In this document: positions 1 to 64,000 of the stretch, one piece after another
How the letters are laid out: the number at the start of each line of letters is the position of its first letter
Position numbering within the stretch: position 1 is the stretch's first letter
Source: Escherichia phage MRostami-2023e
Direction: 5' to 3' (one strand)
Sequence record: OQ031495
Length of the DNA: 64,000 bases
Notes under the pieces: model-generated
Seen by the model: the letters and a program-made list of their open reading frames with translations, nothing else
Database searches by the model: none
What the model was told of the DNA's origin: nothing
Program-made: the position numbers and the translations under genes

Positions 1-281
1 CAAGATGGTCTAGGAATTTAGAAGCTTGTTCAGCCAATTTTTTATCAGCTTTCTCTTCAGCATCTTCTTTAGCCTTTTCAACTTCTTCTTCGGCCTTTTC
101 GGCGATGGCTTTGATATGAGATTCAGCCAGTTTGACTGCTTCCTGCTTAACGGTGGCTTCGAATACAGTGCTGAAATTAGCTTTAACGTCCGGAGACAGT
201 TCTACTGATTCGAAAACACTATTAAGAGCAACTGAAGTCTCGATGTTCTGAGCTTCTTTCAAAAGTTGTTCTTTGATCATT
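1..281 (-). CDS. 22: Prohead scaffold core protein gp22, N-terminal part (gene runs off window start)
   Basis: Minus-strand ATG at 281; translation MIKEQLLKEAQNIETSVALNSVFESVELSPDVKANF... resembles T4 gp22 N-terminus; lies downstream of gene 21 in T4 order. Confidence 0.8.
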
Positions 282-310
282 TTAGTGTCCTGTGGTTTAG
301 ATTACATTAT

Positions 311-318
311 TATTTATA
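311..318 (-). promoter_or_regulatory. T4-type late promoter (TATAAATA) for gene 22
   Basis: tatttata on + strand = TATAAATA on - strand, ~30 nt upstream of gp22 ATG. Confidence 0.6.
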
Positions 319-955
319 ATGCTTTTAAACTCTCTGCGAGAGCTTTAAATGCTTCATCAGCACTGTTTTTGGTGATTTCCACCGAATTTTCTGATTCTGA
401 TATTTGTTTAGGAGTAACCCAAGCATCTGGAGCAGAAGGTCCCCATACGGCATCTACGCCGACGGTTAATTTAAATCCTTCGTTCACGATACGGTACCCT
501 TTATTGGTGTCGGTTAAAGAACCAAGACCACGAGAGGAAACACCTGGAATCCAACCAGCTCGTATATTAGCAGCCAATTTATCGCCGGGACCGTGGTCGC
601 CTTCAATAATTCTAGCACGTCCATATACATCGTTTCCTTTCCACCACATATCTTCAATAATGATAGCGGCTTGCATAGGGTCAACATTTGCACGAGGTGG
701 ATGGTTTAATTCTCCAAGGGCTTGTTTGGTTGCGACTTGTTCTTTAATATAGTCACTTACTGCTTTTTCCAAAACGCGTTTAGGATATAAACGTTTATTT
801 CGGTTAACAACCTCTGCCTGAAGAAAAATACCTTCTATATAAAGCCCTGGTTTTAAGCCAGAATCTTTTCCATCATGAGATTCCAACATTGGAACGCCAT
901 CAATAATCTCACCGGGTTGACCCCAAGTTTCAATAAGTAACTCGGGTTTATTCAT
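314..955 (-). CDS. 21: Prohead core protease gp21
   Basis: 213 aa; [31 protein letters not shown]... matches T4 gp21 (212 aa) as recalled. Confidence 0.92.
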   Translation of the reverse strand: MNKPELLIETWGQPGEIIDGVPMLESHDGKDSGLKPGLYIEGIFLQAEVVNRNKRLYPKRVLEKAVSDYIKEQVATKQALGELNHPPRANVDPMQAAIIIEDMWWKGNDVYGRARIIEGDHGPGDKLAANIRAGWIPGVSSRGLGSLTDTNKGYRIVNEGFKLTVGVDAVWGPSAPDAWVTPKQISESENSVEITKNSADEAFKALAESLKAL

Positions 956-1380
956 TAGCTTAATCCTAATGCTTTACGACGTTTAAGAGCCTTTTTACGC
1001 TTACGCAAGCCTTTAACTTGGCCTGAAGGGTTAGCTTTTTTAGCTTTAACGACCTTACGAGCGATTTGTCTACGTTTTGCTTTAGAAAGACCAGTTGTTT
1101 GGAACGCATTACGTTCGCGAGTTTTACGGTCTTTAGTGCGGGTGACTTCACCACGAGAAGAAACATGTTTAACAATAAACTCATTTAACTGTTCTTCATT
1201 AATAATGGAAGCCATTGCAACAGCTAAATCCGTTTCAGTTTCAAGCATGTTCTCGATAATAGTATTTATATCGTCAATATCGAGAGCAGAAGACAATGCA
1301 TCGATTCGGCCCTGTGCTTCAGGAATAAGTGCTTCGACATTTTCGAGTACTAATTCATAAGATTCAGGGATAAGATACAT
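955..1380 (-). CDS. 68: Prohead core protein gp68
   Basis: 141 aa ORF, same size and position (between 67 and 21) as T4 gp68; basic C-terminus. Confidence 0.75.
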
Positions 1381-1616
1381 TATTCATCGTCCTCATCATC
1401 TTCGTCTTCGTCGTCATCGCCTTCATCAGCGTCGTCTTCCGAAGCTTTAGCTTTCTTTTCTTCTTCAGGTTCTTCGCCTTCAATCAAAAATTGAGACGCG
1501 ATTTCTGCTTTGCGTGCTTCAATCAAACGAACCGTTTTTTCTGCCATTGCACTTTCAAAAAACTTTCGAGTAGCAACGAGGTCGTTTGATTTAATAGCTT
1601 GAATTAAATCGTCCAT
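1380..1616 (-). CDS. 67: Prohead core protein gp67 (acidic)
   Basis: 78 aa with extremely acidic C-terminus ([19 protein letters not shown]); position directly after portal gene as in T4. Confidence 0.75.
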
Positions 1617-3187
1617 TAAAAATCCTCTTGTTCTTGGTCGGGGTCTTGGAAACGAGCCTCTTTCGACTCTTCTTCAATTTGCTTAGCCTCTTGTTCAATT
1701 TCCTCGTCAGACATCTGAAGAATATCTTTCATAGCTGTTCTGTGAGAAATATATTTACCAATAAATGGTTCGGCCATCTGAAGCATATTAATGCGACGCT
1801 CCAGAATCTCAGCATCCTTTAATTCCGAGAAATAACTATCCCGATGAAATTTTATCTTAATATTATTTATTTCATCATTCCACTCATCTTCTGTAATAAT
1901 TCCTTTAAGAATTAAATTGGTTTTAAGCGGGTCTAGGAATATCTCTTCAAATTTATGTTGCAGCTCACGAATAAATTTACCAAATGACAATTCATCTCGT
2001 GTAATAGAAGTACCAGCATCAAACTGTATACCACCTTGGTCACTTGGAATACGGGTAATAGGAATACGTAAAGCCATATAAAGCGCATTACGGAACCAAC
2101 GTACATCTTCCATATTTCCGGTATTATCTGCGCCTGGTAATGTATCAACTTCTGTTACTGCTTTACCATCACGTCGTTGTAACCAATAATCTTCGGTCAT
2201 CGACATAATATGCTGCTGGTTTTTAATCTTGCCTGTAGTAGCATCATATGCAATACGGTTTTTCATCGTATTCATAACATGTTGCATATGTTCTGCTGCT
2301 TTTCTTGAAGGCATATTACCTGTATCAACGTACCATACACGACGATCGGGAGCACGAGTAATACGATAAATTACGACAGCATCTTCAAGAAGTTTTAATT
2401 GGTTCGCTGGCTTAATAGCCCGATGCAAATAACCGATGATATTTTTACCACAACAATCAACTAAACCAGAATGGGCGTAAACAATCGCGGCTTTAGGGAT
2501 TTTTATTTTTGTGCCAGCTTCATATATGCGACCATCACAAGCATAAGATTCGTGTGATGTATCATAAATGAAATATTCTTTATAACCCTTGACTATTTTA
2601 ACACCGGCTTCAGTGGTTGTAATAACTTCACGGACATATTGAACTTGACGTGGGTCTAAACGACGAAGCTCTTTAATACCTTCTTTAGGGCGTTTAGGGT
2701 CAATAATTTTATGGAAGAAAATTCGAGAATCTACATACCAACGCCTAAAATGGTCTGAACCTTTACGTTGGAAAGATAAATGATTCAACACTTCGTTAAA
2801 TTCATCCAACATCATTGATTTTATATTTGGACTAAATTTTGTGTTGTCTAAATTTATAGAAACGACTTCTGTATCATCTTCATACACGATAGCATCAGAA
2901 ACTATTTCAGAGACCGCGTTATCCACTTCATAGTTCGTCATCAAATTTCGATACGTATCGATTAATTCACGGGTTGATTTGAGCCCTGGTTCTTGACTAC
3001 CAAACATTCTCTGAAACATAGCATTATATGTTTGCTGTGCTTCATTTTCAGATACTTCGTATTCTTTAGCGCCGTCGTCTAATTTTGGTGTGGTGATAGA
3101 TTCTAAATTTTCTTTTTCTTGGTCTTTGTAATCACGTTCGTCCATTTTTGCCCATGGAGCAAACAAACTTAAGATATTAAATTTCAT
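1616..3187 (-). CDS. 20: Portal vertex protein gp20
   Basis: 523 aa ORF (T4 gp20 524 aa); conserved position upstream of 67/68/21. Confidence 0.92.
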
Positions 3188-3215
3188 TGTATTCTCCGAA
3201 TGGGAATTATAGTTA

Positions 3216-3223
3216 TATTTATA
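3216..3223 (-). promoter_or_regulatory. Late promoter (TATAAATA) for gene 20
   Basis: tatttata on + strand ~30 nt upstream of gp20 start at 3187. Confidence 0.6.
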
Positions 3224-3271
3224 TGGACTTCTCCGTCATCACGGGAAGCTGGGGATTTCTCCCCAACCAGA

Positions 3272-3763
3272 TTATTCCCACCAATCAAGAGCAAGAGTTA
3301 CTTCGAACGTTTCAATCTCGTTATTAGAATCCCAATCAAGAGATACTTCACCAACGTTAGTAGGCCACAAGCCGACAATTTCAACTTCTTTAGTGACCGT
3401 TTTAGCATCACGAGCAAATTGACGAACGATAGCAGACTTTTTATATTCAGCAGGTTTACCACCGGTAATTTCATTACCTTGTCCTGCTGCAATACCTTGC
3501 CAATCAACAAATTTCTGACGAATGCTATGAGCATCATCGTTCATTACTGTAATAGTCCAATCGTCGAATGTACGATCACCAGCCACGTTAATTTTACGGT
3601 TCATATAAGAAACAGGAACCTTTTCAACTATCGCAGCAGGAAGAGCCGTAGCACGACACTGGAAGCTAAAGTTTTGCCCAAGATAAGAGATTTCTACTTC
3701 GAACAGGTTAGGGCGAGCGAAATCACCAGATTCGAAGGCACGAGTTACGTCATCTACAAACAT
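3272..3763 (-). CDS. 19: Tail tube protein gp19
   Basis: 163 aa (T4 gp19 163 aa); between sheath and portal genes. Confidence 0.9.
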   Translation of the reverse strand: MFVDDVTRAFESGDFARPNLFEVEISYLGQNFSFQCRATALPAAIVEKVPVSYMNRKINVAGDRTFDDWTITVMNDDAHSIRQKFVDWQGIAAGQGNEITGGKPAEYKKSAIVRQFARDAKTVTKEVEIVGLWPTNVGEVSLDWDSNNEIETFEVTLALDWWE

Positions 3764-3835
3764 ATTAGCCTCTGTAGTAATATGGGCCTAGGATTAACCG
3801 GATGCCCATAGAATTAATTTTTAAACGATATAGTA

Positions 3836-3843
3836 TATTTATA
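3836..3843 (-). promoter_or_regulatory. Late promoter (TATAAATA) for gene 19
   Basis: tatttata on + strand in the 18-19 intergenic region. Confidence 0.6.
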
Positions 3844-3875
3844 TGGGCTACCGAAATAGCCCATCAGGCGTCTTA

Positions 3876-5858
3876 TTAACCACCTACAGCACCAATTAGT
3901 TCGTCGAAATCGGCACCAGTTGCTGTTGCTACAAAGTTCAATGTAATATAATTTATCGAGCGGGCAGGTTGTAAGTAGAAAGTAGCTACAAATTCATTAC
4001 GGTCGATAACTGCTGGGGTGTTATTGGTAGTATCACAAACAACTTTAAAGTTATATACACCACCGAGAGCTTTAATACCCTGTAGATATTGAGAAGTCTC
4101 TGTACGGAAAGAAGAACGGGTAAATGCGTTGTTCAATTCAAACAGGCGATATTTAGATGCTGAACCAATGTTCGTTTTAACCATATTGAACAAACGACGA
4201 ACGTTAATACGGTCAAATGGTGAAGGAACAGAAGTGGCAGTTTTATCACCGTACAGAACATACCCATCACCACCGGTACCAGTAACAGGGTTAATAGCTT
4301 CCTGATACAAACGATCACGTTGTGCTTGGCGAGTTTCAATTGCAAGCTTAATAACGTTAAGAATTTGTCCACGGTTATAACCGGCTGGAGACATCCAAGG
4401 CTGAGAAATATTGTCTGTACGAGCACAAAGTCCAGCGATATCAGCGGCTAATGGAACCCAACGATTCACATCATTATATTTGTCATATTGATATTTATAG
4501 TTACCGTCAATAGCGGCATAAGTAGAACTTACATTAAAGTTATTATCGGTGTAAGTTCCTGACGCAGTACGCCAATCAACCAGATTATCAACTGCACGAT
4601 TAACAGGAATACCGACTATAGTTGCACGTGGCGGTGAGCAAAGAACCAAGCAATCTTGACGAGAATCACCAATTGCTACAACATGTTTCTGAACTGTAGA
4701 AGCAACTTCTAAAGATTCACCTGCACAAGAACCGGCAATAAACAACTGCGCATTAACAGATTCACGGTCAGCAAACAAATCCCAAGCTTCCATTAAATCA
4801 CCAGCGTCAACCGTTTCATTAGATGATAAGCCACCACCCAGTTTGATTACGCCAGAGAAACCTTTTGGCCAACCTTGTGCAGTAGCGAAAATATAATTGC
4901 TTGCGCCTTTAGCAAAGAAATCATCAATAAAGATATTACTACCATAAATATCGCGTTCACCACGTTTAGTAGAAAGAACTACGCTCTGAACTACAGCATC
5001 GTTACGACGAACGATAATTGCATATTGGTCATCAGTTTGTGGGCCATACCCAAAGATTGCTTTAGCAGTAGATGCACGAGTACCACCATCAGGATAAATT
5101 TTTAACTGGGCTGAAGCACCTTTGTCATAGTCTGCTTTAGATACGATTTCAATTTCGAGCTGGTCGCCAAGTTCACCAGGATAAAGAGCAACTACGCCTG
5201 GGACACCATATTTTTTAATAGATTCTTGGAAAGTTAGAGAAGTAATAGCTTCTTCAGAAGTTTCAACTTCAGTTAACAGAATACCCGAATCGGTTACGAT
5301 AGAACCAATTGTAATAACGCCAGAGAGACCAGAAGAAGAACTGGCAACTTCGGCGGTCCAGTTAGAACCCAATGCCGGATATTCATTAATTTCTTTTGCA
5401 CGAGCAATAATTTTACCGGTTGGGATATAAATGTTAAGAATTTTACCATCGACATCAACTGAAGTGACATAACCATCTGCTTCAACAGTTTCGGTCAAAT
5501 ACTTAACGATAATTTTATCACCAACTGCATAGTTACTACCAGTAGCAGAGATTGTGAATTCAATATTGCCTGCTACAGGAGATGAGTTCTTAGCAGTATC
5601 ACGATCAACTGCGCGTACAACACGAAGGTCATTACCATATTGAAGGAAGTTCATAGCAGACATGAAATAATCTGCTGTATCCGTATTAGGAGTACCAAAC
5701 ATATCAACTAATGCAACTTCATCAGTGATTTGTTTAATCTGGAATGCAGGTCCCCATTGGAATTTTCCAGCCAGGGCAGCAGTACCAGTGGAGTTATTAA
5801 CTACAGTACTCTGTACGGTAGTTTCTTTGAGCTCAACGCCCGGAGAGAGAAGTGACAT
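3876..5858 (-). CDS. 18: Contractile tail sheath protein gp18
   Basis: 660 aa (T4 gp18 659 aa); MSLLSPGVELKETTVQSTVVNNSTGTAALAGKFQWGPAFQ... Confidence 0.93.
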   Translation of the reverse strand: MSLLSPGVELKETTVQSTVVNNSTGTAALAGKFQWGPAFQIKQITDEVALVDMFGTPNTDTADYFMSAMNFLQYGNDLRVVRAVDRDTAKNSSPVAGNIEFTISATGSNYAVGDKIIVKYLTETVEADGYVTSVDVDGKILNIYIPTGKIIARAKEINEYPALGSNWTAEVASSSSGLSGVITIGSIVTDSGILLTEVETSEEAITSLTFQESIKKYGVPGVVALYPGELGDQLEIEIVSKADYDKGASAQLKIYPDGGTRASTAKAIFGYGPQTDDQYAIIVRRNDAVVQSVVLSTKRGERDIYGSNIFIDDFFAKGASNYIFATAQGWPKGFSGVIKLGGGLSSNETVDAGDLMEAWDLFADRESVNAQLFIAGSCAGESLEVASTVQKHVVAIGDSRQDCLVLCSPPRATIVGIPVNRAVDNLVDWRTASGTYTDNNFNVSSTYAAIDGNYKYQYDKYNDVNRWVPLAADIAGLCARTDNISQPWMSPAGYNRGQILNVIKLAIETRQAQRDRLYQEAINPVTGTGGDGYVLYGDKTATSVPSPFDRINVRRLFNMVKTNIGSASKYRLFELNNAFTRSSFRTETSQYLQGIKALGGVYNFKVVCDTTNNTPAVIDRNEFVATFYLQPARSINYITLNFVATATGADFDELIGAVGG

Positions 5859-5885
5859 TTTAATTCCTCTTAATTTGCTTTATTT

Positions 5886-8202
<2,317 letters not shown>

Positions 8203-8211
8203 ATTTACCTC

Positions 8212-9033
8212 TTATTGTTTTCTAGGACCAGGAGGGGTTGGTGGAGTCGGGATTGGAATATCATGAGTATAAGTTTGTTCAACTTCACCATTCCAATCTT
8301 GTGCTTCAACGTCTCTCGGTTTAATTTCTGTATCAACTGATTCAAAAACGCTGGCGGCTGTTTGAAGGTCTCGTTCATTAGCATGAAAATCAAGATAAGT
8401 CGTTTTAATAAGGCCTTCAGCTGCGCCTACCGGAGGATACATCCATCCATTTACTTCAAATGTTAATGACCACTCTAAACGTCGACGAGATAAATTATCA
8501 CCGTCTATTTGTTCATCCATTGCTGCCGCCATCCATACGACTTTAATATCCCTTTCAAACGGAATATCCTGCCCATATTGCTCAATCATAGTCGTATTAA
8601 AATGCGGCTGAAAATATGGAATAATTTGCTCAACGATTTGGAACATATCATCTTCATAACGAGTAAAGATGCTCAGTTCAAAAATCATTTTAATTGGTGA
8701 TGGGTTGTATTGGTCTACAATATCCTTAGTCGATTTACTCAAAAGAGAGTTATTCAATATATTCGTTTTAAACGTTGGGTTATAAACGAAATCTACCATT
8801 TGGAGATTTATACGTGGTAGAATAGTTTCGACTTTAGCCACATCTTCTTGTGAGTTTATAGAGGTCCATTTATTAAGTTTCATCATAAAGTGCTCTTTAG
8901 ATGCATACGTAATAGGAACTCTAATTAATTTATTGCCTGTAGACAATTGACGGTTAACTTGGATATTTGAAAACAAATCGCCCATCATTGTGATATATCG
9001 CCTGAACGACGAGTTGTAAAAATAGCCAAACAT
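8212..9033 (-). CDS. 15: Tail sheath stabiliser / tail terminator gp15
   Basis: ORF 8212..9036; start taken at second Met to match T4 gp15 N-terminus MFGYFYNSSFRRY (272 aa). Confidence 0.85.
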   Translation of the reverse strand: MFGYFYNSSFRRYITMMGDLFSNIQVNRQLSTGNKLIRVPITYASKEHFMMKLNKWTSINSQEDVAKVETILPRINLQMVDFVYNPTFKTNILNNSLLSKSTKDIVDQYNPSPIKMIFELSIFTRYEDDMFQIVEQIIPYFQPHFNTTMIEQYGQDIPFERDIKVVWMAAAMDEQIDGDNLSRRRLEWSLTFEVNGWMYPPVGAAEGLIKTTYLDFHANERDLQTAASVFESVDTEIKPRDVEAQDWNGEVEQTYTHDIPIPTPPTPPGPRKQ

Positions 9034-9085
9034 CATTTCTCCTAACCGGCCTTTCGACCGGTGTTTGCTTTATCTTATCTATTTA

Positions 9086-9848
<763 letters not shown>

Positions 9849-9856
<8 letters not shown>

Positions 9857-10778
9857 NNNNNNNNNNNNNNNNNNNNNNNNNNNNNNNNNNNNNNNNNNNN
9901 NNNNNNNNNNNNNNNNNNNNNNNNNNNNNNNNNNNNNNNNNNNNNNNNNNNNNNGTAACACCGCCAGGAAGCATCATGCCTTGATGACGTGCTAAAATTT
10001 GGCCATTTAATTCTTTAGCTAAAGCTGTAGCATAGTCTTTAACCCAGCGGTTGTTATATGCGCCTTGTTTAGTTGCAGGATCTTCACCAACTCGACGTCC
10101 GACCAAATTATGGTCCGGATTATCATAACGTTCAGAAATAGACCATGAATCACGAGGACCTACTTGACCGTACCCTACTGTATTTCCTACCATCTTATGG
10201 GTCTCGATATAAGAGCGAACATACGATTCAACGATAATGACATCTTTCTGTCTAAAGTTACCCATTACTTTTAATTGCTCGTTTGCAGAGTTAAACCAAA
10301 AATCTGGAAGAGGAGCAATCATATCTTGAAGCATACCCATATAAGATACTAATTGAGAATAATACCCGAGGTCAGCGCCAAAAGCGTTCGGACCGTAGAA
10401 TTTACCACAATTACTACCCATACCACCTGAAACACCGGCCATTCCTAAAAGGAAATCAGTGAACCATGGATAAGTTGCATTACCATCCATTGAAGTAATA
10501 GAGCCAACGTTTGTTCTTATAATTCTTGTTACAGCAAATACGTTAGAACCACGCATATCAAATACGCCGTGACGGTATTTTTCTTCGTCATCAACAAAAA
10601 ATACATGGAAACCTTTATTCAACCCGTCAAAATGGTATTCGCCATAAAGTTCTAACGCTCGTGAAATACAATCATAAATTTGGTCTGTAGTTAATTCAAC
10701 ATTTACAATAGGAGCGCCTAAACGACGTAATATTACATCTTTTAATTCTTTAGGGTTTTGTGCATTATAACCTGACAT
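9849..10778 (-). CDS. 13: Neck protein gp13 (3' end inside N-masked run; end estimated)
   Basis: N-terminus [30 protein letters not shown]... matches T4 gp13 as recalled. Confidence 0.8.
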
Positions 10779-10810
10779 ATAAATCCTTTAGGGCCCGAAG
10801 GCCCTTTTCA

Positions 10811-12259
10811 TTAAGCTGTAGGAAGTTCAACCCATGCACCATCTTTGCGAACATAGAATTTACCGTCTGAAGGAGCATCTTCAATATATCCAGCGTCCTT
10901 AAGAGTTTGGATTTCAGCTTCTGCAGCGGCCAAATCAGTTTCAAGAGTAGCAATTCTAGAAGTTAAACCATTAATTGTCGTATCATGACTTTTAACTGTA
11001 GGCAATATACCGCGTTCTTCAACAGTCGAACCATTTGGGTTGGTGCCATTTATAAGAGTATTTAATGTGTTTACAGAACCCTTAATTCCTGTGGAATTAG
11101 TCCCAACATCAGTTTGAATGTTCTGAATGTCATTACTCAGCCCACCGATAGTTCCTTCAAGCTCTCGAGTACGATAAAGCAAAGAGCCGTCTGGTTCCGG
11201 TTTCCCACCTGAAGCGTCAACACCAACTACGTTATTTAACCATGACACATTAAAACGCAATCCTGACGAAGAATCAGAGCCGACAACAGTATTCAATGCT
11301 CCGATAGCATCAGTATTGAGTTTAATACGTCCTTGGATTGTAGTAGGCAAATCATCGGCGCCAATGGCAGTTTCTACTGTAGTCAAACGAGGTTTAATAC
11401 CACCAGATTGATTGAGCTCAAGATTAATGTCGTTTATTGCTGAACTATTCGCATTAGTTGTAGTAATAATAGAAGTCGTATTAGGATACCCAATAGACTG
11501 TTTAATGCCATCCAAGTCAGCATTTTGACGCGACAAAGTTAAATCAATACCGGAAAGACGACTAAACACTGGAGTAGTGAAAGAAGTGCGAGGCCCCATT
11601 TCTTCGCGCAAGTGTTCAACTTCAACAGTTAAAGAGCCGACGTCAGAATCAGCAAATTTAGTTTCCAAATCAGTTAATCGAACACCGTGGTCAACAATTA
11701 CGGAGCTATTAGTCATAATACGGCGTTTCATACCAGTGCTATCATTTCCTGGAGTAGGAACCCCATTAATATCTTGACCGGTATATTGTCCTAATTCATT
11801 TTTAATCCAAAGCAGGTCGTTACGAACCGTTCTATAAACTGAATCTGTTTCCTGATTATAAACACCAATATCGTCAGTATTCGCATCAATATGTTCATTC
11901 AAATCATTCAATTCACTGGCATGGGTTTGAACTGTGACTTTAATGACATCGATATCTTGGGTGTTCTGGCCTATCTGTGCAAGAGCATCAACATCCCCAG
12001 AAACATCTAAAATACCTTGAATAGCTTTGATATCTTCATTGGCCGTATTCAAAGAAGATGCTATAGTTTTAATATTAACATCTAACGCTTCTACGTTACG
12101 TTGAACTTCAACAATAGGACGGTTCATTACACCTTCAGAACCGTATTTTGTGTCAGCACCTGTTATTTCTTCATCGTTTTTAATCCATTCAATACGACTC
12201 TGACCCGCGTCTGGTGGGCCGTCAACATATGGTAAATCTACCAGAGTTATATCAGTCAT
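10811..12259 (-). CDS. wac: Fibritin (whisker antigen control)
   Basis: 482 aa; C-terminal foldon-like GYIEDAPSDGKFYVRKDGAWVELPTA. Confidence 0.9.
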   Translation of the reverse strand: MTDITLVDLPYVDGPPDAGQSRIEWIKNDEEITGADTKYGSEGVMNRPIVEVQRNVEALDVNIKTIASSLNTANEDIKAIQGILDVSGDVDALAQIGQNTQDIDVIKVTVQTHASELNDLNEHIDANTDDIGVYNQETDSVYRTVRNDLLWIKNELGQYTGQDINGVPTPGNDSTGMKRRIMTNSSVIVDHGVRLTDLETKFADSDVGSLTVEVEHLREEMGPRTSFTTPVFSRLSGIDLTLSRQNADLDGIKQSIGYPNTTSIITTTNANSSAINDINLELNQSGGIKPRLTTVETAIGADDLPTTIQGRIKLNTDAIGALNTVVGSDSSSGLRFNVSWLNNVVGVDASGGKPEPDGSLLYRTRELEGTIGGLSNDIQNIQTDVGTNSTGIKGSVNTLNTLINGTNPNGSTVEERGILPTVKSHDTTINGLTSRIATLETDLAAAEAEIQTLKDAGYIEDAPSDGKFYVRKDGAWVELPTA

Positions 12260-13929
12260 TATTTTACCTTAATGATATAGTTTAAAGAAATATTCCATGG
12301 GCGAGTTTCATTTCCAATTAATTCTGGACGATTCAGGGTATATTTAGAGTTACGCTGAGACGCTGGATCAATTTCATATCCATCGTTAGTAAAATACGAA
12401 CGGTTATCTTCTGGACGATTCAGGGTATATTTAGAGTTACGCTGAGACGCTGGATCAATTTCATATCCATCGTTAGTAAAATACGAACGGTTATCCCAGT
12501 CAAGTCCTTTACGAGTACCAACAAAGTTTGAACGACGAGTATTACCGAATGCTCCTGCATCGTCATGTTCACCAAAACCGCCAGCATGCTTATGATATGA
12601 CATCTGTTGTTTTTGCACCTCACCAACATATCCACCGGTACAACCTACCGCCAGACGAGGCTTACCGAATTGGTCATTACCATTAACATTAGGGTTAGTT
12701 AAATGGTTACCACGACCTGAGCCGCGAACAAATAATCCACGCATATCGGGCAAGCCTGGGTTAGAAGAACTACCACCATATCGTGTCCCAATTCTGGAAG
12801 CATATACCGGACATTCTGAAGCAGAAACGGTCCCACCGTGACAGAAACGCCAGTCCGAACTCGGCAAACTATCTGCAGCCCACATTGTAATAGCGCCAAC
12901 TGGAAGAATTCGGTCTAATTCATTTTGAGTCACAATACGATTGCCTTGAATATAACCACCGGTCATATTGACATTACCCGTTATATTAGCACCACCAGAA
13001 CCAACCGTCAACGTATTATTAATGCGAAGCGTGCCATTAATAGTTTGACCGCCTCGTTGGTGGATAACATCAGCATTCCAAGCAAGGGCAGAAGAACCAT
13101 CACCACCTGATTGGCTACCCGCTTGTGTAGTTAAACGAACAACTCCACGTAAAGAAGTTGTAGCCCCACGCCCGTTTAATGTTGCGCCGGTCACTACAAC
13201 TGAAGAGTTGTTACTATTTACTTCAGTCTGTGTCCCTAGTTTAACGACACCTTTATTAGTTTCTGATGCTACTGAATTCATAAAGGTATAAGGTGAAATT
13301 GCATAGCCTTCACGCAGGGTGCCTTGTTGTGCTTGTGCAACTGTAGCTAAACGAACAACACCTGTAATAGATTCGGTGGCGTCACTATTATTTGGAGCAA
13401 TTTGTGAAATAAGTTTAATTGCTAATTGTTGTGTTTTTAACGGGGTCATCGCCGTTGTATCGTCAGAACCAGCTAATGCCGCAGCAGAAGTTGAAATTTT
13501 AATTACACCATTTGTTGCTTCTGTTGATACTTTTGTCTGGAATACATTGTCTATTTTTTGATTCAATTTAAGCGGAGTAATTGATGCATCGTCAATAGCT
13601 CCGGCTACTGCTTCATCTTCAGTAGCATAACGAGTTAAACCATATTGAGTTTCGGTTGCATTAGGATATTGTAGACGAGCATTCAGTGATGCCGGAGTAA
13701 CAGCTTTACTATTATCTAATCCATCAATAACTTCTTGTGGAGTGGCTATTTGAATAATTCCAGGTGTAGTAGTTGTTGCTTCCGGGACGCCGTTAACACC
13801 TGAAGGAGAAATAGCAGCTAATGCGGCTTGGACATTAGTGACTGTATCTGGAAAATTCGACCCAGTAGGGTCGAATTCAACGTAAATAGATTCATTTGAA
13901 ACGTGTTGGTATGTATTGTTATTACTCAT
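12259..13929 (-). CDS. 12: Short tail fibre protein gp12 (carries an in-frame 29-aa tandem duplication)
   Basis: 556 aa vs T4 527 aa; C-terminus ...[19 protein letters not shown] as in T4 gp12. Confidence 0.9.
12322..12495 (-). repeat. Perfect 87-bp tandem direct duplication (2 copies) inside gene 12
   Basis: 12322-12408 identical to 12409-12495; encodes [29 protein letters not shown] twice. Confidence 0.9.
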
Positions 13930-14585
13930 GAGGCTCTCACAAAGTGGTAGAAAACGGTAGGAGTATCATGGTTATCAAGAGTAACCGTTTGGGCACCTAA
14001 TAAATTCCATGTTCCGTATCCGGATTTTGCTTCAGACAAAATTTCTTGCGAAATTGTTACACCAAACGAAGCATATGTTGGCAACACATGACGTTGGTTA
14101 TCTAAATATGTCACCTGAAGTTTATTACCTTCGGATGGATGGTCTTTATAAGAAGAAATAGCGATTTGATTAGCAATGGCTTCTTGTAAAGCTATACGAA
14201 CTTGTGCCGTTAATTCGTTATCAGTCATACCGATTGTTGCTTTAACAGCAAGTCCAAATACGTTAATAACGACTGGCGTTCCAGTGGTCAAAGTATCGTC
14301 TAGAACATCACCAGAAAAAGTCCAATAATCAACTTGTGCTGTACCTTCAGGCGATACGCCTGAAGTGTTTGTGACAACAGTACCAATATCAGCTCGTGCC
14401 ATATTATGGACATCATTTATTGCAGATTCTACGTTAGCATCATAAAAACCGCGAGCTAACTGAGAAATAGTCACGGAACCTACAGCTTGGTTGTTTAAAA
14501 CATCAATTTGAGCTGGATTTTTTCTGTAATTCAAAAAATCAGCATGACGGGAAATAACTCCCGCCTTTGTATTAAGTACAGTCAT
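13926..14585 (-). CDS. 11: Baseplate wedge / short tail fibre attachment protein gp11
   Basis: Start placed at internal Met to give 219 aa as in T4 gp11. Confidence 0.85.
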
Positions 14586-16390
14586 TATGCAATCCTTACC
14601 CAACGGTATACAGTTATAGATGGCTGAATATTAGTTATAGAACGCGCTGGAACATGAGATCCATTAGTCTTTGCATGGTCTTCACGATATTTAGTGTAAA
14701 TAGGACCTTCTTCATCCGGGTCATATTGGCAACCGCCTATAATTACTGTACCATTATCATCAGAAATAAGAACCTTTTCATCGGTTTGTGTAGCTGGTAA
14801 ATCAGCATTTTCTAATGTGATGGTTGTTACACCAACGGTACCACCTGCTGTATGAGTAGGGTTACCATTGACGTCAAGGTCATTATTATTTAATGCAAAA
14901 TTAGGATCGGATGCGTCGTCATTCCAACCTGCTAATACTTTGCCTTGTCCCCAAATTTTCCACAAACCAAAACCTAAATAAGTTGCCGGATTATTAGGGT
15001 TAACCGCATTTTCGTAAATAGTCCCGACAGGATAAATTGTATCAAATATTGCTGAGATAGTCGAGAATTCACGTTCATACTTAGGAACAGGTTCTACATT
15101 AGGCCATCCAATTTTATCGAAATCGGTTAATGCAACGTCACCAGTAATTTCAATGTTAGACCCTTGAGAAACATATTTCTCATCAGCGACATCAAGGATT
15201 TCTTCCATTTCAAGAAGAGTTCCTAAATCGTTATTAAACCATGTGATGGTAATAATGTCTTGGTCTTCAAATTGACGGTCAAACAGAATTGCGCTAGGGA
15301 TATTATCAGTATATTCAATCGCATAATCTGTATACGATTGAGTCCACGTCCCACCGAGATTAGCGCATGACTCTTCAGAATCAGCATCCACACCTTCACA
15401 ACGGAAAATAGGAGTTCCAACAGTACCAGCTAATTCTTGGAGAATACCATTGAAGCGAACTTCTAACGAATTAGGGTTAGGTGGTTCCGTAGGATTAATA
15501 CCAAATGCTGTAAATGGAATAGACCGGAACGTACTCAAATCAGTGACGTAAATACTTCCGTCAATAGACTTTTTAGCAGTCAATTTACTATCTAAAATGC
15601 GAACTTGGCGACGAGTATATGAACTACGCCACTGAGAAACACCATCTAGGAATGTCTCAATTTGTACAGTGTCCCCAACATTACACGGTTGGCGTAATCT
15701 AATATTAAATCCATCGAGTGCAACCAGTTCACCAGGATTAGCGCCTGGAGAACCAAAATCACTATTATCACTGAATACATCACCGTAGTACAATTCGTTG
15801 CCACGATGTTTTACGCGAATGTTGTTAACATTATAAGAGGTCCCGTTAAAAACATCCATGAAATCGGTCTGACCTTGGGTTTCAACCAGATATTCTCTAC
15901 GAGCAACGTTACTAATGTCAGAGCTAACTATTTTGTCAATTTGTTTGTTCTTGATGTATTCCCAACGTCCAGGAGCACAATAAACTAATTCTAAATCAGA
16001 GAACTGAACGTTAATTTCCACCGGAGATGAAGAACCTTTAATCGTGTCTCCGTTTGCCGGAATTAAAGTAACAGGGTTAATGTTCCAAGTTGCAAATACG
16101 TCACGGGCACGAATAACTTTATTATAGTCTGCAATTGTCCCTTTAGGAAGATTTACCGAAACTCGTCCAGAAGTAGTATTAATTGCATAAGATTTACCCC
16201 AAGCAGCCTTAAGATTAAGACCATCAGCCGCATCATAAGTCTTCCATGCACCAGCGGCATAAGGAACTTCACCATCACCTAATTCATAATAGATTTCGTC
16301 AAAGTTCTCATTTATTTTTTCACCACCTCGACGAAGGTAATCGCCTTGTCCGTCATCAACGACGTTACCAATTTTAATATTTTGTTTCAT
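14585..16390 (-). CDS. 10: Baseplate wedge protein gp10
   Basis: 601 aa (T4 gp10 602 aa); conserved order. Confidence 0.88.
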
Positions 16391-17262
16391 TATTGAGCGA
16401 CCCCAATTTTCTGAGTTGAGATAATTTTAACTGCCGAACGTAATCCAATAATATCGGATGTAATCGTCATAGTAGCAAAGTTGTTAATAATACTAAAGCT
16501 AATATTAGCAATCTCGTCGGTTTCATCTACATTACCAACTCGCATTACTGCAAATTCGGTAGAAAGAACTTCTGAGTTAATTGTATCTATTAGAATATTT
16601 ATTTCACATGTTTTTATTTTTCTGCCGTCAGCGGATTGACATGTAACAAGCAATTTAGCCATGTTATAATCTGTGCGATAAAACAGAGGAATAGAAACTG
16701 TGTTTCCTGTAAGACTCCAAGTCCCATCGACAGGAGATTCTTTCTGCCCAAACATGCTATCAGTAGAATAATTCCATACTGAAGTCGGCCCATTAATTTC
16801 AACACAACGAAGAACAACATGGGTATAAGGGGTGGAAATAACAAGATTATTAAGAACACCTTTAATTGAACCATCAGTTACTTGGATACTTAAAGGATTG
16901 TTAACAGAAATAGACCCATTAGAGTTTATGAATTCTACAGAGTCACCTAATTCAGGACGGTCAATAATAACAATCACACCACCATCAGAAGCATCAATAT
17001 CATGCATAGTGCCTGGTTTAATAGGAGTTTGATAATCGACCGCCTTTCCTTTTTGATAATAACCTGTGGCATGAATAGTTTGACCTGTAGGTCCGGTTCC
17101 ATCTGCTACGGCCATTTTACGTTGATCGCCAAATGCATTGTAAATAGCGTTGATATCGTCATTTATTTTATTACCACCGTCGAATAAGATATCACCTGTT
17201 GAGGCATTACCAATTTCGCCGGTATCGATTAATTGTTTAGGAGTTTGCTTAAAAAATGCCAT
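16390..17262 (-). CDS. 9: Baseplate wedge protein gp9 (long tail fibre socket)
   Basis: 290 aa (T4 gp9 288 aa); conserved order. Confidence 0.85.
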   Translation of the reverse strand: MAFFKQTPKQLIDTGEIGNASTGDILFDGGNKINDDINAIYNAFGDQRKMAVADGTGPTGQTIHATGYYQKGKAVDYQTPIKPGTMHDIDASDGGVIVIIDRPELGDSVEFINSNGSISVNNPLSIQVTDGSIKGVLNNLVISTPYTHVVLRCVEINGPTSVWNYSTDSMFGQKESPVDGTWSLTGNTVSIPLFYRTDYNMAKLLVTCQSADGRKIKTCEINILIDTINSEVLSTEFAVMRVGNVDETDEIANISFSIINNFATMTITSDIIGLRSAVKIISTQKIGVAQ

Positions 17263-17294
17263 AATTCTGCCTTTTGTTGTCCGATATTATATTC

Positions 17295-17302
17295 TATTTA
17301 TA
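17295..17302 (-). promoter_or_regulatory. Late promoter (TATAAATA) for gene 9
   Basis: tatttata on + strand in the 8-9 intergenic region. Confidence 0.6.
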
Positions 17303-17313
17303 GATACAAAAAT

Positions 17314-17331
17314 GGGAGCCCGAAGGCTCCC
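17314..17331 (-). terminator. Hairpin (gggagcc-cgaa-ggctccc) followed by U-run on minus strand, between genes 8 and 9
   Basis: 7-bp GC stem, tetraloop, attttt on minus strand. Confidence 0.45.
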
Positions 17332-17334
17332 TAA

Positions 17335-18339
17335 TTAAAACATAAACAAAATGTTAATTTCTTCTGTTTGGTCCATTGCCATAATAACAGGTGGTCGGTT
17401 TTCCATATAAATCATTTCACCAGAATGACGTTGCAGGTCTCTAGGGTCGTAATAATCCTTTTCTGCTTTAACATTAGGGTCATTTGGATTTTTCTTAGCT
17501 TCTAATGGGTTTGCGATAATTGATATCTGTCTAAAACCCTTGTTACCTGGCAAAGCTGCCTCAGGGAAATAAACAGAATCAAAATATGCTTTAAACCGCA
17601 TTGTATTAGCTTTAACACGATAAATCAAGCCGTAGTCGTCTTGTTGCCAAGTTAAGTTATTTTCATATCCCCAACGGGTGGGGTCTTCTTTAATTTCTTC
17701 CGGCCATGGAACTACAAGATATTCATTAGTGCAACGGTTAATTGACACATCGGCAGGAATCTCATAAAGATATTCCCAAATATATCCATCACCGGTTTCG
17801 ATAACCCCATTAGCATCGCCTCTGCCTTCAGGAGGAGACATAGAACGAACAGACGGAGTCCATTTACCACCTAATTTAAGACATTCGTCTTTATTATCTA
17901 AAGATTCTATTGAACAGAGCCCTACGTCAGGGACGTCTAAACAACGGTAAATTAACCAACCGGCTCCAACTTCTGTCGCGTTGTACGGAGCAGTATTACA
18001 TGCGACTATATCGTTAATTCTAAACGTGTAAGGGTCTGGATATCGCACATCTCCCCAATCACGTCTAGGAATAACAGAATCTAACATTGAAGGTAAAACT
18101 TTAACGGTACCCATCATGTGGGTCCACATATCAGTAACACCAAGAACAGAATCTGTAGGATAAGGTGGGGCGAAGCCCACCTCATTTTCATTTGACGCCC
18201 AAGGCTCTGAACGTCCAAACGTAATATAAATGGAGTTCTTATCATCTCCATCCCCAACTGAATTATAAAAATTCAGCATTTTCTCTGTTCTAAATTTTGA
18301 TGTAACTATTGCACGATAGATAACACTTGAATCATTCAT
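17335..18339 (-). CDS. 8: Baseplate wedge protein gp8
   Basis: 334 aa (T4 gp8 334 aa). Confidence 0.88.
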   Translation of the reverse strand: MNDSSVIYRAIVTSKFRTEKMLNFYNSVGDGDDKNSIYITFGRSEPWASNENEVGFAPPYPTDSVLGVTDMWTHMMGTVKVLPSMLDSVIPRRDWGDVRYPDPYTFRINDIVACNTAPYNATEVGAGWLIYRCLDVPDVGLCSIESLDNKDECLKLGGKWTPSVRSMSPPEGRGDANGVIETGDGYIWEYLYEIPADVSINRCTNEYLVVPWPEEIKEDPTRWGYENNLTWQQDDYGLIYRVKANTMRFKAYFDSVYFPEAALPGNKGFRQISIIANPLEAKKNPNDPNVKAEKDYYDPRDLQRHSGEMIYMENRPPVIMAMDQTEEINILFMF

Positions 18340-21300
18340 CTAATTTAACCTGTGGTGGATTCACGGGGTCTCTTGGATTTCCTACATTATCGATTAACCG
18401 CTGTTCAACCAAATCTCTAAATCTAGAGAATGTTGTTCCGGACGCATCAAATAATGGGCTCATCAGTTTACGTCGTTCCGATGGAAGTTGACCTTGAAAT
18501 ATGGAGTTATTGTTTTCAGCGTTATAATCTTCAGGTAATGGATAATCTTGACCAGCCATAGGGCCTATTTCATATATCGCTTTACCTGTAATAGGGTCAA
18601 ACTCAACATTTCCTTGTGGGTCTAATTTAGCCACTCGGTCTGCATATTTAGTCGGTAATCCAGAATCCCACTTATAGTTTTTGTATTTATTAATAATGGT
18701 TTCAACATGTTTAAGTGTTAATCCGGTGTTAATAAACATTGTGAGAAGGGTAATTGCGATAAATCCAAATCCAACCGGATGAACAAAACGTAATACGTCT
18801 GATTTCCAACGAGATGATGGAAGTTTAGATTTAATCTTCATTACGTAGTATGCTCTACCACGATTTATGTAATCGATGTTGTTCTGAGAAAGCTCTTTAC
18901 CTTTAATACCACGAACAATTTCACCTTCAAAACCAGGGAGTCTTTCAGCTTTAACTTCCTGTCCTTGGATTAAACGTCCTAAGAGGTTGTGAATTGTTAC
19001 GGTCCATTGTAATTTACCTTTAGAGTAACTTCTCTCGATATACGTCACATTACAACGTCCTGTCGCGGTGTATATGGTTTGTCCGACCAAATCTTCTGTC
19101 AACGAATCAGATTCAATGATGATATCATATTCGGTCCCAGAACTAGATTCAATTTCAATTTCAACATCTTCGTTATAAAGCACTTTAAACAAGAATTTAT
19201 ATGATGCTTCAGTTCCTTTAGTTGAATAGAAGTCATAACTTCTTGATTCAAAGAAACGAGCCACTAAATCGCGTTTTTCGGCGTTTAAGTAAATGTTTCG
19301 TTTATAAATCTCGGACCATAAATATTCCCACGCATGTTCTTCGCGCGGATATTGATTTTTAATAAGATTTAAAAGGTTGTTATAATGGGTCCCATAACCG
19401 TCAGAAAGATACTGAATATAAGCCTCGCAGAATGCTTCGAAGTTTGTATTATCTAAAAGATAAGACTCCGGCATCATTGTAGTGAGCAATGGTCGTAAAT
19501 CTGGGTCCGCAATACCATTCTCTTCCACAGGAGTCCATGTGGTATCTTTTTCTTGGTTTTGTAACGATGCTGTTAAGAATACATTAGTAGGCTTCCAAAT
19601 TATAGAAACATTATCTCTAACACGGTAACTAAAATCATAATAAGAAATAATCTCACCTGATGCTTTATAGAAAATCATGCCAGATGCATATTTTTTAAAT
19701 CCGGTGAAATCTACGTTAGGCATCACTATTGTACAGTCACCGTCCTTCCAATATTCATGAACTTCACGGTCTGAAGAACTAAGTGGATGATTCTCAATAA
19801 CCTTAGTGTAAAGTAAATCAGAATAAATTACAACGGCCTTGTCTGAGTTATTAATCCAACAACGAGTACCAGACTTTCTAGAATAACTAAAGAATGGCTC
19901 AGCATAGTATTCCATTGGTTGAGGAGTGAACGATTCCCATTGAGAGTCTTCAGTTGAAATAAATGCCATCATATGATAATGTTTATCAGCCAACCATTCG
20001 CGAGGATACTCATATTTAACAGCACCGATTAAACCGTACTTGATTTGTGTTTTTGGGTCATCAACAATATCTGATTCTAAAAATTTAAAATTACTAGATG
20101 AAATAGATAACTCAACACCATCAGTAGACATACTGGTGTACCCAGGTTCAATACGACGGCGTTCTTCTTCAGTATTACCAAACACACGTTTAAATGTGCC
20201 AGCATCATGGTCTAGAACGTAAACACCCTTATCAGCAGAATCAACAATAGGAGTGGTCCTCGGGTCGTCATTAAGATTAACAACTTCACCGATAATCAGT
20301 GCAAATATTTTACCACCGACAGAATCCATTTTATAGCAAACTGCCTTAGGGTTACCTGTGATGTTAAATGTTTCTTGTTCAAACAAACGTTCGGAATATG
20401 TCGGAGATAACGGGTCTGAATCAATAGGGGCATTACTAGTTTTAATAAAACGAACTTTATCTCGAGCAGCAACGTATACATAATCGTCATTGCAAACGAT
20501 AGCTTCTGCAATACGTGATACGTTAGCAGGTAATGATGCATAGTTACCAAATATTTCTACATCATATCCTAAATTTAACTGGTCACCAATTTTAGCAAAT
20601 GTTATATCTTGAGAACTAAATCTCACATCATCAGCAGACCAACGAACGTCAGTTGATTTACGGCCGTAAAATAATTTATCGTACCCAAGAACATACGTGG
20701 TGTAATCTGTCTGGTAATACACTGTTCTTGATACAGGGTACCCTACACGGTCATTAAACAATTTAACTGATTTCCAGGTTTGTCCCTTATCATTAGAGAC
20801 TTTAACCACAGGCTGATACCGTTCAAACAAATAAAGAATTCCTTCGGATTCCATCAAATAAACACGGTTTATATCATGACACACCTGTTGAATCGAACCT
20901 TGAATTTCATGATACTCATTTTCGCCAATAATGAAATTTTTAATAGATGAAATATCCGCATAAGCAGGGCTAAATTGGAACGATTCATTCATTAGAGCTG
21001 CCATTATAGTGTCGTTATTAAAATCAACATAAGCCATGTTGTTATTTGTAAATTTTTCTCTAATAAAAGTGTTAGCCAATTGCATTTCAATCATATGTTG
21101 AAATGTATACGCGTTAGTCTGAAATGATTCAAATATTTCGGTATATACCCAATCAGATCTCTCAAAGCCTTCGGCGGCAGTTGATACACGAATAATATAA
21201 GAAGTTAATGGGTCTAAGCTATTTTCGAACCAGTTGCTATTAGGAGTATATCCTAAATTTATCCATCTGTAGCTGGCAGGGGGAATTATTCCACCGTCTG

Positions 21301-21430
21301 CCGTTTTAGTCTCAGCGATTTCTACGAAATAGTAGAAATTAGCACCAACGTCATCCCAGCGTATTTGAACTTGGTTAGCGGACAACTTGGATATTCTGAG
21401 ACTTGTGACTGCTGGCGCTTTTACTGTCAT
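18332..21430 (-). CDS. 7: Baseplate wedge protein gp7
   Basis: 1032 aa (T4 gp7 1032 aa). Confidence 0.9.
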   Translation of the reverse strand: MTVKAPAVTSLRISKLSANQVQIRWDDVGANFYYFVEIAETKTADGGIIPPASYRWINLGYTPNSNWFENSLDPLTSYIIRVSTAAEGFERSDWVYTEIFESFQTNAYTFQHMIEMQLANTFIREKFTNNNMAYVDFNNDTIMAALMNESFQFSPAYADISSIKNFIIGENEYHEIQGSIQQVCHDINRVYLMESEGILYLFERYQPVVKVSNDKGQTWKSVKLFNDRVGYPVSRTVYYQTDYTTYVLGYDKLFYGRKSTDVRWSADDVRFSSQDITFAKIGDQLNLGYDVEIFGNYASLPANVSRIAEAIVCNDDYVYVAARDKVRFIKTSNAPIDSDPLSPTYSERLFEQETFNITGNPKAVCYKMDSVGGKIFALIIGEVVNLNDDPRTTPIVDSADKGVYVLDHDAGTFKRVFGNTEEERRRIEPGYTSMSTDGVELSISSSNFKFLESDIVDDPKTQIKYGLIGAVKYEYPREWLADKHYHMMAFISTEDSQWESFTPQPMEYYAEPFFSYSRKSGTRCWINNSDKAVVIYSDLLYTKVIENHPLSSSDREVHEYWKDGDCTIVMPNVDFTGFKKYASGMIFYKASGEIISYYDFSYRVRDNVSIIWKPTNVFLTASLQNQEKDTTWTPVEENGIADPDLRPLLTTMMPESYLLDNTNFEAFCEAYIQYLSDGYGTHYNNLLNLIKNQYPREEHAWEYLWSEIYKRNIYLNAEKRDLVARFFESRSYDFYSTKGTEASYKFLFKVLYNEDVEIEIESSSGTEYDIIIESDSLTEDLVGQTIYTATGRCNVTYIERSYSKGKLQWTVTIHNLLGRLIQGQEVKAERLPGFEGEIVRGIKGKELSQNNIDYINRGRAYYVMKIKSKLPSSRWKSDVLRFVHPVGFGFIAITLLTMFINTGLTLKHVETIINKYKNYKWDSGLPTKYADRVAKLDPQGNVEFDPITGKAIYEIGPMAGQDYPLPEDYNAENNNSIFQGQLPSERRKLMSPLFDASGTTFSRFRDLVEQRLIDNVGNPRDPVNPPQVKLDE

Positions 21431-23400
21431 TGTGAAATAGGCTCCAAATCTATAGTTAAGTACTGAGGACGTAAGTCATTTTCGAATACGATTAAAGAAC
21501 CGTCCTTTGTAAAAATAATATCATCTGCAGGGTCTGAATAAAGTTCAATTGTTTGAACTTCAAAACGGTCTGAAGTGAGGTCAATTTTAGCAATGTTCCA
21601 ATAAATCGAATCGGCGGGATAATTCACTTCACCAATTGAATAGTATTTGTTTCGTCCGTCAGTAACAGTAAGTTTATTAAAATCATTACCTGTATAAGGT
21701 TGTATATTTTCGTTTTCAACAACATCACCGTCTGCAAATGGACCAATAATAACTTGACCTATGCCACGGTCATTACGGTCAGAAGATACTATGCGAACAC
21801 CGTATTTAATAGTTTCGTTTGCATTTTCTGGATTAGGTCTGTGTGAATCAAACGAGAATATATTAGATTCCATCGATCTATCTTTAATCTGATTATTGTA
21901 TTTAATACCGGCCTCAGGCGTTTTATAGAAGTTTTGTACTTCGCGAACCATTTGAATAGTAGCTGAAGAACCAATAATAGAAATATCTGCATCATCGACA
22001 TAAGTTAGCATTTTAGATTTTGCAAACGATGAGTTAAAAATTTCTACATCTTCGATATAATATCGGTCTATTTTATTAATAATCTGCCCTTCAAGATATT
22101 GTTCTGATTCTTGGAGTTTATTCAACGCGTATGTAACCTTGATATTCATTTTGATAAACAAATAATCAGGCGAAATAACAACAGGTGTAATAGTCCCTAA
22201 GTTATAATCATTTAAATAGTTTTTGATATCATCGCGTTGGACAGAAGTTAAATACAGACCTGATTTAGGTTTAGCAGCAATAAATGCATAACCGGGTTTA
22301 GTAGAATCAGTGAACGTCTGAACCGCTTGAATAATAGAACCAAACCGCTCAGAGACGAATGTGTCATAGTCGGAAGCGGTTACACAACGTTGTTGAGTTT
22401 CGCGTTTAATTGTGCCTAATTCGCGGATACGTTCAATATCTTCAGGGTCACCACCACCATCAGCCCCGACAAAGTCTGGGTTATTGCTAGGGTTCTCGTT
22501 AATATCGATTACCGTGATATTAGCTAATGTATCAGCATAAGAAAATCCTACAGCACCGTTAGCATCTGCGCCATTAGTAGAAATATACTCAATTACGATT
22601 TTAGAACCCTGAACAGGTTTAAGGCCACCAATATAGTTAGATGTTAACGCACCTTCTGATGTGTTAATAGAGATTTCGCCTTCACCAAAATAAAATTCGG
22701 TGTTCCCATCAACTGTTTCACGCATATAATAGATTGTTGACGTAGAACCAGCGTGAACCATCGACTTACGAGTCCAGTTAATCCATTCTGCTCCGTCAAC
22801 ATACAACTTAACCAAATTACGGTCAATATTCTTATCACGAATAATGATAGGTTTTAATCTATCAAATGTTAATTCAGTGCGAACAATACGTCCTTGAGCT
22901 AATCGAAGACGTGGAAAATATTGGTTATTTTTGTCTTTAACTACAATGACATCTTCAGTAGAAACAAAGTTATACGGGTTAACAGAAGTATCTTTAGCGT
23001 ATGCTAAGAAACGAGTGCCACGTGGAATGGTGATATAGTTTCTATTTAATGCATCCGTACATGTGAGCATAATTTCTGTTTGTGCTGCTGATTTAGATGA
23101 AGGCAGATATCCGTTATCTTGAGCCGCTTGTACAACAGAACTACGCAAGTTTGCAGTACGCATAAAACTTTCATACACTGCACTATTACTGAACTGTTGG
23201 ATGTAAAGAGTGTTATATGCTAAAAGGTCGCACAATACGTTTAAGCGTGAACCTTCAAAATCATAATCAAGAAATTCATTCTGCCCATTAAGCCATTCGA
23301 TAATGTTCTGTTTGATTTCGGCAAATGTGCCCCCGATAAAAATCTCGGGAATAGCATTCGCTGTTCGGGTTAATTGATAATTTACAGGAGTGTTTGCCAT
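21427..23400 (-). CDS. 6: Baseplate wedge protein gp6
   Basis: Start at MANTPVNYQLTRTANAIPEIF... (T4 gp6 N-terminus as recalled); ~658 aa. Confidence 0.88.
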   Translation of the reverse strand: MANTPVNYQLTRTANAIPEIFIGGTFAEIKQNIIEWLNGQNEFLDYDFEGSRLNVLCDLLAYNTLYIQQFSNSAVYESFMRTANLRSSVVQAAQDNGYLPSSKSAAQTEIMLTCTDALNRNYITIPRGTRFLAYAKDTSVNPYNFVSTEDVIVVKDKNNQYFPRLRLAQGRIVRTELTFDRLKPIIIRDKNIDRNLVKLYVDGAEWINWTRKSMVHAGSTSTIYYMRETVDGNTEFYFGEGEISINTSEGALTSNYIGGLKPVQGSKIVIEYISTNGADANGAVGFSYADTLANITVIDINENPSNNPDFVGADGGGDPEDIERIRELGTIKRETQQRCVTASDYDTFVSERFGSIIQAVQTFTDSTKPGYAFIAAKPKSGLYLTSVQRDDIKNYLNDYNLGTITPVVISPDYLFIKMNIKVTYALNKLQESEQYLEGQIINKIDRYYIEDVEIFNSSFAKSKMLTYVDDADISIIGSSATIQMVREVQNFYKTPEAGIKYNNQIKDRSMESNIFSFDSHRPNPENANETIKYGVRIVSSDRNDRGIGQVIIGPFADGDVVENENIQPYTGNDFNKLTVTDGRNKYYSIGEVNYPADSIYWNIAKIDLTSDRFEVQTIELYSDPADDIIFTKDGSLIVFENDLRPQYLTIDLEPISQ

Positions 23401-23408
23401 TTTAATTC

Positions 23409-23702
23409 CTATTTTATAAAGACTTTTGACGAGGCCTGAGAAACAGTATCCCCGCATGAAATTGGGTCGGCCATTTGAACGGCCTTTTTACCGGTGACGT
23501 ATACTTTAGATGTACGAGGTTCAGTAACACCTCCATGAGTCTCGTATGGTTTTTTAATTTCTGTATGAGGTGTTATTTGGTCTCCTGCCACAAGAACAGG
23601 AATGCCGCCGGTGAACACTTTAGATTGGGAAGCATTTATTACAGTAGGAGGCCATGCTTCATGACCTGTTGTAACGCACTTGTCGTAACTTAAGCCAGAC
23701 AT
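23409..23702 (-). CDS. 5.4: PAAR-repeat spike tip protein gp5.4
   Basis: 97 aa from [21 protein letters not shown]...; same size as T4 gp5.4; Cys/His residues near N- and C-termini. Confidence 0.8.
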
Positions 23703-23704
23703 TT

Positions 23705-24220
23705 TCACGGCCTCACATAAACATAGTTTCGTAATTGATGAGCCCATTTGCTCCAATTTCCTACTATAGTTTTTGTATAAACCTTAGTAAGAGTTTTTTG
23801 TACTGGAGCCGGTGGAGGTTCTGTACCAGAGTCACTTCTAGAACCGCCTGATGAACTTTCTTCTTGGTAGTTATAAATCATTTCAACCGTATAACTAAAC
23901 ACTTTACGAAGATTCTGAGGAGCTCTCCACAAATATAACTGTGTGGACTCATCTTTTGGTAAATCATCCCATGAAGATGCGGTTTCAAAATCATCATTTA
24001 ATCGGTATTTCAATGCATCCGAAGAAAAGCTAAACACACTTTCATATGTTCCATATAAACGATTACCATCTACCGTAATGCCTTGTGTCGGTTCATAATC
24101 TATTATATTTATTGACACTAAAGTTTCGGTTGTTTCTAACTGTGGAGTAAAAAGGACGTCAATAGACGCCCCTTCCATGTCTTCTCCTAAGTCGGTATTT
24201 AAAGGAAGTATTTGTGCCAT
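23705..24220 (-). CDS. Hypothetical baseplate-region protein (gp5.1-like position)
   Basis: 171 aa ORF between gene 5 and the PAAR gene. Confidence 0.6.
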
Positions 24221-24223
24221 ATA

Positions 24224-25957
24224 TTACCCAATATCAATACGAGATCCATCAACAGTGTATTGTCCTGAAGCTACTGAGCTCATTGTAGACATTGTTTCTG
24301 CCCAATCCCCAGCAACAGTCATATCAACATTACCGTTAACGGTCCATTTAACGTTTCCGTTGACAGTGTAATCATGATTCCCTTCGACCTGAGTTTTGGC
24401 ATCACCTTTAACAAGAATATCTGCATTTCCGTCAACAACTATTTTTATATTACCCTTAACGTAAAGAGTTCCATCGCCTTCAACAGTTTTAGATTGGTTA
24501 CCGCGAATAAAGATTGTGTCATTGCCGTCTATTTGATGGAGGCGGTCTGCCATGTTATAATATATTTCATTAGCACCAACGTTAACAAGCTTATCGCCAG
24601 AAATCAAGAAGTTACCATCGCCATTAGTGATGTCAAAAAGGTCTTCTACAGTTTTACGAGTACGACGCCCAGACGGAGAAACTTCCTCATATGACCCTGT
24701 TGGATGAACTAAGCGATAACGTTCATTACCTGGAGTATCGTCAAATTCTTGGATATGACCGCTTTCTGTTTCCATAGCATGAACATATGGGTACTCACCA
24801 CGATAACTTGATTCCGGTTCTTTAAAAAGGATGCGTGAATCTAATGGAACAGGAGGACCAGCCGGGTCTTCTGAATCGGTATTTCTAGTAACTAAATCAG
24901 CACCAACTCCTGGTGAAGGCGGTGTTTTAACAGGAACACCGTATGATTCCATGTTACCGGTTAAAATAATTGTTGTTACACGTGAAGCGCGTCCTTTAGT
25001 CTGTTGGAACCATAATGAATCGCGCCCAGATTTGTATGCAGTTTTCCAATCACCTTCGGCCATTGCTTTAAGCATAGTATTGAATTTTGCTACACCACCA
25101 ACGCCCATCTGGAAGCACATGTTTTCTAATGCCATTTGGCGAGATCTGTTCATTTTAGCATAAACAGGACCCACTTTAGAATTAGAACGAATGTCTTTCT
25201 GCATCTTAGCAAGGTCCTTCTCAAATAACGCTGTTGCTTCTTCTAATGTAATAGTCCCGGGATTTCCTGTTACTTCACGCCCTACTTGATCGGATAACAA
25301 TTTATTAATTCGAGACATATCTCGGGTTTTTTCCATTACTATAAGGTGTCCAATACCTACTGTAGGATACCCGAGATGGTCCCAATACACTTTATCACGA
25401 AGACCTTCGTCACGACGTAACATTTCTGTTATTGTAAAATTAGGGTCGTCATCTTCTGGAATATTTGCTAAATCTGTATCGTCTGGGTTTATACCATAAT
25501 CTAAGTTGTTATCTTGAATTACGTTAGAGTTCGAATAATAACCAGCTTCACCACCTTGGTTTAATACGTTCGTATCATTACCTAAACGTCGCGGATACTG
25601 GCCCGTCGGGTCTGAAAAACCTTCAAGTCTATTAGGCTTTTCACGTACGATTCCGCCGTATGTACCAAGTACAATCCCGTTTGTTTTCCATTTGTCTAAG
25701 AAATGACCATATACTCGAGTTCCTTCAACAGGACCTGTAACAGAACCACCAATACCTGACATTGATGCAGACGTAATAGGTTGAATAACAGTCATCCATG
25801 GAAGTTTTTCTGTAGGAATACCCTGCACGTCGCCTTGTACTCTCTGTGCGGGATGAAGTCCAACTACTCGCACTCGAACTCGCCCTTGTTTTAATGGGTC
25901 CATTCTGTCCTCGACAACACCCACGAACCAATTAAGGCTACTGCTAATCATTTCCAT
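24224..25957 (-). CDS. 5: Baseplate hub + tail lysozyme gp5
   Basis: 577 aa (T4 gp5 575 aa); lysozyme segment GLRDKVYWDHLGYPTVGIGHL; C-terminal VxGxxxxx beta-helix repeats. Confidence 0.93.
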   Translation of the reverse strand: MEMISSSLNWFVGVVEDRMDPLKQGRVRVRVVGLHPAQRVQGDVQGIPTEKLPWMTVIQPITSASMSGIGGSVTGPVEGTRVYGHFLDKWKTNGIVLGTYGGIVREKPNRLEGFSDPTGQYPRRLGNDTNVLNQGGEAGYYSNSNVIQDNNLDYGINPDDTDLANIPEDDDPNFTITEMLRRDEGLRDKVYWDHLGYPTVGIGHLIVMEKTRDMSRINKLLSDQVGREVTGNPGTITLEEATALFEKDLAKMQKDIRSNSKVGPVYAKMNRSRQMALENMCFQMGVGGVAKFNTMLKAMAEGDWKTAYKSGRDSLWFQQTKGRASRVTTIILTGNMESYGVPVKTPPSPGVGADLVTRNTDSEDPAGPPVPLDSRILFKEPESSYRGEYPYVHAMETESGHIQEFDDTPGNERYRLVHPTGSYEEVSPSGRRTRKTVEDLFDITNGDGNFLISGDKLVNVGANEIYYNMADRLHQIDGNDTIFIRGNQSKTVEGDGTLYVKGNIKIVVDGNADILVKGDAKTQVEGNHDYTVNGNVKWTVNGNVDMTVAGDWAETMSTMSSVASGQYTVDGSRIDIG

Positions 25958-26532
25958 TATGCAATCTCCATCTCACGAATCAAATCTGTGATAAACGAGT
26001 TTATATCTTCTTTTGCAACAATTTTTATTTTACGAAGTTTTTCATTATCTAATACTGCCGCTTCATAAGTATCTACTGCAGCTAAAGGTCCTTTATATTG
26101 CGGATACTTACGAGCTTCATCACCTTTATCGTACCACACTAAAGGCTCGTCTGGATATGAAACCAAATTGTAAAATTTCTCACGGTTCTCGTTAATATGG
26201 TAAAGAATTTGGTCTCCACCAGCATTTGCATATTTCTGAATAGACGCTTGATACGCTGCTTCCTGAGATGTAATCCAACCATAATACGGGTCGTAGTTAT
26301 CGTTGCACATCAAAAGAACCCAGTATAATTGCGGGTTACCATAAATGATATTCGCTAGTTCTTCAGGACGCGGAGAGCCTTTAATATAATAAGAACGTAA
26401 TCTATAATTGGCAGCAACACGCTTAAAGTACTCTTTATAGTTACGAAATATGTCTGTCATAGGAATAGTAGGTGCGTTCTTATTAACTGTTTTAGCACTA
26501 TATCCTATTGGGTCGAAGAATGTAAATAACAA
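25957..26532 (-). CDS. 53: Baseplate wedge protein gp53
   Basis: 191 aa (T4 gp53 196 aa); first gene of the minus-strand late module. Confidence 0.85.
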   Translation of the reverse strand: MLFTFFDPIGYSAKTVNKNAPTIPMTDIFRNYKEYFKRVAANYRLRSYYIKGSPRPEELANIIYGNPQLYWVLLMCNDNYDPYYGWITSQEAAYQASIQKYANAGGDQILYHINENREKFYNLVSYPDEPLVWYDKGDEARKYPQYKGPLAAVDTYEAAVLDNEKLRKIKIVAKEDINSFITDLIREMEIA

Positions 26533-26559
26533 GATAGTCTCCTTCCAATATGAAATTGG

Positions 26560-26567
26560 TATAAATA
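26560..26567 (+). promoter_or_regulatory. Late promoter TATAAATA on + strand (gene 4 side)
   Basis: exact tataaata 27 nt upstream of gene 4 ATG. Confidence 0.55.
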
Positions 26568-26574
26568 ATAATAC

Positions 26575-26582
26575 TATTTATA
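26575..26582 (-). promoter_or_regulatory. Late promoter TATAAATA on - strand (gene 53 side)
   Basis: tatttata on + strand, ~40 nt upstream of gp53 start. Confidence 0.6.
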
Positions 26583-26593
26583 AGGAGGACAAC

Positions 26594-27043
26594 ATGGCCT
26601 ACTCTGGTAAATGGGTCCCGAAAAATTTAAAAAAATACCGTGGAGACCATACCAAAATAACGTATCGTTCAAACTGGGAAAAATTCTTTTTCGAATGGTT
26701 GGATAAAAATCCGGAAATTATTGCATGGGGTAGTGAAACAGCAGTAATTCCATATTTTTGTAATGCTGAAGGTAAGAAACGTCGATACTATATGGACATA
26801 TGGATGAAAGATGCATCAGGTCAAGAGTTCTTTGTAGAAATAAAACCAAAGAAAGAAACTCAACCACCTATTAAGCCTGCAAATCTTACTACCGCAGCAA
26901 AGAAACGTTATATGAATGAAATATACACCTGGTCTGTGAACTGCGACAAATGGAAAGCTGCTTCTGCTGTCGCAGAAAAGAGAAATATAAAATTTCGAGT
27001 TCTAACCGAAGATGGTCTTAGAAAACTCGGATACAAGGGGTAA
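26594..27043 (+). CDS. 4: Head completion protein gp4
   Basis: [40 protein letters not shown]... matches T4 gp4 as recalled; SD aaggagg upstream. Confidence 0.9.
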
Positions 27044-27045
27044 TT

Positions 27046-27867
27046 ATGAGCATATTCCAAATTATATCTGAAGGCGTACAAGCCCCTAAGATTGCTCAGT
27101 CTATGAATGAAAGAAAATGGATTGAGATAGGATTAGAATACAAGAAAGCTAAAGAGAAAGGAATCACTGCAAAAGCATTTGCAGAATCAAAAGGAATAAA
27201 ATACTCGTCGTTTACATCTGCAATGTCTAGATATGCATCATCTATTAAGACCGCACAGAAAATTGAAACGCTTGAATCTAAACCTAAAAATAAACTCAAT
27301 AAGCAAGAACGTCAACTTCTGATGATAAACTCGTTTCGCAGTTCAATACGAGAAAAGATTAGAAATGAAGGCGCAGCAGTAAACAACAAATCATCTAAGT
27401 GGTTTGTTGAAACAATTAAGAAAAGTGTAAAAGGTCATAAAGTAGTCAAGCCTACGCCAGGCAAAATTTATACTTACGTGTATGATGCTAAACATAAAGA
27501 TACTCTGCCATATTGGGACAGATATCCTTTGATTATTTATTTAGGATTAGGTAAACATAATTTGATGTATGGGTTAAACTTGCACTATATCCCACCTAAA
27601 GCACGTCAACAGTTTCTTGAAGAATTGCTGAAGCAATATGCTAGCACAACTACTATTACTAATAACACAAAGTTGAAGATAGACTGGAGCAAGGTGAAAG
27701 GATTTCAAGGTGCTGACAAAATGATTAAAGCATATCTGCCAGGCCACATTAGAGGAACAATAACAGAAATAGCTCCTAAAGACTGGGCTAACATAATCAT
27801 GTTACCTACTCAGCAGTTTATGTCAAAAGGAAAACGTTTCTCTGCGAATACTGTTTGGAAATCTTAA
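27046..27867 (+). CDS. 2: DNA end protector protein gp2
   Basis: 273 aa (T4 gp2 274 aa); conserved order 4-2-3. Confidence 0.85.
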
Positions 27868-27969
27868 TTCTATTCTCTTCCGTTCTTCTGATATTCTGTT
27901 GAACCAGATTAATGGAAGAGACCTAAAACCATTATACTGCATTTTTATTAAAGCGTTTTTGAGGTGCTT

Positions 27970-28554
27970 ATGACTCGTCCAGCGAGACAGATTTTTAACC
28001 AAACAAATATAACAAACTTTGTTGTGGATATCCCAGATAGTACACGAACTTCAGGTTTTGTGCTCAATGCCCAAACGGCTCCATTGCCAGGTGTGAGAAT
28101 TCCTGTTGTTGAAACTGTTACAGGCACAATGGGGTTAGGACGTGCAATGCGTGCAGGCACCACATTTGAATATGACCCTTTTGTTGTACGATTTATAGTT
28201 GATGAAGACATGACGTCCTGGATGAACATGTATAAATGGATGCTCAGCACTAATAACTATATAACCGGACATAATACGGCCCACTCCGATGGTCCTGAGT
28301 TTGTTACTTTGCACATTTTAAACAACAATAAGACTGAAGTCGTTTTGACGGCAAATTTCTATAAACCATGGATTTCTGATTTGAGCGAAATTGAATTTAG
28401 TTACACTGAAGATTCTGATCCTGCCGTTACGTGCGTAGCAACTATTCACTACGCGTATATGACGATAGAAAAAGACGGCGAAGTCATTGTATCTCAACAG
28501 CCTCGTCAAGCAGCCGAATCTAAATCCATTTCTAGACACCCTTCCTTGCGTTAA
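27970..28554 (+). CDS. 3: Tail completion / sheath stabiliser protein gp3
   Basis: Position between genes 2 and 1; start at ATG 27970. Confidence 0.75.
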   Translation: MTRPARQIFNQTNITNFVVDIPDSTRTSGFVLNAQTAPLPGVRIPVVETVTGTMGLGRAMRAGTTFEYDPFVVRFIVDEDMTSWMNMYKWMLSTNNYITGHNTAHSDGPEFVTLHILNNNKTEVVLTANFYKPWISDLSEIEFSYTEDSDPAVTCVATIHYAYMTIEKDGEVIVSQQPRQAAESKSISRHPSLR

Positions 28555-28607
28555 TCGCTTCTAGCTCCGTATGTTATAATCACTCATAAATTATATGAGG
28601 AAAACCT

Positions 28608-29342
28608 ATGGAGCTAATCTTTTTAAGCGGCATCAAACGTAGTGGTAAAGACACCACTGCTGATTACATCAATTCAAACTTTAAATCCGTAAAATACCAA
28701 TTGGCATATCCGATTAAAGACGCTCTAGCAATAGCCTGGGGACGTAAACATGCTGAAAACCCTGATGTATTCACTGAGTTGAAATATGAATACTTTGAAG
28801 GTGTTGGATACGACCGTGAAACGCCATTAAATATCAATAAGTTGGATGTTATTGAATTAATGGAAGAAGCGCTAATTTATTTACAAAGTCAATATTTACC
28901 AATTAATAATGTTAAAGTATTATCATCCTTAGAAGGTGGATATTCATATCTAGATATTAAACCATATGAAGCCCTGCGTGAAGCTATAAATAATATCAAC
29001 GACACATGGTCAATCCGCCGTCTTATGCAAGCCCTCGGTACGGATGTTGTCGTTAATTTATTTGACCGTATGTATTGGGTTAAACTTTTTGCATTAAACT
29101 ATATGGATTATATTGGAAGTGATTTCGATTACTATGTTGTAACTGATACACGCCAAGTCCATGAAATGGAAACCGCTAGAGCGATGGGTGCTACAGTTAT
29201 TCATGTGGTTCGCTCTGGTACGGAATCCACCGATAAACATATTACAGAAGCTGGGTTGCCTATTGAAGAAGGCGATTTAGTTATTACAAACGACGGCTCT
29301 TTAGAAGAGCTTTATTCTAAAATTGAAACAATCTTAAGGTAA
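28608..29342 (+). CDS. 1: Deoxynucleoside monophosphate kinase gp1
   Basis: 244 aa; P-loop LSGIKRSGKDTTADYI; matches T4 gp1 as recalled. Confidence 0.9.
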   Translation: MELIFLSGIKRSGKDTTADYINSNFKSVKYQLAYPIKDALAIAWGRKHAENPDVFTELKYEYFEGVGYDRETPLNINKLDVIELMEEALIYLQSQYLPINNVKVLSSLEGGYSYLDIKPYEALREAINNINDTWSIRRLMQALGTDVVVNLFDRMYWVKLFALNYMDYIGSDFDYYVVTDTRQVHEMETARAMGATVIHVVRSGTESTDKHITEAGLPIEEGDLVITNDGSLEELYSKIETILR

Positions 29343-29346
29343 TAAA

Positions 29347-30032
<686 letters not shown>

Positions 30033-30045
30033 TTTTCACAAAACA

Positions 30046-30075
30046 GTTTACATAAGGATGATGGTGTGATACTAT
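30046..30075 (+). promoter_or_regulatory. Early promoter (GTTTAC -35, TACTAT -10) upstream of ipI
   Basis: gtttac N18 tactat; -10 sits inside inverted repeat aggatgat/atcatcct. Confidence 0.6.
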
Positions 30076-30109
30076 CATCCTATCAAATAAACAACCTCAA
30101 GGAAATAAA

Positions 30110-30397
30110 ATGAAAACATATCAAGAATTTATNNNNNNNNNNNNNNNNNNNNNNNNNNNNNNNNNNNNNNNNNNNNNNNNNNNNNNNNNNNNNNNNNNNN
30201 NNNNNNNNNNNNNNNNNNNNNNNNNNNNNNNNNNNNNNNNNNNNNNNNNNAAAGGTACTGTTTACCTAGGTGATGGGTGGTCTGCTAAAAAGGATGGTGC
30301 TACAATCGTTATCTCTCCTGCCGAAGAAACTGCGTTGTTTAAAGCTAAACACATTTCTGCAGCACATCTCAAGATTATTGCTAAAAATCTTTTGTAA
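30110..30397 (+). CDS. ipI: Internal protein I (capsid-targeted, injected; interior masked by N)
   Basis: Starts MKTYQEF (capsid-targeting sequence); C-terminal part KGTVYLGDGWSAKKDGATIVISPAEETALFKA... as T4 IPI from memory. Confidence 0.75.
   Translation: MKTYQEFXXXXXXXXXXXXXXXXXXXXXXXXXXXXXXXXXXXXXXXXKGTVYLGDGWSAKKDGATIVISPAEETALFKAKHISAAHLKIIAKNLL
30133..30250. other. N-masked run (118 nt) inside ipI
   Basis: run of n. Confidence 1.
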
Positions 30398-30457
30398 NNN
30401 NNNNNNNNNNNNNNNNNNNNNNNNNNNNNNNNNNNNNNNNNNNNNNNNNNNNNNNNN
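30398..30457. other. N-masked run (60 nt)
   Basis: run of n. Confidence 1.
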
Positions 30458-30467
30458 GGAGAATAAA

Positions 30468-30653
30468 ATGAAACGCGCTGAACTGATTCGTAATGTTGCT
30501 GTAGTAATTGCTTCAATGGCTTTTAGTTTTTCGATGTTTGTAGGATTCATTTGTGGACTACTGACAACAACTGAAAACTCTATCTCATTGGTAGTAGCAT
30601 TTCTAATCGGCTTAATCGCTATCGTTATGGATAAAATTGCAAAAGGTGAGTAA
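30468..30653 (+). CDS. Small hydrophobic membrane protein (61 aa)
   Basis: SD ggag then ATG; MKRAELIRNVAVVIASMAFSFSMFVGFICGLL... Confidence 0.6.
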   Translation: MKRAELIRNVAVVIASMAFSFSMFVGFICGLLTTTENSISLVVAFLIGLIAIVMDKIAKGE

Positions 30654-31016
30654 ATGAAATATCATGTATATGCAGATTTTGAAGCAAATCCTTCTAAAGA
30701 CCATGATTGTCGTTTGATACGCAGACCATTTGATTCAGCAGCTCAAGCCTGGGCTTGGATTAAAACTTGTACTCCTTCTTACACTTTCTTTGAAGTGGTA
30801 GACGATAACGGTGTTCTGCATCCAGAACCTACAGAAACTATTAATTTCCTTCTGTTTGCTGGTTACGACTGTTATCCTCTTGGTGGTATTGACGACCTTG
30901 TTGCTACAGGAAAAACTGTTGAGGCTCTTCGCGAAATTTATAAAAACGCAGAAGAAAATTTTGACTGGTATCATATTGTTGATGCTCATACCTTTGAAAT
31001 GGTGGAACATTCATGA
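30654..31016 (+). CDS. Hypothetical protein (120 aa)
   Basis: ORF track, ATGA-coupled to neighbours. Confidence 0.6.
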   Translation: MKYHVYADFEANPSKDHDCRLIRRPFDSAAQAWAWIKTCTPSYTFFEVVDDNGVLHPEPTETINFLLFAGYDCYPLGGIDDLVATGKTVEALREIYKNAEENFDWYHIVDAHTFEMVEHS

Positions 31017-31303
31017 TTCTTTATGCTAAGGTAAAATCCGTTGAGAATGGATATGAAAGCGACCGAGCTGCAGCTAAAGCACTAGTCGATTACTATGGTA
31101 TTTTGACTAACTTTGAAGTTGAAAAGGTTTACGTCGACCGTTCATCTTCACAGGTTAAATTACTTTGGGAAGACCGCAAATTTAATAGTGTGAACTTTGA
31201 TTTCTTTATTGAAACAGAAAAAGGTCCTCTTGAATATGATATTTTCAAGAATCCTTTGAAATTACGTTGCATTGAATATAATTACATTAATATGGTACGG
31301 TGA
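31013..31303 (+). CDS. Hypothetical protein (96 aa)
   Basis: ORF track. Confidence 0.55.
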   Translation: MILYAKVKSVENGYESDRAAAKALVDYYGILTNFEVEKVYVDRSSSQVKLLWEDRKFNSVNFDFFIETEKGPLEYDIFKNPLKLRCIEYNYINMVR

Positions 31304-31307
31304 GTAA

Positions 31308-31823
31308 ATGAATATTTGTTTAGGCAGTACAATTCCTAAGGGTTACGTAATTGATGTCACTACTTGGGAAAATGACGGCGACAACTATAAAACTAAAACG
31401 TTGTTTGGTGTAGAAGAGCATGAGCTCCAACAGTTTAAATATCTTTTGAAGAAATTTAAGAGCCGTCATTCCAGCACTAAAGCTGAACGTTACTGTGGTA
31501 ATACACTATTCAGTGATTGTTCGCTTTTAATCTATGAATACTTGGTTGAAGGATTGTTCTCAGACCAGCTTTATCCAGAATTCATTAAAAAGGTCTTTGA
31601 TATTGAAGTCGACCTTGGTAATAAATCTGAAGAAGACGAATCACGTGTATTTGACCTGTTCCGTGAGAATGGATATTTGGTATCAGAAGGTCTCACTGAT
31701 ATTCTTGGCCATGCTTCTGAATATTATGATTATGATTTCTTGCGTGTAGTTGAATGTGTTGAATTTGCTTATATTGAAGAAGAAATCGTTTTGCCAACTG
31801 TTAAAATGATTGATTTGCTTTAA
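31308..31823 (+). CDS. Hypothetical protein (171 aa)
   Basis: ORF track. Confidence 0.6.
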   Translation: MNICLGSTIPKGYVIDVTTWENDGDNYKTKTLFGVEEHELQQFKYLLKKFKSRHSSTKAERYCGNTLFSDCSLLIYEYLVEGLFSDQLYPEFIKKVFDIEVDLGNKSEEDESRVFDLFRENGYLVSEGLTDILGHASEYYDYDFLRVVECVEFAYIEEEIVLPTVKMIDLL

Positions 31824-31902
31824 GAATTATGTGTTATTATTAATTCATACCCTCTATTACCAAAGGTGCTCTAAAGTGCCTTTCATAATAGAAAGTTATT
31901 TA

Positions 31903-31977
31903 GGCCCTGTAGCTCAATGGGAGAGCTGTCAGCTCATAACTGATAGGTAGCTGGATCGAAACCAGCCAGGGTCACCA
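31903..31977 (+). tRNA. tRNA with anticodon CAU (Ile2-type or Met)
   Basis: Hand-folded cloverleaf: acceptor ggccctg/cagggtc, D stem gctc/gagc, anticodon loop cuCAUaa, T stem gctgg/ccagc, encoded CCA. Confidence 0.75.
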
Positions 31978-31980
31978 ATC

Positions 31981-32057
<77 letters not shown>

Positions 32058-32075
32058 ACTTCAAGTGAGGAAAAT

Positions 32076-32420
32076 ATGAAAGGTAATGTTTACTTAGTAG
32101 TTCATGATTTAACGTTTTATTTTAACGAACATGATACAGTTATTTCAGACCGATTGATTAATTTGTTATACCAACACGCAGATTACATCTATGTTCAAAA
32201 TGAATTCGGCCATTGGAAGTTCATTAAAAATCGTTCTGGGTTAACTAGTTTTGAATACTTTGATCGTAAAGACCTTTTAAACGAAATCCCATTGCAACAT
32301 CGGTTCCAGAAACGCGAATCATTATATTATTGCCGTCATATACCAAACGCCGAATGTGTTAATGAAGCGATTAATCTATGGAGACGGCGTCGAGAGCAAA
32401 TTGATGATATGCCAAAATAA
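32076..32420 (+). CDS. Hypothetical protein (114 aa)
   Basis: ATG with SD gaggaaaat just after tRNA-Arg; longer ORF-track start would overlap the tRNA. Confidence 0.6.
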   Translation: MKGNVYLVVHDLTFYFNEHDTVISDRLINLLYQHADYIYVQNEFGHWKFIKNRSGLTSFEYFDRKDLLNEIPLQHRFQKRESLYYCRHIPNAECVNEAINLWRRRREQIDDMPK

Positions 32421-32700
32421 GAAGCCGGGTCGCTACCGGTAAGTCGTCGGACTGATGTTCCCTGAGTAAGGACTGGTCTTAATAAATCTTTACGATTTGT
32501 TAATATCCCCTTACACCACAGCAGAAACGGCGCACCGAATTATCGATTCGAGGAAATATCTTTGCCGTAAGCCGAGTAGCGTTTTTGACGGAACGTTCGG
32601 ATATGGTCGAGATATGGCCTTTTAAAAATATTGAGTAGCGTCAACTACTTAATAACCGGGTTCAAATCCCGGCGTTTCGTACAAACACTTGCCTTAGCAG
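32421..32700 (+). ncRNA. Non-coding, relatively GC-rich region with tRNA-like T-arm; candidate stable RNA(s) (compare T4 rnaC/rnaD)
   Basis: No ORF >=60 aa on either strand; ccggg-ttcaaat-cccgg at 32656-32672; could not fold a canonical cloverleaf by hand. Confidence 0.3.
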
Positions 32701-32722
32701 GTGGAACCCCGACAAGGTATAT

Positions 32723-32752
32723 AGCCCCTTCCGAAAGGTTGGGGCTTTTTTG
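32723..32752 (+). terminator. Rho-independent terminator
   Basis: agcccc...ggggct stem followed by tttttt. Confidence 0.7.
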
Positions 32753-32760
32753 TATAAATA
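32753..32760 (+). promoter_or_regulatory. Late promoter TATAAATA upstream of the 32796 gene
   Basis: exact tataaata 36 nt upstream of ATG. Confidence 0.55.
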
Positions 32761-32795
32761 TAGTAAACAATAAACCCACTTTCTAAGGACCATCA

Positions 32796-33428
32796 ATGTA
32801 TACTTTTAATGAATTTTTAGCCGAAACGGAAGTAATCACCGAAGCCGGCGTACGTATGACAAAAGAGAAATGGCAAGCTGCTTACGATGCTATTTCTGGT
32901 ACAAAAACTAGTACAGAGTTTTTCAAAAACGTTCAAGCCATGTACGGTATCGACACTTCCAGCCAAAAAGAATATTACAGAGCTTCTAAAGCATTCAAAG
33001 ATATTGTTAGTGGTGGTGTTTCTGCTAAATCGGGTTCGCCTAAAGTAAAACCTGCTCCTACCATTCCTAAACCTGCGACCCCTAAAGCAATAGCAAAACC
33101 TGAGCCTAAGCCTAAGCCTGAAGTAAAAGCAACTCCTAAAGCTCCTGCTCTTAAGTTTGATACTTCTAGCCTGGAAAAAAAATATAAACAACTATCTTCG
33201 CTTGTTCGCGATATTGAATCCGATACATCTTCACTCGTTCGTGAATTCAATAGTCTTCGTAATGGCCAACATATCAACAACCTTGATACCCCAGACCTTT
33301 ATCGTCTTTATTTGACTATCGAAGGTTTGAAGTATACTCAACCACTTCATGATGAGATTAAAGAAAAACTTCGTCAGGCAGGTCGTTTGGCTGCTGACGC
33401 TGCTCAGTATGCAAAAACTCGTAAGTAA
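32796..33428 (+). CDS. Lys/Pro-rich protein with CTS-like N-terminus (MYTFNEFLAE); candidate virion internal protein
   Basis: 210 aa; N-terminus resembles MKTYQEFIAE; PK-rich linker; own late promoter and terminator. Confidence 0.65.
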   Translation: MYTFNEFLAETEVITEAGVRMTKEKWQAAYDAISGTKTSTEFFKNVQAMYGIDTSSQKEYYRASKAFKDIVSGGVSAKSGSPKVKPAPTIPKPATPKAIAKPEPKPKPEVKATPKAPALKFDTSSLEKKYKQLSSLVRDIESDTSSLVREFNSLRNGQHINNLDTPDLYRLYLTIEGLKYTQPLHDEIKEKLRQAGRLAADAAQYAKTRK

Positions 33429-33433
33429 AGAAT

Positions 33434-33452
33434 GGGGACTTCGGTCCCCTTT
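33434..33452 (+). terminator. Terminator-like hairpin (ggggac-ttcg-gtcccc, short U-run)
   Basis: GC stem-tetraloop directly after stop codon. Confidence 0.5.
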
Positions 33453-33480
33453 AGGGGGTCTATAACTTACTGAAAAAGTT

Positions 33481-33509
33481 GTTTACTTCTTCCCTAGATG
33501 TGTTACTAT
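33481..33509 (+). promoter_or_regulatory. Early promoter (gtttac N17 tactat)
   Basis: -35/-10 match to T4 early consensus; RBS catgaggagaatattATG shared with 38765 copy. Confidence 0.55.
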
Positions 33510-33537
33510 AGACCCATCAAAACATGAGGAGAATATT

Positions 33538-33798
33538 ATGAGTCTTTACACTGAACTGAATAAAAAATCTGAAGAATCTGCTGAAACTATTTTTAAAAAC
33601 GTGCAAAAGCGTATTTTAGAAAAGATGTATAACACTGCAGCTAAAGGTGAAAAATCTTGCCGGTTCCCGATGAGGTGTTCTTCTGATTTATGCGCAAATA
33701 CTATTGAATGGCTGGAAAGTGAAGGTCTTACGGTAGAGAAAAACCCGGCGATTTCTATTGACAGTGAATCATATATTAGTATTTCTTGGGATAAATCA
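33538..33798 (+). CDS. Hypothetical protein (3' end masked)
   Basis: ORF track; runs into N-masked run. Confidence 0.55.
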
Positions 33799-33827
33799 NN
33801 NNNNNNNNNNNNNNNNNNNNNNNNNNN
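33799..33827. other. N-masked run (29 nt)
   Basis: run of n. Confidence 1.
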
Positions 33828-33912
33828 AAATTTGAAAAATTAAAAATAAATGATGTACAAACGCCAAGGACGGTGATACTATAGACTTATCAACTACAGA
33901 GGAGTAAACAAA

Positions 33913-34077
33913 ATGACTACTTTAATTATTTGGTTCGATGAAAATGAAGAAACATACTGTGTGAATATTGGTGAAAGTCCAATGCCCGAATTTGAATCCT
34001 CAGATAAAAACTCTGTTGTATCTTGGGCTGAAGGTTATAAAGCAGCTAAAGGTGACGTTGAAATAATTTACATCTAA
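33913..34077 (+). CDS. Small hypothetical protein (54 aa)
   Basis: ATG with SD gaggag; promoter-like gtacaa...tactat upstream; below ORF-track size cut-off. Confidence 0.45.
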   Translation: MTTLIIWFDENEETYCVNIGESPMPEFESSDKNSVVSWAEGYKAAKGDVEIIYI

Positions 34078-34123
34078 GTAAGTTTATGTTATAGTAATCA
34101 CATCAAATCAAGAGGAAAACAAA

Positions 34124-34351
34124 ATGGCTAAAGTTAGTATTGATGTCGTTGATTATGAATACACAGAAGAAGTTATTCGCAACCGTCACCCTGAAGTTCG
34201 TATCGATTCAGTACAAGATTCCAAGTTCTGGACAACCGAGCTTAATCTGAGTGGTCCTTATGAAGCTGTTAAGAAGTTCATGGTTGAAGAATACTGCGAA
34301 GGCATGCACCCCGAAGACGCCAAGTTTTATGTCAATTTGATTAAAAAATAA
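34124..34351 (+). CDS. Hypothetical protein (75 aa)
   Basis: ORF track; SD gaggaaaacaaaATG. Confidence 0.55.
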   Translation: MAKVSIDVVDYEYTEEVIRNRHPEVRIDSVQDSKFWTTELNLSGPYEAVKKFMVEEYCEGMHPEDAKFYVNLIKK

Positions 34352-34380
34352 TTTACAAACTCTTGAGAGCAGAGTATAAT
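34352..34380 (+). promoter_or_regulatory. Early promoter (tttaca N17 tataat) with -10 in loop of gagagc/gctctc inverted repeat
   Basis: seen in sequence. Confidence 0.55.
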
Positions 34381-34421
34381 GCTCTCGTTGGATAATAAAC
34401 CACCAATTGAAAGGTAATAAT

Positions 34422-35015
34422 ATGAACACACTGAAGAAACTTGTTGAATTCATCCGCACTAAACTGGGTACTGCTATGGCTAAAAATCTGACTGTCGAAG
34501 AACAGTATAACGCAGCTGCAGATAAGTTGATTACCCAAATCAAAGAACTAAAAACGGCTTCTGTTAAATCTATTAATGAAGAAAAACGTATTCGCGAACT
34601 TGTTAATGAAAAGAACAAGCAAGCCGCTTCTAAGGAACGTGAAATTCGTAAGCTCCTGGCCGAAGGACAAGATGTTACCATGCATGCTAAGCTTGGTCTT
34701 CTGTATCGTCGAACTGCCGAACAACTTAATACAAAAGCTGACGGGTATGCCGCTATGCGAATTGAAATTGCTCGTAAGGTGGTTGAACTTGACGATGCTC
34801 GTCAGAACCTGGCAATCAAACTCGAATACATTCGCGAAACTCGAGCAGCTAATGCCCTTGGTATCTCTACGGCCGATGATGTAATTGAAATCGCTGCACT
34901 GACTAAGGTTGATATCGAAGACACTCTGACTCGTGTTGAAACGTTCAATGGCACTCCAGCTGGTGTCGAAACCACTTCTGCTGATGTACAAGAATATATT
35001 AACTCTTTGAAATAA
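34422..35015 (+). CDS. Coiled-coil protein (197 aa)
   Basis: ATG with SD aaagg; heptad-rich sequence. Confidence 0.6.
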
Positions 35016-35023
35016 AATAATAC

Positions 35024-35045
35024 GGAGGACTCCGGTCCTCCTTTT
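35024..35045 (+). terminator. Rho-independent terminator
   Basis: ggaggac-tccg-gtcctcc followed by tttt. Confidence 0.7.
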
Positions 35046-35064
35046 GGATAATAAAGGAGTTAAC

Positions 35065-35667
35065 ATGCGAAACCAAAATAATGATATTGACTCAATGTTC
35101 GAAGAGTTCCGAGATAAGGTAAATCCACCTACGTCTTTAGTTGATTCATTACGATATGTTGCAACTGGGCGTAAATGGTACTGGTCGTCTTCTTATGAGA
35201 CTACTGAGAAAACAGCTAGCCATAGCAGAAAATCTTTATTAGCCCCAGGTATTATGATTCATGATATCGGAGCTATTGCTAAACTAGTTGCAGACCATGA
35301 TATTAGATTCACCGATTTCGTTGCTCCTACATGGTCTGTTTGTTGTTTAAACACCGAATGGGAATATATCAGCGAACGCTCTAAAGATTATTATGGTTTT
35401 AGAGATAAGCTTTTAAGGTCTAACATGTTTTATATTGATACAGAAGTTCTGGTCAATAATAAAAAATACTACTTCACTTTAATCGTCGATTCTGAAACTA
35501 TGTATGAAGGCAAGCCTTTGCTTAAAAGAGTTGATGCTTTAAGTGCTATTGATGCGCTTTATGAAACTATGGTTGTTAGTCCTAATTTCACTAACAATTT
35601 AATCCTTGAGCAATTTATTATGGAATGTAGAGAATATGTCAAAGCCAACCCTATACATGCCAAGTAA
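35065..35667 (+). CDS. Hypothetical protein, C-terminal FIMECR motif (family member 1, soluble)
   Basis: ATG with SD aaaggag; ends ...EQFIMECREYVKANPIHAK. Confidence 0.6.
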   Translation: MRNQNNDIDSMFEEFRDKVNPPTSLVDSLRYVATGRKWYWSSSYETTEKTASHSRKSLLAPGIMIHDIGAIAKLVADHDIRFTDFVAPTWSVCCLNTEWEYISERSKDYYGFRDKLLRSNMFYIDTEVLVNNKKYYFTLIVDSETMYEGKPLLKRVDALSAIDALYETMVVSPNFTNNLILEQFIMECREYVKANPIHAK

Positions 35668-36031
35668 GCCCTGGGCATACGAATACAAACGTAAATTAAT
35701 CCCAAACGAAGTACTATTTGGCCCTATTTTAGCTTTAGCATTTTTAATCTTTATGATTATAGGAGCTGTTTTAGATTCCAATAAAGTTATATCGTCCGAT
35801 GCAGCGTTTTCATTAATGTTCGTCGCACCACTTATTGTACCGTTTTTATTAATGCCTATTAATTGGGTAGGATATTGGCACCAAGGCCGTCATCACAGAG
35901 CTCGAGTTCGTGAGTGGAAAGTTCAGTGCGCAAAAGCCCAAGCTCAGTATGATGAAGCTGTTAAAAAGTATGAATATGAAGAAGCTATGGAATTCGTTAA
36001 GGAGATAAGATGCAAAAGCCACAACTCTTAA
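35636..36031 (+). CDS. Two-TM membrane protein, C-terminal FVKEIR motif (family member 2)
   Basis: Two hydrophobic segments; ends ...AMEFVKEIRCKSHNS; overlaps upstream gene. Confidence 0.6.
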   Translation: MSKPTLYMPSKPWAYEYKRKLIPNEVLFGPILALAFLIFMIIGAVLDSNKVISSDAAFSLMFVAPLIVPFLLMPINWVGYWHQGRHHRARVREWKVQCAKAQAQYDEAVKKYEYEEAMEFVKEIRCKSHNS

Positions 36032-36369
36032 CCGTATGGCCTTCTCTTGGTGAGAACATTCTAATTTTTATTATGAGTATTGGCATGGGATTTGCCTTTG
36101 GATTAGTTGGATTTCTTATTGACGGCGTTGTGTTAGGATTTATAGGGAACACTGGTGGATTCACAGACCAATGGCAGGACTTACGGTATACCCAAGCCTT
36201 TGCATCCATCGCATCCTTTTGTACTGTAGTCTATTTTTACTACGATTTTATAAACCGTAACAAGAAAAATAAAAAGGTTTACGCTTCTCAAATGGTTAGT
36301 TATAATGAACTCCTAGCTAGACGTGAAAATGAAACAATCGAAAACTTTATTAAGGAATGTAGAAAATGA
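36010..36369 (+). CDS. Two-TM membrane protein, C-terminal FIKECR motif (family member 3)
   Basis: SD aaggag; ends ...IENFIKECRK. Confidence 0.65.
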   Translation: MQKPQLLTVWPSLGENILIFIMSIGMGFAFGLVGFLIDGVVLGFIGNTGGFTDQWQDLRYTQAFASIASFCTVVYFYYDFINRNKKNKKVYASQMVSYNELLARRENETIENFIKECRK

Positions 36370-36671
36370 GTAAGATTATTGAAATTAAAGTACCAGAGTT
36401 TAATGATGCCAAATCCGCTTCAGACGCAATTTATAAACTTCTGAATCAAGCTGAACGTATCGAAGAAGAAGCAACAAAGATCGCAGACCAATATGCCGTA
36501 TCATTTTCTGTAGGTGATTATGGTAGCGGTCGTACTTATTATCCTAAGGGTGAAATCGTATCCCAGTGGATGAAAGATGAAATTGAAAATAATGGTGGCG
36601 ATGTTAAGCGTGAAGGTAATGGTTACGTTATTACTGAAGGTGCTTGGGTTTCGTCTTCTGCGTTGTGCTAA
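36366..36671 (+). CDS. Hypothetical protein, paralog A (C-terminus GAWVSSSALC)
   Basis: ORF track; ATGA-coupled. Confidence 0.6.
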   Translation: MSKIIEIKVPEFNDAKSASDAIYKLLNQAERIEEEATKIADQYAVSFSVGDYGSGRTYYPKGEIVSQWMKDEIENNGGDVKREGNGYVITEGAWVSSSALC

Positions 36672-36680
36672 GGAATCATT

Positions 36681-36953
36681 ATGTCTAAAGAACAAACCGA
36701 ACTGGCTGAAGCTGTAGCAAAAATCTATGCAGCTATTGAGGCTGCCAAAGAAATTGCTGATAAACAAAACACAACATTCAACTTGTACCCAGCTTATGGT
36801 ATGGGTGGAACCTATCATTCACCCGGACAGCTTAAAGCCGATCTTGAACGTTGTACAAAAAACGGCTATGCTGAATGGGCCGACGTTTACCAATACGACT
36901 ACAACCTGAGCCTCGAAACTGGTGGTTGGGTTGCATCTTCTCACACTTGCTAA
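36681..36953 (+). CDS. Hypothetical protein, paralog B (C-terminus GGWVASSHTC)
   Basis: ORF track. Confidence 0.6.
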   Translation: MSKEQTELAEAVAKIYAAIEAAKEIADKQNTTFNLYPAYGMGGTYHSPGQLKADLERCTKNGYAEWADVYQYDYNLSLETGGWVASSHTC

Positions 36954-36962
36954 GGAAACCAT

Positions 36963-37160
36963 ATGTCTCGTGAATTGGATTGTGCTGTACGTACGGCAGT
37001 AGCTGCTCTGGAAAACCTGTTCCAAATTGCAACAGAAGAACGCGAAGAAGTTACATTATGGATTGAAGATAACGCAGGTCTGAATCTCCAGGACGCGATC
37101 TCATTATCCCACAATAGTATCACTGTTCAAGGCTGGGTATCATCTAGTTATTCTTGCTAA
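36963..37160 (+). CDS. Hypothetical protein, paralog C (C-terminus QGWVSSSYSC)
   Basis: ORF track. Confidence 0.55.
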   Translation: MSRELDCAVRTAVAALENLFQIATEEREEVTLWIEDNAGLNLQDAISLSHNSITVQGWVSSSYSC

Positions 37161-37164
37161 AACA

Positions 37165-37202
37165 GTTTACAACAAGATAGGGCTATGTTATAGTAGTCCT
37201 AT
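37165..37202 (+). promoter_or_regulatory. Early promoter cassette (gtttac ... tatagt) with near-perfect inverted repeat atagggcta/tagtcctat bracketing the -10
   Basis: seen in sequence. Confidence 0.6.
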
Positions 37203-37222
37203 CAAATTAAATGGAGTTCACA

Positions 37223-37462
37223 ATGATTTATTACGAAAGTATCGGAACCGAAGTAGTTGCTAAAACTATTACTCGTGAAAAGTTTGCAAAGATATTCGAT
37301 ATGCGTTATAAAAAATCTGAACACAAAGGCATCCGATTCGAAGATGCGCACTGTACAATTTGCCCTTATAATGAAGACATAAACGGTACAATCGTTCCAT
37401 TGGTAGAGGCTTCACATGTCGACCTCTGGGATGAATATGATATCGCATGTCGTGAAATTTAA
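37223..37462 (+). CDS. Hypothetical protein (79 aa)
   Basis: ATG with SD ggag. Confidence 0.55.
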   Translation: MIYYESIGTEVVAKTITREKFAKIFDMRYKKSEHKGIRFEDAHCTICPYNEDINGTIVPLVEASHVDLWDEYDIACREI

Positions 37463-37490
37463 GTTAATGAATTAATCCGAGGAAAATATT

Positions 37491-38447
37491 ATGATGTTAG
37501 TTATTGGTTCTCGTGCACTTCACTATCACGGTCTTATTGATTCTAGCGCTATCAAAAATAGTGATTGGGACTTTATTGCGGACCAATGTTCTTGGAATGC
37601 ATTCAAAAATCAAATGATGGGTGTATATGTCCACCAAGATAACCCTGATGTCCAAGTTTTCAAATGCTTCCATAATGGACGCGAAACTCATTTTGAAGCA
37701 TATATTGTTCCGGCAATCACTAACGTTCGCGAACTAGTCGGTGAACTCACTCCTGAAGATTTCACGTCTTCTTATGACCTTTTAAAATACGCCAAGAAAA
37801 ATTTGACTAAAGACCGTTTGAACGGGTTTTACTGGGCAACTCCCGAGATATGTCTTGCAATTAAGATGTCTCATCGTTTCAAGAAAAATAATCCATTCTT
37901 TTTAAAGACTATGAACCATATTCAGTATCTTCGTGGTAAAGGTGTTACACTGAACGATGAACTTACTGAAATTATGCTGAAACGCCAGAAAGAAACCTTG
38001 AACTATGCTCACCCAGTTCTTGACACTTCTAAAAGTGCGTTCTTTAAAGATGACATCTATACATATGACCATGATACTATTCACGAAGCCATTGCGTTAA
38101 CAGGCCGCCCAGCGTATACATTTTATATGAAAGACGGTTCTGAAGTCATGACCTCACGTGAGAAGTTCGAATCGTTACCAGAAATGGTCAAATTGGCCGG
38201 TGTATATGAAGAATCATGTGTACTAGCATTAGAACGTTCTCAGATTCCTAATGACTTTAAAATTAACCCTGAAGCCAGTTTCATGATGGCATTAGAAAAA
38301 GTCTGCACAAGCATCACCTCCGGTTGGTTCCGTGAATACGCATACGAGAACTACAGCAAAGTTGTAAGTATGTATCATAAGCTCGGCAAAAATGATTACA
38401 TTAAACGGTTTAAAGAAAATTTTCATATGGTGAAACCTTTCAAATAA
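37491..38447 (+). CDS. Hypothetical protein (318 aa) with N-terminal G-S...D-x-D signature suggestive of a pol-beta-type nucleotidyltransferase fold
   Basis: VIGSRALHYHGLIDSSAIKNSDWDF; tentative motif-level call only. Confidence 0.5.
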   Translation: MMLVIGSRALHYHGLIDSSAIKNSDWDFIADQCSWNAFKNQMMGVYVHQDNPDVQVFKCFHNGRETHFEAYIVPAITNVRELVGELTPEDFTSSYDLLKYAKKNLTKDRLNGFYWATPEICLAIKMSHRFKKNNPFFLKTMNHIQYLRGKGVTLNDELTEIMLKRQKETLNYAHPVLDTSKSAFFKDDIYTYDHDTIHEAIALTGRPAYTFYMKDGSEVMTSREKFESLPEMVKLAGVYEESCVLALERSQIPNDFKINPEASFMMALEKVCTSITSGWFREYAYENYSKVVSMYHKLGKNDYIKRFKENFHMVKPFK

Positions 38448-38466
38448 CTTCACAAAACTGTTTACA

Positions 38467-38728
38467 NNNNNNNNNNNNNNNNNNNNNNNNNNNNNNNNNN
38501 NNNNNNNNNNNNNNNNNNNNNNNNNNNNNNNNNNNNNNNNNNNNNNNNNNNNNNNNNNNNNNNNNNNNNNNNNNNNNNNNNNNNNNNNNNNNNNNNNNNN
38601 NNNNNNNNNNNNNNNNNNNNNNNNNNNNNNNNNNNNNNNNNNNNNNNNNNNNNNNNNNNNNNNNNNNNNNNNNNNNNNNNNNNNNNNNNNNNNNNNNNNN
38701 NNNNNNNNNNNNNNNNNNNNNNNNNNNN
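38467..38728. other. N-masked run (262 nt), flanked on both sides by gtttaca promoter elements
   Basis: run of n. Confidence 1.
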
Positions 38729-38766
38729 GTTTACACAATTATAGGACTATGTTATAGTAGTCCTAT
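38729..38766 (+). promoter_or_regulatory. Early promoter cassette with perfect 9-bp inverted repeat ataggacta/tagtcctat around the -10
   Basis: gtttac ... gttatagt; RBS catgaggagaatattATG. Confidence 0.6.
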
Positions 38767-38786
38767 TAAAACATGAGGAGAATATT

Positions 38787-39092
38787 ATGAAATTAACAGA
38801 AACCAATCGAATTGGTCTTTTAACAATACTTGCATCACCTTTTTACGCAACTCTTTCTGTTGCGGTATTACAAAAGGCTTACAGTATGGATGGTGTTCCT
38901 GGTTGTATATTTTTATCACCATTTTTGCTATTCGTTGGAGCTTTGTTATTATATGCCACGTCTGGTTTCGACAATAATGTCTGGGTCAATTATAAACGTA
39001 AATTGTCTGAAGAAGAACACGCAGAAGCTCGTAAAAAAGCTATTGAATCTACCAATCTAGAAAATTTCATTAAAGAATGTCGAGGAAAATAA
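38787..39092 (+). CDS. Two-TM membrane protein, C-terminal FIKECR motif (family member 4)
   Basis: ends ...NLENFIKECRGK. Confidence 0.65.
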   Translation: MKLTETNRIGLLTILASPFYATLSVAVLQKAYSMDGVPGCIFLSPFLLFVGALLLYATSGFDNNVWVNYKRKLSEEEHAEARKKAIESTNLENFIKECRGK

Positions 39093-39093
39093 T

Positions 39094-39780
39094 ATGAATA
39101 GTTCTAAAGTGTTTAATAGTCAAGCTCGTGCAGTAGGTGGTTTTGCTCATGCGATTAAAAACGACCAGATTAAAAACGAGCCTATGTTCTTCAACTGTAG
39201 TTTAGAATTTGCTTATAATAACGGCGGTCCTATTACTCGCAGCTTCATCATGAACTTGCCAGATGATTGGAACACCGACCAGGTTGTATTTGATTCACGA
39301 GTCCACATGCTGATGCCTGGTTGGTACCCTGCTATCCCAGGTTATCACCATGACGATGTACCACGCCCGGATATTCCGGTTGGTCAACACTTTATTACTG
39401 CAGGACAACCTGACTATGACAATCCTCGCTATTTGTCTGAACATATTCTTGGTCTTGTTAACGCTGATGTGTGTCCTACTCATTTTGCAACAGGAACTGC
39501 AGAGTTCAGTCAGATTCCTGATGGCGAACTTATCTATCGTCAGTGGCACAAAGAAGTCCTCGAAAAAATTGAAAAAGGCGAACTAGAGAAATGGGAAGCT
39601 CCAGATCGTACTCTTCTTCAGTTTGATTGGCAAACATGGCACACTGGTTCTCGTGCAATTAGTAACGGATGGCGTTGGTTCGGACGTGTATCTCGTAATA
39701 CAGACCGAGTTAAAAAGATTACCAATGAAATTCGTGTCAATGCCCAAGTTTATCTGGAATTCCCTATGGAAGGCTGGTAA
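39094..39780 (+). CDS. Hypothetical protein (228 aa)
   Basis: ORF track. Confidence 0.6.
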   Translation: MNSSKVFNSQARAVGGFAHAIKNDQIKNEPMFFNCSLEFAYNNGGPITRSFIMNLPDDWNTDQVVFDSRVHMLMPGWYPAIPGYHHDDVPRPDIPVGQHFITAGQPDYDNPRYLSEHILGLVNADVCPTHFATGTAEFSQIPDGELIYRQWHKEVLEKIEKGELEKWEAPDRTLLQFDWQTWHTGSRAISNGWRWFGRVSRNTDRVKKITNEIRVNAQVYLEFPMEGW

Positions 39781-40271
39781 TGATTAACAAAACATATTGG
39801 TCTAATATAGACGATGGCAACGAAGGTATTTCATACTATTCAGTAGATTGGTCAGGATGTCCATCCTACTTAGTGAAGCATATTTGCCAAGAATTTAAAA
39901 TCGACCAGCCAGCAGGTATTATCGTGAACAGATACATTAATGGATATCAACCTATCGATGAAGTAATACGAACAACTCAAGCTGAGCTTGAAAAGTTTTT
40001 CAATAAGTGCCAATGGATAACAGGATGGATTATATTTGTACCGTCGGTATGGTTTTTTAGTACTAAGGTGAGTTCTTTCGGTTTTGTTGATATTATTGCT
40101 ATCTTATTAGCATCTACTATCGTAAGTATTATTGGTGGCATCATTGGCGGCGGTACCGCCGCCATCATTATTAATCTTGTTAAAAGTAGTTTACAGGAAC
40201 GTAAAGACAGGATAAAGGCCAAGAATAATGAAGTTGAACGTTTTATTACCGAATGCAGGAATTTGAGATGA
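39780..40271 (+). CDS. Two-TM membrane protein, C-terminal FITECR motif (family member 5)
   Basis: ends ...VERFITECRNLR. Confidence 0.65.
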   Translation: MINKTYWSNIDDGNEGISYYSVDWSGCPSYLVKHICQEFKIDQPAGIIVNRYINGYQPIDEVIRTTQAELEKFFNKCQWITGWIIFVPSVWFFSTKVSSFGFVDIIAILLASTIVSIIGGIIGGGTAAIIINLVKSSLQERKDRIKAKNNEVERFITECRNLR

Positions 40272-40504
40272 GTATAGCAATTTACATTAAATCAGAATCA
40301 TGTGATAGTTATCTATACACATACGATAAAGATGTGTCAGAAGAAAAAATCAAAGACGACCTTAATATGGACCTTGATATGTTCTGTCCTATTGCAGATT
40401 ACAAACTTGCGGTCTCTAATAGTGAAAGTCCATCTAAAGAAACGCGCATTGAAGAATTTATGTCCGAATTAATGGCCAAATCATGGGACCGAGATGATGA
40501 GTAA
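40268..40504 (+). CDS. Hypothetical acidic protein (78 aa)
   Basis: ATG overlapping previous stop region. Confidence 0.5.
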   Translation: MSIAIYIKSESCDSYLYTYDKDVSEEKIKDDLNMDLDMFCPIADYKLAVSNSESPSKETRIEEFMSELMAKSWDRDDE

Positions 40505-40952
40505 GAAAAATAAAGTGAAAGAACTATCAGCCGGTATTATTTTCCTTACCGAAGATAAAGAATTATTCATGGGGCGTGTAACTGGTTCTCGTCCTAAAGG
40601 TTCTTTAGCTCATCGGTGGGATATTCCTAAAGGACGTGTCGAGCCCGGTGAATCTCCTATCGAAGCCGCTATTCGCGAATGCGAAGAAGAAACTGGGTTT
40701 ACACAATATGACCCTGCCTTCCTGAAAGACCTAGGTGAACATCATTACTCAGACAATAAGAATATTCATCTGTTCCTATATACCATCCCTGTAGAGCACG
40801 AGCAATTCAGAAACAGTGTTTGTAATTCCTATCATACGTTCCCAGACGGACGTCAGATTCCTGAATTTGATGCATTCGCTTTAATTAAACCTTCTCAATG
40901 GGAATATGTAATGGGCAAATCATTATATAAGGTGCTCACTACCCTCCTATAA
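40494..40952 (+). CDS. nudE: Nudix hydrolase NudE (T4 e.1)
   Basis: Nudix box GRVEPGESPIEAAIRECEEETGF; directly upstream of lysozyme gene. Confidence 0.85.
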   Translation: MMSKKNKVKELSAGIIFLTEDKELFMGRVTGSRPKGSLAHRWDIPKGRVEPGESPIEAAIRECEEETGFTQYDPAFLKDLGEHHYSDNKNIHLFLYTIPVEHEQFRNSVCNSYHTFPDGRQIPEFDAFALIKPSQWEYVMGKSLYKVLTTLL

Positions 40953-40959
40953 GTAATAA

Positions 40960-40985
40960 ATACCTCCTATAAACGTGGGAGGTAT
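40960..40985 (+). promoter_or_regulatory. Hairpin sequestering the lysozyme SD (atacctcc / ggaggtat), late-promoter-like tataaacg in loop
   Basis: 8-bp inverted repeat; ggagg SD in right arm, ATG at 40987. Confidence 0.55.
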
Positions 40986-40986
40986 T

Positions 40987-41475
40987 ATGAATATATTTGA
41001 AATGCTTCGTAATGACGAAGGTCTTAGACTGACTTTATACAAAGACACTGAAGGCTTTTGGACGATTGGCATAGGCCATTTAGTAACAAAGAACCCGTCT
41101 TTAGCCGTAGCTAAAGCTGAACTTGACAGAATGATCGGACGTAAATGCAACGGTACAATTACCCTTGATGAGGCCGAAAAGCTATTTAATGAAGACGTTG
41201 ATAAAGCCGTTCGCGGAATCTTGGGTAATGCTAAACTTAAACCGGTATATGATTCTTTAGATGCGGTTCGTCGTTGTGCATTGGTCAATATGGTCTTCCA
41301 AATGGGTGTAGCAGGCGTCGCCGGTTTTACTAATTCTCTTCGTATGCTTCAACAGAAACGTTGGGATGAAGCGGCAGTAAATCTAGCCCAATCTAAATGG
41401 TATCGTCAGACACCTAATCGCGCGAAACGCGTAATCTCAACATTTAAAACAGGAACTTGGAAAGCGTATATATGA
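40987..41475 (+). CDS. e: Endolysin (T4 lysozyme, gene e)
   Basis: [32 protein letters not shown]... matches T4 lysozyme as recalled; 162 aa. Confidence 0.95.
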
Positions 41476-41753
41476 AAACATATAGTGAATTTTTATCAGA
41501 ATCTATTCTTAACGAAGCTACTGACACATTTGCAACTAAGCTAGGTGCAGCTTTGGTTGAAGCCGAAAGTCTACTAGCACGTATTTCTGAACTTGCTAGT
41601 AAGATAGATACTCGCAAATTTGAACGTACTAGCGATATCGCTAAGCTTGAAGCCTTGTTACGTATGTGCAATAAACCGGAAGAAATCGCTAAGAACGGCT
41701 CGCTGATGAAACAACGTCTTGAAAAATATATTTCAGGCGCTTCAGAAAAATAG
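41472..41753 (+). CDS. Internal-protein-like gene with capsid-targeting sequence ([10 protein letters not shown])
   Basis: ATGA overlap with e stop; CTS N-terminus; position of T4 ipIII. Confidence 0.65.
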
Positions 41754-41811
41754 TGTTTACTTCCTCCAAGGGTTTTGATACTATACATTCATCAACTACT
41801 TGGAGGAAATT

Positions 41812-42348
41812 ATGACTCGTATCAATTTAACACTTGTTTCTGAACTGACCGACCAACATCTTATGGCTGAGTATCGTGAATTACCACGCGTATTTGGTGC
41901 AGTCCGTAAACATGTTCAAAACGGTAAACGTGTAAAGGATTTTAAAATCTCTCCAACATTTATCTTAGGCACAGGTCACGTAACATTCTTTTACGACAAA
42001 CTTGAATTTTTACGTTTAAGACAAATCGAGCTAATCGCTGAATGTTTGAAACGTGGTTTCAAAATCAAGGACACGACAGTCCAGGATATTTCCGACATCC
42101 CTGCCGAATTTCGTAATAATTATGTCCCGTCCGAAGCGTCCATTGCGATAAGTCAAGCACGCTTAGATGAAAAAATTGCTCAACGTCCGACTTGGTACAA
42201 ATACTATGGTAAATCAATTTACCAAGGAAAAATGAAAATGTATCAAGAATTTATCATTGAAGCAGATGCCAAAGGTCCTAAAGTAGATGTTGACGATATT
42301 GGATACGATTTTAACAACTTCGGAATTATTTCTGGCGGTAAAGCTTAA
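41812..42348 (+). CDS. denV: Endonuclease V (pyrimidine-dimer DNA glycosylase) with C-terminal in-frame extension into a CTS-bearing mini-ORF
   Basis: First ~136 aa match T4 DenV as recalled; ORF lacks a stop at the expected position and continues ...[17 protein letters not shown]... to 42348. Confidence 0.85.
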
Positions 42349-42351
42349 ATT

Positions 42352-42381
42352 GTTTACGCTTAAGTATTAATATGGTATAAT
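42352..42381 (+). promoter_or_regulatory. Early promoter (gtttac N18 tataat)
   Basis: seen in sequence. Confidence 0.6.
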
Positions 42382-42411
42382 TACTCTATCAAAACAAACA
42401 AGGAAACAAAA

Positions 42412-42729
42412 ATGAAAACATATAAAGAATTTATCGCCGAATCTGCTGCAGGACAACGTGTAGAAGGTGGTTATATCTGGATTGAACAAGTTGAGCCGCC
42501 AAGTCGCACTTCTACAGGTAAATGGAAAATCACTGTTGATGGTCCTGGTGGTAAACGTAGGACTCTTAAAGAAATTAATGGGTACTATGAAGAAGCTCTT
42601 TCTGACGCGGGTACTTATATGATGCAAATCATGATTAAAAACCCAGAAAATCGTTTTGCGGCTAGAGTTTTCCGCCGTATTGGAAATAAGCTTTATGATG
42701 CATATTCTAAAAACTTCCCTAAAGAATAA
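42412..42729 (+). CDS. Internal-protein-like gene with capsid-targeting sequence (MKTYKEFIAE)
   Basis: 105 aa; CTS N-terminus; own promoter. Confidence 0.65.
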   Translation: MKTYKEFIAESAAGQRVEGGYIWIEQVEPPSRTSTGKWKITVDGPGGKRRTLKEINGYYEEALSDAGTYMMQIMIKNPENRFAARVFRRIGNKLYDAYSKNFPKE

Positions 42730-42745
42730 AAATTAAAGGAAACAT

Positions 42746-42777
42746 ATGAAAACATATCAAGAATTTATTACTGAAGC
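42746..42777 (+). CDS. Start of another CTS gene (MKTYQEFITE), remainder N-masked
   Basis: 10 readable codons then N-masked run. Confidence 0.5.
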
Positions 42778-43217
42778 NNNNNNNNNNNNNNNNNNNNNNN
42801 NNNNNNNNNNNNNNNNNNNNNNNNNNNNNNNNNNNNNNNNNNNNNNNNNNNNNNNNNNNNNNNNNNNNNNNNNNNNNNNNNNNNNNNNNNNNNNNNNNNN
42901 NNNNNNNNNNNNNNNNNNNNNNNNNNNNNNNNNNNNNNNNNNNNNNNNNNNNNNNNNNNNNNNNNNNNNNNNNNNNNNNNNNNNNNNNNNNNNNNNNNNN
43001 NNNNNNNNNNNNNNNNNNNNNNNNNNNNNNNNNNNNNNNNNNNNNNNNNNNNNNNNNNNNNNNNNNNNNNNNNNNNNNNNNNNNNNNNNNNNNNNNNNNN
43101 NNNNNNNNNNNNNNNNNNNNNNNNNNNNNNNNNNNNNNNNNNNNNNNNNNNNNNNNNNNNNNNNNNNNNNNNNNNNNNNNNNNNNNNNNNNNNNNNNNNN
43201 NNNNNNNNNNNNNNNNN
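42778..43217. other. N-masked run (440 nt)
   Basis: run of n. Confidence 1.
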
Positions 43218-43381
43218 TATTTACATTCAAATAACATGGGAACAACCTGGACCTCATGATTCTATGAGGGATTCCCGCCAACCTGTAATAAGGTCGAGCC
43301 CAAGTGCGGTAATGGGTTTACATAGCGAGTCGAAGGACCTAACATGTGCCACGGAATGGCCCAAACCTTAAGAGAAATAAT
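43218..43381 (+). ncRNA. Non-coding, noticeably GC-richer segment with several short hairpins; candidate structured RNA (5' part masked)
   Basis: No credible ORF; cctcatg-attct-atgagg hairpin; composition unlike flanking AT-rich intergenic DNA. Confidence 0.3.
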
Positions 43382-43921
43382 ATGAGAACATTTTTAACTG
43401 GACCTTATCTATCCCTGATGAATGCTTTTACACACCATTCTGATGCTAGAGTAGAAGAAATTTGTAAGAACGGATATGTCCCACCATTTGAAGACGTACT
43501 CAAGCAGTACTGTACACTTCGTTTAGACGGCGGCCGACAATCAGGTAAATCAATTGCTGTGACTAACTTTGCTGCTAATTGGCTGTATGATGGTGGAACG
43601 GTTATTGTTCTTTCTAATACTTCAGCTTATGCTAAAATTTCTGCTGGCAACATTGAAAAAGAATTTTCTCGTTATTCTAGCGACGATATTCGATTCCGTT
43701 TATTTACTGATTCTGTTCGTAGTTTTATTGGCAATGAAGGTTCTAAATTCCGTGGATTAACGCTTTCTCGTATTCTGTATATAATTGACGAGCCTATTAA
43801 AGCTCCTGATATGGATAAGATTTACAATGTCCATATTAAAACAGTACAGTACTGCTGTAAAAGCAAATATTGCATCGGCGGTAATGCTCGTCCTCAATTT
43901 TTTGTGATTGGAATGCAATGA
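43382..43921 (+). CDS. Small P-loop NTPase-like protein (180 aa)
   Basis: Walker A GGRQSGKS, Walker-B-like LYIIDEP. Confidence 0.55.
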   Translation: MRTFLTGPYLSLMNAFTHHSDARVEEICKNGYVPPFEDVLKQYCTLRLDGGRQSGKSIAVTNFAANWLYDGGTVIVLSNTSAYAKISAGNIEKEFSRYSSDDIRFRLFTDSVRSFIGNEGSKFRGLTLSRILYIIDEPIKAPDMDKIYNVHIKTVQYCCKSKYCIGGNARPQFFVIGMQ

Positions 43922-44226
43922 TGACCACTATTGAAGTTTTTGAATATTGTTATAACAGTCCAGTATGCAATAAAAGGGCCCTTGTAGAAAATTACGAGAT
44001 TTACCATTTTAAACCTAAACGATATCGTTTGACTAAAGGTCCGTTCGCAGGGCAGCAGGTTCTTTGTACTGCTCCTAATGCACGACTGATGACTAGTATT
44101 CCACATTTCAAAATGGAATTTATTGATGGGCCATTTAAGGGATTAATCACTCAAAGTTTAATGGCGTTTAATTCCGTCCCATTTTTGATTAAAGAAAAAA
44201 CTTGGATAAATTTATTTTCTAATTGA
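43918..44226 (+). CDS. Hypothetical protein (102 aa)
   Basis: ORF track; ATGA-coupled. Confidence 0.55.
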   Translation: MMTTIEVFEYCYNSPVCNKRALVENYEIYHFKPKRYRLTKGPFAGQQVLCTAPNARLMTSIPHFKMEFIDGPFKGLITQSLMAFNSVPFLIKEKTWINLFSN

Positions 44227-44232
44227 GGTTAT

Positions 44233-44595
44233 ATGAAAGCATATCAAATTCTTGAAGGCACACACAAAGGCACTATTTATTTTGAAGACGGTACTCAAGC
44301 CCGGATTATTGTCTCTAAGACTTTTAAAGAAGACGCTATTGTAGACCCGGAAATTTTCTACGGTTTGCATGCCCGTGAAATTGAAATTGAACATCAACCT
44401 AAAGTTAAAATTGAAGGTGGTCAACATCTGAACGTTAACGTTCTGCGTCGTGAAACTCTGGAAGATGCAGTTAAGCATCCAGAAAAATATCCGCAGTTGA
44501 CCATCCGTGTATCCGGTTATGCAGTTCGCTTTAACTCTCTGACTCCGGAACAGCAGCGCGACGTTATCGCTCGTACCTTTACTGAGAGTCTATAA
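44233..44595 (+). CDS. Autonomous glycyl-radical cofactor (GrcA/YfiD-like; T4 Y06I-type)
   Basis: C-terminal half ...[60 protein letters not shown] matches E. coli GrcA as recalled, including RVSGY glycyl-radical motif. Confidence 0.9.
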
Positions 44596-44819
44596 TGGCT
44601 AAATTGATTATAGAAGGGTCTGAAGATGTTTTAAAATGTTTTGCCGCCTGGTTTAGTTGCTCAGGCGAGCAATCATTCATTGAAGCATTTAGAATGGGTG
44701 ATATTACTGGAAACTATCCGGCAACTGATATCACTGTACGTGGATATGGTATTAATGAGCCTATCCAATTGGTCGAATATGACCTTGCCACCGATGAGGA
44801 AATTCCTTATGTCGATTGA
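44595..44819 (+). CDS. Hypothetical protein (74 aa)
   Basis: ORF track. Confidence 0.5.
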   Translation: MAKLIIEGSEDVLKCFAAWFSCSGEQSFIEAFRMGDITGNYPATDITVRGYGINEPIQLVEYDLATDEEIPYVD

Positions 44820-45075
44820 AGATATTAAAGGCTACAAGCCACATACCGACGATAAAATCGGTAAAGTGAACGCTATTAAAGATGCAGAAGTCCGTCTTGG
44901 ATTGTTGTTTGATGCTCTGATTGAAGAAGCATATATCTTGAAAGAAAATGAAACAGAGCAACAAACCAAAGAAGATATGGATGCAGTACAGGCTCTTAAG
45001 TATGCTAAGCAACATCTAAAAGAAGCCAGCATGTGGGCCTGTCGTGCAGTATTTCGACCTGAGGAAAAATACTAA
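44809..45075 (+). CDS. Hypothetical protein (88 aa)
   Basis: Internal ATG of ORF 44641..45075 chosen to avoid overlap with upstream gene. Confidence 0.45.
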   Translation: MSIEDIKGYKPHTDDKIGKVNAIKDAEVRLGLLFDALIEEAYILKENETEQQTKEDMDAVQALKYAKQHLKEASMWACRAVFRPEEKY

Positions 45076-45080
45076 TGGCT

Positions 45081-45282
45081 NNNNNNNNNNNNNNNNNNNN
45101 NNNNNNNNNNNNNNNNNNNNNNNNNNNNNNNNNNNNNNNNNNNNNNNNNNNNNNNNNNNNNNNNNNNNNNNNNNNNNNNNNNNNNNNNNNNNNNNNNNNN
45201 NNNNNNNNNNNNNNNNNNNNNNNNNNNNNNNNNNNNNNNNNNNNNNNNNNNNNNNNNNNNNNNNNNNNNNNNNNNNNNNNNN
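45081..45282. other. N-masked run (202 nt); an ATG at 45075 opens a masked gene
   Basis: run of n. Confidence 1.
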
Positions 45283-45293
45283 ATCAAAGAGTA

Positions 45294-45344
45294 GTTTACT
45301 TCTCCTCTAGTTGTGTTACTATAGACCTGTCAACTAGAGGAGAA
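45294..45344 (+). promoter_or_regulatory. Early promoter cassette with perfect 14-bp inverted repeat (ttctcctctagttg / caactagaggagaa) spanning the -10 and the SD
   Basis: gtttac N17 tactat; right arm contains gaggag SD of downstream gene. Confidence 0.6.
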
Positions 45345-45350
45345 ATCAAA

Positions 45351-45809
45351 ATGACTATCAATTCAGACGTTTTTATCCGCCGTAATAAACTCCGTCGAAT
45401 CTTTGAAACGGAGTTCCGCAAAATAAATGCCAGTATAAAAGATGCTGCAAAGTCTCTTGGACTACCAGGCTTTCATATCAAGTATTCTCAACATCTCTTA
45501 GATCGTGCCATCCAGAGAGAAATAGATGAGAATTACGTTTTTGAATTATTTCGTAAAGTAAAAAATCATGTTAAAGAAGTTGCAGAATTTTTATCAATGC
45601 CGGCACGTCCAGATGTTGATGAAGATTTTGTCGAAGGCGTCGAATATCGCCCAGGCCGTTTAGAAATAACTGATGGAAATCTTTGGTTAGGACTTACAGT
45701 CTGTCGCGAAAATCCAGCATTCAAAATGAAGACTCTTCAATGCAGAATGGCTATTATTAACAGTAAACGACTACCAGGAAAAGCTTCTAAAGCCGTGATT
45801 AAAATCTAG
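45351..45809 (+). CDS. regB: RegB-like endoribonuclease (tentative)
   Basis: 152 aa (T4 RegB 153 aa); E19, H48, R52 at positions I recall as catalytic in T4 RegB; unverified. Confidence 0.5.
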   Translation: MTINSDVFIRRNKLRRIFETEFRKINASIKDAAKSLGLPGFHIKYSQHLLDRAIQREIDENYVFELFRKVKNHVKEVAEFLSMPARPDVDEDFVEGVEYRPGRLEITDGNLWLGLTVCRENPAFKMKTLQCRMAIINSKRLPGKASKAVIKI

Positions 45810-45817
45810 AGGTAAAC

Positions 45818-46360
45818 ATGAGAAAAGCACTACTCGCTGGTCTATTTGCTCTTTCATTATCAGCACATAGCTCCGAGCATACTTTTAGTAATGTCCAACT
45901 CGATAACTTGAATTATGCTTATCAGTTTGGGGAACAGTTTTCTAAGGATGGAAAATTTAAAACGCATGAAAATATGCATAAGAAAGGACTTGGATACATA
46001 ATGGCCGCAATACTATGGCAAGAATCATCTGCCGGTATTAATCTTAAAGATAAGAAAGGTCACCATGCGTATGGAATGTTCCAAAATTATCTACCAACAA
46101 TGAGGGCAAGAATTAACCAGCTTGGTTACAATATGACTGATGCCCAAATTAAGAAAATGCTATCTAAGCGGTCTAATTCAGCCAGATGGGCTTATATAGA
46201 ATTTTCTTATTGGTTAAATATACATAACGGGGATATAAGAAAAGCTATATCCTCATATAATGCGGGATGGAAGACAAGTGCTGGAAGTAAATATGCTTCT
46301 GAAGTCCTAGAAAAGGCTAATTACCTTAAATCAAATAAACTACTGGAAATAAAAGAATGA
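45818..46360 (+). CDS. Secreted protein with lytic-transglycosylase-like motif (ES...YGMFQ)
   Basis: Signal peptide MRKALLAGLFALSLSAHS; WQESSAG...AYGMFQ. Confidence 0.5.
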   Translation: MRKALLAGLFALSLSAHSSEHTFSNVQLDNLNYAYQFGEQFSKDGKFKTHENMHKKGLGYIMAAILWQESSAGINLKDKKGHHAYGMFQNYLPTMRARINQLGYNMTDAQIKKMLSKRSNSARWAYIEFSYWLNIHNGDIRKAISSYNAGWKTSAGSKYASEVLEKANYLKSNKLLEIKE

Positions 46361-46704
46361 CCAAAATGTTGGCTTTAATAGTTGGCTTGGTTTCATTTAA
46401 CGCTCTTGCTAATACTACATATACTGATGTAACGGAGTATACAAACAGAACGGCGTCTGATTATTGTGGTAAAAGTCAAGAGTGTAAAGTAGATTTTTCA
46501 CAAAAATTGTTATATGCGTATAAAGACGGAGAAAAAGATGGGGCGTCTAGTAGGTTCAAGGCGTCTACCTTAATTAAAAGATACTATAAAAAATGGCAAA
46601 TATTAGAATGCTCGGTGGCGGAACCTAAAGATAAGGCAGCATGCAATTCTATGGTGGACCGTCTAGTTGACTCTTATAATAGAGGACTTGCAGCAAGTGA
46701 TTAA
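46357..46704 (+). CDS. Secreted Cys-containing protein (115 aa)
   Basis: Signal peptide MTKMLALIVGLVSFNALA. Confidence 0.55.
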   Translation: MTKMLALIVGLVSFNALANTTYTDVTEYTNRTASDYCGKSQECKVDFSQKLLYAYKDGEKDGASSRFKASTLIKRYYKKWQILECSVAEPKDKAACNSMVDRLVDSYNRGLAASD

Positions 46705-47154
46705 AAACTATATCAAGGGCGATATTGTCGCCCTGTTTTCTAAAGGTAATAATATTGCTCATGGGTGTAATTGTTTTCATACAATGGGCGCCGGTGTAGC
46801 AGGCCAATTAGCAAAGGCTTATCCAAAAATTTTAGAAGCCGATAAACTTCAAACTGCATATGGAGACGAGTCTAAACTCGGGTCTTATTCGGTTTATGAA
46901 AAATATTTTAAGACCCATAAAGCTTATTGCTTTAATCTTTATACGCAGTTTGAGCCTGGACCTAATTTTGAGTACTCTGCTTTAATGAATTGTATAATAG
47001 AATTAAATGAATTCGGAAAGAATAAGATAACAAAGCCTGTAATTTATATGCCAAGAATTGGTGCCGGTATTGGTGGTGGAAACTGGGATGTCATCGAAGA
47101 GATTTTAGATACGTATTCCACTAAACTAGAAATTGTGATTGTTGATTGGGAACC
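46667..47154 (+). CDS. Macro-domain protein (3' end masked; start codon uncertain, possibly TTG/GTG)
   Basis: NNIAHGCNCFHTMGAGVAGQL and RIGAGIGGGNW resemble macro-domain ADP-ribose-binding loops. Confidence 0.6.
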
Positions 47155-47416
47155 NNNNNNNNNNNNNNNNNNNNNNNNNNNNNNNNNNNNNNNNNNNNNN
47201 NNNNNNNNNNNNNNNNNNNNNNNNNNNNNNNNNNNNNNNNNNNNNNNNNNNNNNNNNNNNNNNNNNNNNNNNNNNNNNNNNNNNNNNNNNNNNNNNNNNN
47301 NNNNNNNNNNNNNNNNNNNNNNNNNNNNNNNNNNNNNNNNNNNNNNNNNNNNNNNNNNNNNNNNNNNNNNNNNNNNNNNNNNNNNNNNNNNNNNNNNNNN
47401 NNNNNNNNNNNNNNNN
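47155..47416. other. N-masked run (262 nt)
   Basis: run of n. Confidence 1.
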
Positions 47417-47560
47417 ATGGACTGTTTTTTTTACTTTATGTAACGATGAAATGATATGTGATTTTGATTATTGGTGTTATTGCTATTGATACAATAAAGG
47501 ATGTACAAATCATACAGGTGAAGGTTTCTATTCCGGGTTTCAACCGTATCCAGACTTTGT

Positions 47561-47568
47561 NNNNNNNN
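47561..47568. other. N-masked run (8 nt)
   Basis: run of n. Confidence 1.
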
Positions 47569-47578
47569 GTGAACCTAA

Positions 47579-47761
47579 ATGAAATTAACTAAAGAAGAGA
47601 AAGCTAAACTGTTCGAACTTATCCATGACCTATTGGACGAGCAAGCAGCCACCAATGCGTACGATGAATATGCTCCTTTAACAGATGAAGAATATCAAGC
47701 ATTGATGGAATCATTTGACAGGAAAGAACAAGAACTCATTGACTACGTGAATTCACTATAA
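47579..47761 (+). CDS. Hypothetical acidic protein (60 aa)
   Basis: ORF track. Confidence 0.5.
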   Translation: MKLTKEEKAKLFELIHDLLDEQAATNAYDEYAPLTDEEYQALMESFDRKEQELIDYVNSL

Positions 47762-47770
47762 GGGACTCTT

Positions 47771-48352
47771 ATGGCTAGTTTAATTTTTACATATGCCGCT
47801 ATGAATGCTGGTAAGTCTGCTTCATTACTTACTGCCGCACATAACTATAAAGAACGTGGCATGGGTGTATTAGTTCTTAAACCGGCTATTGATACTCGCG
47901 ATTCAAAAGGTGAAATAGTCTCTCGTATTGGTATTCGTCAGGATGCCAATATAATTACAAAAGACATGGATATCTTTGAATTCTATAAATGGGCTGCAGC
48001 ACAAAAGGATATTCACTGTGTATTTGTTGACGAAGCTCAGTTCTTAACTACTGAAAAGGTGTATCAACTTAGTCGTATTGTTGACGTATACAATGTGCCG
48101 GTAATGGCATATGGACTACGAACAGATTTTAAAGGTAATCTATTTGAAGGTTCTCAAGCATTAATGGCTATTGCCGATAAGCTTGTTGAACTTAAAGGTG
48201 TCTGTCATTGTGGTAAAAAGGCCACAATGGTAGCTAGAGTCACGGAAGACGGACTTCCAATTACAGATGGCAGTCAAATTGAAATTGGTGATACCGATAG
48301 ATATGTGTCATTATGCCGGAAGCATTGGAATGATTTGACAGGGTTGTTATAA
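47771..48352 (+). CDS. tk: Thymidine kinase
   Basis: 193 aa (T4 Tk 193 aa); P-loop AMNAGKSASLL. Confidence 0.9.
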   Translation: MASLIFTYAAMNAGKSASLLTAAHNYKERGMGVLVLKPAIDTRDSKGEIVSRIGIRQDANIITKDMDIFEFYKWAAAQKDIHCVFVDEAQFLTTEKVYQLSRIVDVYNVPVMAYGLRTDFKGNLFEGSQALMAIADKLVELKGVCHCGKKATMVARVTEDGLPITDGSQIEIGDTDRYVSLCRKHWNDLTGLL

Positions 48353-48379
48353 ATACTAATATCTAACCAAGAGGTATAT

Positions 48380-48592
48380 ATGCAGCAATTAAACGAAAGA
48401 CAACTTCGTAATCTTACTGTAACCCAATTGGATGAAATCCGAAGAGAATTAGGACATTCTATTTCTCATTTAAACGAGGATATCCGTCAAACTGGTTCTA
48501 AAGCTGATTATACACGCAAGCGCAAGCTGGAAAAATACCTCACAGATGTTAAGGCCGTCCAAAGGCGAAAAATAAATACTGGCCAAAATTAA
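48380..48592 (+). CDS. Hypothetical protein (70 aa), between tk and rI
   Basis: SD gagg; ORF track. Confidence 0.55.
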
Positions 48593-48604
48593 CAGGAGGC
48601 CTAT

Positions 48605-48907
48605 ATGGCCTTAAGAGCGATAGCTGTCATGGCGATGCTGGGGTTTTTTGCAGCAACAACTCCTAACGTTGGTACTGCATATGTTGACCCATATTTTGAT
48701 AACTTTATGGAATCAGGGATTAAAAACGTATATACTTTGTTTGAAATTCAAAATGTCGAGAATTCTGAAAAATTCTATAAGTATATGGCAAAGCATTACA
48801 AAAATAGCCCCTGTGATGATGCATTTGAATGTCATGAACAAGGCATAAAAACTGCCAGACAATTTGCCGAGTTCATGAAAATAAAATTAGAGCCTACATC
48901 TATCTAA
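48605..48907 (+). CDS. rI: Lysis-inhibition antiholin RI
   Basis: MALRAIAVMAMLGFF...VDPYFDNFMESGIKNVYTLFE... matches T4 RI as recalled; signal-anchor N-terminus, 100 aa. Confidence 0.8.
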   Translation: MALRAIAVMAMLGFFAATTPNVGTAYVDPYFDNFMESGIKNVYTLFEIQNVENSEKFYKYMAKHYKNSPCDDAFECHEQGIKTARQFAEFMKIKLEPTSI

Positions 48908-48913
48908 TTTACT

Positions 48914-48941
48914 AGCCCCTTCCTTATGGTTGGGGCTTTTT
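48914..48941 (+). terminator. Rho-independent terminator after rI
   Basis: agcccc...ggggct stem then ttttt. Confidence 0.7.
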
Positions 48942-48952
48942 GGCATCTATCA

Positions 48953-48981
48953 GTTTACTTCTCCTCAGGTTGTGTTATAGT
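48953..48981 (+). promoter_or_regulatory. Early promoter cassette (gtttac ... tatagt) with SD-complementary left arm
   Basis: ttctcctc in spacer complementary to gaggagaa SD downstream. Confidence 0.55.
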
Positions 48982-49008
48982 AAACCTTACTTACTAGAGG
49001 AGAACGTT

Positions 49009-49188
49009 ATGACACGTAAAGAAAAAATTTCTAAGTTAATGTTTTTGATTGAAGAGTACGCTAATGCGGTATCTGATTGGGAAAATGCTCATGGTTGCGA
49101 AGATGGAGACATCGACATTAACAGAGCTATGAAAAAGATGGCTGACGCCCACACCGAATTGCAAATGTATGTTAACGAGATTATGTGA
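49009..49188 (+). CDS. Hypothetical protein (59 aa)
   Basis: ATG with SD gaggag. Confidence 0.5.
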   Translation: MTRKEKISKLMFLIEEYANAVSDWENAHGCEDGDIDINRAMKKMADAHTELQMYVNEIM

Positions 49189-49195
49189 GGATATT

Positions 49196-49288
49196 ATGCT
49201 TTACGATTATACTGGAAAATCTGAAGACGGTGTACTTGAACTTTTACCTGAAAGCGCTGAAGATGATGATATGGTGGTGATGTTTTGT
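49196..49288 (+). CDS. Hypothetical protein, 5' part only (rest N-masked)
   Basis: ATG with SD gagga; runs into N-masked run. Confidence 0.4.
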
Positions 49289-49628
49289 NNNNNNNNNNNN
49301 NNNNNNNNNNNNNNNNNNNNNNNNNNNNNNNNNNNNNNNNNNNNNNNNNNNNNNNNNNNNNNNNNNNNNNNNNNNNNNNNNNNNNNNNNNNNNNNNNNNN
49401 NNNNNNNNNNNNNNNNNNNNNNNNNNNNNNNNNNNNNNNNNNNNNNNNNNNNNNNNNNNNNNNNNNNNNNNNNNNNNNNNNNNNNNNNNNNNNNNNNNNN
49501 NNNNNNNNNNNNNNNNNNNNNNNNNNNNNNNNNNNNNNNNNNNNNNNNNNNNNNNNNNNNNNNNNNNNNNNNNNNNNNNNNNNNNNNNNNNNNNNNNNNN
49601 NNNNNNNNNNNNNNNNNNNNNNNNNNNN
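49289..49628. other. N-masked run (340 nt)
   Basis: run of n. Confidence 1.
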
Positions 49629-49669
49629 CAAGTTGAAGAACTTTATCGACATTTAAAACACAATCGGTA

Positions 49670-49699
49670 GTTTACATCTTGGTAGGATTATGTTATAGT
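49670..49699 (+). promoter_or_regulatory. Early promoter cassette (gtttac ... tatagt, partial inverted repeat)
   Basis: seen in sequence. Confidence 0.55.
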
Positions 49700-49727
49700 A
49701 GTCCTATCAAAACGAACGGAGACCAAA

Positions 49728-49838
49728 ATGAAACTTTTGCTTATCGCTTATGTTGTAGTACAATATAATTATCCGATGTTTACTTATAACATGGTAAACG
49801 GCATAGTGAATCTTATTGAAACGAGTATGGTAAAATGA
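49728..49838 (+). CDS. Small hydrophobic peptide (36 aa)
   Basis: ATG 7 nt after ggagac; below ORF-track cut-off. Confidence 0.35.
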   Translation: MKLLLIAYVVVQYNYPMFTYNMVNGIVNLIETSMVK

Positions 49839-50014
49839 CCCGTGAACAAGCTAATAAATTGATGGACCTTATCCGTGACTTACGTGAAGCCGATTCAGAT
49901 TTGAATGATGTAGCTTATCATGCGGTAAATGATAACGGAGATTTTTATGAAAATCAGGTTGACGCTTGCCAGAATGCTTTGGTGAATTTTGTTGAAACTT
50001 TAATTGGTGAATAA
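49835..50014 (+). CDS. Hypothetical protein (59 aa)
   Basis: ATGA-coupled; below ORF-track cut-off. Confidence 0.4.
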   Translation: MTREQANKLMDLIRDLREADSDLNDVAYHAVNDNGDFYENQVDACQNALVNFVETLIGE

Positions 50015-50015
50015 T

Positions 50016-50546
50016 ATGAAAACTGTAATTGAAACAACCGAGTTGTTTGGCGATTTATGTATCGAAAAACGTGGTTATGCTTACGTTCTGACACAAGAAG
50101 ATGATGCTGTTACTATTCTTCCTATGGAACTGGACAAGATTTTGAAACTCAATCCGCCCGGCCATGCATCTGTAATTAACATTGATGAAGACCTTCAAGT
50201 TCGTTTTTATCACGGTCTTTATAGTGGGGTTAATATCGAAACAGAAGATGAATGCCTTTCTATCAATAATTGGAAAACATTCGTCACTAAGGTGAAAGAA
50301 TTCATAGAATCTGAAACTGCCAAAAAGGCCAAACTTCAATGGGCTAAATGCCGTAATGCTTTTATTACAAATCAGGACCGCCCTGACTATACAACAGTCC
50401 TAGGCGTTAATCCTTCTTATGAAGACGGTGATGTCGTAGTTATTCGCCAAATTGATGACCTTCGTCAACATATCATTACATTAGACAAAGATGAGGCAGT
50501 TGCTCTTAAAGCTTATCTCGATTCTATTATCCCAACTTTGAAATAA
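50016..50546 (+). CDS. Hypothetical protein (176 aa)
   Basis: ORF track, start at ATG 50016. Confidence 0.6.
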   Translation: MKTVIETTELFGDLCIEKRGYAYVLTQEDDAVTILPMELDKILKLNPPGHASVINIDEDLQVRFYHGLYSGVNIETEDECLSINNWKTFVTKVKEFIESETAKKAKLQWAKCRNAFITNQDRPDYTTVLGVNPSYEDGDVVVIRQIDDLRQHIITLDKDEAVALKAYLDSIIPTLK

Positions 50547-50555
50547 GGAATTATT

Positions 50556-51029
50556 ATGATTATCAATGAAAACTCTTGGCACTTTAAACTTTATGCAGCG
50601 TTCAATAGTACATGGAATCGCCCGAAAACATTATGTGCTTATTTTTGGAAAACGTTAATCCCAGTATTGGCTGTTTCAATTATTGGATTTGCGATTTTAG
50701 CAGCAGTCACAATTATTGGCCAGGAAATTTTAACTAGATTCTTTGTTTTTAGCAGTCTATGGACATTAGTTCCGGCCTCAATTGGCGTAGGCATTTTAAT
50801 GGTAGCAGTCATGGCTTTTATTTCTGTAGGGTTGGTAATTGGCCCGTCTTGGTTGTTAGACAAATATAACGACAGAAAATATTATAAAGAAATTGAGTTC
50901 ATTGCACAAAACCAAGAACGAATTAAAAATGGACTTGAACCTATTGAACGTAAGAAATCATTAATAGGTGAATACCTTAAAGCTCGTAAAGAAAAAGTCT
51001 GTCCTACTCTTGAATATAAGGCTAAATGA
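50556..51029 (+). CDS. Multi-TM membrane protein (157 aa)
   Basis: hydrophobic segments; ORF track. Confidence 0.6.
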   Translation: MIINENSWHFKLYAAFNSTWNRPKTLCAYFWKTLIPVLAVSIIGFAILAAVTIIGQEILTRFFVFSSLWTLVPASIGVGILMVAVMAFISVGLVIGPSWLLDKYNDRKYYKEIEFIAQNQERIKNGLEPIERKKSLIGEYLKARKEKVCPTLEYKAK

Positions 51030-52015
51030 TGAAAACAATTATGAAAGGCTACTTTGGTAGTCACCTTTATGGAACGTCCACTCCTGAATCTGACGTCGAT
51101 TTTAAAGAAATTTATGTCCCTCATGCTCGTGATATCTTGACCGGTAACGTTAAAGAACACATGAGCAAGAACACGAATAACACATCTTCTAAGAACACAA
51201 AAGACGACGTGGACCATGAGTTGTATAGTCTCAAATATTTCTTTAAACTAGCTGCGGATGGTGAAACTGTCGCATTAGATATGCTTCACACTCCACCAAG
51301 CCTAGTAGTTAAATCTGATTTGCCTGATGTATGGAAGTATATTCAAGATAACAGGTCTCGTTTCTATACCACTAACATGAAATCTTATTTAGGGTATGTC
51401 CGTAAGCAAGCTTCTAAATACGGTGTCAAGGGTTCTCGACTGGCTATTCTTCGACAAGCCCTTAAACGTTCTAATGAATGGGGACAATACTTTGATAATG
51501 GTGCAGTAATTCGTTTATCACATATGAAGAATGTTCTGCCTGTAGGTGAATTTGCTTCGTGGGTTGAAACCGAAAACGAGAAAACAGGTAAGCAAACATT
51601 CTATAATCTGTTGGACCGTAAATTCCAAGACACGTTAACCAATAAAGAGTTCAATGCCATCCTGGTTAAACTGGAAGAGAACTACGGTGAACGTGCTCGT
51701 AAGGCAGAAGCTAACGAAGGTATTGACTGGAAAGCATTGAGTCATGCGTGTCGTGGTGGACTTCAATTATTGGAAATTTACAAAACCGGCGACCTGGTTT
51801 ACCCACTTCAGGATGCTCCATTTATTCTCGATGTTAAGCTTGGTAAACATACGTTTAAAACTGTACAAGAATTCCTAGAAGATATCGTTGACCAAGTTGA
51901 ACATGCATCGGAACAAGCCGCTAAGAACGGTATGCAACAAAAAGTAGATATGAGTTTCTGGGATGATTTCCTTGAGCAAGTCTATCTCGAAAATCATAAT
52001 TCTTACTATAAATAA
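51026..52015 (+). CDS. Nucleotidyltransferase-fold protein (pol-beta superfamily signature)
   Basis: GSHLYGTSTPESDVDF = G-S-x(n)-D-x-D motif near N-terminus; 329 aa. Confidence 0.6.
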   Translation: MMKTIMKGYFGSHLYGTSTPESDVDFKEIYVPHARDILTGNVKEHMSKNTNNTSSKNTKDDVDHELYSLKYFFKLAADGETVALDMLHTPPSLVVKSDLPDVWKYIQDNRSRFYTTNMKSYLGYVRKQASKYGVKGSRLAILRQALKRSNEWGQYFDNGAVIRLSHMKNVLPVGEFASWVETENEKTGKQTFYNLLDRKFQDTLTNKEFNAILVKLEENYGERARKAEANEGIDWKALSHACRGGLQLLEIYKTGDLVYPLQDAPFILDVKLGKHTFKTVQEFLEDIVDQVEHASEQAAKNGMQQKVDMSFWDDFLEQVYLENHNSYYK

Positions 52016-52046
52016 ATAGATAAATAACCATTAACTTGAGGTAAAT

Positions 52047-52325
52047 ATGAAAAAATTAGTAATTGGTTTATTCGCAGTAATGATGGCATTCTCTGTTGGT
52101 GCTACCACGGGTGCAGCCAGCGGTGCAGGAGCTGGTGGTAACCAGTCTTCTGGGCCTTCCAATGGTTCGGTAAATGCATCACATTCTCAAGGTATTGAGA
52201 ACATTAAATCAAGCTATATTAATAGCACGGCCGGACAAGCAACTGAAGCATGGTCAAAGGGTCGAGTAGTTACTCACTCCGTATTCTGTGATATGCCTAA
52301 TTATGTTGCTAAGTGCGATAAGTAA
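52047..52325 (+). CDS. Secreted Gly/Ser-rich small protein with two C-terminal Cys
   Basis: Signal peptide MKKLVIGLFAVMMAFSVGA; tataaata at 52007-52014; terminator-like hairpin downstream. Confidence 0.6.
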   Translation: MKKLVIGLFAVMMAFSVGATTGAASGAGAGGNQSSGPSNGSVNASHSQGIENIKSSYINSTAGQATEAWSKGRVVTHSVFCDMPNYVAKCDK

Positions 52326-52329
52326 ATGT

Positions 52330-52349
52330 GGGGACCTTCGGGTCCCTTT
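52330..52349 (+). terminator. Terminator-like hairpin (gggacc-ttcg-ggtccc, short U-run)
   Basis: seen in sequence. Confidence 0.5.
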
Positions 52350-52443
52350 AGGGGGTTAAAATATTTTTAAAAAGTAGTGTACATGCTTTTAGGATATGTT
52401 ATTATAGACCTATCGAAACGAAATGAGTAAATTGGAGAATAAA

Positions 52444-53424
52444 ATGTTCAACGTTCAAATCAAAAAAGGTATCTATCGTAATAACGAAATCTCTGGTTCT
52501 TATGTTGCCACAAAGACCTGGTTCCCAGCAAAGCTTAATCCTGAATGTTCCCACTTAGGTGACGGTAAAATTTTCGTTATGATTGATGGTTCTGAACGTG
52601 GAGTATGGGTCTTCAAATCAGACATCGTAATGGAAGGAGTTGAGACATCACCAGTTGCAGTTGTTGAAAGCACTGAAGATATGAAAACTCGTATCAACAA
52701 ACGCTTTAAAGTAATGAACATGATGACGAATGGCATTATCGATGGCAAAATTCGTTCACTCATTATTTCAGGTGCAGCCGGTATTGGTAAGACGTATTCT
52801 CTGGATAAAGCACTTAATAATGCTAATGATAATGGTTTCATCAAATACAAAAGCATTAATGGTAAAATCTCTGGTATTGGCCTTTACGAACAACTTTGGC
52901 TCAACCGTGATGCAGACAGCGTTCTCTTAATCGATGACGTTGACGTATTCTCAGATATGGACATCTTGAATCTTCTTAAAGCAGCATTAGATACTGGAGA
53001 TAAACGCAAAGTTTGTTGGAGCACTGCGTCATCTTATCTCGATGATAAGGGTATTGATAAAGAATTTGAGTTTGAAGGTACTATCGTTTTCATTACAAAC
53101 GTTGATATCGATAAAGAGTTAGAACGCGGTTCGAAACTTGCTCCACACCTTCAAGCTTTAGTATCTCGCTCAGTGTATCTCGACCTTGGAGTACACTCTA
53201 ATGAAGAGATTATGGTTCGAGTTGAAGATGTAATATTATCTACTGACATGATGCAGAAACGTGGTCTGACTGATGCAGAAACGTATAAAGCATTGTCCTG
53301 GATGAAGGCTAATGTATCTCGTCTTCGCAATGTATCATTACGTACCGCTCTTTATGTAGCAGATTTTATTTCAACTGATAAAGATGGTTGGGAGGAAATC
53401 TCTGAAGTAACTTTACTGAAATAA
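52444..53424 (+). CDS. AAA+/P-loop ATPase (326 aa)
   Basis: Walker A GAAGIGKTYS, Walker B VLLIDDVD; start at ATG with SD ggag. Confidence 0.65.
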   Translation: MFNVQIKKGIYRNNEISGSYVATKTWFPAKLNPECSHLGDGKIFVMIDGSERGVWVFKSDIVMEGVETSPVAVVESTEDMKTRINKRFKVMNMMTNGIIDGKIRSLIISGAAGIGKTYSLDKALNNANDNGFIKYKSINGKISGIGLYEQLWLNRDADSVLLIDDVDVFSDMDILNLLKAALDTGDKRKVCWSTASSYLDDKGIDKEFEFEGTIVFITNVDIDKELERGSKLAPHLQALVSRSVYLDLGVHSNEEIMVRVEDVILSTDMMQKRGLTDAETYKALSWMKANVSRLRNVSLRTALYVADFISTDKDGWEEISEVTLLK

Positions 53425-53562
53425 GCTTATAGGAAGTTCTGAGGTAACAAAAGCCATAAAGATGAATAATCATATGGCTTACCTCAAAGAAGGACACCAG
53501 GAACCTACTGAGGGCATAGAAATATTTAAAAATAATGATGTACAAATCAAAGAGGATATGTT

Positions 53563-53850
53563 ATGGATTTTATGCAAAAAATTAAAGCCGCAGTCGAACT
53601 CTATGCTCATCGTATGGTTAGTTCTACAATGCAATATAGCGAGGAGGTTCGCCAGGACTCTTCCTTGAAAGGAAAAACTAAAGCCTTAATTACCTTAGAC
53701 CGTTTGCAAAAGAATGCCATAGAGATGCTCCAGTACGACAAGGGTGTATATAAGAAAGAACTGGAAGAGAAACTTAAATCTGAAAAATTACAAAAAATCC
53801 CGAAGTCTGTTTGGTTCAGTGGAAAAAATACCGAAAAAAGTTTCTTTTAG
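53563..53850 (+). CDS. Hypothetical protein (95 aa)
   Basis: ORF track. Confidence 0.5.
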   Translation: MDFMQKIKAAVELYAHRMVSSTMQYSEEVRQDSSLKGKTKALITLDRLQKNAIEMLQYDKGVYKKELEEKLKSEKLQKIPKSVWFSGKNTEKSFF

Positions 53851-53853
53851 TTG

Positions 53854-53888
53854 TTTACAAGGTCTATAGTTATGTTATTATAGACCTA
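53854..53888 (+). promoter_or_regulatory. Early promoter cassette with perfect 9-bp inverted repeat aggtctata/tatagacct around the -10
   Basis: gtttac ... tattat. Confidence 0.6.
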
Positions 53889-53908
53889 TCAACTACTGGA
53901 GGTAAAAC

Positions 53909-54436
53909 ATGAACGCTAAAGATATTTTCAACCTGGTAAATTATAACGACGGTAAATTTAAATCTGAAGCACAAAGCAAGTTCTTTAATGACGTTGCTTA
54001 TGGTAACGAGATTACCGTGGACGGAGGTCAGATTTTCAAATCTCGCTGGAATTGGATTGTTATCATCGATTCAGTTGGAATTGTGGAAGTCTACAAAAAC
54101 ACTAACAAAAAACGTACATTATTCTGGTCTCGTGAAACTAACGAGCAGTACAAAAAGGATAAAGCATCTCGTTTATCCAAAGTAACCCAGGAAGATATCG
54201 AGTTTATCAAGAAAGATATCGAGATGTACGAAAATTTAATCGCTGAAGACCAGGCCGTACTCGATAAGTTTGATGAAATTAAAGCTTCTCGTGAAATCCC
54301 TGACTTCATGAAAGAAACAGTAAACGAACGATACGCTCTCACTTCAGAACGTATTGCAAACTATACAAAACAGAAAGCAGAACGTATTAGTACTCTTCGG
54401 AAATTTGAAGAACGTTTAAAGACGGTTCACGCATAA
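53909..54436 (+). CDS. Hypothetical protein (175 aa)
   Basis: ORF track; SD ggagg. Confidence 0.6.
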   Translation: MNAKDIFNLVNYNDGKFKSEAQSKFFNDVAYGNEITVDGGQIFKSRWNWIVIIDSVGIVEVYKNTNKKRTLFWSRETNEQYKKDKASRLSKVTQEDIEFIKKDIEMYENLIAEDQAVLDKFDEIKASREIPDFMKETVNERYALTSERIANYTKQKAERISTLRKFEERLKTVHA

Positions 54437-54463
54437 ACGCTTTACCCAAGGACGGGTTATAAT
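54437..54463 (+). promoter_or_regulatory. Candidate MotA-dependent middle promoter (GCTTTA box ~12-13 bp upstream of TATAAT)
   Basis: aaacgcttta ... tataat. Confidence 0.45.
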
Positions 54464-54498
54464 GGTTCTGAGTTCCAATTCAATCTGAGGAAATAGTT

Positions 54499-55494
54499 AT
54501 GAGCATTACATCTGATGCGGTAAAACATGAAATTAACGGTTTATGTGCTTCACAGATTAAAGTGTGGTTTAAAGACCATAACGATCGCAGAGCACTTAAT
54601 TATGAACAAATTGCTATCCAAGTTCATCAATTACTGGTTAGTAAATTTGATTTTCATATGCCGTCTGAAATCTATACTAATCTGCCGCGAGCACTTATTA
54701 AAGCGTGTAAAGGTTATGGAAAATCAATGGCTGATGGAATCTTCAGCGCGCTGAATAAACTTAACGTTCTGTCGATGATTAACTCTAACAACATCCTGCG
54801 TAATCTAGGACGTACTGATTTGTTCGGTCGTGAACAGTGTAAAATGCCTTTGAAATGGATTGTTGCTCATCTTAACGAGAACCAAACACGTTTTATGGCC
54901 GTAACAGCACGCTTACAAATGGGCCTAGATCGTCAGATGAACTTTAAAACTCATCCACGTTATTCAGGTTCAACTGACTTTTATAAATGTGAGCTTCAAA
55001 AGGTTGCAGGTAAAACTGTCTTAGTAGTTCGTGTAACGTTTGAAGGACGACGTCAAGGATATTTTGACATAATCGGCTCCGGGCTTAAACATTGCGGATT
55101 TATCGACGAAGTTGATATCAAGCGAGACGGCACCGGATATCGTATTGGGTATGTTTGTACTCTTAAAGAAGAGATTTCAGGACCAGCACCAGGACTAAAA
55201 GACGTTAGATATAAAGACGAGCTCGTTGAAGAAATAAAAGAAGTTGAATATGATATCAACCAAGAAGATGCTCTTAAAGACCTTATTGATGAACTGAACC
55301 AAGACGTTATTCCTGTTCAGAAATTTGAATCAAAACATGCTGAGCAAATCAAATACTTTGAAGCTTTGATTAACGAACTTAATGTAACTATTCAACAGAC
55401 TGACGATGAAATCTCACGATTAGCAGGCTTAAATGGTAAAAATAAAACAGAACGAGCTAATCTTATTCAGGTAGTAAAACTTCTTAAGGAATGA
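54499..55494 (+). CDS. Hypothetical protein with C-terminal coiled coil (331 aa)
   Basis: ORF track. Confidence 0.6.
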   Translation: MSITSDAVKHEINGLCASQIKVWFKDHNDRRALNYEQIAIQVHQLLVSKFDFHMPSEIYTNLPRALIKACKGYGKSMADGIFSALNKLNVLSMINSNNILRNLGRTDLFGREQCKMPLKWIVAHLNENQTRFMAVTARLQMGLDRQMNFKTHPRYSGSTDFYKCELQKVAGKTVLVVRVTFEGRRQGYFDIIGSGLKHCGFIDEVDIKRDGTGYRIGYVCTLKEEISGPAPGLKDVRYKDELVEEIKEVEYDINQEDALKDLIDELNQDVIPVQKFESKHAEQIKYFEALINELNVTIQQTDDEISRLAGLNGKNKTERANLIQVVKLLKE

Positions 55495-55495
55495 T

Positions 55496-55523
55496 GTACA
55501 ACCAAGGATGGTTGGAGTATAAT
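55496..55523 (+). promoter_or_regulatory. Early promoter cassette (gtacaaccaaggatggttggagtataat), copy 1
   Basis: near-identical to cassette at 56490. Confidence 0.6.
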
Positions 55524-55549
55524 AAATTTTTCAACATGAGGAATATAAA

Positions 55550-56485
55550 ATGGCTTTTATTACACGTAAAGAACTTATCAAAGAATTTACCTCGAACGCA
55601 TATACTCCAGGACCTAATCCTATCCGTATGCCTGTAAAGACTCCTGAAGAGATTGAGGAAGTCTGTTCATATTATGGGATTACTTCTCGTAAGTTTACTC
55701 AATTTGAATGCGTTACTAACACACCCGTTAAAGAGTTCATTAAAAATGGTGAGTTCAGCCGTTTATTAGCCAAACAGAAACTTCGTAATTTTTGTATTGG
55801 CGGTGAAGGACAATATTTCGCTAAGCAGTTCCGGAATAACCTTAACAATCTGATGGCCATTGCTTCTCGTATTCGTCCTCAAGCAATTAACATGAAACAT
55901 TTGAAATATACTTACGATAAGTTGGAAATCATGGTTATCAGTGAGAATGAGTTCACTCTTACGTATAAACCTAAGAATGATAACGTTGCTCGTGTATTTC
56001 ACCAAGCGTTGGAAGTTTTAGGTGATAATATCCACCAGATTAAAGCAATTTATTCACGTGAGCTTAATATTATCAACCCCATCAAGAATAAGGGTCATAT
56101 TGCTATCCAGGCTCGTGTATCTATTGGTAAAAAGGTTCCTGCGCCATGGTGGCACAAAGACTCTGAATACTATCAAAATCTTAAAAAGGAAAATGCATTG
56201 TTTGAAGCATCGCTTACTGGAACCCCAATTGAACAGGCCGAAGTCCTAAGTGCTTATTCTACTTCTNNNNNNNNNNNNNNNNNNNNNNNNNNNAAACTAA
56301 AAGTTTCTAATGACCTTCTTCCGGCCGAAGATTACCATTACAATCAAATCAAGGCCACTATGGACCAACTGTCTGTTGAACTTGACAAAGCACAAGCTAA
56401 GCTTCGTGATGCTCAAAGTGTTGTAACGAATCTCCAGTTGCAGTATTCTAAACTTTTTAACGCAATGAATGCATTAAAATCATAA
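55550..56485 (+). CDS. Hypothetical protein with C-terminal coiled coil (311 aa; 27 nt masked)
   Basis: ORF track. Confidence 0.6.
   Translation: MAFITRKELIKEFTSNAYTPGPNPIRMPVKTPEEIEEVCSYYGITSRKFTQFECVTNTPVKEFIKNGEFSRLLAKQKLRNFCIGGEGQYFAKQFRNNLNNLMAIASRIRPQAINMKHLKYTYDKLEIMVISENEFTLTYKPKNDNVARVFHQALEVLGDNIHQIKAIYSRELNIINPIKNKGHIAIQARVSIGKKVPAPWWHKDSEYYQNLKKENALFEASLTGTPIEQAEVLSAYSTSXXXXXXXXXKLKVSNDLLPAEDYHYNQIKATMDQLSVELDKAQAKLRDAQSVVTNLQLQYSKLFNAMNALKS
56267..56293. other. N-masked run (27 nt)
   Basis: run of n. Confidence 1.
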
Positions 56486-56489
56486 AATA

Positions 56490-56519
56490 GTTTACAACCA
56501 AGGATGGTTGGAGTATAAT
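56490..56519 (+). promoter_or_regulatory. Early promoter cassette (gtttacaaccaaggatggttggagtataat), copy 2
   Basis: 26-nt identity with cassette at 55496. Confidence 0.6.
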
Positions 56520-56547
56520 GAATCTATCTTAACGAGAGGAAAATATT

Positions 56548-57498
56548 ATGACACGTTCACATTACATTGAATACTTTGCAGGTCTTATCGCTAACGTTCA
56601 CGCCCAACGTGCTTCTGGTGCACTAGGATTTGATGTTCCACACCGAGATGTAGTAAGTGGTATTCTTCGCGATTTTGGTACATACATAGGCCAAGAAAAT
56701 CATATCTGTAAAGATACTCAAAATGCGTATTCTCATTCGTTAGGGACGTTGCTTCAATGGTTCAAACGTTCTCGTTTATTATCTTCTACTGTAGCTCGCG
56801 ATAACATTAAAAACTTTATGAAACCGAGCTTTATTAAATCTGTGACATCTAAAACTGATTTGGTTGAATTCACTATTGTTAATGATGTTAAAAAGACTCA
56901 TTTGGCTGATTGGTTATCTACCATTCCTGAAACTAAATTTGCTGATAAATTTGCTTGTGAATTCAATAACCAAGTGAATATGCTTTTTAAACATTCTCGT
57001 AAATTATTCACAGGCGGCGATGATCGTACAAATAAAGTTCATGTTAAAGATTGGGTTACTGCAGTATTCAAACCAACCGGTAATGGTAACGCATCATTAT
57101 CAATTGATATCCAGGTTCCTTATTACTACTCACGTAATCTCGGTACCATGAAAGCCGAAGAAATTAATAAGCGCAACAAAACCATTCGTTCGCTGTCTTA
57201 TAAACTTCGCATGATGTTAAGAATCATGGACGTGGTAGAAATGTATGATGAAACCGAAGATAATGGTTCAATGTTATACAGTTCTCGCATTCAAATTAAG
57301 TTGAAGAACCCTAACGAGTATAAGCCTAAGCCTATTAAAGAACCTAAAGTAGAAAAAGTTGATAACTTAAGAGAAGAACGCGAATATCTCAAATCTCGTC
57401 TGAAAGAAGTCGAAGCCCAGATTGCAGAACAAACTAAATCGTTAAAAGCTCTGAATGCGAAAGCGGATGGTTTACGAAATGCCATTGAGGTGTTATAA
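56548..57498 (+). CDS. Hypothetical protein with C-terminal coiled coil (316 aa)
   Basis: ORF track. Confidence 0.6.
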   Translation: MTRSHYIEYFAGLIANVHAQRASGALGFDVPHRDVVSGILRDFGTYIGQENHICKDTQNAYSHSLGTLLQWFKRSRLLSSTVARDNIKNFMKPSFIKSVTSKTDLVEFTIVNDVKKTHLADWLSTIPETKFADKFACEFNNQVNMLFKHSRKLFTGGDDRTNKVHVKDWVTAVFKPTGNGNASLSIDIQVPYYYSRNLGTMKAEEINKRNKTIRSLSYKLRMMLRIMDVVEMYDETEDNGSMLYSSRIQIKLKNPNEYKPKPIKEPKVEKVDNLREEREYLKSRLKEVEAQIAEQTKSLKALNAKADGLRNAIEVL

Positions 57499-57803
57499 TG
57501 AAACTACGTCTTTTAGAGGATATTGATATGAGCACTAATCATGGCTTGGTTAAGTTTATTGACGATAGTTCAAAGATCGAATTTGTTCAGCGAGATAAAA
57601 TCCACGGTGAAGAAGAGTTCGTTCCTCCGGCATGGAACGAAATAATGAAAATGGTTGAACGACGTGAAAATGCTGCCAAATCGGCAGCAAAACATCCATG
57701 TCCGGAATGTGGAACTATCCAAGTCCAACTGGTTAACTGGACCAGTGATAACTTGAAATTGAAATGCCGTAAATGCTTCCACAAATTTGAGAGAACATTA
57801 TAA
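57498..57803 (+). CDS. Small Cys4 zinc-ribbon-like protein (101 aa)
   Basis: CPEC ... CRKC. Confidence 0.55.
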   Translation: MKLRLLEDIDMSTNHGLVKFIDDSSKIEFVQRDKIHGEEEFVPPAWNEIMKMVERRENAAKSAAKHPCPECGTIQVQLVNWTSDNLKLKCRKCFHKFERTL

Positions 57804-58216
57804 TGAGATATAGCCTTCGTTGTTTTATCGCAGCTTTAGTTTTTGCTATTATTCCATTCATTTGGAACAGCCAGAATACTTACATGGAAACTAAAGTAAT
57901 TCCTGTGGAGGTAGTGGAATTAATTTCAGGTCAATCTACAGGAAAATATTCTAAATTAGAATTTATTGCAGTTTATAAAGATGAGCAAGGACGAGTTTTT
58001 GACAGGCGTGTATCTCCATCATTTTATACGCTTCTGAATAAAGGTGATACGATAGCTATAGAAATTCGTGAGATGGATATCAAACAAACTACTAAAGATA
58101 ACTTGATTTGGTTCTTTGGTACAGTGTTGTTGGTTTCTATCTGTATCACAGGTTTTATTACATGTATTGTATTTGGCATTGCATATTTAATCGATGAAAG
58201 GAAAAATAATGTTTAA
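57803..58216 (+). CDS. Membrane protein (137 aa)
   Basis: N- and C-terminal hydrophobic segments. Confidence 0.55.
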   Translation: MRYSLRCFIAALVFAIIPFIWNSQNTYMETKVIPVEVVELISGQSTGKYSKLEFIAVYKDEQGRVFDRRVSPSFYTLLNKGDTIAIEIREMDIKQTTKDNLIWFFGTVLLVSICITGFITCIVFGIAYLIDERKNNV

Positions 58217-58472
58217 AGTGTACGGGTATGACTCTACTATTCATAAATGCATTTATTGTGATAATGCGAAACGATTGCTGGCTGTTAAGAAACAGCCGTT
58301 CGAATTCATTAATGTTATGCCAGAAAAAGGTGTTTTTGATGATGAGAAAATTGCTGAGCTTCTGGTTAAGCTTGGACGTGAATCACAAGTCGGATTGACT
58401 ATGCCTCAAGTGTTTGCTCCTGATGGAACTTCGATCGGTGGCTTTGACCAACTACGAGAATATTTTAAATGA
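58209..58472 (+). CDS. nrdC: Thioredoxin/glutaredoxin NrdC
   Basis: MFKVYGYDSTIHKCIYCDNAKRLL... matches T4 NrdC (87 aa) as recalled. Confidence 0.9.
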   Translation: MFKVYGYDSTIHKCIYCDNAKRLLAVKKQPFEFINVMPEKGVFDDEKIAELLVKLGRESQVGLTMPQVFAPDGTSIGGFDQLREYFK

Positions 58473-58825
58473 CATATTCATTAAATCTTAAAGATTTCCA
58501 AGATGTATACGAAGTTTGTGCCAATGAACTTGGTCCTGATGCTCCAACTATTATTGAAGTTTTAAATGTGCTCCCTTCATCATTAGCTTACGAAGCCAAA
58601 TCATGGGGTTGGAACGACACTGTCGTTCGTGATGACCTTTACGTCCTGATGAACGATATGATGGTTAAAAAGGCAGAACCGGTTGCACCAATGGTTACCA
58701 TTACCGTTGAAGAATATAATCGCCTGCAAGCCATTGAAGAGCTTCTGTGGAATATTGAATGTGACCTGCCGTCAGGGCTAGAATCCTGGATTGATTATGA
58801 AGAGCTCAATAAACTCCGGGGTTAA
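58469..58825 (+). CDS. Hypothetical protein (118 aa)
   Basis: ORF track. Confidence 0.55.
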   Translation: MTYSLNLKDFQDVYEVCANELGPDAPTIIEVLNVLPSSLAYEAKSWGWNDTVVRDDLYVLMNDMMVKKAEPVAPMVTITVEEYNRLQAIEELLWNIECDLPSGLESWIDYEELNKLRG

Positions 58826-58874
58826 ACCGTGGTATTCTGCTCGTTGGGAGACTGTCGAGCCAGACGTTGAAACA

Positions 58875-58904
58875 GTTTACAACGACGAAGAAACGTGTTA
58901 TGAT
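58875..58904 (+). promoter_or_regulatory. Early promoter (gtttac N18 tatgat)
   Basis: seen in sequence. Confidence 0.5.
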
Positions 58905-58953
58905 GAACCTTCAATAAATGAATTAATTGATATGGAAATGGGAAGAGATTATT

Positions 58954-59124
58954 ATGCAAGTTAAATTATTGTACCGTTTATTAAAAAATGGCAAACATGA
59001 TTGGTATTTGCTTATTAAAACCGATCCGAATTTTTTCTCTGGACAACCATTTACAGTTCGTCCTACTAAACGTCAGCTTCGCAAAGCTAAACGTTCTCAT
59101 CGTAACTTTTATAGAGAATATTGA
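58954..59124 (+). CDS. Small basic protein (56 aa)
   Basis: internal ATG of ORF 58927..59124. Confidence 0.4.
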   Translation: MQVKLLYRLLKNGKHDWYLLIKTDPNFFSGQPFTVRPTKRQLRKAKRSHRNFYREY

Positions 59125-59125
59125 T

Positions 59126-59539
59126 ATGAATATTTCTGAAACTCGCGGTAAATGGTTCAAGATTGTTAAAGAAGATGAAGAACTACAAGTCAAGTTTCCT
59201 GAATTAAAGAAAGATACGATCATCAAGGTAATTGGTACTACTACCGAAGATGGTTATGGCGACCATGGCATTATCGAAGTGATGTTGAACACAGGTGAGA
59301 AACTTTGCATCTATGACCGTGATACTTCTCTTTGGTGCTTCTGGGAATCCCATTCAATAGATGAACTCGAAGAAATTGACCAAGTAGTTTGTGATGGTGG
59401 ACTTGGCGAATTCGAAGGTGAACGTATTTCTTATGCTTTAGCTAAATTAGCCGGACAAGAAAATAACGACGGCTATGAAGGTAACCTGATGCAAGCAGCC
59501 GCAGAATACATTGAATATTTAGAAAGACGTTTAAGTTAA
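59126..59539 (+). CDS. Hypothetical protein (138 aa)
   Basis: ATG after previous stop; in-frame part of ORF 58988..59539. Confidence 0.55.
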   Translation: MNISETRGKWFKIVKEDEELQVKFPELKKDTIIKVIGTTTEDGYGDHGIIEVMLNTGEKLCIYDRDTSLWCFWESHSIDELEEIDQVVCDGGLGEFEGERISYALAKLAGQENNDGYEGNLMQAAAEYIEYLERRLS

Positions 59540-59724
59540 NNNNNNNNNNNNNNNNNNNNNNNNNNNNNNNNNNNNNNNNNNNNNNNNNNNNNNNNNNNNN
59601 NNNNNNNNNNNNNNNNNNNNNNNNNNNNNNNNNNNNNNNNNNNNNNNNNNNNNNNNNNNNNNNNNNNNNNNNNNNNNNNNNNNNNNNNNNNNNNNNNNNN
59701 NNNNNNNNNNNNNNNNNNNNNNNN
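59540..59724. other. N-masked run (185 nt) flanked by identical 9-mers ttaagttaa
   Basis: run of n. Confidence 1.
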
Positions 59725-59730
59725 TTAAGT

Positions 59731-59763
59731 TAATAAATACCCTTATCTATTTAAGGTAAGGGT
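59731..59763 (+). promoter_or_regulatory. Late-promoter-like taataaata plus hairpin (accctta / taagggt) over the gene 49 initiation region
   Basis: 7-bp inverted repeat with SD-like aagg in loop, ATG at 59769. Confidence 0.45.
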
Positions 59764-59768
59764 TTATC

Positions 59769-60242
59769 ATGTTATTATCAGGCGCAAAATATAAAGAAGA
59801 AAAACAAAAATTTTATGATGCACAGAACGGTAAGTGTCCTATTTGCCACCGTGAATTAGACCCTGATGTTCAAGGTAACCATCTTGACCACGACCATGAA
59901 TTAAACGGGCCAAAAGCCGGTAGAGTTCGTGGATTACTCTGTAATCTGTGCAACGCAGCAGAAGGTCAAATGAAGCATAAGTTCAACCGTTCTGGTCTTA
60001 AAGGCCGTGATGTCGACTACCTAGAATGGCTTGAAGCTCTTCTCGCTTATTTGAAACAAGATTATTCTGATAATAATATCCATCCTAATTTTGTTCCAGA
60101 CAAAACTAAAGAGTTCTCAAGACTAGGTAAAGAGGAAATGATGACCGAGATGCTTCAAAGAGGATTTGAATATAATGAATCAGATACTAAAACACAATTA
60201 ATAGCTTCATTCAAAAAGCAGCTTAGAAAGAGTTTAAAATGA
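59769..60242 (+). CDS. 49: Endonuclease VII (Holliday junction resolvase) gp49
   Basis: 157 aa; MLLSGAKYKEEKQKFYDAQNGKCPICHRELDPDVQGNHLDHDHELNGPKAG... matches T4 EndoVII as recalled. Confidence 0.92.
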   Translation: MLLSGAKYKEEKQKFYDAQNGKCPICHRELDPDVQGNHLDHDHELNGPKAGRVRGLLCNLCNAAEGQMKHKFNRSGLKGRDVDYLEWLEALLAYLKQDYSDNNIHPNFVPDKTKEFSRLGKEEMMTEMLQRGFEYNESDTKTQLIASFKKQLRKSLK

Positions 60243-62056
60243 AAATTGAAAAAGAAATTGAAGGATTAATTCATAAAACTAATAAAGACCTTTTAAACGA
60301 GAATGCTAATAAAGATTCTCGTGTTTTTCCAACTCAACGGGACCTTATGGCTGGTATTGTGTCTAAGCACATTGCCAAAAATATGGTCCCGTCTTTTATT
60401 ATGAATGCGCATGAAAGCGGAATCATTCACATGCATGATATTGATTATTCTCCTGCTCTTCCATTTACTAATTGCTGTTTAGTCGATTTAAAGGGGATGC
60501 TTGAGAATGGATTTAAATTAGGCAATGCTCAAATTGAAACGCCTAAATCTATTGGCGTTGCTACTGCAATTATGGCACAAATTACCGCACAAGTTGCTTC
60601 ACACCAATATGGCGGAACTACATTTGCGAATGTCGATAAAGTTCTTTCTCCTTATGTTAAACGCACATACGCTAAACATATTGAGGACGCAGAAAAATGG
60701 CAAATCGCTGATGCGTTGAATTATGCCCAATCTAAAACAGAAAAAGACGTATACGATGCATTCCAAGCTTATGAATATGAAGTAAATACTCTCTTTAGTT
60801 CAAACGGACAGACTCCTTTTGTAACAATTACATTTGGTACAGGAACCGACTGGACTGAACGAATGATTCAGAAAGCAATTCTTAAAAACCGCATTAAAGG
60901 CCTTGGTCGTGATGGAATAACTCCTATTTTCCCTAAGCTTGTTATGTTCGTTGAAGAAGGTGTTAATCTTTATAAAGACGATCCGAACTATGATATTAAG
61001 CAGCTTGCTTTAGAATGTGCAAGCAAAAGAATGTATCCTGACATCATTTCGGCTAAGAACAATAAAGCTATCACCGGCTCATCTATTCCTGTTTCTCCAA
61101 TGGGTTGCCGTAGTTTCTTGAGCGTATGGAAAGATTCAACTGGCAATGAAATTCTTGATGGACGCAATAATCTTGGCGTTGTAACACTGAATCTTCCTCG
61201 TATTGCGTTAGATTCTTATATTGGAACACAATTCAATGAACAGAAATTTGCCGAATTGTTCAATGAACGAATGGACCTGTGTTTTGAAGCTTTGATGTGT
61301 AGAATTAGTTCCTTAAAAGGAGTTAAAGCGACTGTTGCTCCTATTCTTTACCAAGAAGGTGCATTTGGGGTTCGTCTTAAACCTGACGACGATATAATTG
61401 AGTTATTTAAAAACGGTAGAAGTTCAGTGTCTTTAGGATACATCGGTATTCATGAATTGAATATTCTTGTCGGCCGTGATATTGGACAAGAAATTTTAAC
61501 TAAAATGAATGCTCATCTTAAACAGTGGACTGAAAGAACCGGTTTTGCTTTTAGCTTGTATTCTACTCCTGCTGAAAACCTGTGCTATCGCTTCTGTAAA
61601 CTTGATACTGAAAAATATGGAAGTGTAAAAGATGTTACTGATAAAGGCTGGTACACTAACAGTTTCCATGTTTCAGTAGAAGAAAATATTACTCCGTTTG
61701 AAAAGATTTATCGCGAAGCCCCATATCATTTCATTTCGNNNNNNNNNNNNNNNNNNNNNNNNNNNNNNNNNNNNNNNNNNNNNNNNNNNNNNNNNNNNNN
61801 NNNNNNNNNNNNNNNNNNNNNNNNNNNNNNNNNNNNNNNNNNNNNNNNNNNNNNNNNNNNNNNNNNNNNNNNNNNNNNNNNNNNNNNNNNNNNNNNNNNN
61901 NNNNNNNNNNNATTTGTTTGTTCTATGTGTGGAGAAACTGATCCTAAAAAGATGAACACAATAAGAAGAACGTGTGGTTATCTTGGAAACCCGAACGAAC
62001 GCGGATTTAATCTAGGCAAAAATAAAGAAATCATGCATAGGGTTAAACACCAATGA
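60239..62056 (+). CDS. nrdD: Anaerobic ribonucleotide reductase NrdD (uninterrupted; 173 nt masked)
   Basis: 605 aa; C-terminal glycyl-radical motif RRTCGYLGNP. Confidence 0.9.
   Translation: MKIEKEIEGLIHKTNKDLLNENANKDSRVFPTQRDLMAGIVSKHIAKNMVPSFIMNAHESGIIHMHDIDYSPALPFTNCCLVDLKGMLENGFKLGNAQIETPKSIGVATAIMAQITAQVASHQYGGTTFANVDKVLSPYVKRTYAKHIEDAEKWQIADALNYAQSKTEKDVYDAFQAYEYEVNTLFSSNGQTPFVTITFGTGTDWTERMIQKAILKNRIKGLGRDGITPIFPKLVMFVEEGVNLYKDDPNYDIKQLALECASKRMYPDIISAKNNKAITGSSIPVSPMGCRSFLSVWKDSTGNEILDGRNNLGVVTLNLPRIALDSYIGTQFNEQKFAELFNERMDLCFEALMCRISSLKGVKATVAPILYQEGAFGVRLKPDDDIIELFKNGRSSVSLGYIGIHELNILVGRDIGQEILTKMNAHLKQWTERTGFAFSLYSTPAENLCYRFCKLDTEKYGSVKDVTDKGWYTNSFHVSVEENITPFEKIYREAPYHFISXXXXXXXXXXXXXXXXXXXXXXXXXXXXXXXXXXXXXXXXXXXXXXXXXXXXXXXXXXFVCSMCGETDPKKMNTIRRTCGYLGNPNERGFNLGKNKEIMHRVKHQ
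61739..61911. other. N-masked run (173 nt) inside nrdD
   Basis: run of n. Confidence 1.
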
Positions 62057-62520
62057 ATTATGATAGAATTTATCCTTGTGATTTTGTGAATGGCCCTGGT
62101 TGCAGGGTCGTTCTTTTCGTTACAGGTTGTTTGCATAAATGTGAAGGGTGTTATAATAAATCAACATGGAATGCTAGAAATGGTATTCCATTCACTGGTG
62201 AAACACTAAAACAATTAATTGAAATTTTGAATAATGATTAAATAGAAGGATTAACTATAACTGGAGGAGACCCTCTCTATCCTGATAACCGAGATGTTAT
62301 TCATTGCATTGTTCAAACTATTAAAAATCTTTATCCCAATAAAAGCATTTGGTTGTGGACAGGATATAAGTTTGAAGATATTAAACAACTAGAAATGCTT
62401 AAATATGTTGATGTTATTATTGATGGGAAGTATGAGAAAAATCTTCCGACCAAAAAGATATGGCGAGGATCAGATAATCAGCGACTTTGGTCAAATACCG
62501 ATGGGGTGTGGAAACATGAT
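62053..62520 (+). pseudogene. nrdG: Anaerobic RNR activase NrdG interrupted by in-frame TAA at 62239-62241
   Basis: N-terminal 62 aa with CxxxCxxC-type cluster motif (CLHKCEGC) then TAA; downstream same-frame sequence IEGLTITGGDPLYP...RGSDNQRLWSNTDGVWKHD continues the NrdG homology. Confidence 0.75.
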
Positions 62521-62633
62521 TAAATTGAATTATATTATGGATACTATAAATGATATGATTTTTCGTTTTGGTCCAGAATTTTATTCCCAATATAGTTTAG
62601 TGCTTATCAATGCTTAGTTAATTAAGGGTAAAT

Positions 62634-62849
62634 ATGTATAAATTTCGTAAAGGTTTAGCTGATTTTCTTACAACTGTAACGTTCTTTTTGTTTATGGCAG
62701 TTGGAGCTATTTTTCTTATTCCTTTTACTGGAGTATTTTTCGTGATTAGTTTAATTTCTCCAGAAAAGGGTTTATCCTCCAGCGAATTCAATGAACGTTT
62801 GGACAAAATTACTAATAAACTGAATTCTGTTCTTGATAAAAAGGCTTAA
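62634..62849 (+). CDS. Small membrane protein (71 aa)
   Basis: ORF track. Confidence 0.5.
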   Translation: MYKFRKGLADFLTTVTFFLFMAVGAIFLIPFTGVFFVISLISPEKGLSSSEFNERLDKITNKLNSVLDKKA

Positions 62850-62851
62850 TT

Positions 62852-63169
62852 ATGATTAGTTTTGAGCGGTATGTGGTAGAGAGTTGGAAAGGTTTTGATA
62901 TGTTCGGTAATGACTATTATTTCTATGAATGTAGTCTAAATCCTAGTTTTTGGGCTGGACGTGAACGAGATCTCGAAGAAATTAATGCTCGTGCCGAATT
63001 GTTAGGTGAATTGCCTACGGTTTATTTTACCTTTGATGAGTCTGGATTTGTTATCCAGGTTTATTTTCCTGAAGAAAACTCTGGTGAGGATTCTGTTAAT
63101 CCTCCTTATTGGGCTTACCAAGGAATTATTTCTCGTGGAACAAAACTCGAACTTAAAGAACAAGATTGA
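62852..63169 (+). CDS. Hypothetical protein (105 aa)
   Basis: ORF track. Confidence 0.55.
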   Translation: MISFERYVVESWKGFDMFGNDYYFYECSLNPSFWAGRERDLEEINARAELLGELPTVYFTFDESGFVIQVYFPEENSGEDSVNPPYWAYQGIISRGTKLELKEQD

Positions 63170-63458
63170 AATCTATGGCATCCCTGAAGAAGTAGGACGT
63201 TGTCCAGGATGTTATGCTGTTACAAAACTTTTAAAGGAGCTCAATGCTCCTTATACATTTTATAAAGTCCTCACTAATAATGGTAAGATTGAATATGACC
63301 GTCCTTTAATCGTATCTCTGGCTAAACGTGCAGGATTCACTTCACTTAATATTCGTTATCCTGTCATATTTTTAAATGATAAGAAACAAAAGAATATTGC
63401 AGAGTTTAAAAAGTCCTTGATTTCATTAGGATATGACTCTGATATCATAGAAGATTGA
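63165..63458 (+). CDS. nrdH: Glutaredoxin/NrdH-like redoxin; no canonical start codon in frame (possible ATT start or local sequence error)
   Basis: ...IEIYGIPEEVGRCPGCYAVTKLL... redox CxxC motif; reading frame has no ATG/GTG/TTG near the 5' end. Confidence 0.45.
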   Translation: MEIYGIPEEVGRCPGCYAVTKLLKELNAPYTFYKVLTNNGKIEYDRPLIVSLAKRAGFTSLNIRYPVIFLNDKKQKNIAEFKKSLISLGYDSDIIED

Positions 63459-63566
63459 CCAGGTGCCGCCTGGTCTTCTTTATCTCATTTCTAATATAAT
63501 CCATTGGAATCTTCACTTCATTATCTCCTTGTGCCCCTCTCAAATCAAAAATATTTTCATAAAACA

Positions 63567-63595
63567 GTTTACATCCTCGATAGATATGTTAAGAT
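63567..63595 (+). promoter_or_regulatory. Early promoter (gtttac N17 taagat)
   Basis: seen in sequence. Confidence 0.5.
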
Positions 63596-63624
63596 TAGCA
63601 CCATCTACCACAGAGGAAAACAAA

Positions 63625-63807
63625 ATGACAATTGAAGATAAAGAAATTAAGGTTGACCAGTACTATTCTGTCAATGGTAATGCCATACAGATAACCAGAG
63701 TTTCAAGCCTGGATGTTTGGTACCGTTCAATCAAATATCCAGAAATTGGTGAAATGCTTTGTGACCGTGGTATCTTCTGTTCAATTGCGAAGGAAATTAA
63801 GCCATGA
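63625..63807 (+). CDS. Hypothetical protein (60 aa)
   Basis: ATG with SD gagg. Confidence 0.5.
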   Translation: MTIEDKEIKVDQYYSVNGNAIQITRVSSLDVWYRSIKYPEIGEMLCDRGIFCSIAKEIKP

Positions 63808-64000
63808 TTAGTTTAGATTCAAAGAAAGTTGTTCTAACCCTTAAAGTTGATGACGAGCGTCTGGTATTCGTTACCATTTCCGATTTGCATGTTGAAATTG
63901 CTAATGGCGTTCGTACTTATCAAGCAAATAAAACTCAATGGGATTATATCCCGATGTTGACGCTTACTCAGCGTTTAGAATCAATCGGTCTTAAAGACCT
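63804..64000 (+). CDS. Hypothetical protein, 5' part (runs off window end)
   Basis: ATGA-coupled start; open to window end. Confidence 0.45.
   Translation, partial: MISLDSKKVVLTLKVDDERLVFVTISDLHVEIANGVRTYQANKTQWDYIPMLTLTQRLESIGLKD

Follow-up and report, generated by a model that had tools for sequence, protein, structure and literature searches.

Does the endonuclease V gene (denV) of Escherichia phage MRostami-2023e run without a stop codon into the gene that follows it, and, if so, what kind of protein and what kind of evolutionary event does the join represent? The locus lies within a stretch of 64,000 nt of the phage DNA (record OQ031495; hereafter the window, with coordinates counted from its position 1), in which one plus-strand frame opens with ATG at 41812 and closes with TAA at 42346-42348, encoding 178 aa with a predicted mass of 20.5 kDa. 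An earlier note on this DNA had given the same frame, with a C-terminal tail that our translation matches exactly, and had offered two readings of it: a lost stop, whether by true fusion or by a base-call error, or a short internal-protein gene translated separately in the same frame.

Two genes in one reading frame

The fused frame consists of endonuclease V (EndoV) residues 1-137, three codons CAA GGA AAA, and a 38-aa gene that opens with a capsid targeting sequence (CTS; Table 1). The 41-aa extension is made of QGK, the 10-aa CTS and an acidic peptide of 28 aa; the CTS occupies residues 141-150 of the read-through product, and would be N-terminal in a product initiated at ATG 42232.

The first part matches PF03013 (Pyr_excise; E 4e-14, 53 bits where the cutoff is 23), phrog_1183 (E 3.7e-62) and the T4 EndoV structure (PDB 2END, E 1.8e-81; see also 1VAS), to which residues 1-137 align from end to end. 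This bears out the earlier assignment of the first 136 or so residues, and the T4 sequence does end in ...YGKAIYA-stop, as the earlier note had it. Every invariant column of a 26-sequence alignment is kept, including T2, R3, E23, R26, W128 and Y129; Thr2, Glu23, Arg3/22/26 and the WYKYY motif are all present, in columns that are invariant or nearly so. We take Thr2 to provide the alpha-amino nucleophile after removal of Met, Glu23, the basic Arg3/22/26 and the C-terminal WYKYY to be functional as well, and WYKYY (residues 128-132 of 137) to be important for dimer-specific binding in the T4 enzyme. WYKYY lies 5-9 residues ahead of the fusion junction, and the tail could therefore impair EndoV activity. 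T-even EndoV homologues are 137-142 aa long (138 in T4, 137 in RB69) and usually end soon after ...YGK(A/S)IY, whereas the fused frame runs on for another 41 codons. Longer EndoV homologues, of 171-181 aa, also occur in nature, with C-terminal tails of 30-45 aa that are unrelated. An AF2 model is confident over residues 1-138, and has pLDDT below 50 over residues 139-178, with a helix over the CTS. Because the invariant residues are kept, the model is confident over the domain, and tailed homologues exist, the EndoV domain is probably still functional, and an active tailed EndoV is plausible.

The second part, or mini-gene, matches phrog_35655 over residues 1-38 of 38 (E 2e-30), while its 86-aa form matches phrog_2667, "internal head protein" (E 1e-21). 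In UGJNEcP1 and in RB69 (RB69p125, originally RB69ORF125c; "internal head protein" in RefSeq) it has a CDS annotation of its own. The full-length member of the RB69ORF125c family has 86-87 aa and is found by tblastn in 216 phage records from at least three genera, with members at 64-72% identity in Gaprivervirus SP18 and in Gelderlandvirus STP4-a, STML-198 and Melville; in SP18 and STP4-a, whose loci we read, the homologue does not adjoin denV. The 38-aa allele is the 86-aa gene less 144 bp between two CCTAAA hexamers. The same deletion junction, searched as a 45-mer, is present in 10 records from 8 phages (PhAPEC2, phiEC1, 172859UKE1, UGJNEcP1, UGJNEcP2, JS09, pEK20 and TU01), among which PhAPEC2, JS09 and UGJNEcP1 combine the short allele with an exact TAA form of the denV junction (61-mer; see below). 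A search of a literature collection found no proteomic data for this internal-protein family, and no paper treating RB69 jointly with internal proteins and denV.

The extension had been described as opening with a Shine-Dalgarno (SD) sequence aagga, an ATG and a CTS, and all three are found at the places listed in Table 1. The mini-gene CTS agrees with the MKTYQEFIAE of T4 IPII and IPIII at positions 4, 7, 8 and 10, and in the Ala that follows. The first 10 residues of IPIII are enough for head targeting; mutagenesis assigns residues 4 and 7 to targeting and residues 8 and 10 to processing, and the gp21 prohead protease cleaves after the Glu of L/I-x-E (PMC9026906). By analogy, gp21 would cleave the mini-gene product after IIE, and the mature peptide left by this predicted cut has a computed length of 28 aa, a mass of 2.9 kDa and a pI of 4.3. 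In being so short and acidic it differs from the mature parts of T4 IPII and IPIII, which are basic. A six-frame scan of the 64 kb for the CTS motif gave exactly four matches, every one of them an ORF start on the plus strand between 41472 and 42746; because the only four matches are all ORF starts in the array, the CTS of the mini-gene is beyond chance.

Table 1. Features of the e-denV locus in the window
Feature	Position	Strand	Basis
nudE	40494-40952	+	
e, lysozyme	ends 41475	+	
Upstream CTS-bearing internal head protein gene, 93 aa	41472-41753	+	phrog_3499, E 5e-46; motif scan
Early-type promoter-like site upstream of denV: GTTTAC, 18 nt, TACTAT	41755-41784	+	read from sequence
denV SD, GGAGG	41802-41806	+	anti-SD duplex -9.3 kcal/mol (predicted)
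denV proper, codons 1-137, pyrimidine dimer DNA glycosylase	41812-42222	+	PF03013, phrog_1183, PDB 2END
Hairpin GGUAAA-UCAA-UUUACC, mutated base in closing pair	42208-42223	+	ViennaRNA
CAA (Gln), codon 138, in frame; TAA denV stop in relatives	42223-42225	+	alignment with UGJNEcP1 and vB_EQ1
Mini-gene SD, AAGGA, 3 nt ahead of ATG 42232	42224-42228	+	sequence
Mini internal-protein gene, 38 aa and stop, RB69ORF125c short allele	42232-42348	+	phrog_35655, phrog_2667
CTS; predicted gp21 cut after Glu codon 42259-42261 (IIE, then A)	42232-42261	+	likeness to T4 IPII/IPIII
Junction of 144-bp in-frame deletion (48 codons) at CCTAAA microhomology	42277-42282	+	alignment with vB_EQ1
Strong sigma-70/T4-early-type promoter: GTTTAC, 17 nt, TG-n-TATAAT	42352-42381	+	scan, 10/12 matches with TG
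Next CTS-bearing gene, 105 aa, MKTYKEFIAE	42412-42729	+	phrog_3966
Fourth CTS-bearing gene start, MKTYQEFITEA...	42746-42777	+	interrupted by masked N-run 42778-43217

Loss of the denV stop in one RB69-type lineage

The window belongs to an RB69-type T-even phage, whose nearest records are classified as Mosigvirus. In its relatives the junction reads TAA GGA AAA ATG, so that the mini-gene, with an SD and an ATG of its own, starts 6 nt past the denV stop; it is in the denV frame (frame 0) in all nine TAA relatives in which we read the junction. When the window is aligned to UGJNEcP1 and vB_EQ1, the comparison reveals a T-to-C substitution at 42223, by which the TAA seen in UGJNEcP1 has become the CAA of the window and of vB_EQ1. 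Because the next gene follows 6 nt downstream and in the same frame, one base change was enough to fuse the two; of the nine single-base changes possible in TAA, seven yield a sense codon and hence, with a 6-nt in-frame spacer, a fusion. The mini-gene is, to judge from the sequence comparisons, ancestrally a separate gene in the same frame, because it is a CDS in its own right in RB69 (RB69p125) and UGJNEcP1, has PHROG matches, and has homologues away from denV in Gaprivervirus and Gelderlandvirus.

Both readings of the earlier note thus describe part of the history, as the stop has been lost here and the short internal-protein gene, with its own SD and ATG, is separate in relatives. The ancestral stop is at 42223-42225, and not near 42226-42231, where the note had expected it. 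The note had suggested a comparison with denV-ipII junctions: the relatives have TAA and an internal-protein gene in the same frame, and T4 has no junction of this kind because its ipII lies upstream of denV.

The TAA allele is widespread and the CAA allele is rare. A 61-mer spanning the TAA junction has exact matches in 119 phage records; a 37-mer with CAA has an exact match in one of 50,697, and this is vB_EQ1. In IMG/VR three contigs cover the junction, all with TAA, and a scan of metagenome contigs with NNN at the codon returned one contig, also with TAA; the CAA allele had no match in metagenome contigs, in bacterial genome contigs or in IMG/VR. Among the genomes read here, the tight denV-internal protein junction itself was confined to RB69-like (Mosigvirus-type) ones. 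A protein-database search showed that fused forms are hidden in clusters with representatives of 137 aa, and no cluster representative spans the tail. The exact 178-aa protein is present at NCBI on a record of 169,098 bp, whereas vB_EQ1 has 167,790 bp.

Over window positions 30000-42440 (about 12 kb), vB_EQ1 is 100.0% identical to the window, and the next-best genome 97.0%. In a panel of 11 genomes, the two have two private substitutions in common in the denV region, namely a synonymous change of an Arg codon at 42019 and the stop-to-Gln change at 42223, and no homopolymer indels set the window apart from its relatives there. Because vB_EQ1, the sole other carrier of CAA, is identical over such a length, the allele is, as far as sequence can tell, a single event inherited in one lineage. 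Since this second deposited genome has the same C, a base-call error in one assembly, which the earlier note had considered as a cause of the lost stop, is unlikely. The 100% match ends at 42440. On either side of the internal-protein array the window and vB_EQ1 are identical; within it they differ by a 144-bp indel, vB_EQ1 having the full-length 86-aa partner in its fusion (XPQ48255.1, 226 aa, annotated simply as endonuclease V), and by the next internal-protein cassette, which is fully replaced from about 42440, right after its CTS. The two phages may be sister isolates or come from the same stock, and their agreement in the C is possibly not an independent confirmation of it.

The internal-protein array and its expression signals

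The mini-gene is accompanied in the e/denV array by three other CTS genes, the first of which, coding for 93 aa, has its ATG overlapping the stop of gene e (ATGA). The gene order is e - ipIII - ipII - denV - vs.8 in T4 and e - IP - denV - ORF125c - IP - IP - vs.8 in RB69, and SP18 and STP4-a are arranged otherwise. SD-plus-CTS modules are the only DNA common to the four array genes in the window, which fits the view of the CTS as the sole constant of diverse, fast-evolving injected proteins (PMC3012670, PMC9026906, PMC12373910). A direct repeat of 77 nt (42193-42269 and 42373-42449, 70% identity) has the SD-plus-CTS module as its 3' half, and its 5' half pairs the WYKYY codons of denV with the -10 element of the next promoter. 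We judged this likeness to be a chance match in AT-rich sequence, because the conserved WYKYY motif of the protein constrains the denV stretch, which lacks a -35 partner. Beyond the array, a GC-richer spacer was considered for a structured RNA, but it has no Rfam match and its folding z-score is -0.05.

Fusion of denV with an internal-protein gene (denV::IP) was found in three genomes only: the window, vB_EQ1 and vB_EcoM_G53. The G53 fusion (QBO65262.1, 226 aa, with the full-length 86-aa partner) is independent, having arisen when GGTAAATC lost 1 base, against the background of an A6 spacer allele, which is common and also present in APCEc01; the deletion alters the last EndoV residues to ...YYGNQFTKEK. 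The G53 and vB_EQ1 products are annotated as endonuclease V or glycosylase with the fusion unremarked, and in this form the join already stands, without comment, in two GenBank annotations. Other damage is found nearby: in G8 and G4498 about 310 bp are missing, out of frame, from the interior of denV and the mini-gene is intact, and in Lutter the mini-gene is frameshifted. By comparison of these sequences, the e-denV locus is one that tolerates much damage and reshuffling.

The promoter-like site upstream of denV scores under the threshold of the consensus scanner, and the homologous 30 nt are annotated as "promoter" in Lutter; it may serve as a promoter, judging from its sequence. The stronger site just past the fused ORF and before the next internal-protein gene likewise has a homologue annotated as "promoter" in Lutter. 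No canonical late promoter TATAAATA was found in 32761-48347. A variant, AATAAATA, is located upstream of gene e, with a CCTCC...GGAGG hairpin around the e ribosome-binding site, an arrangement which we take to be that of T4.

At the junction itself, the predicted anti-SD duplex of the mini-gene changes from -6.0 kcal/mol with UAA to -5.4 kcal/mol with CAA, which equals the SD strength of the neighbouring internal-protein genes. ViennaRNA folds the preceding bases into a small hairpin that is more stable by 2.3 kcal/mol in the C allele than in the U allele, and that is probably a by-product of the G-K-S-I-Y codons. A regulatory RNA at the junction was considered and rejected, as the accessibility of the SD and AUG is equal in both alleles according to ViennaRNA.

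Explanations of the join and related systems

What is the likely meaning of the CAA allele? We regard it as probable that the loss of the denV stop is a true, lineage-specific change in an RB69-like (Mosigvirus-type) phage, a rare stop loss of near-neutral or mildly deleterious effect in a hyperplastic internal-protein array. The T-to-C change at 42223 would let ribosomes translating denV run on to the stop of the next gene at 42348, and the main product is predicted to be the 20.5-kDa EndoV with a flexible tail of 41 aa and an untouched catalytic domain. The SD and AUG of the mini-gene are kept, and some free 38-aa pre-protein may come from internal initiation at 42232; this is still possible because the SD is almost unchanged and accessibility is the same in both alleles, though such initiation would now compete with elongating denV ribosomes. 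Which proteins are made, and with what effect on fitness, we infer from these signals and from the distribution of the alleles; near-neutrality is assumed from the rarity of the fusion and from the decay seen in relatives, and concerns a single event.

If the true base at 42223 were T, the phage would have a 137-aa denV followed by a separately translated mini-gene, and the CAA would be an artefact of sequencing or base-calling. Hypermodified cytosines can bias nanopore base-calling. The base before 42223 is a C, and RB69-type phages have hypermodified cytosines (PMC6024577). CAA is also missing from at least 119 relatives, and scans of metagenome contigs, IMG/VR and bacterial genomes did not find it; its only other carrier is 100.0% identical on the flanks, so that both could owe it to a common stock or laboratory or to the same systematic error. 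Yet the C is present in two records that differ in length and structure (the 144-bp indel and the swapped cassette), in a lineage that has other ordinary private substitutions close by and no homopolymer indels against its relatives in the denV region, and that differs by about 3% from the closest relative outside it, at which distance true private differences are expected by the hundreds. An artefact is, on balance, unlikely. An inactivating change of one or both genes, as a step in the decay of a dispensable denV and mini-gene pair in which the tail impairs EndoV and read-through suppresses separate synthesis of the mini-gene product, appears to us the least probable of all the explanations considered. 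It would agree with the truncated state of the mini-gene (38 aa, with a mature peptide of 28 aa), with the pseudogenised denV of G8 and G4498 and the frameshifted mini-gene of Lutter, and with a junction only 5-9 residues past WYKYY, but no further damaging change is seen in the EndoV domain, the short allele persists as an intact ORF in another 8 phages and has its own PHROG, and tailed EndoV homologues exist in nature.

An attractive, but by our estimate very unlikely, explanation is that the fusion is adaptive. By analogy with packaged proteins, the internal CTS would direct EndoV to the prohead core, gp21 would cut after IIE(150), and an EndoV of 150 aa would be injected with the DNA and cut pyrimidine dimers, so repairing a UV-damaged genome before phage genes are expressed. 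On this reading the independent fusion of G53 would be another case of the kind. The targeting and cleavage residues Y4, F7, I8 and E10, with the Ala that follows, are intact; a 10-residue CTS suffices for the packaging of foreign enzymes, and gp21 is known to cleave propeptides from the C-terminus of Alt and of gp21 itself (PMC9026906). In the structural model the tail forms a flexible appendage, helical along the CTS, and it is suggestive that denV::IP arose twice by different mutations, once in the lineage of the window and vB_EQ1 and once in G53. However, recurrence is expected from mutation alone, because most single-base changes of the TAA fuse the genes, and the fusions are confined to three genomes, without spread. 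In all CTS fusions that have been tested, the CTS is N-terminal to the cargo (PMC9026906). The outright deletions of denV in G8 and G4498 suggest weak selection on this gene, gp21 could cut EndoV itself at two further L/I-x-E motifs (IAE75-77 and LDE118-120), and the timing may not suit head assembly, because in Lutter the denV promoter is annotated with the 30-nt layout that the sigma-70-type site (42352-42381) also has. The evidence thus does not favour packaging, and a stop loss of little or mildly negative effect is, in our opinion, the best account of the locus.

Both halves of the fused frame are ordinary members of known families, and their join, although new, is a minor variant and not a new system. 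The EndoV half resembles T4 EndoV along its entire length, in the catalytic residues and in WYKYY, and its gene is likewise located beside gene e and internal-protein genes; unlike the T4 protein, the fused protein has no stop after residue 137 and carries 41 added residues from the neighbouring gene. The mini-gene shares with the T4 IPI, IPII and IPIII genes and with RB69p125 the 10-residue CTS, the L/I-x-E site followed by Ala, an SD and ATG of its own and a position in the array, but differs from T-even internal proteins in that its start lies inside the denV frame, which puts its CTS in the interior of the main predicted product. The T4 proteins Ip1-3 are inhibitors of GmrSD (PMC12373910). 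Engineered T4 packaging fusions (Hong & Black 1993; Mullaney & Black 1996), as reviewed, place the CTS or IPIII at the N-terminus, and gp21 frees the cargo (PMC9026906, PMC3012670). The natural protein is similar in that an enzyme is joined covalently to a 10-residue CTS with a gp21 site, but the order is cargo (EndoV), QGK, CTS and peptide, with the CTS downstream of the enzyme; by analogy, cleavage would leave the CTS on EndoV as a C-terminal tag. The fusions of vB_EQ1 and G53 join the same two genes in frame, and vB_EQ1 has the identical CAA and flanks, but in both the partner is the full-length 86-aa form and not the 38-aa allele.

For annotation, the finding means that "endonuclease V" entries of 178 aa and 226 aa are denV plus the neighbouring internal-protein gene, joined through a lost stop, and that the mini-gene vanishes from such fused annotations. 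The RB69-type junction, TAA GGA AAA ATG in a single frame, is one mutation away from fusion. The stop loss extends the known variation of the internal-protein array, adding to the stop loss in a second phage, the microhomology deletion, the swaps of CTS cassettes and the decay of denV. Packaging of the fused protein, if it took place, would be the first case in nature of a repair enzyme delivered via a capsid targeting sequence, and the CTS would be seen to work internally, which would be of use for the engineering of protein delivery by T4. The CAA fusion is a natural test case for such an internal CTS.

Inactivation and fusion of denV in related phages

The gene for endonuclease V (EndoV) and the mini internal-protein gene downstream of it have been altered more than once among relatives of the phage. 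In vB_EcoM_G4498, vB_EcoM_G8 and the copy on an IMG/VR contig (L004), denV has suffered an out-of-frame internal deletion that joins codon 3 to approximately codon 106 (ATGACCCGT/CCGAAGCG, with CCCGT microhomology), and it is a pseudogene; it carries no annotation, and the mini-gene that follows it is intact. An independent denV::internal-protein fusion is found in vB_EcoM_G53, annotated there as a 226-aa glycosylase. It arises from a 1-base deletion in GGTAAATC together with an A6 allele of the spacer, which put denV in the frame of the mini-gene, so that the EndoV end reads ...YYGNQFTKEK-MKMYQ.... In vB_EcoM_Lutter it is the mini-gene that is damaged: a frameshift splits the RB69ORF125c homologue into two overlapping CDSs (...NGYFFLRW*), both annotated as 'internal head protein'.

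Extended C-termini are also found among other EndoV proteins. The hits of a protein homology search include EndoV homologues of 171-181 aa (P0043, P0049, P0054, P0058 and P0095), with acidic C-terminal tails of 30-45 aa that end in ...IKEEMNNY or similar. P0058 is encoded on a contig of about 350 kb, a size consistent with a jumbo phage.

Gene e and other features of the window

The stop codon of lysozyme gene e overlaps, within ATGA, the start of the first internal-protein gene bearing a capsid targeting sequence (CTS), and translational coupling of the two is therefore suggested. On the 5' side of e, AATAAATA is followed by CCTCC-TATAAACGT-GGGAGG, a predicted hairpin that would sequester the Shine-Dalgarno sequence of e. 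T4 gene e is known to be under early/late control of translation, which this arrangement resembles.

Coordinates of features in the window and in related phages
Feature	Window	Relative	Remark
Two neighbouring tRNA genes	31903-32054		Rfam, 59 and 71 bits
AATAAATA and predicted hairpin 5' of e	40955-40986		
ATGA overlap	41472-41475		
Direct repeat, 77 nt	42193-42269; 42373-42449		70% identity
Divergence from vB_EQ1	~42440	vB_EQ1 ~2325	
N runs, examples	42778-43217; 38467-38728; 49289-49628		
Array-vs.8 spacer	43218-43345	vB_EQ1 2876-3046	
ORF, 120 aa	44233-44595		Corresponding positions in relatives annotated autonomous glycyl radical cofactor GrcA (T4 vs.6)
denV deletion, ~310 bp		vB_EcoM_G4498, vB_EcoM_G8, about 630-650	
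denV fusion		vB_EcoM_G53 880-905	
Mini-gene frameshift		vB_EcoM_Lutter 1679-1934	

Repeat, spacer and N runs around the array

In the 5' half of the direct repeat, the WYKYY codons of denV (TGGTACAAATACT) align to the following promoter's TG-extended -10 box (TGGTATAATTACT), a match that we judge to be due to chance. The spacer between the internal-protein array and vs.8 reaches a GC content of 50% and is kept in vB_EQ1; it has no match in Rfam, and its folding is not better than that of shuffled sequence (z-score -0.05). Thirteen runs of N, from 8 to 440 bases long and spread over 9804-61911, look like deliberate masks rather than assembly gaps, and one of them takes nearly the entire body of the fourth CTS-bearing gene (start 42746).

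Exchange of internal-protein genes

The window and vB_EQ1 are identical (100.0%) through the CTS with which the gene at 42412 begins and then diverge completely: the window continues with a 105-aa gene and a further CTS gene, vB_EQ1 with a single 192-aa IPIII-like gene, and the two converge again ahead of vs.8. The difference is a swapped cassette, and the breakpoint falls precisely where the targeting sequence ends.

Follow-up and report, generated by a model that had tools for sequence, protein, structure and literature searches.

The 64,000 nucleotides of Escherichia phage MRostami-2023e that were analysed here (sequence record OQ031495; the whole stretch is called the window below) belong to a T4-like phage of the Mosigvirus/RB69 type, and the question that this locus raises is what occupies the gap between the last of its internal-protein (ip) genes and vs.8. 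The initial annotation had described hairpins in a stretch less AT-rich than its surroundings, and had read them as a structured, non-coding RNA, possibly what is left of an intron, or the 3' portion of a larger RNA that runs into the masked sequence upstream. The first half of that reading stands, the second does not: the gap holds a complete, self-contained element of ~125 nt (43238-43362, + strand), a genuine non-coding RNA that is conserved and pseudoknotted and belongs to no described family. The impression of base composition was also correct, with a G+C content of 48.3% for 43235-43381 (44.5% for 43218-43381) against a window mean of 37.9% (s.d. 4.2%), a value that only 0.9% of 147-nt stretches match or exceed.

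The element and its setting in T4-like phages

The features of the locus are as follows.

42353..42381, + strand: early-type sigma-70 promoter, TTTACG-17-TATAAT with TG (10/12, extended -10; consensus match only)
42746..43217, + strand: last internal-protein (ip) gene, ATG at 42746, starts MKTYQEFITEA, body masked from 42778 to 43217
43218..43237, + strand: AU-rich single-stranded spacer preceding P1
43238..43276, + strand: P1, the long 5' hairpin, A-type, outer helix GGGAA 43238-42/TTCCC 43272-76
43278..43280, + strand: 5' strand of P2, CCA, pairing with TGG 43313-15
43281..43294, + strand: H2 hairpin, ACCT-GTAATA-AGGT, paired in 100% of copies
43295..43312, + strand: 18-nt junction strand, C-GAGCCCAAGTGCGGTAA, near-invariant, kept in Tevenvirinae, Vequintavirinae, a Pseudomonas phage and uncultured contigs
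43313..43316, + strand: 3' strand of P2, TGGG, with covariation
43317..43347, + strand: linker, with GCG 43325-27 at the pseudoknot position and an AAGGAC motif at 43333-38
43348..43360, + strand: 3' hairpin, GCC-ACGGAAT-GGC, specific to T4-like phages, ~20 nt before the next start codon
43264..43371, + strand: 35-aa ORF overlapping the element, judged not a gene
43370..43921, + strand: SD-like AAGAG and vs.8, ATG at 43382, 179 aa, P-loop protein, PHROG 1488

The promoter at 42353-42381, ahead of the ip genes, is the nearest one upstream that would be able to transcribe the element, and no terminator was found between it and vs.8; the element is therefore taken to be part of a polycistronic early mRNA. 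The nearest relative of the window, vB_EQ1, is 100% identical on both flanks of the ip locus and differs only within it, where there are 761 nt in the window vs 541 nt in vB_EQ1; near-identical phages thus vary in ip cassette content. The vB_EQ1 counterpart of the last ip gene is annotated as 'internal virion protein', and successive ip genes of the window (42412-42729 and 42746 onward) each open with MKTY(K/Q)EFI, the MKTYQEFI start being the capsid-targeting leader. Upstream of these genes the denV of the window (41888-42348) no longer has a stop codon, and its frame continues into a leader that resembles that of an internal protein, the run-on gene being annotated in vB_EQ1 as a 226-aa endonuclease V, where T4 denV has 138 aa. 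Three genes downstream of the element, vs.6 (44233-44595) encodes a GrcA-like autonomous glycyl-radical cofactor (Pfam Gly_radical, E=2e-18).

A query of 147 nt matches 981 phage records, a number that rises to 1050 with a shorter second query, and the matching genera of Tevenvirinae include Tequatrovirus, Mosigvirus, Dhakavirus, Gaprivervirus, Jiaodavirus, Moonvirus and Gelderlandvirus; a locus search guided by the vs.8 protein returned six close relatives only. In T4 the same element occupies the denV-vs.8 gap of ~135 nt, starting at the first base past the denV stop codon and ending at the vs.8 ribosome-binding site. Copies in T4-like phages end 19-39 nt before the start codon of vs.8 or of an ip gene, with the first copy of the uncultured 172-kb T4-like phage L067 as the exception, and this position is accompanied by a conserved GCC-ANGGAAU-GGC hairpin, which in the first copy of phage SF has the stem GTGCCA/TGGCAC. 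L067 itself carries two tandem copies between denV and vs.8 (8968-9215) with no gene separating them, the first of which has a GUGAAA loop, a P2 of CUGG...CCAG instead of CCC...GGG and a different 3' hairpin. Copies like that of Citrobacter phage Merlin (L016 and L029) have an insertion of 33 nt (GAAGGCAAGGAGCCCAATTCGATTCTAGGAAGG) in the linker between P2 and an AUGGAC motif, so the linker tolerates added sequence.

Two versions of the element, alike in the core but not in the 5' hairpin or the linker, are found in T4-like phages: the A type has a GGGAA...UUCCC hairpin and the B type, which is commoner, an AAAGG...CCUUU hairpin. Phage SF has the A type before an extra ip gene and the B type before vs.8, Klebsiella phage ValerieMcCarty04 has the opposite placement, and in the window copy an A-type P1 is joined to a core and 3' domain of the B type. 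Full-length matches to the window copy, that of vB_EQ1 aside, reach 88% identity at best, and APCEc01 and like phages (matches H89-H93) match positions 44-147 of the query only, at 96-100% identity. The window copy is a natural chimera, and it probably has no pseudoknot, because the CGC partner of GCG 43325-27 belongs to the B-type P1, which is missing here.

The bases that precede P1, 43218-43234 (TATTTACATTCAAATAA), are a relic of the 3' end of denV such as accompanies A-type copies, a call that comes from comparing SF (L003, '...CCACACTGGTATAAGTATTAAGGCAAAAATATTTACATTCAAATAA') and JS09 (L002) with the T4 denV end. JS09 (2380-2517), SF (1935-2000) and the window all have denV fragments just 5' of their A-type copies; one of them is a 45-aa N-terminal piece annotated 'DenV' and another a C-terminal relic that ends ...HWYKY-stop. 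These fragments look like scars from the insertion of ip cassettes between denV and the element.

Pairing and covariation

The hairpin first pointed out in the window is real, with CCTCAT/GATTCT/ATGAGG at 43252-43269 (inner helix CCTCAT 43252-57/ATGAGG 43264-69) nested within the outer helix of P1, from which it is separated by an internal loop, CAACCTGGA. The folding energy of single sequences is unexceptional, MFE z running from +0.47 to -0.74 for the window, T4 and one B-type copy, and the case for a structure that is not due to chance rests instead on comparison, that is on conservation (981-1050 records) and on covariation.

The structure model was derived from the alignment and an independent RNAalifold run, and was tested on 21 distinct B-type copies. 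It consists of P1a, P1m, P1b and P1c, which together form one long hairpin, a 3-bp pseudoknot, P2, H2 and the 3' hairpin, the pseudoknot joining the internal loop of P1 to a triplet ~9 nt beyond P2 (columns 10-12:105-107). Among the 21 copies 97.2% of cells pair, a share that falls to 22-48% once the 3' partners are displaced by 1-3 columns. Eight pairs are changed on both sides, which only 2 of 500 shuffles match, the cells with a double change number 43 against a shuffled mean of 11.6, and the covariation score of 0.203 (0.068 for shuffles) is attained in 0 of 500. Covariation in relatives had been proposed in the initial annotation as a check on its structured RNA, and these copies bear it out. 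Five of the pairs, with the number of copies for each combination, are:

Pair 5:52, P1a: GC 15, CG 4, AU 1; broken 0
Pair 14:50, P1m: CG 13, AU 7; broken 1
Pair 11:106, pseudoknot: CG 13, AU 5, GC 3; broken 0
Pair 12:105, pseudoknot: GC 11, CG 8, AU 1, GU 1; broken 0
Pair 60:93, innermost pair of P2: UA 7, UG 6, AU 4, CG 4; broken 0 in B-type copies

Over two covariation tests the innermost pair of P2 occurs as A-U, U-A, U.G and C-G with 0-1 exceptions, and when P2 and H2 are taken across all lineages (24 sequences) 0 of 500 shuffles are as good. Compensatory changes are also seen in the P1 of A-type copies, with GGGAG/CTCCC in L026 and L047 and CCTCGC/GTGAGG in L047, and in H2, with GCCT/AGGC in Proteus phage L192. 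Covariation support for the pseudoknot is confined to B-type copies, and the 18-nt strand has too little variation for pairing within it to be assessed. A further hairpin, 'H3' (GAGCCC/GGGUUU), around a GCGGUAA loop was considered and rejected, as 283 of 500 shuffles were as good, compared with 0 of 500 for the competing P2; the covariance model R1 was built with H3, which was later dropped.

The + strand has frequent G.U pairs (57:96, for example, is UG in 11 copies) that would become A.C mismatches on the other strand, and the folded molecule is therefore the sense-strand RNA. That the element is a structured RNA of the sense strand, neither coding nor an intron, can be held with high confidence.

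The loop of H2 has the variants GTGATA, GTGAAA, GTAAAA and ATAATA. The element is consistent with H2 being a GNRA-like docking loop, because the variants GUGAUA, GUGAAA and GUAAAA keep the G...A ends and a Pasteurella relative has GAAA. A GUAAUA hexaloop is also found in helix 44 of 23S rRNA, at positions 1093-1098 in the L11/thiostrepton region; the H2 loop is identical to it, with only these six nucleotides in common and a different surrounding architecture, and the likeness is a lead only.

The core in unrelated phages and its comparison with known RNAs

A core of 45 nt, CC(A/U)ACCUGUAAUAAGGUCGAGC....G(U/C)GCGGUAA, is met again with hardly a change in unrelated phages. In all the rV5-like Vequintavirinae it lies ~500-600 nt upstream of the tRNA cluster, and in one subgroup of these it comes directly after a perfect TTGACA-17-TATACT promoter. 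It is found between tRNA-Thr and tRNA-Gly in Pseudomonas phage PsgM04F and, in uncultured contigs, between tRNA-Met and tRNA-Glu (L068), 170 nt past tRNA-Ile (L065) and 294 nt past tRNA-Pro (L054), the last of these being followed by an intrinsic terminator. In temperate phages of a Pasteurellaceae type it sits between a tail gene and an anti-repressor gene and is again followed by a terminator (L063, L064 and L066). Whilst the flanks differ between lineages, the layout is constant in all, a 5' hairpin followed by P2 and then H2, and the core covariance model scores 45-73 bits on all members, finding exactly one copy in the window (43276-43321). The genes 3' of the core vary and include vs.8, ip genes, rV5 ORF74, ant, a 629-aa structural (tail-fibre-like) gene and tRNAs, with none at all in some cases.

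The Pasteurella relative keeps the helices, with GAAA in place of GUAAUA and a plain GUUG-UGGG-CAAC hairpin in place of the GCGGUAA stretch, and because the two features are lost together this suggests that the GUAAUA loop and the GCGGUAA stretch work together. The rV5-like RNAs (L030 8440-8630; L005 2425-2625) have a motif of their own at the 5' end, CCC(U/A)UAGAGGGCUUGA(U/A)AGUGC, which one rV5-like subgroup repeats on the 3' side of the core and which may be an alternative pairing partner.

A host origin, or mimicry of a host RNA, was considered and set aside. A search of 5,426 E. coli genomes found nothing at E<=10, and among 185,579 species genomes the exact core occurs only in 2 unrelated MAG contigs, which score 22 bits compared with 45-73 for members. 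A metagenome scan with the loose pattern TAATAAGGTN{7,15}GCGGTAA gave, among the matches listed, chance matches only.

An Rfam scan, which the initial annotation had also suggested, finds no family at the element (Rfam 15, 4227 models). At E<=10 the stretch 42000-44500 has three chance-level eukaryotic hits only, at the gathering threshold the whole window has two tRNAs elsewhere and none at the element, and there is likewise no match at the element in the T4, rV5-like, Klebsiella-phage, Pseudomonas-phage and temperate-type loci. In L023, L028, L054, L065, L067 and L068 the tRNAs nearby are recognised by ARAGORN, which reports neither a tRNA nor a tmRNA at the element, where the corresponding Rfam models are also silent. 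In the literature on vs.8 and denV, on the core sequence, on the non-coding RNAs of T4 and on phage RNA motifs, the element was not found described.

T4 itself has two small structured RNAs that are G+C-richer and tied to its tRNA cluster, rnaC and rnaD (species 1 and 2). The core resembles them in that other phages place it in tRNA clusters, but in T4-like phages the element lies 5-11 kb from the tRNA genes; it has no sequence similarity to rnaC or rnaD, and in a 12-kb stretch of T4 that includes both (L048) R1 finds only 3356-3401, the denV-vs.8 gap.

Possible functions

The best explanation overall, in which our confidence is about evenly divided, is a conserved RNA domain that folds independently and that in T4-like phages acts as a leader in cis. 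The cis-leader role taken by itself is put forward tentatively, at somewhat less than an even chance. The stretch 43238-43362 would be transcribed within an early polycistronic mRNA that runs from the ip cassette (denV in T4) to vs.8, the AU-rich spacer before P1 would be a plausible entry site for an endonuclease, and after a cut at that site the message downstream would be capped and stabilised by the compact fold, which would also set the expression of the next gene. The core of P2, H2 and the junction strand would be an autonomous module with a binding partner that gamma-proteobacterial hosts have kept, since the core is near-invariant across hosts; this partner might be a protein, for which RNA polymerase is one candidate, or else a tRNA or a small ligand. 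Autonomy of the core is indicated by its having its own promoter in rV5-like phages, by its position inside tRNA clusters or at most ~600 nt from them (PsgM04F, rV5-like phages, L054, L065 and L068), by the terminators that follow it (L054 and L063/64/66) and by the tandem copies of L067. Furthermore, the invariant core would serve as the crossover point in the shuffling of ip cassettes, because it is the only long identical stretch, and A and B types have indeed swapped partners in SF, in ValerieMcCarty04 and in the chimera of the window. Two observations sit badly with a leader in cis. The downstream genes differ, contrary to a single gene-specific regulatory logic, and three lineages have a promoter or a terminator between the core and the ORF that follows, for which reason a cis-leader role may hold only in T4-like phages.

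Another possibility, unlikely on balance yet deserving of attention, is that the element is a stable small RNA in its own right, a decoy or sponge that is excised from a polycistronic or tRNA-cluster precursor and acts in trans, for example by sequestering a host factor. Its same-strand position in or next to tRNA clusters in five independent lineages would fit with this, as would the strong promoter of its own in rV5-like contigs, the terminator directly after the core in L054 and L063/64, and a G+C content that resembles other stable RNAs of this AT-rich genome. The copies in T4-like phages, however, have no promoter or terminator of their own (within the element only a 9/12 promoter-like match was found, at chance frequency, and no terminator), and within the window antisense targets of the two conserved loops occur at chance level. 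The temperate relatives (L063-L070, Pasteurella Pmp2) place the element directly upstream of the anti-repressor gene, which is comparable to the C4 antisense RNA of P1 and P7, found upstream of ant; the Rfam model of C4 gives no match to the temperate-type locus.

It is rather unlikely that the 45-nt core (P2, the GUAAUA hairpin and GAGCCCAAGUGCGGUAA) together with the pseudoknot represents a new class of catalytic or machinery-binding phage RNA, which could be a self-cleaving ribozyme that processes polycistronic or tRNA-cluster transcripts or an RNA that docks on RNA polymerase, the ribosome or tRNA.

By analogy, the element might act co-transcriptionally in the manner of HK022 put, modifying RNA polymerase or blocking Rho so that transcription would continue through tRNA arrays, through long early operons or past a following terminator; we consider both the proposed mode of action and its proposed outcome doubtful. 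The put (polymerase-utilisation) RNA is a phage-encoded antiterminator in early transcripts that works independently of protein, suppresses termination in cis by way of the zinc-binding domain of the RNA polymerase beta' subunit and folds into two stems with a V shape and a triplex (PMC9378689). Like put, the element is a multi-helix phage RNA of similar size in early transcripts, placed after a promoter or ahead of terminators. Copies that come right after a strong promoter, that lie within untranslated tRNA arrays or 5' of them, or that immediately precede an intrinsic terminator with a gene beyond it would suit such a role, as would a conservation so extreme that it fits binding to a conserved host enzyme. 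Its architecture is nevertheless different, with P1, P2, a hexaloop hairpin, an invariant strand and a pseudoknot in place of the two-stem V and triplex, and no homology to putL or putR is seen when R1 is run with filters off against the whole HK022 genome, the best match covering 8 nt with 6.3 bits.

A compact pseudoknotted fold with ~25 invariant junction nucleotides is also what might be expected of a new self-cleaving ribozyme or of a riboswitch-like aptamer that processes or gates the transcript, and the patchy spread over unrelated phages, the multiple or tandem copies of some genomes and the order of folded domain, terminator and ORF in L054 and L063 are in keeping with it. The junction and the pseudoknot are followed in some lineages by a terminator or by hairpins close to a ribosome-binding site, with no alternative pairing seen. 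On the other side, there is no match to a ribozyme or riboswitch in Rfam, neither a cleavage site nor a ligand can be inferred and the downstream genes are functionally unrelated; we therefore regard this explanation as improbable. Another rival is a leader bound by CsrA, for which the pattern A(A/U)GGA(C/U) together with GGAA in the loop of GCC-ANGGAAU-GGC is present in A- and B-type copies, as a sequence pattern only.

That the element is coding, either for additional N-terminal residues of vs.8, which is how the T4 RefSeq record has it, or for a 35-aa micro-protein, is very improbable. The initial annotation had seen no plausible ORF; one of 35 aa does exist at 43264-43371 and is annotated as a hypothetical protein in vB_EQ1, but its frame is not conserved, it has no PHROG match and Pfam finds nothing in it. 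The sole frame without an early stop, CCT GTA ATA AGG ..., has an ATG six codons upstream in A-type copies and is open into the next gene in T4, JS09 and the first copy of SF, and in these only. Within its open stretch this frame contains no ATG in more than 20 members. In PsgM04F a stop codon immediately precedes the core, in L004B, L012 and L192 one stands three codons ahead of it, and downstream the frame stays open for anything from 4 to 213 codons; furthermore, the substitutions are compensatory for pairing rather than synonymous. In the T4 RefSeq record (L048, NC_000866, 64253-64912) vs.8 is drawn as a protein of 219 aa with its start inside P1, whereas other T4-like records and PHROG 1488 favour a vs.8 of 179 aa starting MRTFLTG, and the family is limited to this shorter protein, its positions 2-177 of 177 matching vs.8 residues 3-179. 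The 219-aa annotation of T4 is probably over-extended, which would explain the RNA going unnoticed in T4.

A block of homology at the DNA level alone, serving as a recombination boundary for ip cassettes and having no RNA function, would account for an element that flanks shuffled ip genes and has chimeric A/B copies, but it does not need compensatory changes, a tolerance of G.U on one strand or a covarying pseudoknot, and the core is also present in phages without ip cassettes, which together make this explanation highly improbable. PeSL (promoter-early stem-loop) cassettes were reportedly described by Arbiol et al. 2010 in the hyperplastic regions of T4-type phages. Like these the element is a conserved non-coding cassette that flanks shuffled accessory genes and possibly mediates modular exchange, and unlike them it is 125 nt long, pseudoknotted and common to phages outside the T4 group, and it has neither the strong sigma-70-like early promoter nor the terminator stem-loop that mark such a cassette.

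Finally, although high G+C and hairpins do adjoin the masked sequence, it is extremely improbable that the element continues into the mask, be it as the 3' portion of a larger RNA or as what remains of an intron, as the T4 copy starts right after the denV stop codon, the vB_EQ1 DNA that matches the end of the mask is an ip gene and the models of group I and II introns (RF00028 and RF00029) have no match at the element at E<=10. The same scan finds a group I intron in the rV5-like contig L028 as a positive control (RF00028, 81 bits), and no gene is split by the element, denV and vs.8 being complete and separate and the 179-aa vs.8 covering its family profile. The intron of L028 (3115-3418) lies ~3 kb downstream of a copy of the core.

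It follows from the comparison that T4, the reference phage, holds a conserved RNA that has no Rfam family and is labelled as coding in the reference record, and the gene model of vs.8 in T4 would be corrected. A core that differs by hardly a letter between T4-like phages, rV5-like phages, a Pseudomonas phage and uncultured ones, and that mostly lies among tRNA genes or next to them, points to a common and probably host-directed RNA function that is exchanged among phages. Crossover in the invariant core would explain the swapping of ip cassettes, which act against host defences, with the chimera of the window as an example, and the ~25 invariant nucleotides offer in T4 a concrete, testable target.

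What the first reader, a model, noticed from the sequence alone, without database searches (positions are those of the whole stretch)
46667..47154. Macro-domain (ADP-ribose-binding/hydrolase-like) gene upstream of tk
The product contains NNIAHGCNCFHTMGAGVAGQL and RIGAGIGGGNW, resembling macro-domain ligand-binding loops. T-even phages ADP-ribosylate host proteins, and hosts use ADP-ribosylating toxins such as DarT, so a phage macro domain could reverse ADP-ribosylation. The start codon is non-canonical or ambiguous and the 3' end is masked.
Basis: partly seen in the sequence, partly recalled or inferred. Interest (0 to 1): 0.6.

Follow-up and report, generated by a model that had tools for sequence, protein, structure and literature searches.

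The report
Phage T4 tk.4/adfM macrodomain ortholog
This is the RB69-group copy of the T4 gene tk.4 (recently renamed adfM), a small macrodomain protein that lets T4 escape the bacterial DarTG2 defence, which ADP-ribosylates DNA; the gene is real but already annotated and already assigned this role.

Summary
Both quoted motifs are present. The product passes Pfam's Macro threshold, models with very high confidence as a six-strand, five-helix macro fold, and its best solved-structure matches are TARG1, Poa1p, BT1257 and DarG. The boundaries need small corrections. The real start is GTG 46697, not TTG 46667. Only the last three codons and the stop are masked, giving 155 aa ending at about 47164. 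The gene is the syntenic ortholog of T4 tk.4: 84% identical to the T4 protein and 97% to the RB69 protein. Its A1pp/macro assignment dates from 2006, and relatives' GenBank records already say "macro domain protein". I add one detail. The family does not carry the catalytic Lys of DarG/TARG1 and instead has an invariant Gln (120 of 120 homologs), together with the His and Asn shown to matter in SCO6735, a Gln-type macrodomain proven to cleave thymidine-linked ADP-ribose. Enzymatic reversal is therefore plausible but not demonstrated for this family. Novelty: already known. Interest: low.

The parts
46697..47164 (+). tk.4/adfM ortholog coding sequence, 155 aa. 46697-47154 is readable (152 aa). 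47155-47164 (Pro-Leu-Leu-stop) is masked and inferred from relatives.
   Evidence: 84% identical to T4 Tk.4 and 97.4% to RB69 Tk.4.
46682..46686 (+). Shine-Dalgarno GAGGA, 10 nt upstream of the GTG start. It lies inside the 3' end of vs.
   Evidence: Conserved with T4 (aatcGAGGAttgagtactagATG) and JK36.
46357..46704 (+). Upstream gene vs (valyl-tRNA synthetase modifier). Its TAA stop overlaps the GTG start of tk.4 (GTGATTAA), which suggests translational coupling.
   Evidence: Same order regB-vs.1-vs-tk.4 in T4, RB69 and JK36.
46760..46795 (+). Ligand-binding loop 1: H22-G23-C24-N25-C26-F-H-T-M30-G31-A-G33. N25 aligns with DarG N22 and SCO6735 N27. H22 aligns with SCO6735 H24 and Poa1p H23.
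   Evidence: hhalign. Conservation: H 118/120, N 118/120, G33 120/120.
46841..46843 (+). D49, a family-specific invariant Asp (120/120). DarG, BT1257 and SCO6735 have Tyr at this position and TARG1 has Leu. Role unknown.
   Evidence: SCO6735 position.
46934..46948 (+). N80-L-Y82-T83-Q84 strand end. Q84 occupies the position of catalytic Lys80 of DarG, Lys84 of TARG1 and Gln85 of SCO6735.
   Evidence: Q in 120/120 homologs. SCO6735 Q85A is inactive (PMC9411070).
47051..47086 (+). Diphosphate-binding loop 2: P119-R-I-G122-A-G124-I-G126-G-G-N-W130. G122 and G124 align with SCO6735 G126 and G128. G126 sits where TARG1 has catalytic D125.
46716..46734 (+). GC-rich hairpin (8-bp stem, 3-nt loop) followed by GTTTTCT, inside codons 7-13. 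This is a side observation and may or may not belong to the gene's regulation.

Best explanation
The gene encodes the Mosigvirus (RB69-group) ortholog of T4 Tk.4/AdfM, a stand-alone 155-aa macrodomain made early in infection from the regB-vs.1-vs-tk.4-...-tk transcription unit and probably translationally coupled to vs. Its most likely job is counter-defence against DarTG2-type toxin-antitoxin systems. The host toxin DarT2 ADP-ribosylates thymidines in single-stranded phage DNA and blocks replication. The macrodomain binds the ADP-ribose adduct and hydrolyses the thymine-ribose bond, restoring replicable DNA.

What is shown here: the macro fold, orthology and synteny with T4 tk.4, and intact ligand-binding loops. 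What is shown by others, for the T4 ortholog only: loss of tk.4 sensitises T4 to DarTG2.

What is inferred: that this allele does the same, and that it acts enzymatically. The inferred chemistry is not that of DarG. The catalytic Lys is replaced by an invariant Gln (Q84), held in SCO6735 by the conserved Asn (N25 here) next to a conserved His (H22 here). This is the arrangement shown in Streptomyces SCO6735 to be required for thymidine-ADPr hydrolysis through a water-mediated mechanism.
For: Macro domain: Pfam 28.5 bits against GA 22. AF2 model pLDDT 96.7, pTM 0.91, with 6 strands and 5 helices. Foldseek top hits are TARG1 2.7e-10, Poa1p 1.2e-9, BT1257 8.4e-8, Taq DarG 8.4e-8 and Mtb DarG 1.3e-7.

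Orthology: 84% identity and 93% similarity to T4 Tk.4 without gaps, 97.4% to RB69 Tk.4, and the same gene order as in T4 and RB69.

Function of the ortholog: tk.4 was the single significant HIDEN-SEQ hit on DarTG2, and a clean knockout was sensitised. Earlier work showed that T4 lacking adfA and adfN is still DarTG2-resistant, which predicted a further factor (PMC11825919).

Plausibility of catalysis: Q84 is present in 120/120 homologs, N25 in 118/120 and H22 in 118/120. These align with SCO6735 Q85, N27 and H24. For SCO6735, Q85A and N27S abolish or nearly abolish thymidine-ADPr-DNA hydrolysis, and the protein rescues E. coli from DarT (PMC9411070). A different phage macrodomain, PhiKZ gp104, removes DarT2 ADP-ribose from DNA in vitro (PMC13309987).
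Against: No biochemistry exists for any Tk.4-family protein; the preprint itself says only that enzymatic removal 'seems likely'. The allele in this window has not been tested.

The family lacks DarG K80 and the TARG1 K84/D125 dyad. It also lacks SCO6735's DNA-contacting K34 and its longer mobile loop carrying K89, so DNA-substrate handling cannot simply be transferred from SCO6735.

Sequence similarity is at least as strong to Poa1p, an ADP-ribose-1''-phosphate phosphatase. I could not inspect model coordinates, so the clustering of H22, N25, D49 and Q84 around the distal ribose is inferred from alignments only.
Confidence: 0.72

Rival explanations
1. It is mainly a small-molecule ADP-ribose-derivative hydrolase, in line with its historical 'phosphatase' annotation. 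As a Poa1p-like enzyme it would act on ADP-ribose-1''-phosphate, O-acetyl-ADP-ribose or an immune-signalling ADPr derivative. The DarTG2 phenotype would then be a secondary or indirect effect.
For: PHROG 335 is labelled 'phosphatase', and T4 and RB69 records say 'contains A1pp phosphatase motif'. Poa1p is a top sequence and fold hit (7e-9; 1.2e-9 with TMq 0.80). The H-x-C-N-C motif and D49 are shared with Poa1p in the phmmer alignment. Iyer et al. argue that many phage macro domains prefer soluble ADPr derivatives (PMC9503650).
Against: The only phenotype known for the ortholog is specific to DarTG2, whose toxin modifies DNA. To my knowledge T-even phages have no Tpt1/KptA pathway that would generate Appr-1''-p. 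Poa1p lacks the invariant Gln.
Confidence: 0.12
2. It neutralises DarT2 mainly without catalysis, either by binding the toxin (interaction-inhibition) or by shielding modified DNA. The macro pocket would serve only as a binding module.
For: Catalytically dead SCO6735 Q85A, DarG K80A and TARG1 K84A all inhibit DarT in vitro, and SCO6735 does so most strongly (PMC9411070). The other known phage factors AdfA and AdfB act by binding DarT (PMC11825919). The Tk.4 family lacks the canonical catalytic Lys.
Against: Invariance of Q84, N25, H22, D49 and both glycine loops in 118-120 of 120 homologs spanning 36-96% identity points to a conserved active site rather than a toxin-specific interface, which would be expected to vary with the toxin. 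The protein has no counterpart of DarG's C-terminal DarT-binding domain.
Confidence: 0.1
3. It edits the phage's own ADP-ribosylation programme by removing ADP-ribose or RNA chains placed by Alt, ModA or ModB on host proteins, or it reverses RNA ADP-ribosylation by toxins such as CmdT.
For: T-even phages encode three ADP-ribosyltransferases, and the gene is early, as they are (PMC8120803). CmdTAC targets T-even phages by mRNA ADP-ribosylation (PMC11618068 abstract). SCO6735 and TARG1 also act on protein substrates.
Against: Alt and Mod modify arginine. From general knowledge, Arg-ADPr is reversed by DraG/ARH-type enzymes and not by macrodomains. No phenotype links tk.4 to these processes, and the CmdTAC paper does not mention tk.4 or any phage macrodomain.
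Confidence: 0.05

Closest known systems
T4 Tk.4 / AdfM (NP_049723.1; HIDEN-SEQ preprint 10.1101/2025.11.20.689424)
   Same: 84% identical and 93% similar over 152 residues without gaps. Same length (155 aa), same position between vs and tk.3, and the same SD and start position. All family-invariant residues are kept.
   Different: GTG start instead of ATG, and an 8-nt instead of 4-nt overlap with vs. 24-25 substitutions, for example G127 here against K127 in T4. The anti-DarTG2 phenotype has been tested only for the T4 allele.
RB69 Tk.4 (RB69p113, NP_861803.1) and Mosigvirus 'macro domain proteins' (e.g. JK36 QEG05691.1)
   Same: 96.7-97.4% identical, with the GTG start and the same neighbours upstream.
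   Different: RB69 ends ...EPK where JK36 and ECO26.1 end ...EPLL. RB69 lacks the two small ORFs that follow tk.4 in the window and in JK36.
Streptomyces coelicolor SCO6735 (PDB 5E3B) and Bacteroides BT1257 (2FG1/2AFC): Gln-type ALC1-like macrodomains
   Same: Gln at the catalytic-Lys position, plus the conserved His, Asn and two loop glycines that mutagenesis showed to matter in SCO6735. SCO6735 cleaves thymidine-ADPr DNA and neutralises DarT.
   Different: Only about 21-28% identity. The window protein lacks K34 and the 5-6-residue longer mobile loop with K89. The family has its own invariant D49 and Y82. SCO6735 is a cellular, DNA-damage-regulated protein.
DarG antitoxin macrodomain (T. aquaticus 5M31/5M3E, M. 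tuberculosis 5M3I)
   Same: Same fold (Foldseek 8e-8, TM 0.76; hhalign probability 97.8%). The conserved Asn (N22 in DarG, N25 here) and the glycine loops are shared. It counters the same toxin family.
   Different: About 20% identity. Catalytic K80 is replaced by Q84. There is no C-terminal DarT-binding domain and no adjacent darT. It scores 33 bits against the NCBIfam DarG cutoff of 250.
Chimallivirus AdfM (PhiKZ gp104; PMC13309987)
   Same: A phage-encoded stand-alone macrodomain that counters DarTG2, given the same name independently.
   Different: PhiKZ AdfM is DarG-like with N23 and K78, has demonstrated in vitro de-ADP-ribosylation, is expressed late and is imported into the phage nucleus. 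The Tk.4 family is Gln-type, early, and biochemically untested. The two look like separate recruitments of the macro fold.
Yeast Poa1p (6LFQ-6LFU) and human TARG1/OARD1 (4J5R)
   Same: Best structural matches. The H-x-C-N-C motif and D49 are shared with Poa1p. Same compact single-domain size.
   Different: Poa1p has no Gln at the equivalent position and is an Appr-1''-p phosphatase. TARG1 uses a K84/D125 dyad, which here is Q84/G126.

Membership tests
Macro domain superfamily (Pfam PF01661) | Profile score above the curated gathering threshold | tested here: met
   28.5 bits against a cutoff of 22; residues 22-136 cover profile positions 2-117 of 118.
Macro domain superfamily (Pfam PF01661) | Alpha/beta/alpha sandwich with a six-stranded mixed sheet and about five helices | tested here: met
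   AF2 model with pLDDT 96.7: strands 2-8, 20-24, 64-70, 75-82, 115-118 and 145-151, and five helices. 143 PDB matches at E<=0.001; the 50 listed are macro domains or designed proteins on a macro scaffold.
Macro domain superfamily (Pfam PF01661) | Gly-rich loop after strand 2 (GxG) and a second Gly-rich diphosphate loop | tested here: met
   M30-G31-A-G33 and G122-A-G124-I-G-G-G128, with G33 in 120/120 and G122 and G124 in 118/120 homologs.
Macro domain superfamily (Pfam PF01661) | Binds ADP-ribose | not testable with these tools
   Needs ITC, thermal shift or a co-crystal.
T4 Tk.4/AdfM orthologous group | High full-length colinear identity to T4 Tk.4 | tested here: met
   128 of 152 identical, no gaps, E 2e-102.
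T4 Tk.4/AdfM orthologous group | Conserved position regB-vs.1-vs-[tk.4]-tk.3...tk | tested here: met
T4 Tk.4/AdfM orthologous group | Required for plating on DarTG2-expressing hosts | not testable with these tools
   Shown only for T4.
DarG antitoxin (NCBIfam NF048014 equivalog; PADLOC DarG) | Score above the equivalog cutoff | tested here: not met
   33 bits against a cutoff of 250. PADLOC DarG gives 34 bits here against 252 bits for the true Taq DarG macrodomain.
DarG antitoxin (NCBIfam NF048014 equivalog; PADLOC DarG) | Catalytic Lys (Taq K80) | tested here: not met
   It aligns to Q84, which is Q in 120/120 family members.
DarG antitoxin (NCBIfam NF048014 equivalog; PADLOC DarG) | C-terminal DarT-binding domain and an adjacent darT gene | tested here: not met
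   The protein is 155 aa and matches only profile positions 4-146 of 338. Its neighbours are vs and tk.3. The one cellular homolog examined also has no DarT neighbour.
DarG antitoxin (NCBIfam NF048014 equivalog; PADLOC DarG) | Conserved Asn (Taq N22) | tested here: met
   N25.
TARG1/OARD1 | Lys84/Asp125 catalytic dyad | tested here: not met
   Q84 and G126 occupy these positions.
SCO6735/BT1257-type (Gln-type ALC1-like) macrodomain | Gln at the DarG-K80/TARG1-K84 position, locked by the conserved Asn, with the neighbouring His | tested here: met
   Q84, N25 and H22 align with SCO6735 Q85, N27 and H24 (hhalign probability 98.2%; MAFFT). The functional importance of these residues is from PMC9411070.
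SCO6735/BT1257-type (Gln-type ALC1-like) macrodomain | Extended mobile loop with Lys89, and Lys34, for DNA binding | tested here: not met
   There is a 5-residue deletion relative to SCO6735 after Q84-F-E, and A32 sits at the K34 position.
SCO6735/BT1257-type (Gln-type ALC1-like) macrodomain | Hydrolyses thymidine-linked ADP-ribose on ssDNA | not testable with these tools
   Needs a gel-shift de-ADP-ribosylation assay.
Poa1p-like ADP-ribose-1''-phosphate phosphatase | Residues probed by the deposited mutants (H23, S30, F152) | tested here: inconclusive
   H23 aligns with H22, which is conserved. S30 aligns with T29, which is variable (T in 72/120). F152 aligns with G126. The mapping rests on one phmmer alignment and on my inferred 3-residue tag offset. 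The Poa1p structure paper was not available in the library.

The most novel reading that the evidence does not exclude
The T-even Tk.4/AdfM family may not be a captured DarG antitoxin. It may be an independently recruited Gln-type macrodomain (SCO6735/BT1257/Poa1p-like, with its own invariant D49 and Y82) that uses Lys-independent, water-mediated chemistry. It could then have a broader substrate range than thymidine-ADPr DNA, such as protein, RNA or soluble ADPr derivatives, making it a general eraser of host ADP-ribosylation immunity. About 2,800 phage genomes carry a homolog. Separately, the conserved GC-rich hairpin plus U-tract at codons 7-13 could be an attenuator that sets how much adfM and downstream tk message is made.
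Probability: 0.2. Interest if true: 0.5.

Novelty: already known. Interest (0 to 1): 0.15.

Why it matters
[quoted passage not shown] For this locus the gene, its domain and its likely role are already on record, so the finding adds no new biology. The residual value is mechanistic. The family is very common in phages (homologs in 2,792 of 50,697 phage records) and carries Gln where the textbook DarG and TARG1 enzymes carry the catalytic Lys. A biochemical test would show whether Gln-type chemistry, known so far from one Streptomyces enzyme, is the main way phages undo thymidine ADP-ribosylation.

Tried and rejected
(1) TTG 46667 as the start codon. Rejected: the homologous starts in T4 (ATG), RB69 and JK36 (GTG) and the conserved SD all point to 46697.

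(2) A dedicated promoter for the gene. The sigma-70-like scan found no excess over shuffles (11 found against 12.5 expected), so I assume read-through transcription from upstream. That assumption was not tested.

(3) Filing the protein as DarG or TARG1. Rejected on the catalytic residues, the score cutoffs and the domain architecture.

(4) Identity with AdfN, the T-even anti-DarTG1 factor. Rejected: AdfN is gp30.3, a NADAR protein encoded elsewhere in the genome.

(5) Looking for a cellular homolog paired with DarT. The one contig examined (P0103, Nitrospirae MAG) has no DarT neighbour and looks phage-like. This is a single case and therefore uninformative.

(6) Checking that the DarTG2-sensitive phage T5 lacks a homolog. 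I fetched only the first 50 kb of T5 and ran no search on it, then abandoned the check as weak correlative evidence. No conclusion is drawn.

(7) LeRoux et al. 2022 (PMC9250638) on which phages DarTG2 restricts. The paper is not held in the library, so whether RB69-group phages resist DarTG2 remains uncited.

(8) Measuring distances between H22, N25, D49 and Q84 in the model. Coordinates are not exposed by the tools.

(9) Three literature calls failed on the 3-character term limit and were repeated.

Full report
WHAT IS THERE. The window around 46.2-48.4 kb reads as a T-even early-gene block. Translated ORFs match regB (within 45075-45809), vs.1 (45818-46360), vs (46357-46704), then the flagged ORF, three small ORFs, and tk (47771-48352). 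A megablast of 45800-48400 finds 116 phage records covering at least 80% of it. The best are Mosigvirus (RB69-group) phages at about 97-98% identity. In several of these records the gene under the finding is already annotated as "macro domain protein", "ADP-ribose binding module" or "phosphatase".

BOUNDARIES. The mechanical ORF begins at TTG 46667, but the annotated homolog in JK36 begins at the position equivalent to GTG 46697 and is 155 aa long. T4 has an ATG and RB69 a GTG at the same codon. A GAGGA Shine-Dalgarno lies 10 nt upstream in all of them. The GTG overlaps the TAA stop of vs (GTGATTAA), so translational coupling is likely. The mask begins at 47155. In JK36 and in the closest relative, ECO26.1 3-1, the protein ends ...VDWEPLL*, and the ECO26.1 protein is identical to the window protein over all 152 readable residues. 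Only three codons and the stop are therefore hidden.

IS IT A MACRO DOMAIN? Yes.
- Pfam Macro (PF01661) scores 28.5 bits against a gathering cutoff of 22 and covers almost the whole profile.
- PHROG 335 matches at 8.5e-66.
- Sequence search of the PDB finds BT1257 (9e-11), yeast Poa1p (7e-9), SCO6735, TARG1 and DarG.
- An AlphaFold2 model built on 54 homologs has mean pLDDT 96.7 and pTM 0.91, with six strands and five helices, which is the canonical macro layout.
- Foldseek against the PDB returns TARG1, Poa1p, BT1257 and the DarG macrodomains at probability 1.00 and TM 0.70-0.82, ahead of coronavirus and alphavirus macro domains.

WHICH GENE IS IT? It is the ortholog of T4 tk.4. tblastn labels the match "tk.4" in RB14, CC31 and Acj61. 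T4's own record lists tk.4 ("phosphatase; contains A1pp phosphatase motif") between vs and tk.3, in the same order as in the window. The proteins are 84% identical and 93% similar without gaps. RB69's tk.4 product is 97.4% identical. Homologs occur in 2,792 of 50,697 phage records, across Escherichia, Klebsiella, Salmonella, Pseudomonas, Vibrio, Acinetobacter and Aeromonas phages.

WHAT IS ALREADY KNOWN.
- Nolan et al. 2006 recorded the A1pp (macro) match for tk.4 orthologs (PMC1524935).
- Iyer et al. 2022 reported macro domains in 41% of myoviruses (PMC9503650).
- Johannesman et al. 2025 showed that T4 lacking adfA and adfN is still resistant to DarTG2 and predicted a further factor (PMC11825919).
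- The HIDEN-SEQ preprint (10.1101/2025.11.20.689424, November 2025) found tk.4 as the single significant hit on a DarTG2 host and confirmed it with a clean knockout. It noted structural similarity to M. tuberculosis DarG and renamed the gene adfM. It states only that enzymatic removal of ADP-ribose from DNA "seems likely".
- Independently, Morgan et al. 2026 gave the same name to a chimallivirus macrodomain (PhiKZ gp104). That protein keeps the DarG catalytic N and K and does remove DarT2 modifications in vitro (PMC13309987).

WHAT I ADD: THE ACTIVE SITE IS NOT DarG-LIKE. I verified the reference sequences against the PDB. My recalled TARG1 sequence matched exactly. The deposited T. aquaticus and M. 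tuberculosis DarG and the SCO6735 sequences were read from the printed alignments, and their numbering reproduces the published catalytic residues.

Profile alignments of the family (A1) give probability 97.8% against DarG, 98.2% against TARG1 and 98.2% against SCO6735. They agree on these equivalences:
- DarG N22 aligns with N25.
- DarG K80 and TARG1 K84 align with Q84.
- TARG1 D125 aligns with G126.

In a MAFFT alignment of 120 homologs (36-96% identical to the query), Q84 is invariant (120/120). So are D49, N80 and Y82. H22 and N25 are present in 118/120.

This is the pattern of SCO6735 and BT1257. For SCO6735, Gln85 sits at the Lys position, Q85A is dead, N27S is nearly dead, and His24 is adjacent. 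The enzyme cleaves thymidine-ADPr DNA faster than DarG or TARG1 and rescues E. coli from DarT (PMC9411070). SCO6735 H24, N27, Q85, G126 and G128 align with window H22, N25, Q84, G122 and G124.

There are also differences from SCO6735. The window protein lacks the DNA-contacting K34 and the 5-residue-longer mobile loop carrying K89. It has family-specific invariants D49 and Y82, and D49 and the H-x-C-N-C motif look more Poa1p-like.

Against curated DarG models it scores 33-34 bits, compared with the NCBIfam cutoff of 250 and 252 bits for a real DarG macrodomain. It matches only the macro part of those models. It is therefore a macrodomain that works against DarT2, but it is not a DarG.

MECHANISM, WITH CONFIDENCE.
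- Shown here: the fold, the orthology and an intact pocket.
- Shown by others for T4: necessity on DarTG2 hosts.
- Inferred, about 0.7: this allele does the same thing, by hydrolysing thymidine-linked ADP-ribose.
- Inferred, about 0.6: it uses SCO6735-type Gln/Asn/water chemistry.

Three rivals remain. One is small-molecule ADPr-derivative hydrolysis, matching the "phosphatase" label and the Poa1p similarity. Another is non-catalytic DarT2 inhibition; dead SCO6735, DarG and TARG1 mutants all inhibit DarT in vitro. The third is editing of the phage's own Alt/Mod modifications. The strict conservation of pocket residues across very divergent phages argues for catalysis rather than a toxin-specific interface.

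SIDE OBSERVATIONS.

(a) Hairpin inside the gene. A GC-rich hairpin (AGGGCGAT-ATT-GTCGCCCT, -13 kcal/mol) followed by GTTTTCT lies at 46716-46734, in codons 7-13.
- It is retained in T4, in teqskov (58% protein identity) and in the RB49-like phage kvi (47%). In kvi the loop differs and a G.U pair becomes A-U.
- It is lost in CC31.
- It lies in one of the two longest runs of window-T4 nucleotide identity, 26 nt in a gene that is 80.7% identical overall. Its GC content is 58% against 36% for the gene.

(b) In-frame stop in a neighbouring ORF. The 68-codon Cys-rich ORF between tk.3 and tk.2 carries a 6-nt insertion (TATTGA) in the window. This creates an in-frame TGA, and the sequence after it stays in frame and conserved. 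JK36, EP32a and ECO26.1 lack the insertion.

(c) The adjacent gene vs. The same preprint reports vs as the most depleted T4 gene in minimal medium.

VERDICT. This is a real gene, correctly read as a macro domain and correctly guessed to counter DarT-type toxins. It is already annotated, and its T4 ortholog has already been assigned that function genetically. The novelty class is "already known" and the interest is low (0.15). The remaining open point is biochemical proof and the Gln-type mechanism.

Noticed in passing
window 46716-46734 (+), with U-tract to 46741: A terminator-like GC-rich hairpin (8-bp stem, 3-nt loop, -13 kcal/mol) followed by GTTTTCT lies inside codons 7-13 of tk.4. It is conserved in T4, teqskov and the RB49-like phage kvi (47% protein identity), where the loop differs and a G.U pair becomes A-U. 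It is lost in CC31. It is 58% GC in a 36% GC gene. It could be an attenuator or an mRNA-stability element between vs and tk.4, or a by-product of the conserved KGDIVAL peptide.
   Followed up: partly
window about 47418-47582 (+); insertion at about 47482-47487: The small Cys-rich ORF between tk.3 and tk.2 (68 aa in JK36, EP32a and ECO26.1) has a 6-nt insertion, TATTGA, in the window. This gives an in-frame TGA (…DYWCYCY*YNKGCTNH…), and the downstream sequence stays in frame and conserved. This segment is also much more diverged from relatives than the flanking genes. It may be a pseudogene, a split gene or a readthrough case.
   Followed up: partly
window 46357-46704 (+): The adjacent upstream gene vs (valyl-tRNA synthetase modifier) overlaps the tk.4 start by 8 nt. 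The same HIDEN-SEQ preprint reports T4 vs as the most strongly depleted gene in M9 minimal medium compared with LB, so two neighbouring 'non-essential' early genes both have conditional phenotypes.
   Followed up: no
window 47155-47416, 47561-47568, about 45081-45287 and about 49290-49630: Runs of N mask several stretches. The first hides the last 3 codons of tk.4 and nearly all of the tk.3 ortholog. The third hides most of an ORF that JK36 annotates as a second 'RegB domain-containing protein' just upstream of regB.
   Followed up: partly
L007 (RB69 NC_004928) 3317-3960 compared with window 47155-47770: RB69 itself has tk.4 followed directly by tk.2. The window, JK36 and EP32a carry two extra small ORFs there (tk.3 and the Cys-rich ORF). 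The stretch between tk.4 and tk is therefore a variable cassette within Mosigvirus.
   Followed up: no
window 44233-44595 (+): The vs.6 ortholog ends with the glycyl-radical motif [11 protein letters not shown]69 annotates it as the autonomous glycyl radical cofactor GrcA. This is a known feature, noted only for context.
   Followed up: no

Follow-up and report, generated by a model that had tools for sequence, protein, structure and literature searches.

Diverged nrdC-region genes separated by PeSL-type promoter-hairpin cassettes, probable sites of gene exchange, in a T4-like Mosigvirus

Promoter-early stem-loop (PeSL) cassettes and their middle-promoter variant (PmSL) have been described in T4-type phages (Arbiol et al. 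2010, PMC2839356; Comeau et al. 2014, PMC4122927). These elements are intergenic, lie in the hyperplastic region, start at the stop codon of the upstream gene, and carry a sigma-70-like early promoter of the T4/PST consensus TTTACW-N17-TAYWAT with a stem-loop between or overlapping its -35 and -10 boxes, followed by a Shine-Dalgarno sequence and ATG; they are repeated round the genome and coincide with sites where close relatives differ by an insertion, deletion, or replacement. In RB49 the PeSL stem-loop stopped transcription in a reporter and recombination was mapped to the loop (PMC2839356, PMC4122927), and the PST/T4 paper already places PeSLs at about 43-51 kb of PST, spanning the nrdC region.

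The pairs of phages in which PeSLs were described are RB49/phi1, PST/T4, and nt-1/KVP40, while the locus analysed here belongs to a Mosigvirus. Two further systems can be compared with it, the morons of lambdoid phages and the gene cassettes of integrons. To our knowledge morons have no conserved flanking recombination sequence, while integrons depend on a site-specific integrase and attC sites; in the present locus, in contrast to both, the repeated promoter cassette itself provides the homology, and we know of no dedicated recombinase for these cassettes. What the locus has in common with both is that accessory genes travel one at a time, either along with expression signals or into them (partly discussed in PMC2839356).

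The window, that is, the whole analysed stretch of 64,000 nt (OQ031495), comes from a T4-like Mosigvirus, which at the locus is 100% identical to Escherichia phage vB_EQ1 and shows 97-99% identity to many Mosigviruses. The gene map matches T4 nrdC.8/.6/.5/.3/.2/.7, and the locus lies in the nrdC-gene 49 hyperplastic region, a block of non-essential early genes. The preliminary description of this DNA had recorded three consecutive open reading frames (ORFs), and these were confirmed on the plus strand with products of 331 aa, 311 aa as read, and 316 aa. The first ORF (c6-prime, 54499..55494) encodes a divergent homologue of T4 nrdC.6 with 30% identity (blastp E 1e-18) and belongs to PHROG 2257 (E 1e-127); its relatives carry the precomputed Pfam family PF26899, and in an exhaustive HMMER search the nrdC.6-type profile had only 6 representatives among 1.84 billion proteins, which did not deepen the family. 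The second ORF (c5-prime, 55550..56485) encodes a member of Pfam DUF7235, the T4 NrdC.5 family (PF23882; E 6.5e-119, 397 bits versus a gathering cut-off of 30, residues 15-310), which T4 nrdC.5 itself matches with E 5e-126; c5-prime is about 24% identical to T4 NrdC.5, while the neighbouring genes are 30-83% identical to their T4 counterparts. A run of 27 N inside this ORF (56267..56293) replaces 51 nt (17 codons) of vB_EQ1, and therefore the true length of the middle product is 319 aa, as in vB_EQ1. The third ORF (c3, 56548..57498) is the orthologue of T4 nrdC.3 with 57% identity (blastp E 4e-121; PHROG 1435) and a distant paralogue of nrdC.4. The "thioredoxin" labels given to these genes in GenBank were rejected as annotation spill-over from nrdC, Pfam support being absent.

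Each of the three genes stands behind an intergenic cassette on the plus strand. The upstream stop codons end at 54436, 55494, and 56485, the hairpins begin 5-10 nt further on, and GAGGAA or GAGAGGAA is placed 6-7 nt ahead of each ATG. The 26-nt sequence ACAACCAAGGATGGTTGGAGTATAAT, previously noted before the second and the third genes, indeed has exactly two copies in the window (55498-55523 and 56494-56519), and 100 shuffles gave zero matches to it even with 3 mismatches allowed. The exact identity extends to 27 nt (55497-55523 and 56493-56519) within a 43-nt direct repeat which is 86% identical and has a spacing of 996 nt. Both copies have the form of a T4-type early promoter, T(T/G)TACA-N17-TATAAT, and inside the promoter spacer both hold a hairpin with a 6-bp stem and an AGGA loop. 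In the cassette between the first and second ORFs (55495..55549; ATG at 55550) the -35 box TGTACA (55495-55500) is followed by the hairpin CAACCA-AGGA-TGGTTG (55499-55514, -6.9 kcal/mol), GGAG (55514-55517), the -10 box TATAAT (55518-55523), and the Shine-Dalgarno sequence GAGGAA (55538-55543); 10 of 12 promoter positions are matched, with one consensus mismatch in TGTACA. In the cassette between the second and third ORFs (56486..56547; ATG at 56548) the order is the same: TTTACA (56491-56496), the hairpin CAACCA-AGGA-TGGTTG (56495-56510), GGAG (56510-56513), TATAAT (56514-56519), and the Shine-Dalgarno sequence GAGAGGAA (56534-56541). Its stretch 56491-56519 is the top promoter match in 51000-59500 (11 of 12 positions) and fits the published T4/PST PeSL consensus exactly, and in phages NBG1 and SA79RD the annotation gives a promoter at this site. 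On the basis of this consensus and of the annotation in related phages both cassettes are predicted to function as promoters.

The cassette before the first gene (54437..54498), between the nrdC.8 homologue and ORF 54499, is a middle-promoter-type, "PmSL"-like relative of the other two. It comprises a MotA-box-like CGCTTTA (54438-54444), the hairpin ACCC-AAGGAC-GGGT (54444-54457), TATAAT (54458-54463), and the Shine-Dalgarno sequence GAGGAA (54487-54492), with no -35 box at proper spacing and no fit to the early consensus. It is also present 3' of nrdC.8 in T4, VR7, VR5, and KIT01, where the version has an 8-bp stem TTATACCA/TGGTATAA overlapping the -10 box, and the annotators of phage SA79RD call the site a T4 middle promoter, GCTT(N13-15)TATAAT. 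The consensus and the SA79RD annotation suggest that this is a related cassette on a middle-promoter-like (MotA-type) promoter.

Judged by sequence, the cassettes show the features of PeSLs, namely, the intergenic site, early promoter, stem-loop, Shine-Dalgarno sequence with ATG, and multiple copies at indels. They differ from the published elements in the hairpin, whose loop is invariably AGGA and whose stem base is CCA/TGG, whereas published stems are G-run/C-run (RB49) or AGNA/TCNT (PST), and in the occurrence of the same hairpin in both early-type and middle-type promoters. Promoter activity, terminator or attenuator activity, and the formation of mini-circles further belong to the characters of PeSLs.

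The cassettes are not confined to this locus. In the vB_EQ1 genome early-promoter matches number 37 on the early strand versus 3 on the other strand, and 11 of these matches include a hairpin of at least 5 bp versus 2.0 +/- 1.3 expected. The hairpin core CAAGGA(T/C)G was found in promoter context at 8 vB_EQ1 sites, comprising 7 early-promoter matches and the middle-type cassette after nrdC.8, and one of the 8, outside the window, is a third copy, exact over 29 nt. Unrelated predicted structures together with presence of the cassette at many unrelated genes had been named in the preliminary description as what would refute its modular reading; half of this was found, because the hairpin-promoter family is not specific to the three genes and also stands at about five other early promoters of the genome.

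The arrangement in related phages indicates that gene content changes precisely at the repeat. The middle gene is missing in 21 of about 155 matching Mosigvirus records, and these 21 hold in one piece the synthetic junction consisting of the c6 3' end, one cassette, and the c3 5' end, which is the exact product expected of recombination between the two repeats. The junctions of p000v, AV110, and ESCO47 were read in the sequences themselves, and the hairpin of ESCO47 is a hybrid, its left arm being that of a Mosigvirus and its right arm of Dhakavirus type. In the comparison of synteny the middle gene was present or absent at the repeat among Mosigviruses, and gene order and content between cassettes differed by genus. 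A deletion in ACG-C40 was also considered as cassette-mediated and rejected, since a microhomology of about 9 nt inside genes was used there. The earlier suggestion of modular duplication of regulatory DNA with cargo swapping can be retained as far as the PeSL-type modules, the presence or absence of the middle gene exactly at the repeat, and the genus-variable content are concerned, but the cassette is not restricted to these genes and the mechanism has already been published (PMC2839356, PMC4122927).

According to these data it is highly probable that the locus consists of diverged nrdC paralogue genes separated by PeSL-type promoter-hairpin modules which enable gene exchange by recombination. 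Each PeSL-type cassette begins a few bases past the upstream stop codon and carries a predicted sigma-70 early promoter, or a putative MotA-type middle promoter in the case of the first gene; a short hairpin with the invariant AGGA loop occupies the promoter spacer and is followed by the Shine-Dalgarno sequence and start codon. Homologous recombination between cassettes, as in the published PeSL mini-circle model, may then excise, insert, or exchange genes together with their own expression signals.

The direction of the change is less certain. Genomes without the middle gene may be ancestral, the gene having arrived once by insertion as a promoter-plus-gene cassette and not having been lost by recurrent deletion, and we regard this as a serious possibility of somewhat less than even probability. 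A circle integrating at a resident cassette would make exactly two identical flanking cores, c5-prime resembles its T4 counterpart less than the neighbouring genes do theirs, and the nrdC.5 genes of other genera lack such a cassette. However, in all other genera nrdC.5 lies between nrdC.6 and nrdC.4/3, which makes loss equally parsimonious, and the presence or absence of the gene is scattered among Mosigviruses and does not track the similarity of the flanking genes. Deletion and insertion are both compatible with the PeSL mechanism, and the same junctions would result if one ancient event had spread through ordinary recombination in the flanks.

The hairpin itself was analysed in 14 distinct cassettes from Mosig-, Tequatro-, Dhaka-, and Gaprivervirus. 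Stem pairing was present in 90.5% of cells versus 63% in shuffles (0 of 500 shuffles reached 90.5%), the covariation score was 0.64 versus 0.15, and 4 of 6 pairs vary on both sides, while sliding the partner by 1-3 columns as a control left at most 46% paired. Across the sampled cassettes the folds range from -4.9 to -9.6 kcal/mol, and some stems contain G-T pairs. The search with a degenerate cassette pattern gave only 6 stretches, too few for a large covariation sample, and an IMG/VR scan with nrdC.8 gave 15 loci, all from genera already in the sample. Searching Rfam gave nothing at E up to 1. A reading of the GGAG behind the hairpin as a RegB cleavage site was considered and dropped: "GAG" before TATAAT is shared by a whole class of the early promoters in the genome, so GGAG is more simply a promoter feature.

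It can be asked whether the hairpin does the work and the promoter is incidental, the cassette being a Rho-independent terminator, a processing or stability element, or a DNA cruciform or recombination signal. The hairpin starts within 5-10 nt of each upstream stop codon and is kept in both early-type and middle-type promoter contexts, the G-T pairs favour a sense-strand structure, and in published RB49 work the PeSL stem-loop terminated reporter transcription and recombination was mapped to the loop; the hybrid hairpin of ESCO47 likewise resembles a crossover in the loop. On the other hand, the hairpin has little stability (-5 to -10 kcal/mol), keeps always a fixed position between the promoter boxes, and has no Rfam family; the intrinsic terminator in particular was dropped, since the T-run is absent from the hairpins of all three cassettes and the pattern scan called no intrinsic terminator at any of them. 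We give such a role less than even probability, and it would rather be an addition to the exchange model than an exclusive alternative. Going by the G-T pairs in some stems and the published reporter assays of the RB49 element, the sense strand is the most likely level of action of the hairpin, which would serve on read-through RNA as an attenuator or a 3'-end structure.

The three proteins were described earlier as having little obvious sequence similarity, and this is correct at the level of pairwise BLAST, which gave no match with E below 1 among them. Profile comparison reaches further. By hhalign nrdC.3 matched nrdC.4 with a probability of 97.7% (E 1.6e-12), and the joint nrdC.3+4 profile matched nrdC.5 with a probability of 92.8% (E 3.9e-7), versus E of at least 0.2 in reversed controls; with the coiled-coil tails removed the values were E 3.7e-13 and E 7e-7, respectively, and the controls again gave E of at least 0.2. 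The nrdC.3+4+5 profile matched nrdC.6 with E 6e-5, a probability of 65% (28-65% across comparisons, over 84-89 columns), and a score of 41, where 40 column shuffles reached 22.8 at most; nrdC.6 versus individual family profiles was not significant. Two motifs and a C-terminal ending are common to the proteins in the same order. These profile matches argue strongly for homology of nrdC.3, nrdC.4, and nrdC.5 and moderately for homology of the nrdC.6 type (ORF 54499) with them.

The C-terminal tails were tested by a crude heptad score of the last 50 or so residues versus shuffles, and the heptad-rich C-terminus which the preliminary description had ascribed to all three proteins was seen in the second and third (p<0.005) but is weak in the first (p about 0.17). 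The coiled-coil segment of ORF 55550 (56324..56482, plus strand) covers the last 53 or so residues with a score of 0.90, that of ORF 56548 (57370..57495, plus strand) covers residues 275-316 approximately with a score of 0.86, and none of 200 shuffles reached either value; the helical segment of ORF 54499 (55339..55491, plus strand; residues about 281-331) scored 0.60. The AlphaFold2 model of ORF 56548 has a single helix over residues 275-315 (pLDDT 66-80), while the low-confidence model of ORF 54499 has no single long helix but shorter ones over 256-330 with breaks, including one at GLNGKNK. Mean confidence of both models is low (pLDDT 54.8 for ORF 56548 and 48.7 for ORF 54499), the alignments consisting of close relatives only, and at this confidence the order of secondary-structure elements is similar between them. 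Foldseek with these low-confidence models gave no cross-family match in BFVD, where each protein found its own family and weak T4-like matches (PM2, IME523, Acj61, 133, and the adjacent pair E5EYP0/E5EYP1), and nothing with E below 0.07 in PDB; profile searches of PDB sequences gave coiled-coil noise only.

It is likely that nrdC.3, nrdC.4, and nrdC.5, and probably nrdC.6 with them, make up one very diverged paralogue family. Its members would share a helical N-terminal region that contains the two motifs, a beta-rich middle, and a C-terminal tail, helical or coiled-coil, which ends in L-x-x-A-[LIV]-x-x-[LI]-K. That the three proteins are unrelated, with similar length and helical tails due to coincidence or to convergence on an oligomerising tail, would agree with the silence of pairwise BLAST and of the fold searches across families, with their placement in three separate PHROGs, and with the three Pfam families PF26899, PF23882, and PF26897. 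We consider it improbable, since nrdC.3/4/5 are linked at E 4e-7 within the globular part and nrdC.6 at E 6e-5, both far above shuffled or reversed controls, the two motifs and the C-terminal ending keep a shared order, helix and strand order is alike in the two low-confidence models, and the genes are always adjacent.

That the cassettes are alike only as strong early promoters under the same selection, with nothing mobile or recombining, is very improbable: T4-type early promoters do share the -35 box, the -10 box, and some flanking bases, and the genome has 37 such sites, but the identity here spans the whole 17-nt spacer, which is variable among the other 30 or so early promoters, the stem bases covary and are not fixed, and the exact recombinant junction stands in 21 genomes with a hybrid hairpin in one, where assembly collapse of the repeat is unlikely across 21 independent complete genomes.

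Concerning the function, T4 NrdC.5 counteracts the Dsr1 sirtuin defence (Srikant et al. 2022, PMC9391042), and of the neighbouring genes nrdC.1 is anti-Septu and gp49.2 is anti-OLD (PMC9391042, bioRxiv 2025.11.20.689424, PMC13096335). ORF 55550 resembles T4 NrdC.5 in its full-length DUF7235 match and in the equivalent position in the array; it differs in sequence, and the Dsr1 activity belongs to the T4 protein. Because T4 NrdC.5 neutralises Dsr1, with which the roles of nrdC.1 and gp49.2 are consistent, the three proteins are most likely host-takeover or counter-defence accessory proteins, the anti-defence role being extrapolated from a T4 protein only about 24% identical to c5-prime.

A joint reading, which we put forward tentatively and hold to be rather unlikely as a whole, treats nrdC.3/4/5/6 as a diversifying counter-defence family and the AGGA-loop cassettes as a recombinase-free, integron-like exchange system. 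The variable N-terminal domain would then pick the host immune system to be neutralised (Dsr1 for T4 NrdC.5), and the common coiled-coil tail would give oligomerisation. T-even-type phages would shuffle anti-defence alleles between genomes via the cassettes, and the hairpin would be an undescribed structured cis-element which marks the crossover and insulates the adjoining transcription units.

In summary, current views are not overturned by these data, as the PeSL mechanism is already published, and the locus is a natural case that illustrates the PeSL model very cleanly, with one gene between identical 27-nt promoter cores, dozens of sequenced relatives in the occupied and exactly recombined states, one hybrid hairpin, and a cargo gene whose family has a proven anti-defence member. 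The covarying AGGA hairpin, found in early and middle promoters and in four genera, is a defined target for research on the function of the PeSL stem-loop. Linking nrdC.3, nrdC.4, and nrdC.5, and probably nrdC.6, would turn four "hypothetical proteins" of T4 into a testable set of candidate immune-evasion paralogues.

The phage is a T4-like Mosigvirus, and in nucleotide comparison the segment 54437-57498 is 100% identical in vB_EQ1 and 97-99% identical in more than 130 further records. Three consecutive genes of similar length, as first described, are found here on the + strand: ORF 54499 (54499-55494, 331 aa), ORF 55550 (55550-56485, 311 aa as read) and ORF 56548 (56548-57498, 316 aa). The true length of the middle product is 319 aa, because 27 N at 56267-56293 take the place of 51 nt present in vB_EQ1. 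The window holds 13 such masked or unresolved runs of 8 to 440 N each (for example, 9804-9954, 42778-43217, 49289-49628 and 59540-59724); the one run checked against a relative, 56267-56293, has fewer positions than the stretch it stands for, so window coordinates are not colinear with the reference.

By comparison with T4 the block belongs to the nrdC-gene 49 region, where the upstream ORF 53909 corresponds to nrdC.8 (83% identity), ORF 54499 to nrdC.6 (30% identity, E 1e-18), ORF 55550 to nrdC.5 (BLAST weak; Pfam DUF7235 matches both, E-119 and E-126), ORF 56548 to nrdC.3 (57% identity), and the two following ORFs to nrdC.2 and then a relocated nrdC.7, while counterparts of T4 nrdC.4 and nrdC.1 are absent from the window block. 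Many GenBank phage records label all nrdC.x genes as thioredoxin; for the three ORFs this label finds no Pfam or profile support and is apparently spill-over from the adjoining nrdC gene.

The 26-mer reported before ORFs 55550 and 56548 has exactly two copies, which are not expected by chance; the exact identity in fact extends over 27 nt inside a 43-nt repeat at 86%, with a spacing of 996 nt. Both copies, in cassette 1 (55495-55549) and cassette 2 (56486-56547), contain a -35 box T(T/G)TACA, a 17-nt spacer with the hairpin CAACCA-AGGA-TGGTTG followed by GAG, a -10 box TATAAT and, about 15 nt further, a Shine-Dalgarno site and ATG. The copy at 56491 agrees with 11/12 sigma-70 promoter positions and is the top match across 8.5 kb, the copy at 55495 agrees with 10/12, and annotations of related phages also place a promoter at this site. 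The order of promoter, stem-loop, Shine-Dalgarno site and ATG corresponds to the published architecture of promoter-early stem-loops (PeSLs), which start at the stop codon of the upstream gene, end with the Shine-Dalgarno site and ATG, have the T4/PST early-promoter consensus TTTACW-N17-TAYWAT with a stem-loop mostly between -35 and -10 or overlapping -10, and are proposed as mediators of gene shuffling within hyperplastic regions (PMC2839356, PMC4122927).

The early-promoter pattern is also matched at 57471-57499 (TTTACG-N17-TATAAT, TG preceding the -10 box), in the last codons of ORF 56548; this site overlaps the stop codon of that ORF as well as the ATG with which the nrdC.2 homologue starts, and the SA79RD annotators placed an early promoter at the equivalent spot. 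Because of this overlap the GLRNAIEVL ending of ORF 56548 may be partly DNA-constrained. In teqdroes the annotated nrdC.4 start at 4411 is an ATG overlapping the -10 box (TATAATG), which gives 343 aa instead of 333, and is probably mis-called.

The same hairpin family is present 3' of nrdC.8 and 5' of nrdC.4 and nrdC.3 in seven phages (T4, teqdroes, JEP6, ACG-C40, VR7, VR5 and KIT01). Its centre CCA-AGGA-TGG is almost invariant, and the outer stem varies with complementarity kept (TTATACCA/TGGTATAA, AGCCA/TGGCT, CAACCA/TGGTTG, CATCCA/TGGATG, CCACA/TGTGG). Across 14 distinct cassettes, Watson-Crick or G-U pairs occupy 90.5% of the pair cells versus 63% when shuffled (reached in 0/500 shuffles), the covariation score is 0.64 versus 0.15 in shuffles, partners slid by 1-3 columns pair in at most 46%, and both sides have changed in 4/6 pairs. 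This covariation marks the cassette hairpin as a selected structure. The stem energies are modest (-4.9 to -9.6 kcal/mol), T-runs after the hairpins are absent, intrinsic terminator prediction at the cassettes returned none, and an Rfam search with the hairpin found no matching family. A few G-T pairs suggest folding of the sense strand, in the simplest case as read-through RNA.

The element upstream of ORF 54499 (54437-54498) carries a related hairpin, ACCC-AAGGAC-GGGT, plus TATAAT; no -35 box was found in it at the proper spacing. Since CGCTTTA is located 13 nt 5' of its -10 box and the SA79RD annotation of this site is a T4 middle (MotA-type) promoter, the element resembles the middle-promoter variant "PmSL" described in phage nt-1 (PMC2839356, PMC4122927).

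Genome-wide search qualified the picture of a cassette tied to this block. Across the complete genome of vB_EQ1, the early-gene strand has 37 matches to the early-promoter pattern and the opposite strand 3; among the 37, 11 carry a perfect hairpin of 5 bp or longer, compared with 2.0 +/- 1.3 for shuffled spacers. The CAAGGA(T/C)G core stands in promoter context at eight vB_EQ1 sites, namely seven early-promoter matches and the middle-type element after nrdC.8, so the family is not private to the three genes. A third exact copy of 29 nt, with a similar 5'UTR, adjoins unrelated genes at vB_EQ1 record position 131884; as a regulatory module, the cassette is therefore dispersed. Its exact sequence occurs only in Mosigvirus (254 places in 146 records). 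Two further promoter-hairpin cassettes lie at 33854-33882 and 34352-34380, one with an AGGA hairpin containing a G-T pair (CGCC-AAGGAC-GGTG) and the other of a second class, ACTCT-TGAGAGC-AGAGT, overlapping -10, which has three occurrences in the vB_EQ1 genome, one with a slightly altered loop.

The proposal of modular duplication with cargo swapping is borne out by a synthetic recombinant junction, composed of 200 nt whose end lies in cassette 1 and the 200 nt after cassette 2, which was matched in one piece at 92-99% identity in 21 of 155 matching records of the phage collection; the remaining records matched in two pieces about 1 kb apart. The nrdC.5-type gene is present in 133 records, which together with the 21 cover nearly all 155. 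In p000v, AV110 and ESCO47 a lone cassette separates the nrdC.6-type gene from the nrdC.3-type gene downstream of it, with the left flank of cassette 1 and the right flank of cassette 2. Presence of the nrdC.5-type gene does not track similarity of the flanking genes: AV110 is without it, though its nrdC.3 is the closest to that of the window (99.2%), while the nrdC.3 genes of carriers such as NBG1 and SA79RD are at 94-96%. The sole cassette of ESCO47 (about 2680-2730 of its locus) is a hybrid with a left arm CAACCA of Mosigvirus type and a right arm and -10 region equal to the Dhakavirus VR5 cassette over 21 nt, and its stem is mismatched because the arms differ in type. It looks like a recombination scar, the expected outcome of crossing over at or close to the loop; in RB49, crossovers were mapped to the loop (PMC2839356, PMC4122927).

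Not every rearrangement of the nrdC region involves cassettes. The 2.6-kb deletion in ACG-C40 (5727-6135 of its locus) runs from nrdC.5 codon ~67 to nrdC.3 codon ~236 with complete loss of nrdC.4, and a cassette-mediated origin is ruled out, since a microhomology of about 9 nt inside the genes was used; an unannotated nrdC.3 remnant of 45 codons remains. As to synteny, the order of nrdC.x genes is genus-dependent: nrdC.8-.7-.6-.5-.4-.3-.2-.1 in Tequatrovirus, nrdC.8-.6-(.5)-.3-.2-.7 with optional nrdC.5 in Mosigvirus, and nrdC.8-.6-orf94-.5-.4-.2-.1 in Dhakavirus and Gaprivervirus. At 57803-58216, between nrdC.2 and nrdC, lies the homologue of nrdC.7, predicted to be a membrane protein; the T4 gene has nrdC.8 and nrdC.6 as its neighbours. 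Both arrangements keep the cassette after nrdC.8, and therefore different genes follow one cassette.

The little sequence similarity noted among the three proteins agrees with BLAST, which gives no match between them, and with their assignment to separate PHROGs and to three Pfam families (PF26899, PF23882, PF26897). Family alignments from nine phages and database relatives were then compared as profiles. The nrdC.3 and nrdC.4 profiles matched with 97.7% probability (E 1.6e-12), and the merged nrdC.3+4 profile matched nrdC.5 with 92.8% (E 3.9e-7) over 165 columns of the globular part, the result being the same without the last 65 residues and reversed-profile controls giving E of at least 0.2. 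This profile evidence identifies ORFs 55550 and 56548 as true distant paralogues. The merged nrdC.3+4+5 profile matched nrdC.6 with 28-65% (E 6e-4 to 6e-5) over 84-89 columns, scoring 41.0, when 40 column shuffles reached no more than 22.8 and the reversed profile 17.3; ORF 54499 is thus probably a distant paralogue of the other two. The aligned stretch of all four families shares the motifs F-K-x-S/G-R-L-L-S-x-x-x-A-x-x-x-L-x-N-F and F-x-N-N-x-x-x-L-x-x-A-S-R-L, and all end in L-x-x-A-[LIV]-x-x-[LI]-K. Two AlphaFold2 models of low confidence (pLDDT 54.8 and 48.7) have equal element order, with five helices at the N-terminus, then two around residues 118-150, a beta hairpin (162-179) and helical structure at the C-terminus; fold searches with them in BFVD and PDB gave no cross-family match. 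Heptad scoring firmly supports the C-terminal coiled coils of the preliminary description in ORFs 55550 and 56548 and gives a weak signal in ORF 54499.

The nrdC.6 type occurs only in T-even-like phages (6 representatives among 1.84 billion proteins). T4 nrdC.6 (8067-8894 of the T4 locus) has 275 aa versus 280-295 aa in aligned relatives; over its final ~16 residues it bears no relation to the conserved C-terminus of the family, pointing to a frameshift in the sequence or strain used as the T4 reference. The metagenomic protein P0060 (129 aa), with ~28 unrelated N-terminal residues and the last ~100 of an nrdC.6-type protein, can be read as a gene that was truncated or rearranged, or as one more product of recombination in the array. 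E5EYP0 and E5EYP1 in BFVD weakly match the two models, one (318 aa) the nrdC.6-type and the other (348 aa) the nrdC.3-type; as the two accessions are consecutive, the genes may lie side by side in one phage, a hint that more distant phages may have a similar tandem array.

The PeSL class of mechanism has been published since 2010; new are a Mosigvirus example with cleanly defined occupied and empty states plus a hybrid scar, a covariation-supported AGGA hairpin common to early-type and middle-type promoters in four genera, and sequence evidence uniting nrdC.3, nrdC.4, nrdC.5 and probably nrdC.6 in one family. Expression of T4 nrdC.5 alone restores infection of cells with Dsr1 sirtuin defence (PMC9391042), and two further products of this T4 block act on other defences, nrdC.1 inhibiting Septu (bioRxiv 2025.11.20.689424) and gp49.2 inhibiting OLD (PMC13096335). 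Judging by family membership and neighbourhood, the array most likely represents counter-defence or host-takeover paralogues that are expressed early, every gene having a self-contained expression cassette of its own.

Follow-up and report, generated by a model that had tools for sequence, protein, structure and literature searches.

Does the Mosigvirus Escherichia phage MRostami-2023e (OQ031495) still encode a working activase for its anaerobic ribonucleotide reductase (RNR), or has the gene been broken by a single base change? The question arose from an ochre codon within nrdG, for which the initial annotation had offered three readings: a recent pseudogene, a sequencing error, or a stop codon that is suppressed. 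T4 NrdG, with which the gene was compared, is the product of gene 55.9 and, as a radical-SAM enzyme, activates NrdD, the class III ribonucleotide reductase of the phage. The T4 protein has 156 aa (PMC4493059), and the class III enzyme is accessory in T4-type phages (PMC2993671). In many phages nrdD is found without nrdG, as in an Aeromonas phage cluster with the gene order nrdBAD (PMC3653736).

The analysis was performed on a window of 64 kb, the whole stretch of DNA available here, from a genome of about 169 kb. The phage is a T4-like Mosigvirus (Straboviridae, Tevenvirinae) with 96-98% identity over tens of kilobases to other Mosigvirus phages, among them JK36, mar005P1, SA79RD, JS09 and ECO26.1 3-1. 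When the coding sequences of JK36 were mapped to the window, homologues were found for about 96 of them, beginning with the prohead core genes on the left and ending with gene 55.6 on the right.

The nrdD-nrdG locus

The catalytic subunit gene nrdD occupied positions 60239-62056 (+ strand) and comprised 605 codons, which matched JK36 without gaps and without stop codons. A run of N at 61739-61911 masked 173 nt (58 codons) of the gene, and its integrity was seen over the readable 547 codons; the masked stretch preserved the frame, and the total length of nrdD equalled that of JK36. The C-terminal glycyl-radical motif RRTCGYLG was visible. The start codon of nrdG overlapped the TGA of nrdD in the sequence ATGA (62053-62056), and the same nrdD-nrdG order was found in JK36, mar009P5 and SA79RD. 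A second phage protein of the glycyl-radical type, which would likewise need an activase, was encoded by an intact vs.6 homologue at 44233-44595 (+ strand), for which relatives carry the annotation 'pyruvate formate-lyase' or 'autonomous glycyl radical cofactor GrcA'.

The nrdG reading frame extended over 62053-62523 (+ strand) and contained 156 codons and a terminator. It was interrupted in frame by the ochre codon TAA at 62239-62241, which is codon 63. Its translation read MNYDRIYPCDFVNGPGCRVVLFVTGCLHKCEGCYNK...LNND up to the stop; beyond it, without a change of frame, followed IEGLTITGGDPLYPDNRD...GVWKHD, the second part beginning with IEGLTITGGDP and ending with VWKHD. The open frame beyond the stop had been described correctly by the initial annotation, which had placed its end at 62518-62520, 3 nt too early; these bases are GAT, the last sense codon (Asp156), and the terminator TAA lies at 62521-62523. 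The frame was thus divided into an ORF that is actually encoded, 62053-62241 (+ strand, 62 aa and TAA), and an untranslated remnant of codons 64-156 at 62242-62520 (+ strand).

Profile searches identified both parts. The two halves matched successive stretches of the Pfam family Fer4_12 (positions 1-50 and 53-136 of 137), and when codon 63 was read as Tyr the complete frame scored 199.1 bits with TIGR02491, the NCBIfam equivalog for NrdG (cutoff 126.1 bits), 163.6 bits with Fer4_12 and 34.8 bits with Radical_SAM. As the halves fell on adjacent parts of one profile and the joined frame with Tyr reached 199.1 bits, they represent one interrupted gene and not two chance ORFs. Judged from these sequence matches, the DNA of the locus is descended from nrdG. 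The in-frame translation and the profile matches bore out the identification of nrdG beside an nrdD that is intact where readable, as well as the TAA at 62239-62241. The 471 nt of nrdG aligned with those of relatives without gaps, so a split of the gene by an intron, an intein or a homing-endonuclease insertion was ruled out.

Distribution of the TAA allele

Codon 63 was TAT (Tyr63) in all of the approximately 22 close relatives aligned and TAA in none. In this gapless alignment, the T to A change at 62241 sufficed to produce the stop, as had been proposed from the single sequence. The neighbouring 105-aa and NrdC proteins were searched for by exact identity in NCBI, ENA and Logan assemblies, and nine further close relatives were added in this way; nrdG was called at 156 aa in these, save for two short contigs that ended inside the gene, and T was present at 62241 in every contig covering codon 63.

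An earlier megablast with a 71-nt query could not prove the absence of TAA, as the mismatch could fall elsewhere in the query. Queries of 31 nt with the site at the centre, for which no match is possible unless the central base agrees, were used instead against a phage collection of 50,697 records, and these yielded 449 records with TAT and 0 with TAA, in agreement with the comparison of relatives. Exact 20-mers in IMG/VR gave 9 copies of TAT and 0 of TAA. A TAA allele shared with metagenome or genome collections was rejected, for the only four matches were chance 20-21-mers from unrelated sequence. Across phage records, IMG/VR, metagenome and genome scans, the premature stop was derived and private to the MRostami-2023e sequence. 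This privacy is also what a sequencing, assembly or consensus error would produce, in which case the real phage would carry TAT and a normal nrdG: the single-base substitution was present in no other record, and the exact 62-aa product was found on no record searched.

Two other candidates for a disrupted nrdG were encountered. Phage F31 (OP870147) was rejected, since its DNA encodes an intact 156-aa protein and the annotated start alone differs. In the T4-type IMG/VR genome L031 (IMGVR_UViG_2974754850_000001, 1501-1967), a 1-nt frameshift, real or erroneous, was observed in nrdG around codon 85.

Predicted consequence of the truncation

The 62-aa product covered positions 1-60 of the 154 positions of TIGR02491 and scored 80 bits, below the cutoff of 126.1. 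The CX3CX2C motif of the [4Fe-4S] cluster (C26-X3-C30-X2-C33, sequence CLHKCEGC) was located upstream of the stop and aligned with the cluster motif of pyruvate formate-lyase activating enzyme (PFL-AE), the nearest solved homologue (3c8f, residues 8-75 aligned). The GGD motif (codons 71-73) lay downstream, in the remnant, together with the rest of the partial barrel, and is equivalent to GGE in PFL-AE. The GGE motif of PFL-AE binds SAM, and radical-SAM activases require a contiguous barrel.

The ochre codon would thus end translation after 62 residues, leaving a peptide that would keep the three cluster cysteines and would be devoid of GGD and of about 60% of the radical-SAM fold. Given how glycyl-radical activases are known to work, such a peptide should neither cleave SAM nor activate NrdD, and no glycyl radical would be placed on the phage reductase. 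As written, the locus is best described as a putative nrdG pseudogene or mutant allele and not as a functional member of the NrdG family.

The complete CX3CX2C motif in the N-terminal peptide is the one feature in favour of a gene that works in two pieces, or of a 62-aa product with an independent role, such as that of an Fe-S mini-protein or regulator. Downstream of the stop, however, no in-frame ATG, GTG or TTG occurred from 62242 until a TTG at 62353, so that the SAM-binding GGD motif cannot be expressed from a second start. The arrangement was seen in no other genome examined, and the need for a contiguous barrel also speaks against it. This explanation was regarded as extremely improbable.

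Search for suppression and recoding

The third reading, in which a phage or host suppressor tRNA, or programmed or leaky readthrough, carries translation past the ochre codon to a functional full-length NrdG, is compatible with a downstream frame that is fully open and without indels. It is also compatible with the nature of residue 63, which is variable, being His in some T4-like phages, with no Tyr there in E. coli NrdG. As this residue is not universally conserved, an ochre suppressor could probably place Tyr, Gln or Lys there without harm to the protein.

The remaining evidence pointed in the opposite direction. ARAGORN and Rfam searches of the 64-kb window of the ~169-kb genome detected no tRNA with an anticodon reading UAA; the sole tRNAs of the window were tRNA-Met(CAT) and tRNA-Arg(TCT) in the T4-type tRNA region (31903-32057, + strand), the same pair as in mar009P5 and SA79RD. 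TAA is the usual terminator of this phage, ending 44 of the 65 mapped genes (68%), 13 of them in the context TAAA that is also found at the internal stop. The RNA 3' of the stop folded no better than shuffled sequence (z = 0.17), and both the +1 and the -1 frame reached stop codons within a few codons. Programmed readthrough or recoding was rejected, because the stop is absent from every relative, the opposite of what is expected for programmed recoding, and because a downstream stimulatory structure is lacking. Among the three options first put forward, the pseudogene was best supported and suppression was disfavoured; we consider functional readthrough very unlikely.

No sigma-70-like promoter was found at the mutation. 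By eye, 2 of the 8 positions of the T4 late consensus TATAAATA were mismatched in ATTAAATA. The tRNA region itself (30650-33800) was mosaic compared with JK36 (L004, 32700-35300), the identity there falling to 83-92%. In JK36, 10 tRNAs are annotated (Arg, Asn, Tyr, Met, Thr, Ser, Pro, Gly, Leu and Gln), while only Met and Arg tRNAs were present in this region of the window, mar009P5 and SA79RD.

Sequence quality of the window

A poor consensus sequence would be expected to leave traces in other genes. Among the approximately 96 JK36 homologues, nrdG alone contained an internal stop where the alignment was reliable, and uncompensated frameshifts were absent from the JK36-mapped genes of the window. 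One more gene was flagged, whose match of 73% identity beside a run of N was not interpretable. With about 96 genes free of any other internal stop or uncompensated frameshift, the consensus looks accurate and general sequencing sloppiness is unlikely.

The window contained thirteen runs of N with a total of 2257 nt, presumably masks, at 9804-9954, 30133-30250, 30398-30457, 33799-33827, 38467-38728, 42778-43217, 45081-45282, 47155-47416, 47561-47568, 49289-49628, 56267-56293, 59540-59724 and 61739-61911. Besides nrdG, another accessory gene had its reading frame altered in the window alone: denV (endonuclease V, 41812-42348), whose stop is TAA in 5 of 5 relatives and CAA in the window through a private T>C change; the resulting ORF (41800-42348, + strand) has 182 aa instead of 137 aa and continues in frame into the start of a small downstream Ip-like gene.

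Private substitutions and selection on nrdG

Private substitutions were defined as bases seen in the window alone in a comparison with five relatives over 33.6 kb. In total 338 were counted, and in the mapped genes, nrdG included, 182 were synonymous and 68 non-synonymous, a synonymous excess which indicates normal purifying selection across these genes. In nrdD the numbers were 23 and 6.

In nrdG the pattern was different. None of its private changes was synonymous, and six non-synonymous nucleotides were found in four codons, compared to 182 synonymous and 62 non-synonymous changes elsewhere in the window (Fisher p = 3.4e-4 when nucleotides are counted and 4.7e-3 when codons are). Upstream of the stop were located E53K (62209, + strand, G>A, GAA>AAA) and C58I (62224-62225, + strand, TG>AT), the latter also written C/R58I as the ancestral codon is TGT or CGT and the new one ATT. 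These were followed by Y63* itself (62239-62241, + strand, TAT>TAA) and, downstream, by the private codon change L136I (62458-62460, + strand, CTG>ATA). None of the six derived bases occurred in the nine further relatives at the positions that those covered, and among 13 aligned relatives only the third-position A at 62460 recurred, in at least one of them. All six changes were towards A or T and four were transversions, numbers too few to interpret (218 transitions and 114 transversions in the rest of the window).

These results suggested, on the evidence of the sequence comparison, that nrdG has been under relaxed purifying selection relative to its neighbouring genes, a signal of small numbers that consists of 4 codons, two of them with double changes. 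Three private replacements together with the absence of any private synonymous change point to a gene freed from selection, that is, to a young pseudogene. E53K, C58I and L136I lie at sites that are variable among T4-like NrdGs, and they may predate the nonsense change and have arisen while the gene was still working.

The same pattern bears on the possibility of a consensus error. The TAA is accompanied by five more private changes in nrdG, which an isolated error does not explain, and a burst of six errors limited to one dispensable gene is improbable in itself. Elsewhere in the window the private changes showed the 3:1 synonymous excess that is characteristic of real evolution, and about 96 other genes were free of internal stops and uncompensated frameshifts. 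An error at 62241 was accordingly judged unlikely, if clearly less so than readthrough, and a genuine nonsense mutation remained the favoured explanation.

The origin of the clustered changes was also considered. Templating by a quasi-palindrome or by short gene conversion was rejected, as no donor carried more than one of the derived bases. Through the T>A change, the 10 nt at 62234-62243, ATGATTAAAT, have become an exact direct repeat of the natural end of nrdG at 62516-62525 (...CATGATTAAAT). The copies of this repeat, 282 nt apart, are at chance level (E about 2.6) and are a possible misalignment template. Dense private substitutions were also observed in other parts of the window, at about 37500-39100, 42275-42776 and 47417-47600, for example 64 per kb at 38-39 kb, with identities to relatives of 73-92%; such patches were probably acquired by recombination with lineages that have not been sampled.

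Discussion

Our analysis indicated that the ochre codon in nrdG of MRostami-2023e is probably a genuine, lineage-specific nonsense mutation that inactivated the gene, in other words that nrdG is a young pseudogene. The proposed course of events is simple: the mutated gene would have been free of purifying selection along the terminal branch of this phage, and its loss would have been tolerated because the class III RNR is an accessory function, needed, if at all, under anoxia, for which the host NrdG might substitute. That the activity is gone, that selection on nrdG has relaxed and that the phage tolerates this are our inferences from what the sequence shows. The event is most likely an ordinary inactivating mutation of a kind already known, and not a new mechanism.

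In its general organization the gene is like T4 NrdG, with 156 codons, a position directly downstream of nrdD, and the CX3CX2C and GGD motifs, and its read-through translation was 94-96% identical to the closest NrdG homologues in IMG/VR. It differs from T4 NrdG by the TAA at codon 63, with a 62-aa product below the family cutoff, and additionally by E53K, C58I and L136I. The genome L031 (IMGVR_UViG_2974754850) offers a parallel, since its accessory nrdG, likewise beside an nrdD gene, carries a disrupting point lesion. Its 1-nt frameshift, however, resides in a T4-type allele of about 72% DNA identity, which makes it an independent event.

Classical T4 nonsense mutants, of the amber or ochre type, affect essential genes and are propagated on suppressor hosts or rescued by phage psu tRNAs. 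The nrdG allele resembles these conditional-lethal mutants in being a single-base nonsense codon in a gene of T-even type. Unlike them, it affects a dispensable gene in a window without a suppressor tRNA.

The state of nrdD deserves attention. If the whole system were dead, an nrdD without decay would be unexpected, unless the host NrdG activates the phage enzyme or recombination has brought in the nrdD allele. NrdG of E. coli K-12 shares 47% identity with the phage NrdG, and the two NrdD proteins share 59%, and with these identities complementation of phage NrdD by the host activase is conceivable. In the literature searched, nothing spoke directly for or against activation of T4 NrdD by the host NrdG. 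On present sequence, MRostami-2023e would resemble the phages with nrdD only (PMC3653736) in having an intact phage nrdD and no functional phage activase. Those phages lack nrdG altogether, whereas here the whole gene remains with one nonsense codon, and the nonsense-bearing nrdG may represent an early stage of gene loss, if it is loss at all. The more specific scenario, in which the phage is giving up nrdG, retains nrdD under purifying selection and relies on the NrdG of its E. coli host, as an intermediate towards an 'nrdD-only' state, is tentative and was given a low probability.

For annotation, the locus should be labelled as an nrdG pseudogene or nonsense allele, and neither as two hypothetical ORFs nor as a functional activase; beyond correct annotation the finding matters little. 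If the mutation is real, MRostami-2023e would be a natural nrdG-null phage that retains nrdD. As such it could be used to test the cross-activation of a phage class III reductase by host NrdG, and to gauge what share the phage anaerobic RNR has in fitness in the anoxic gut.
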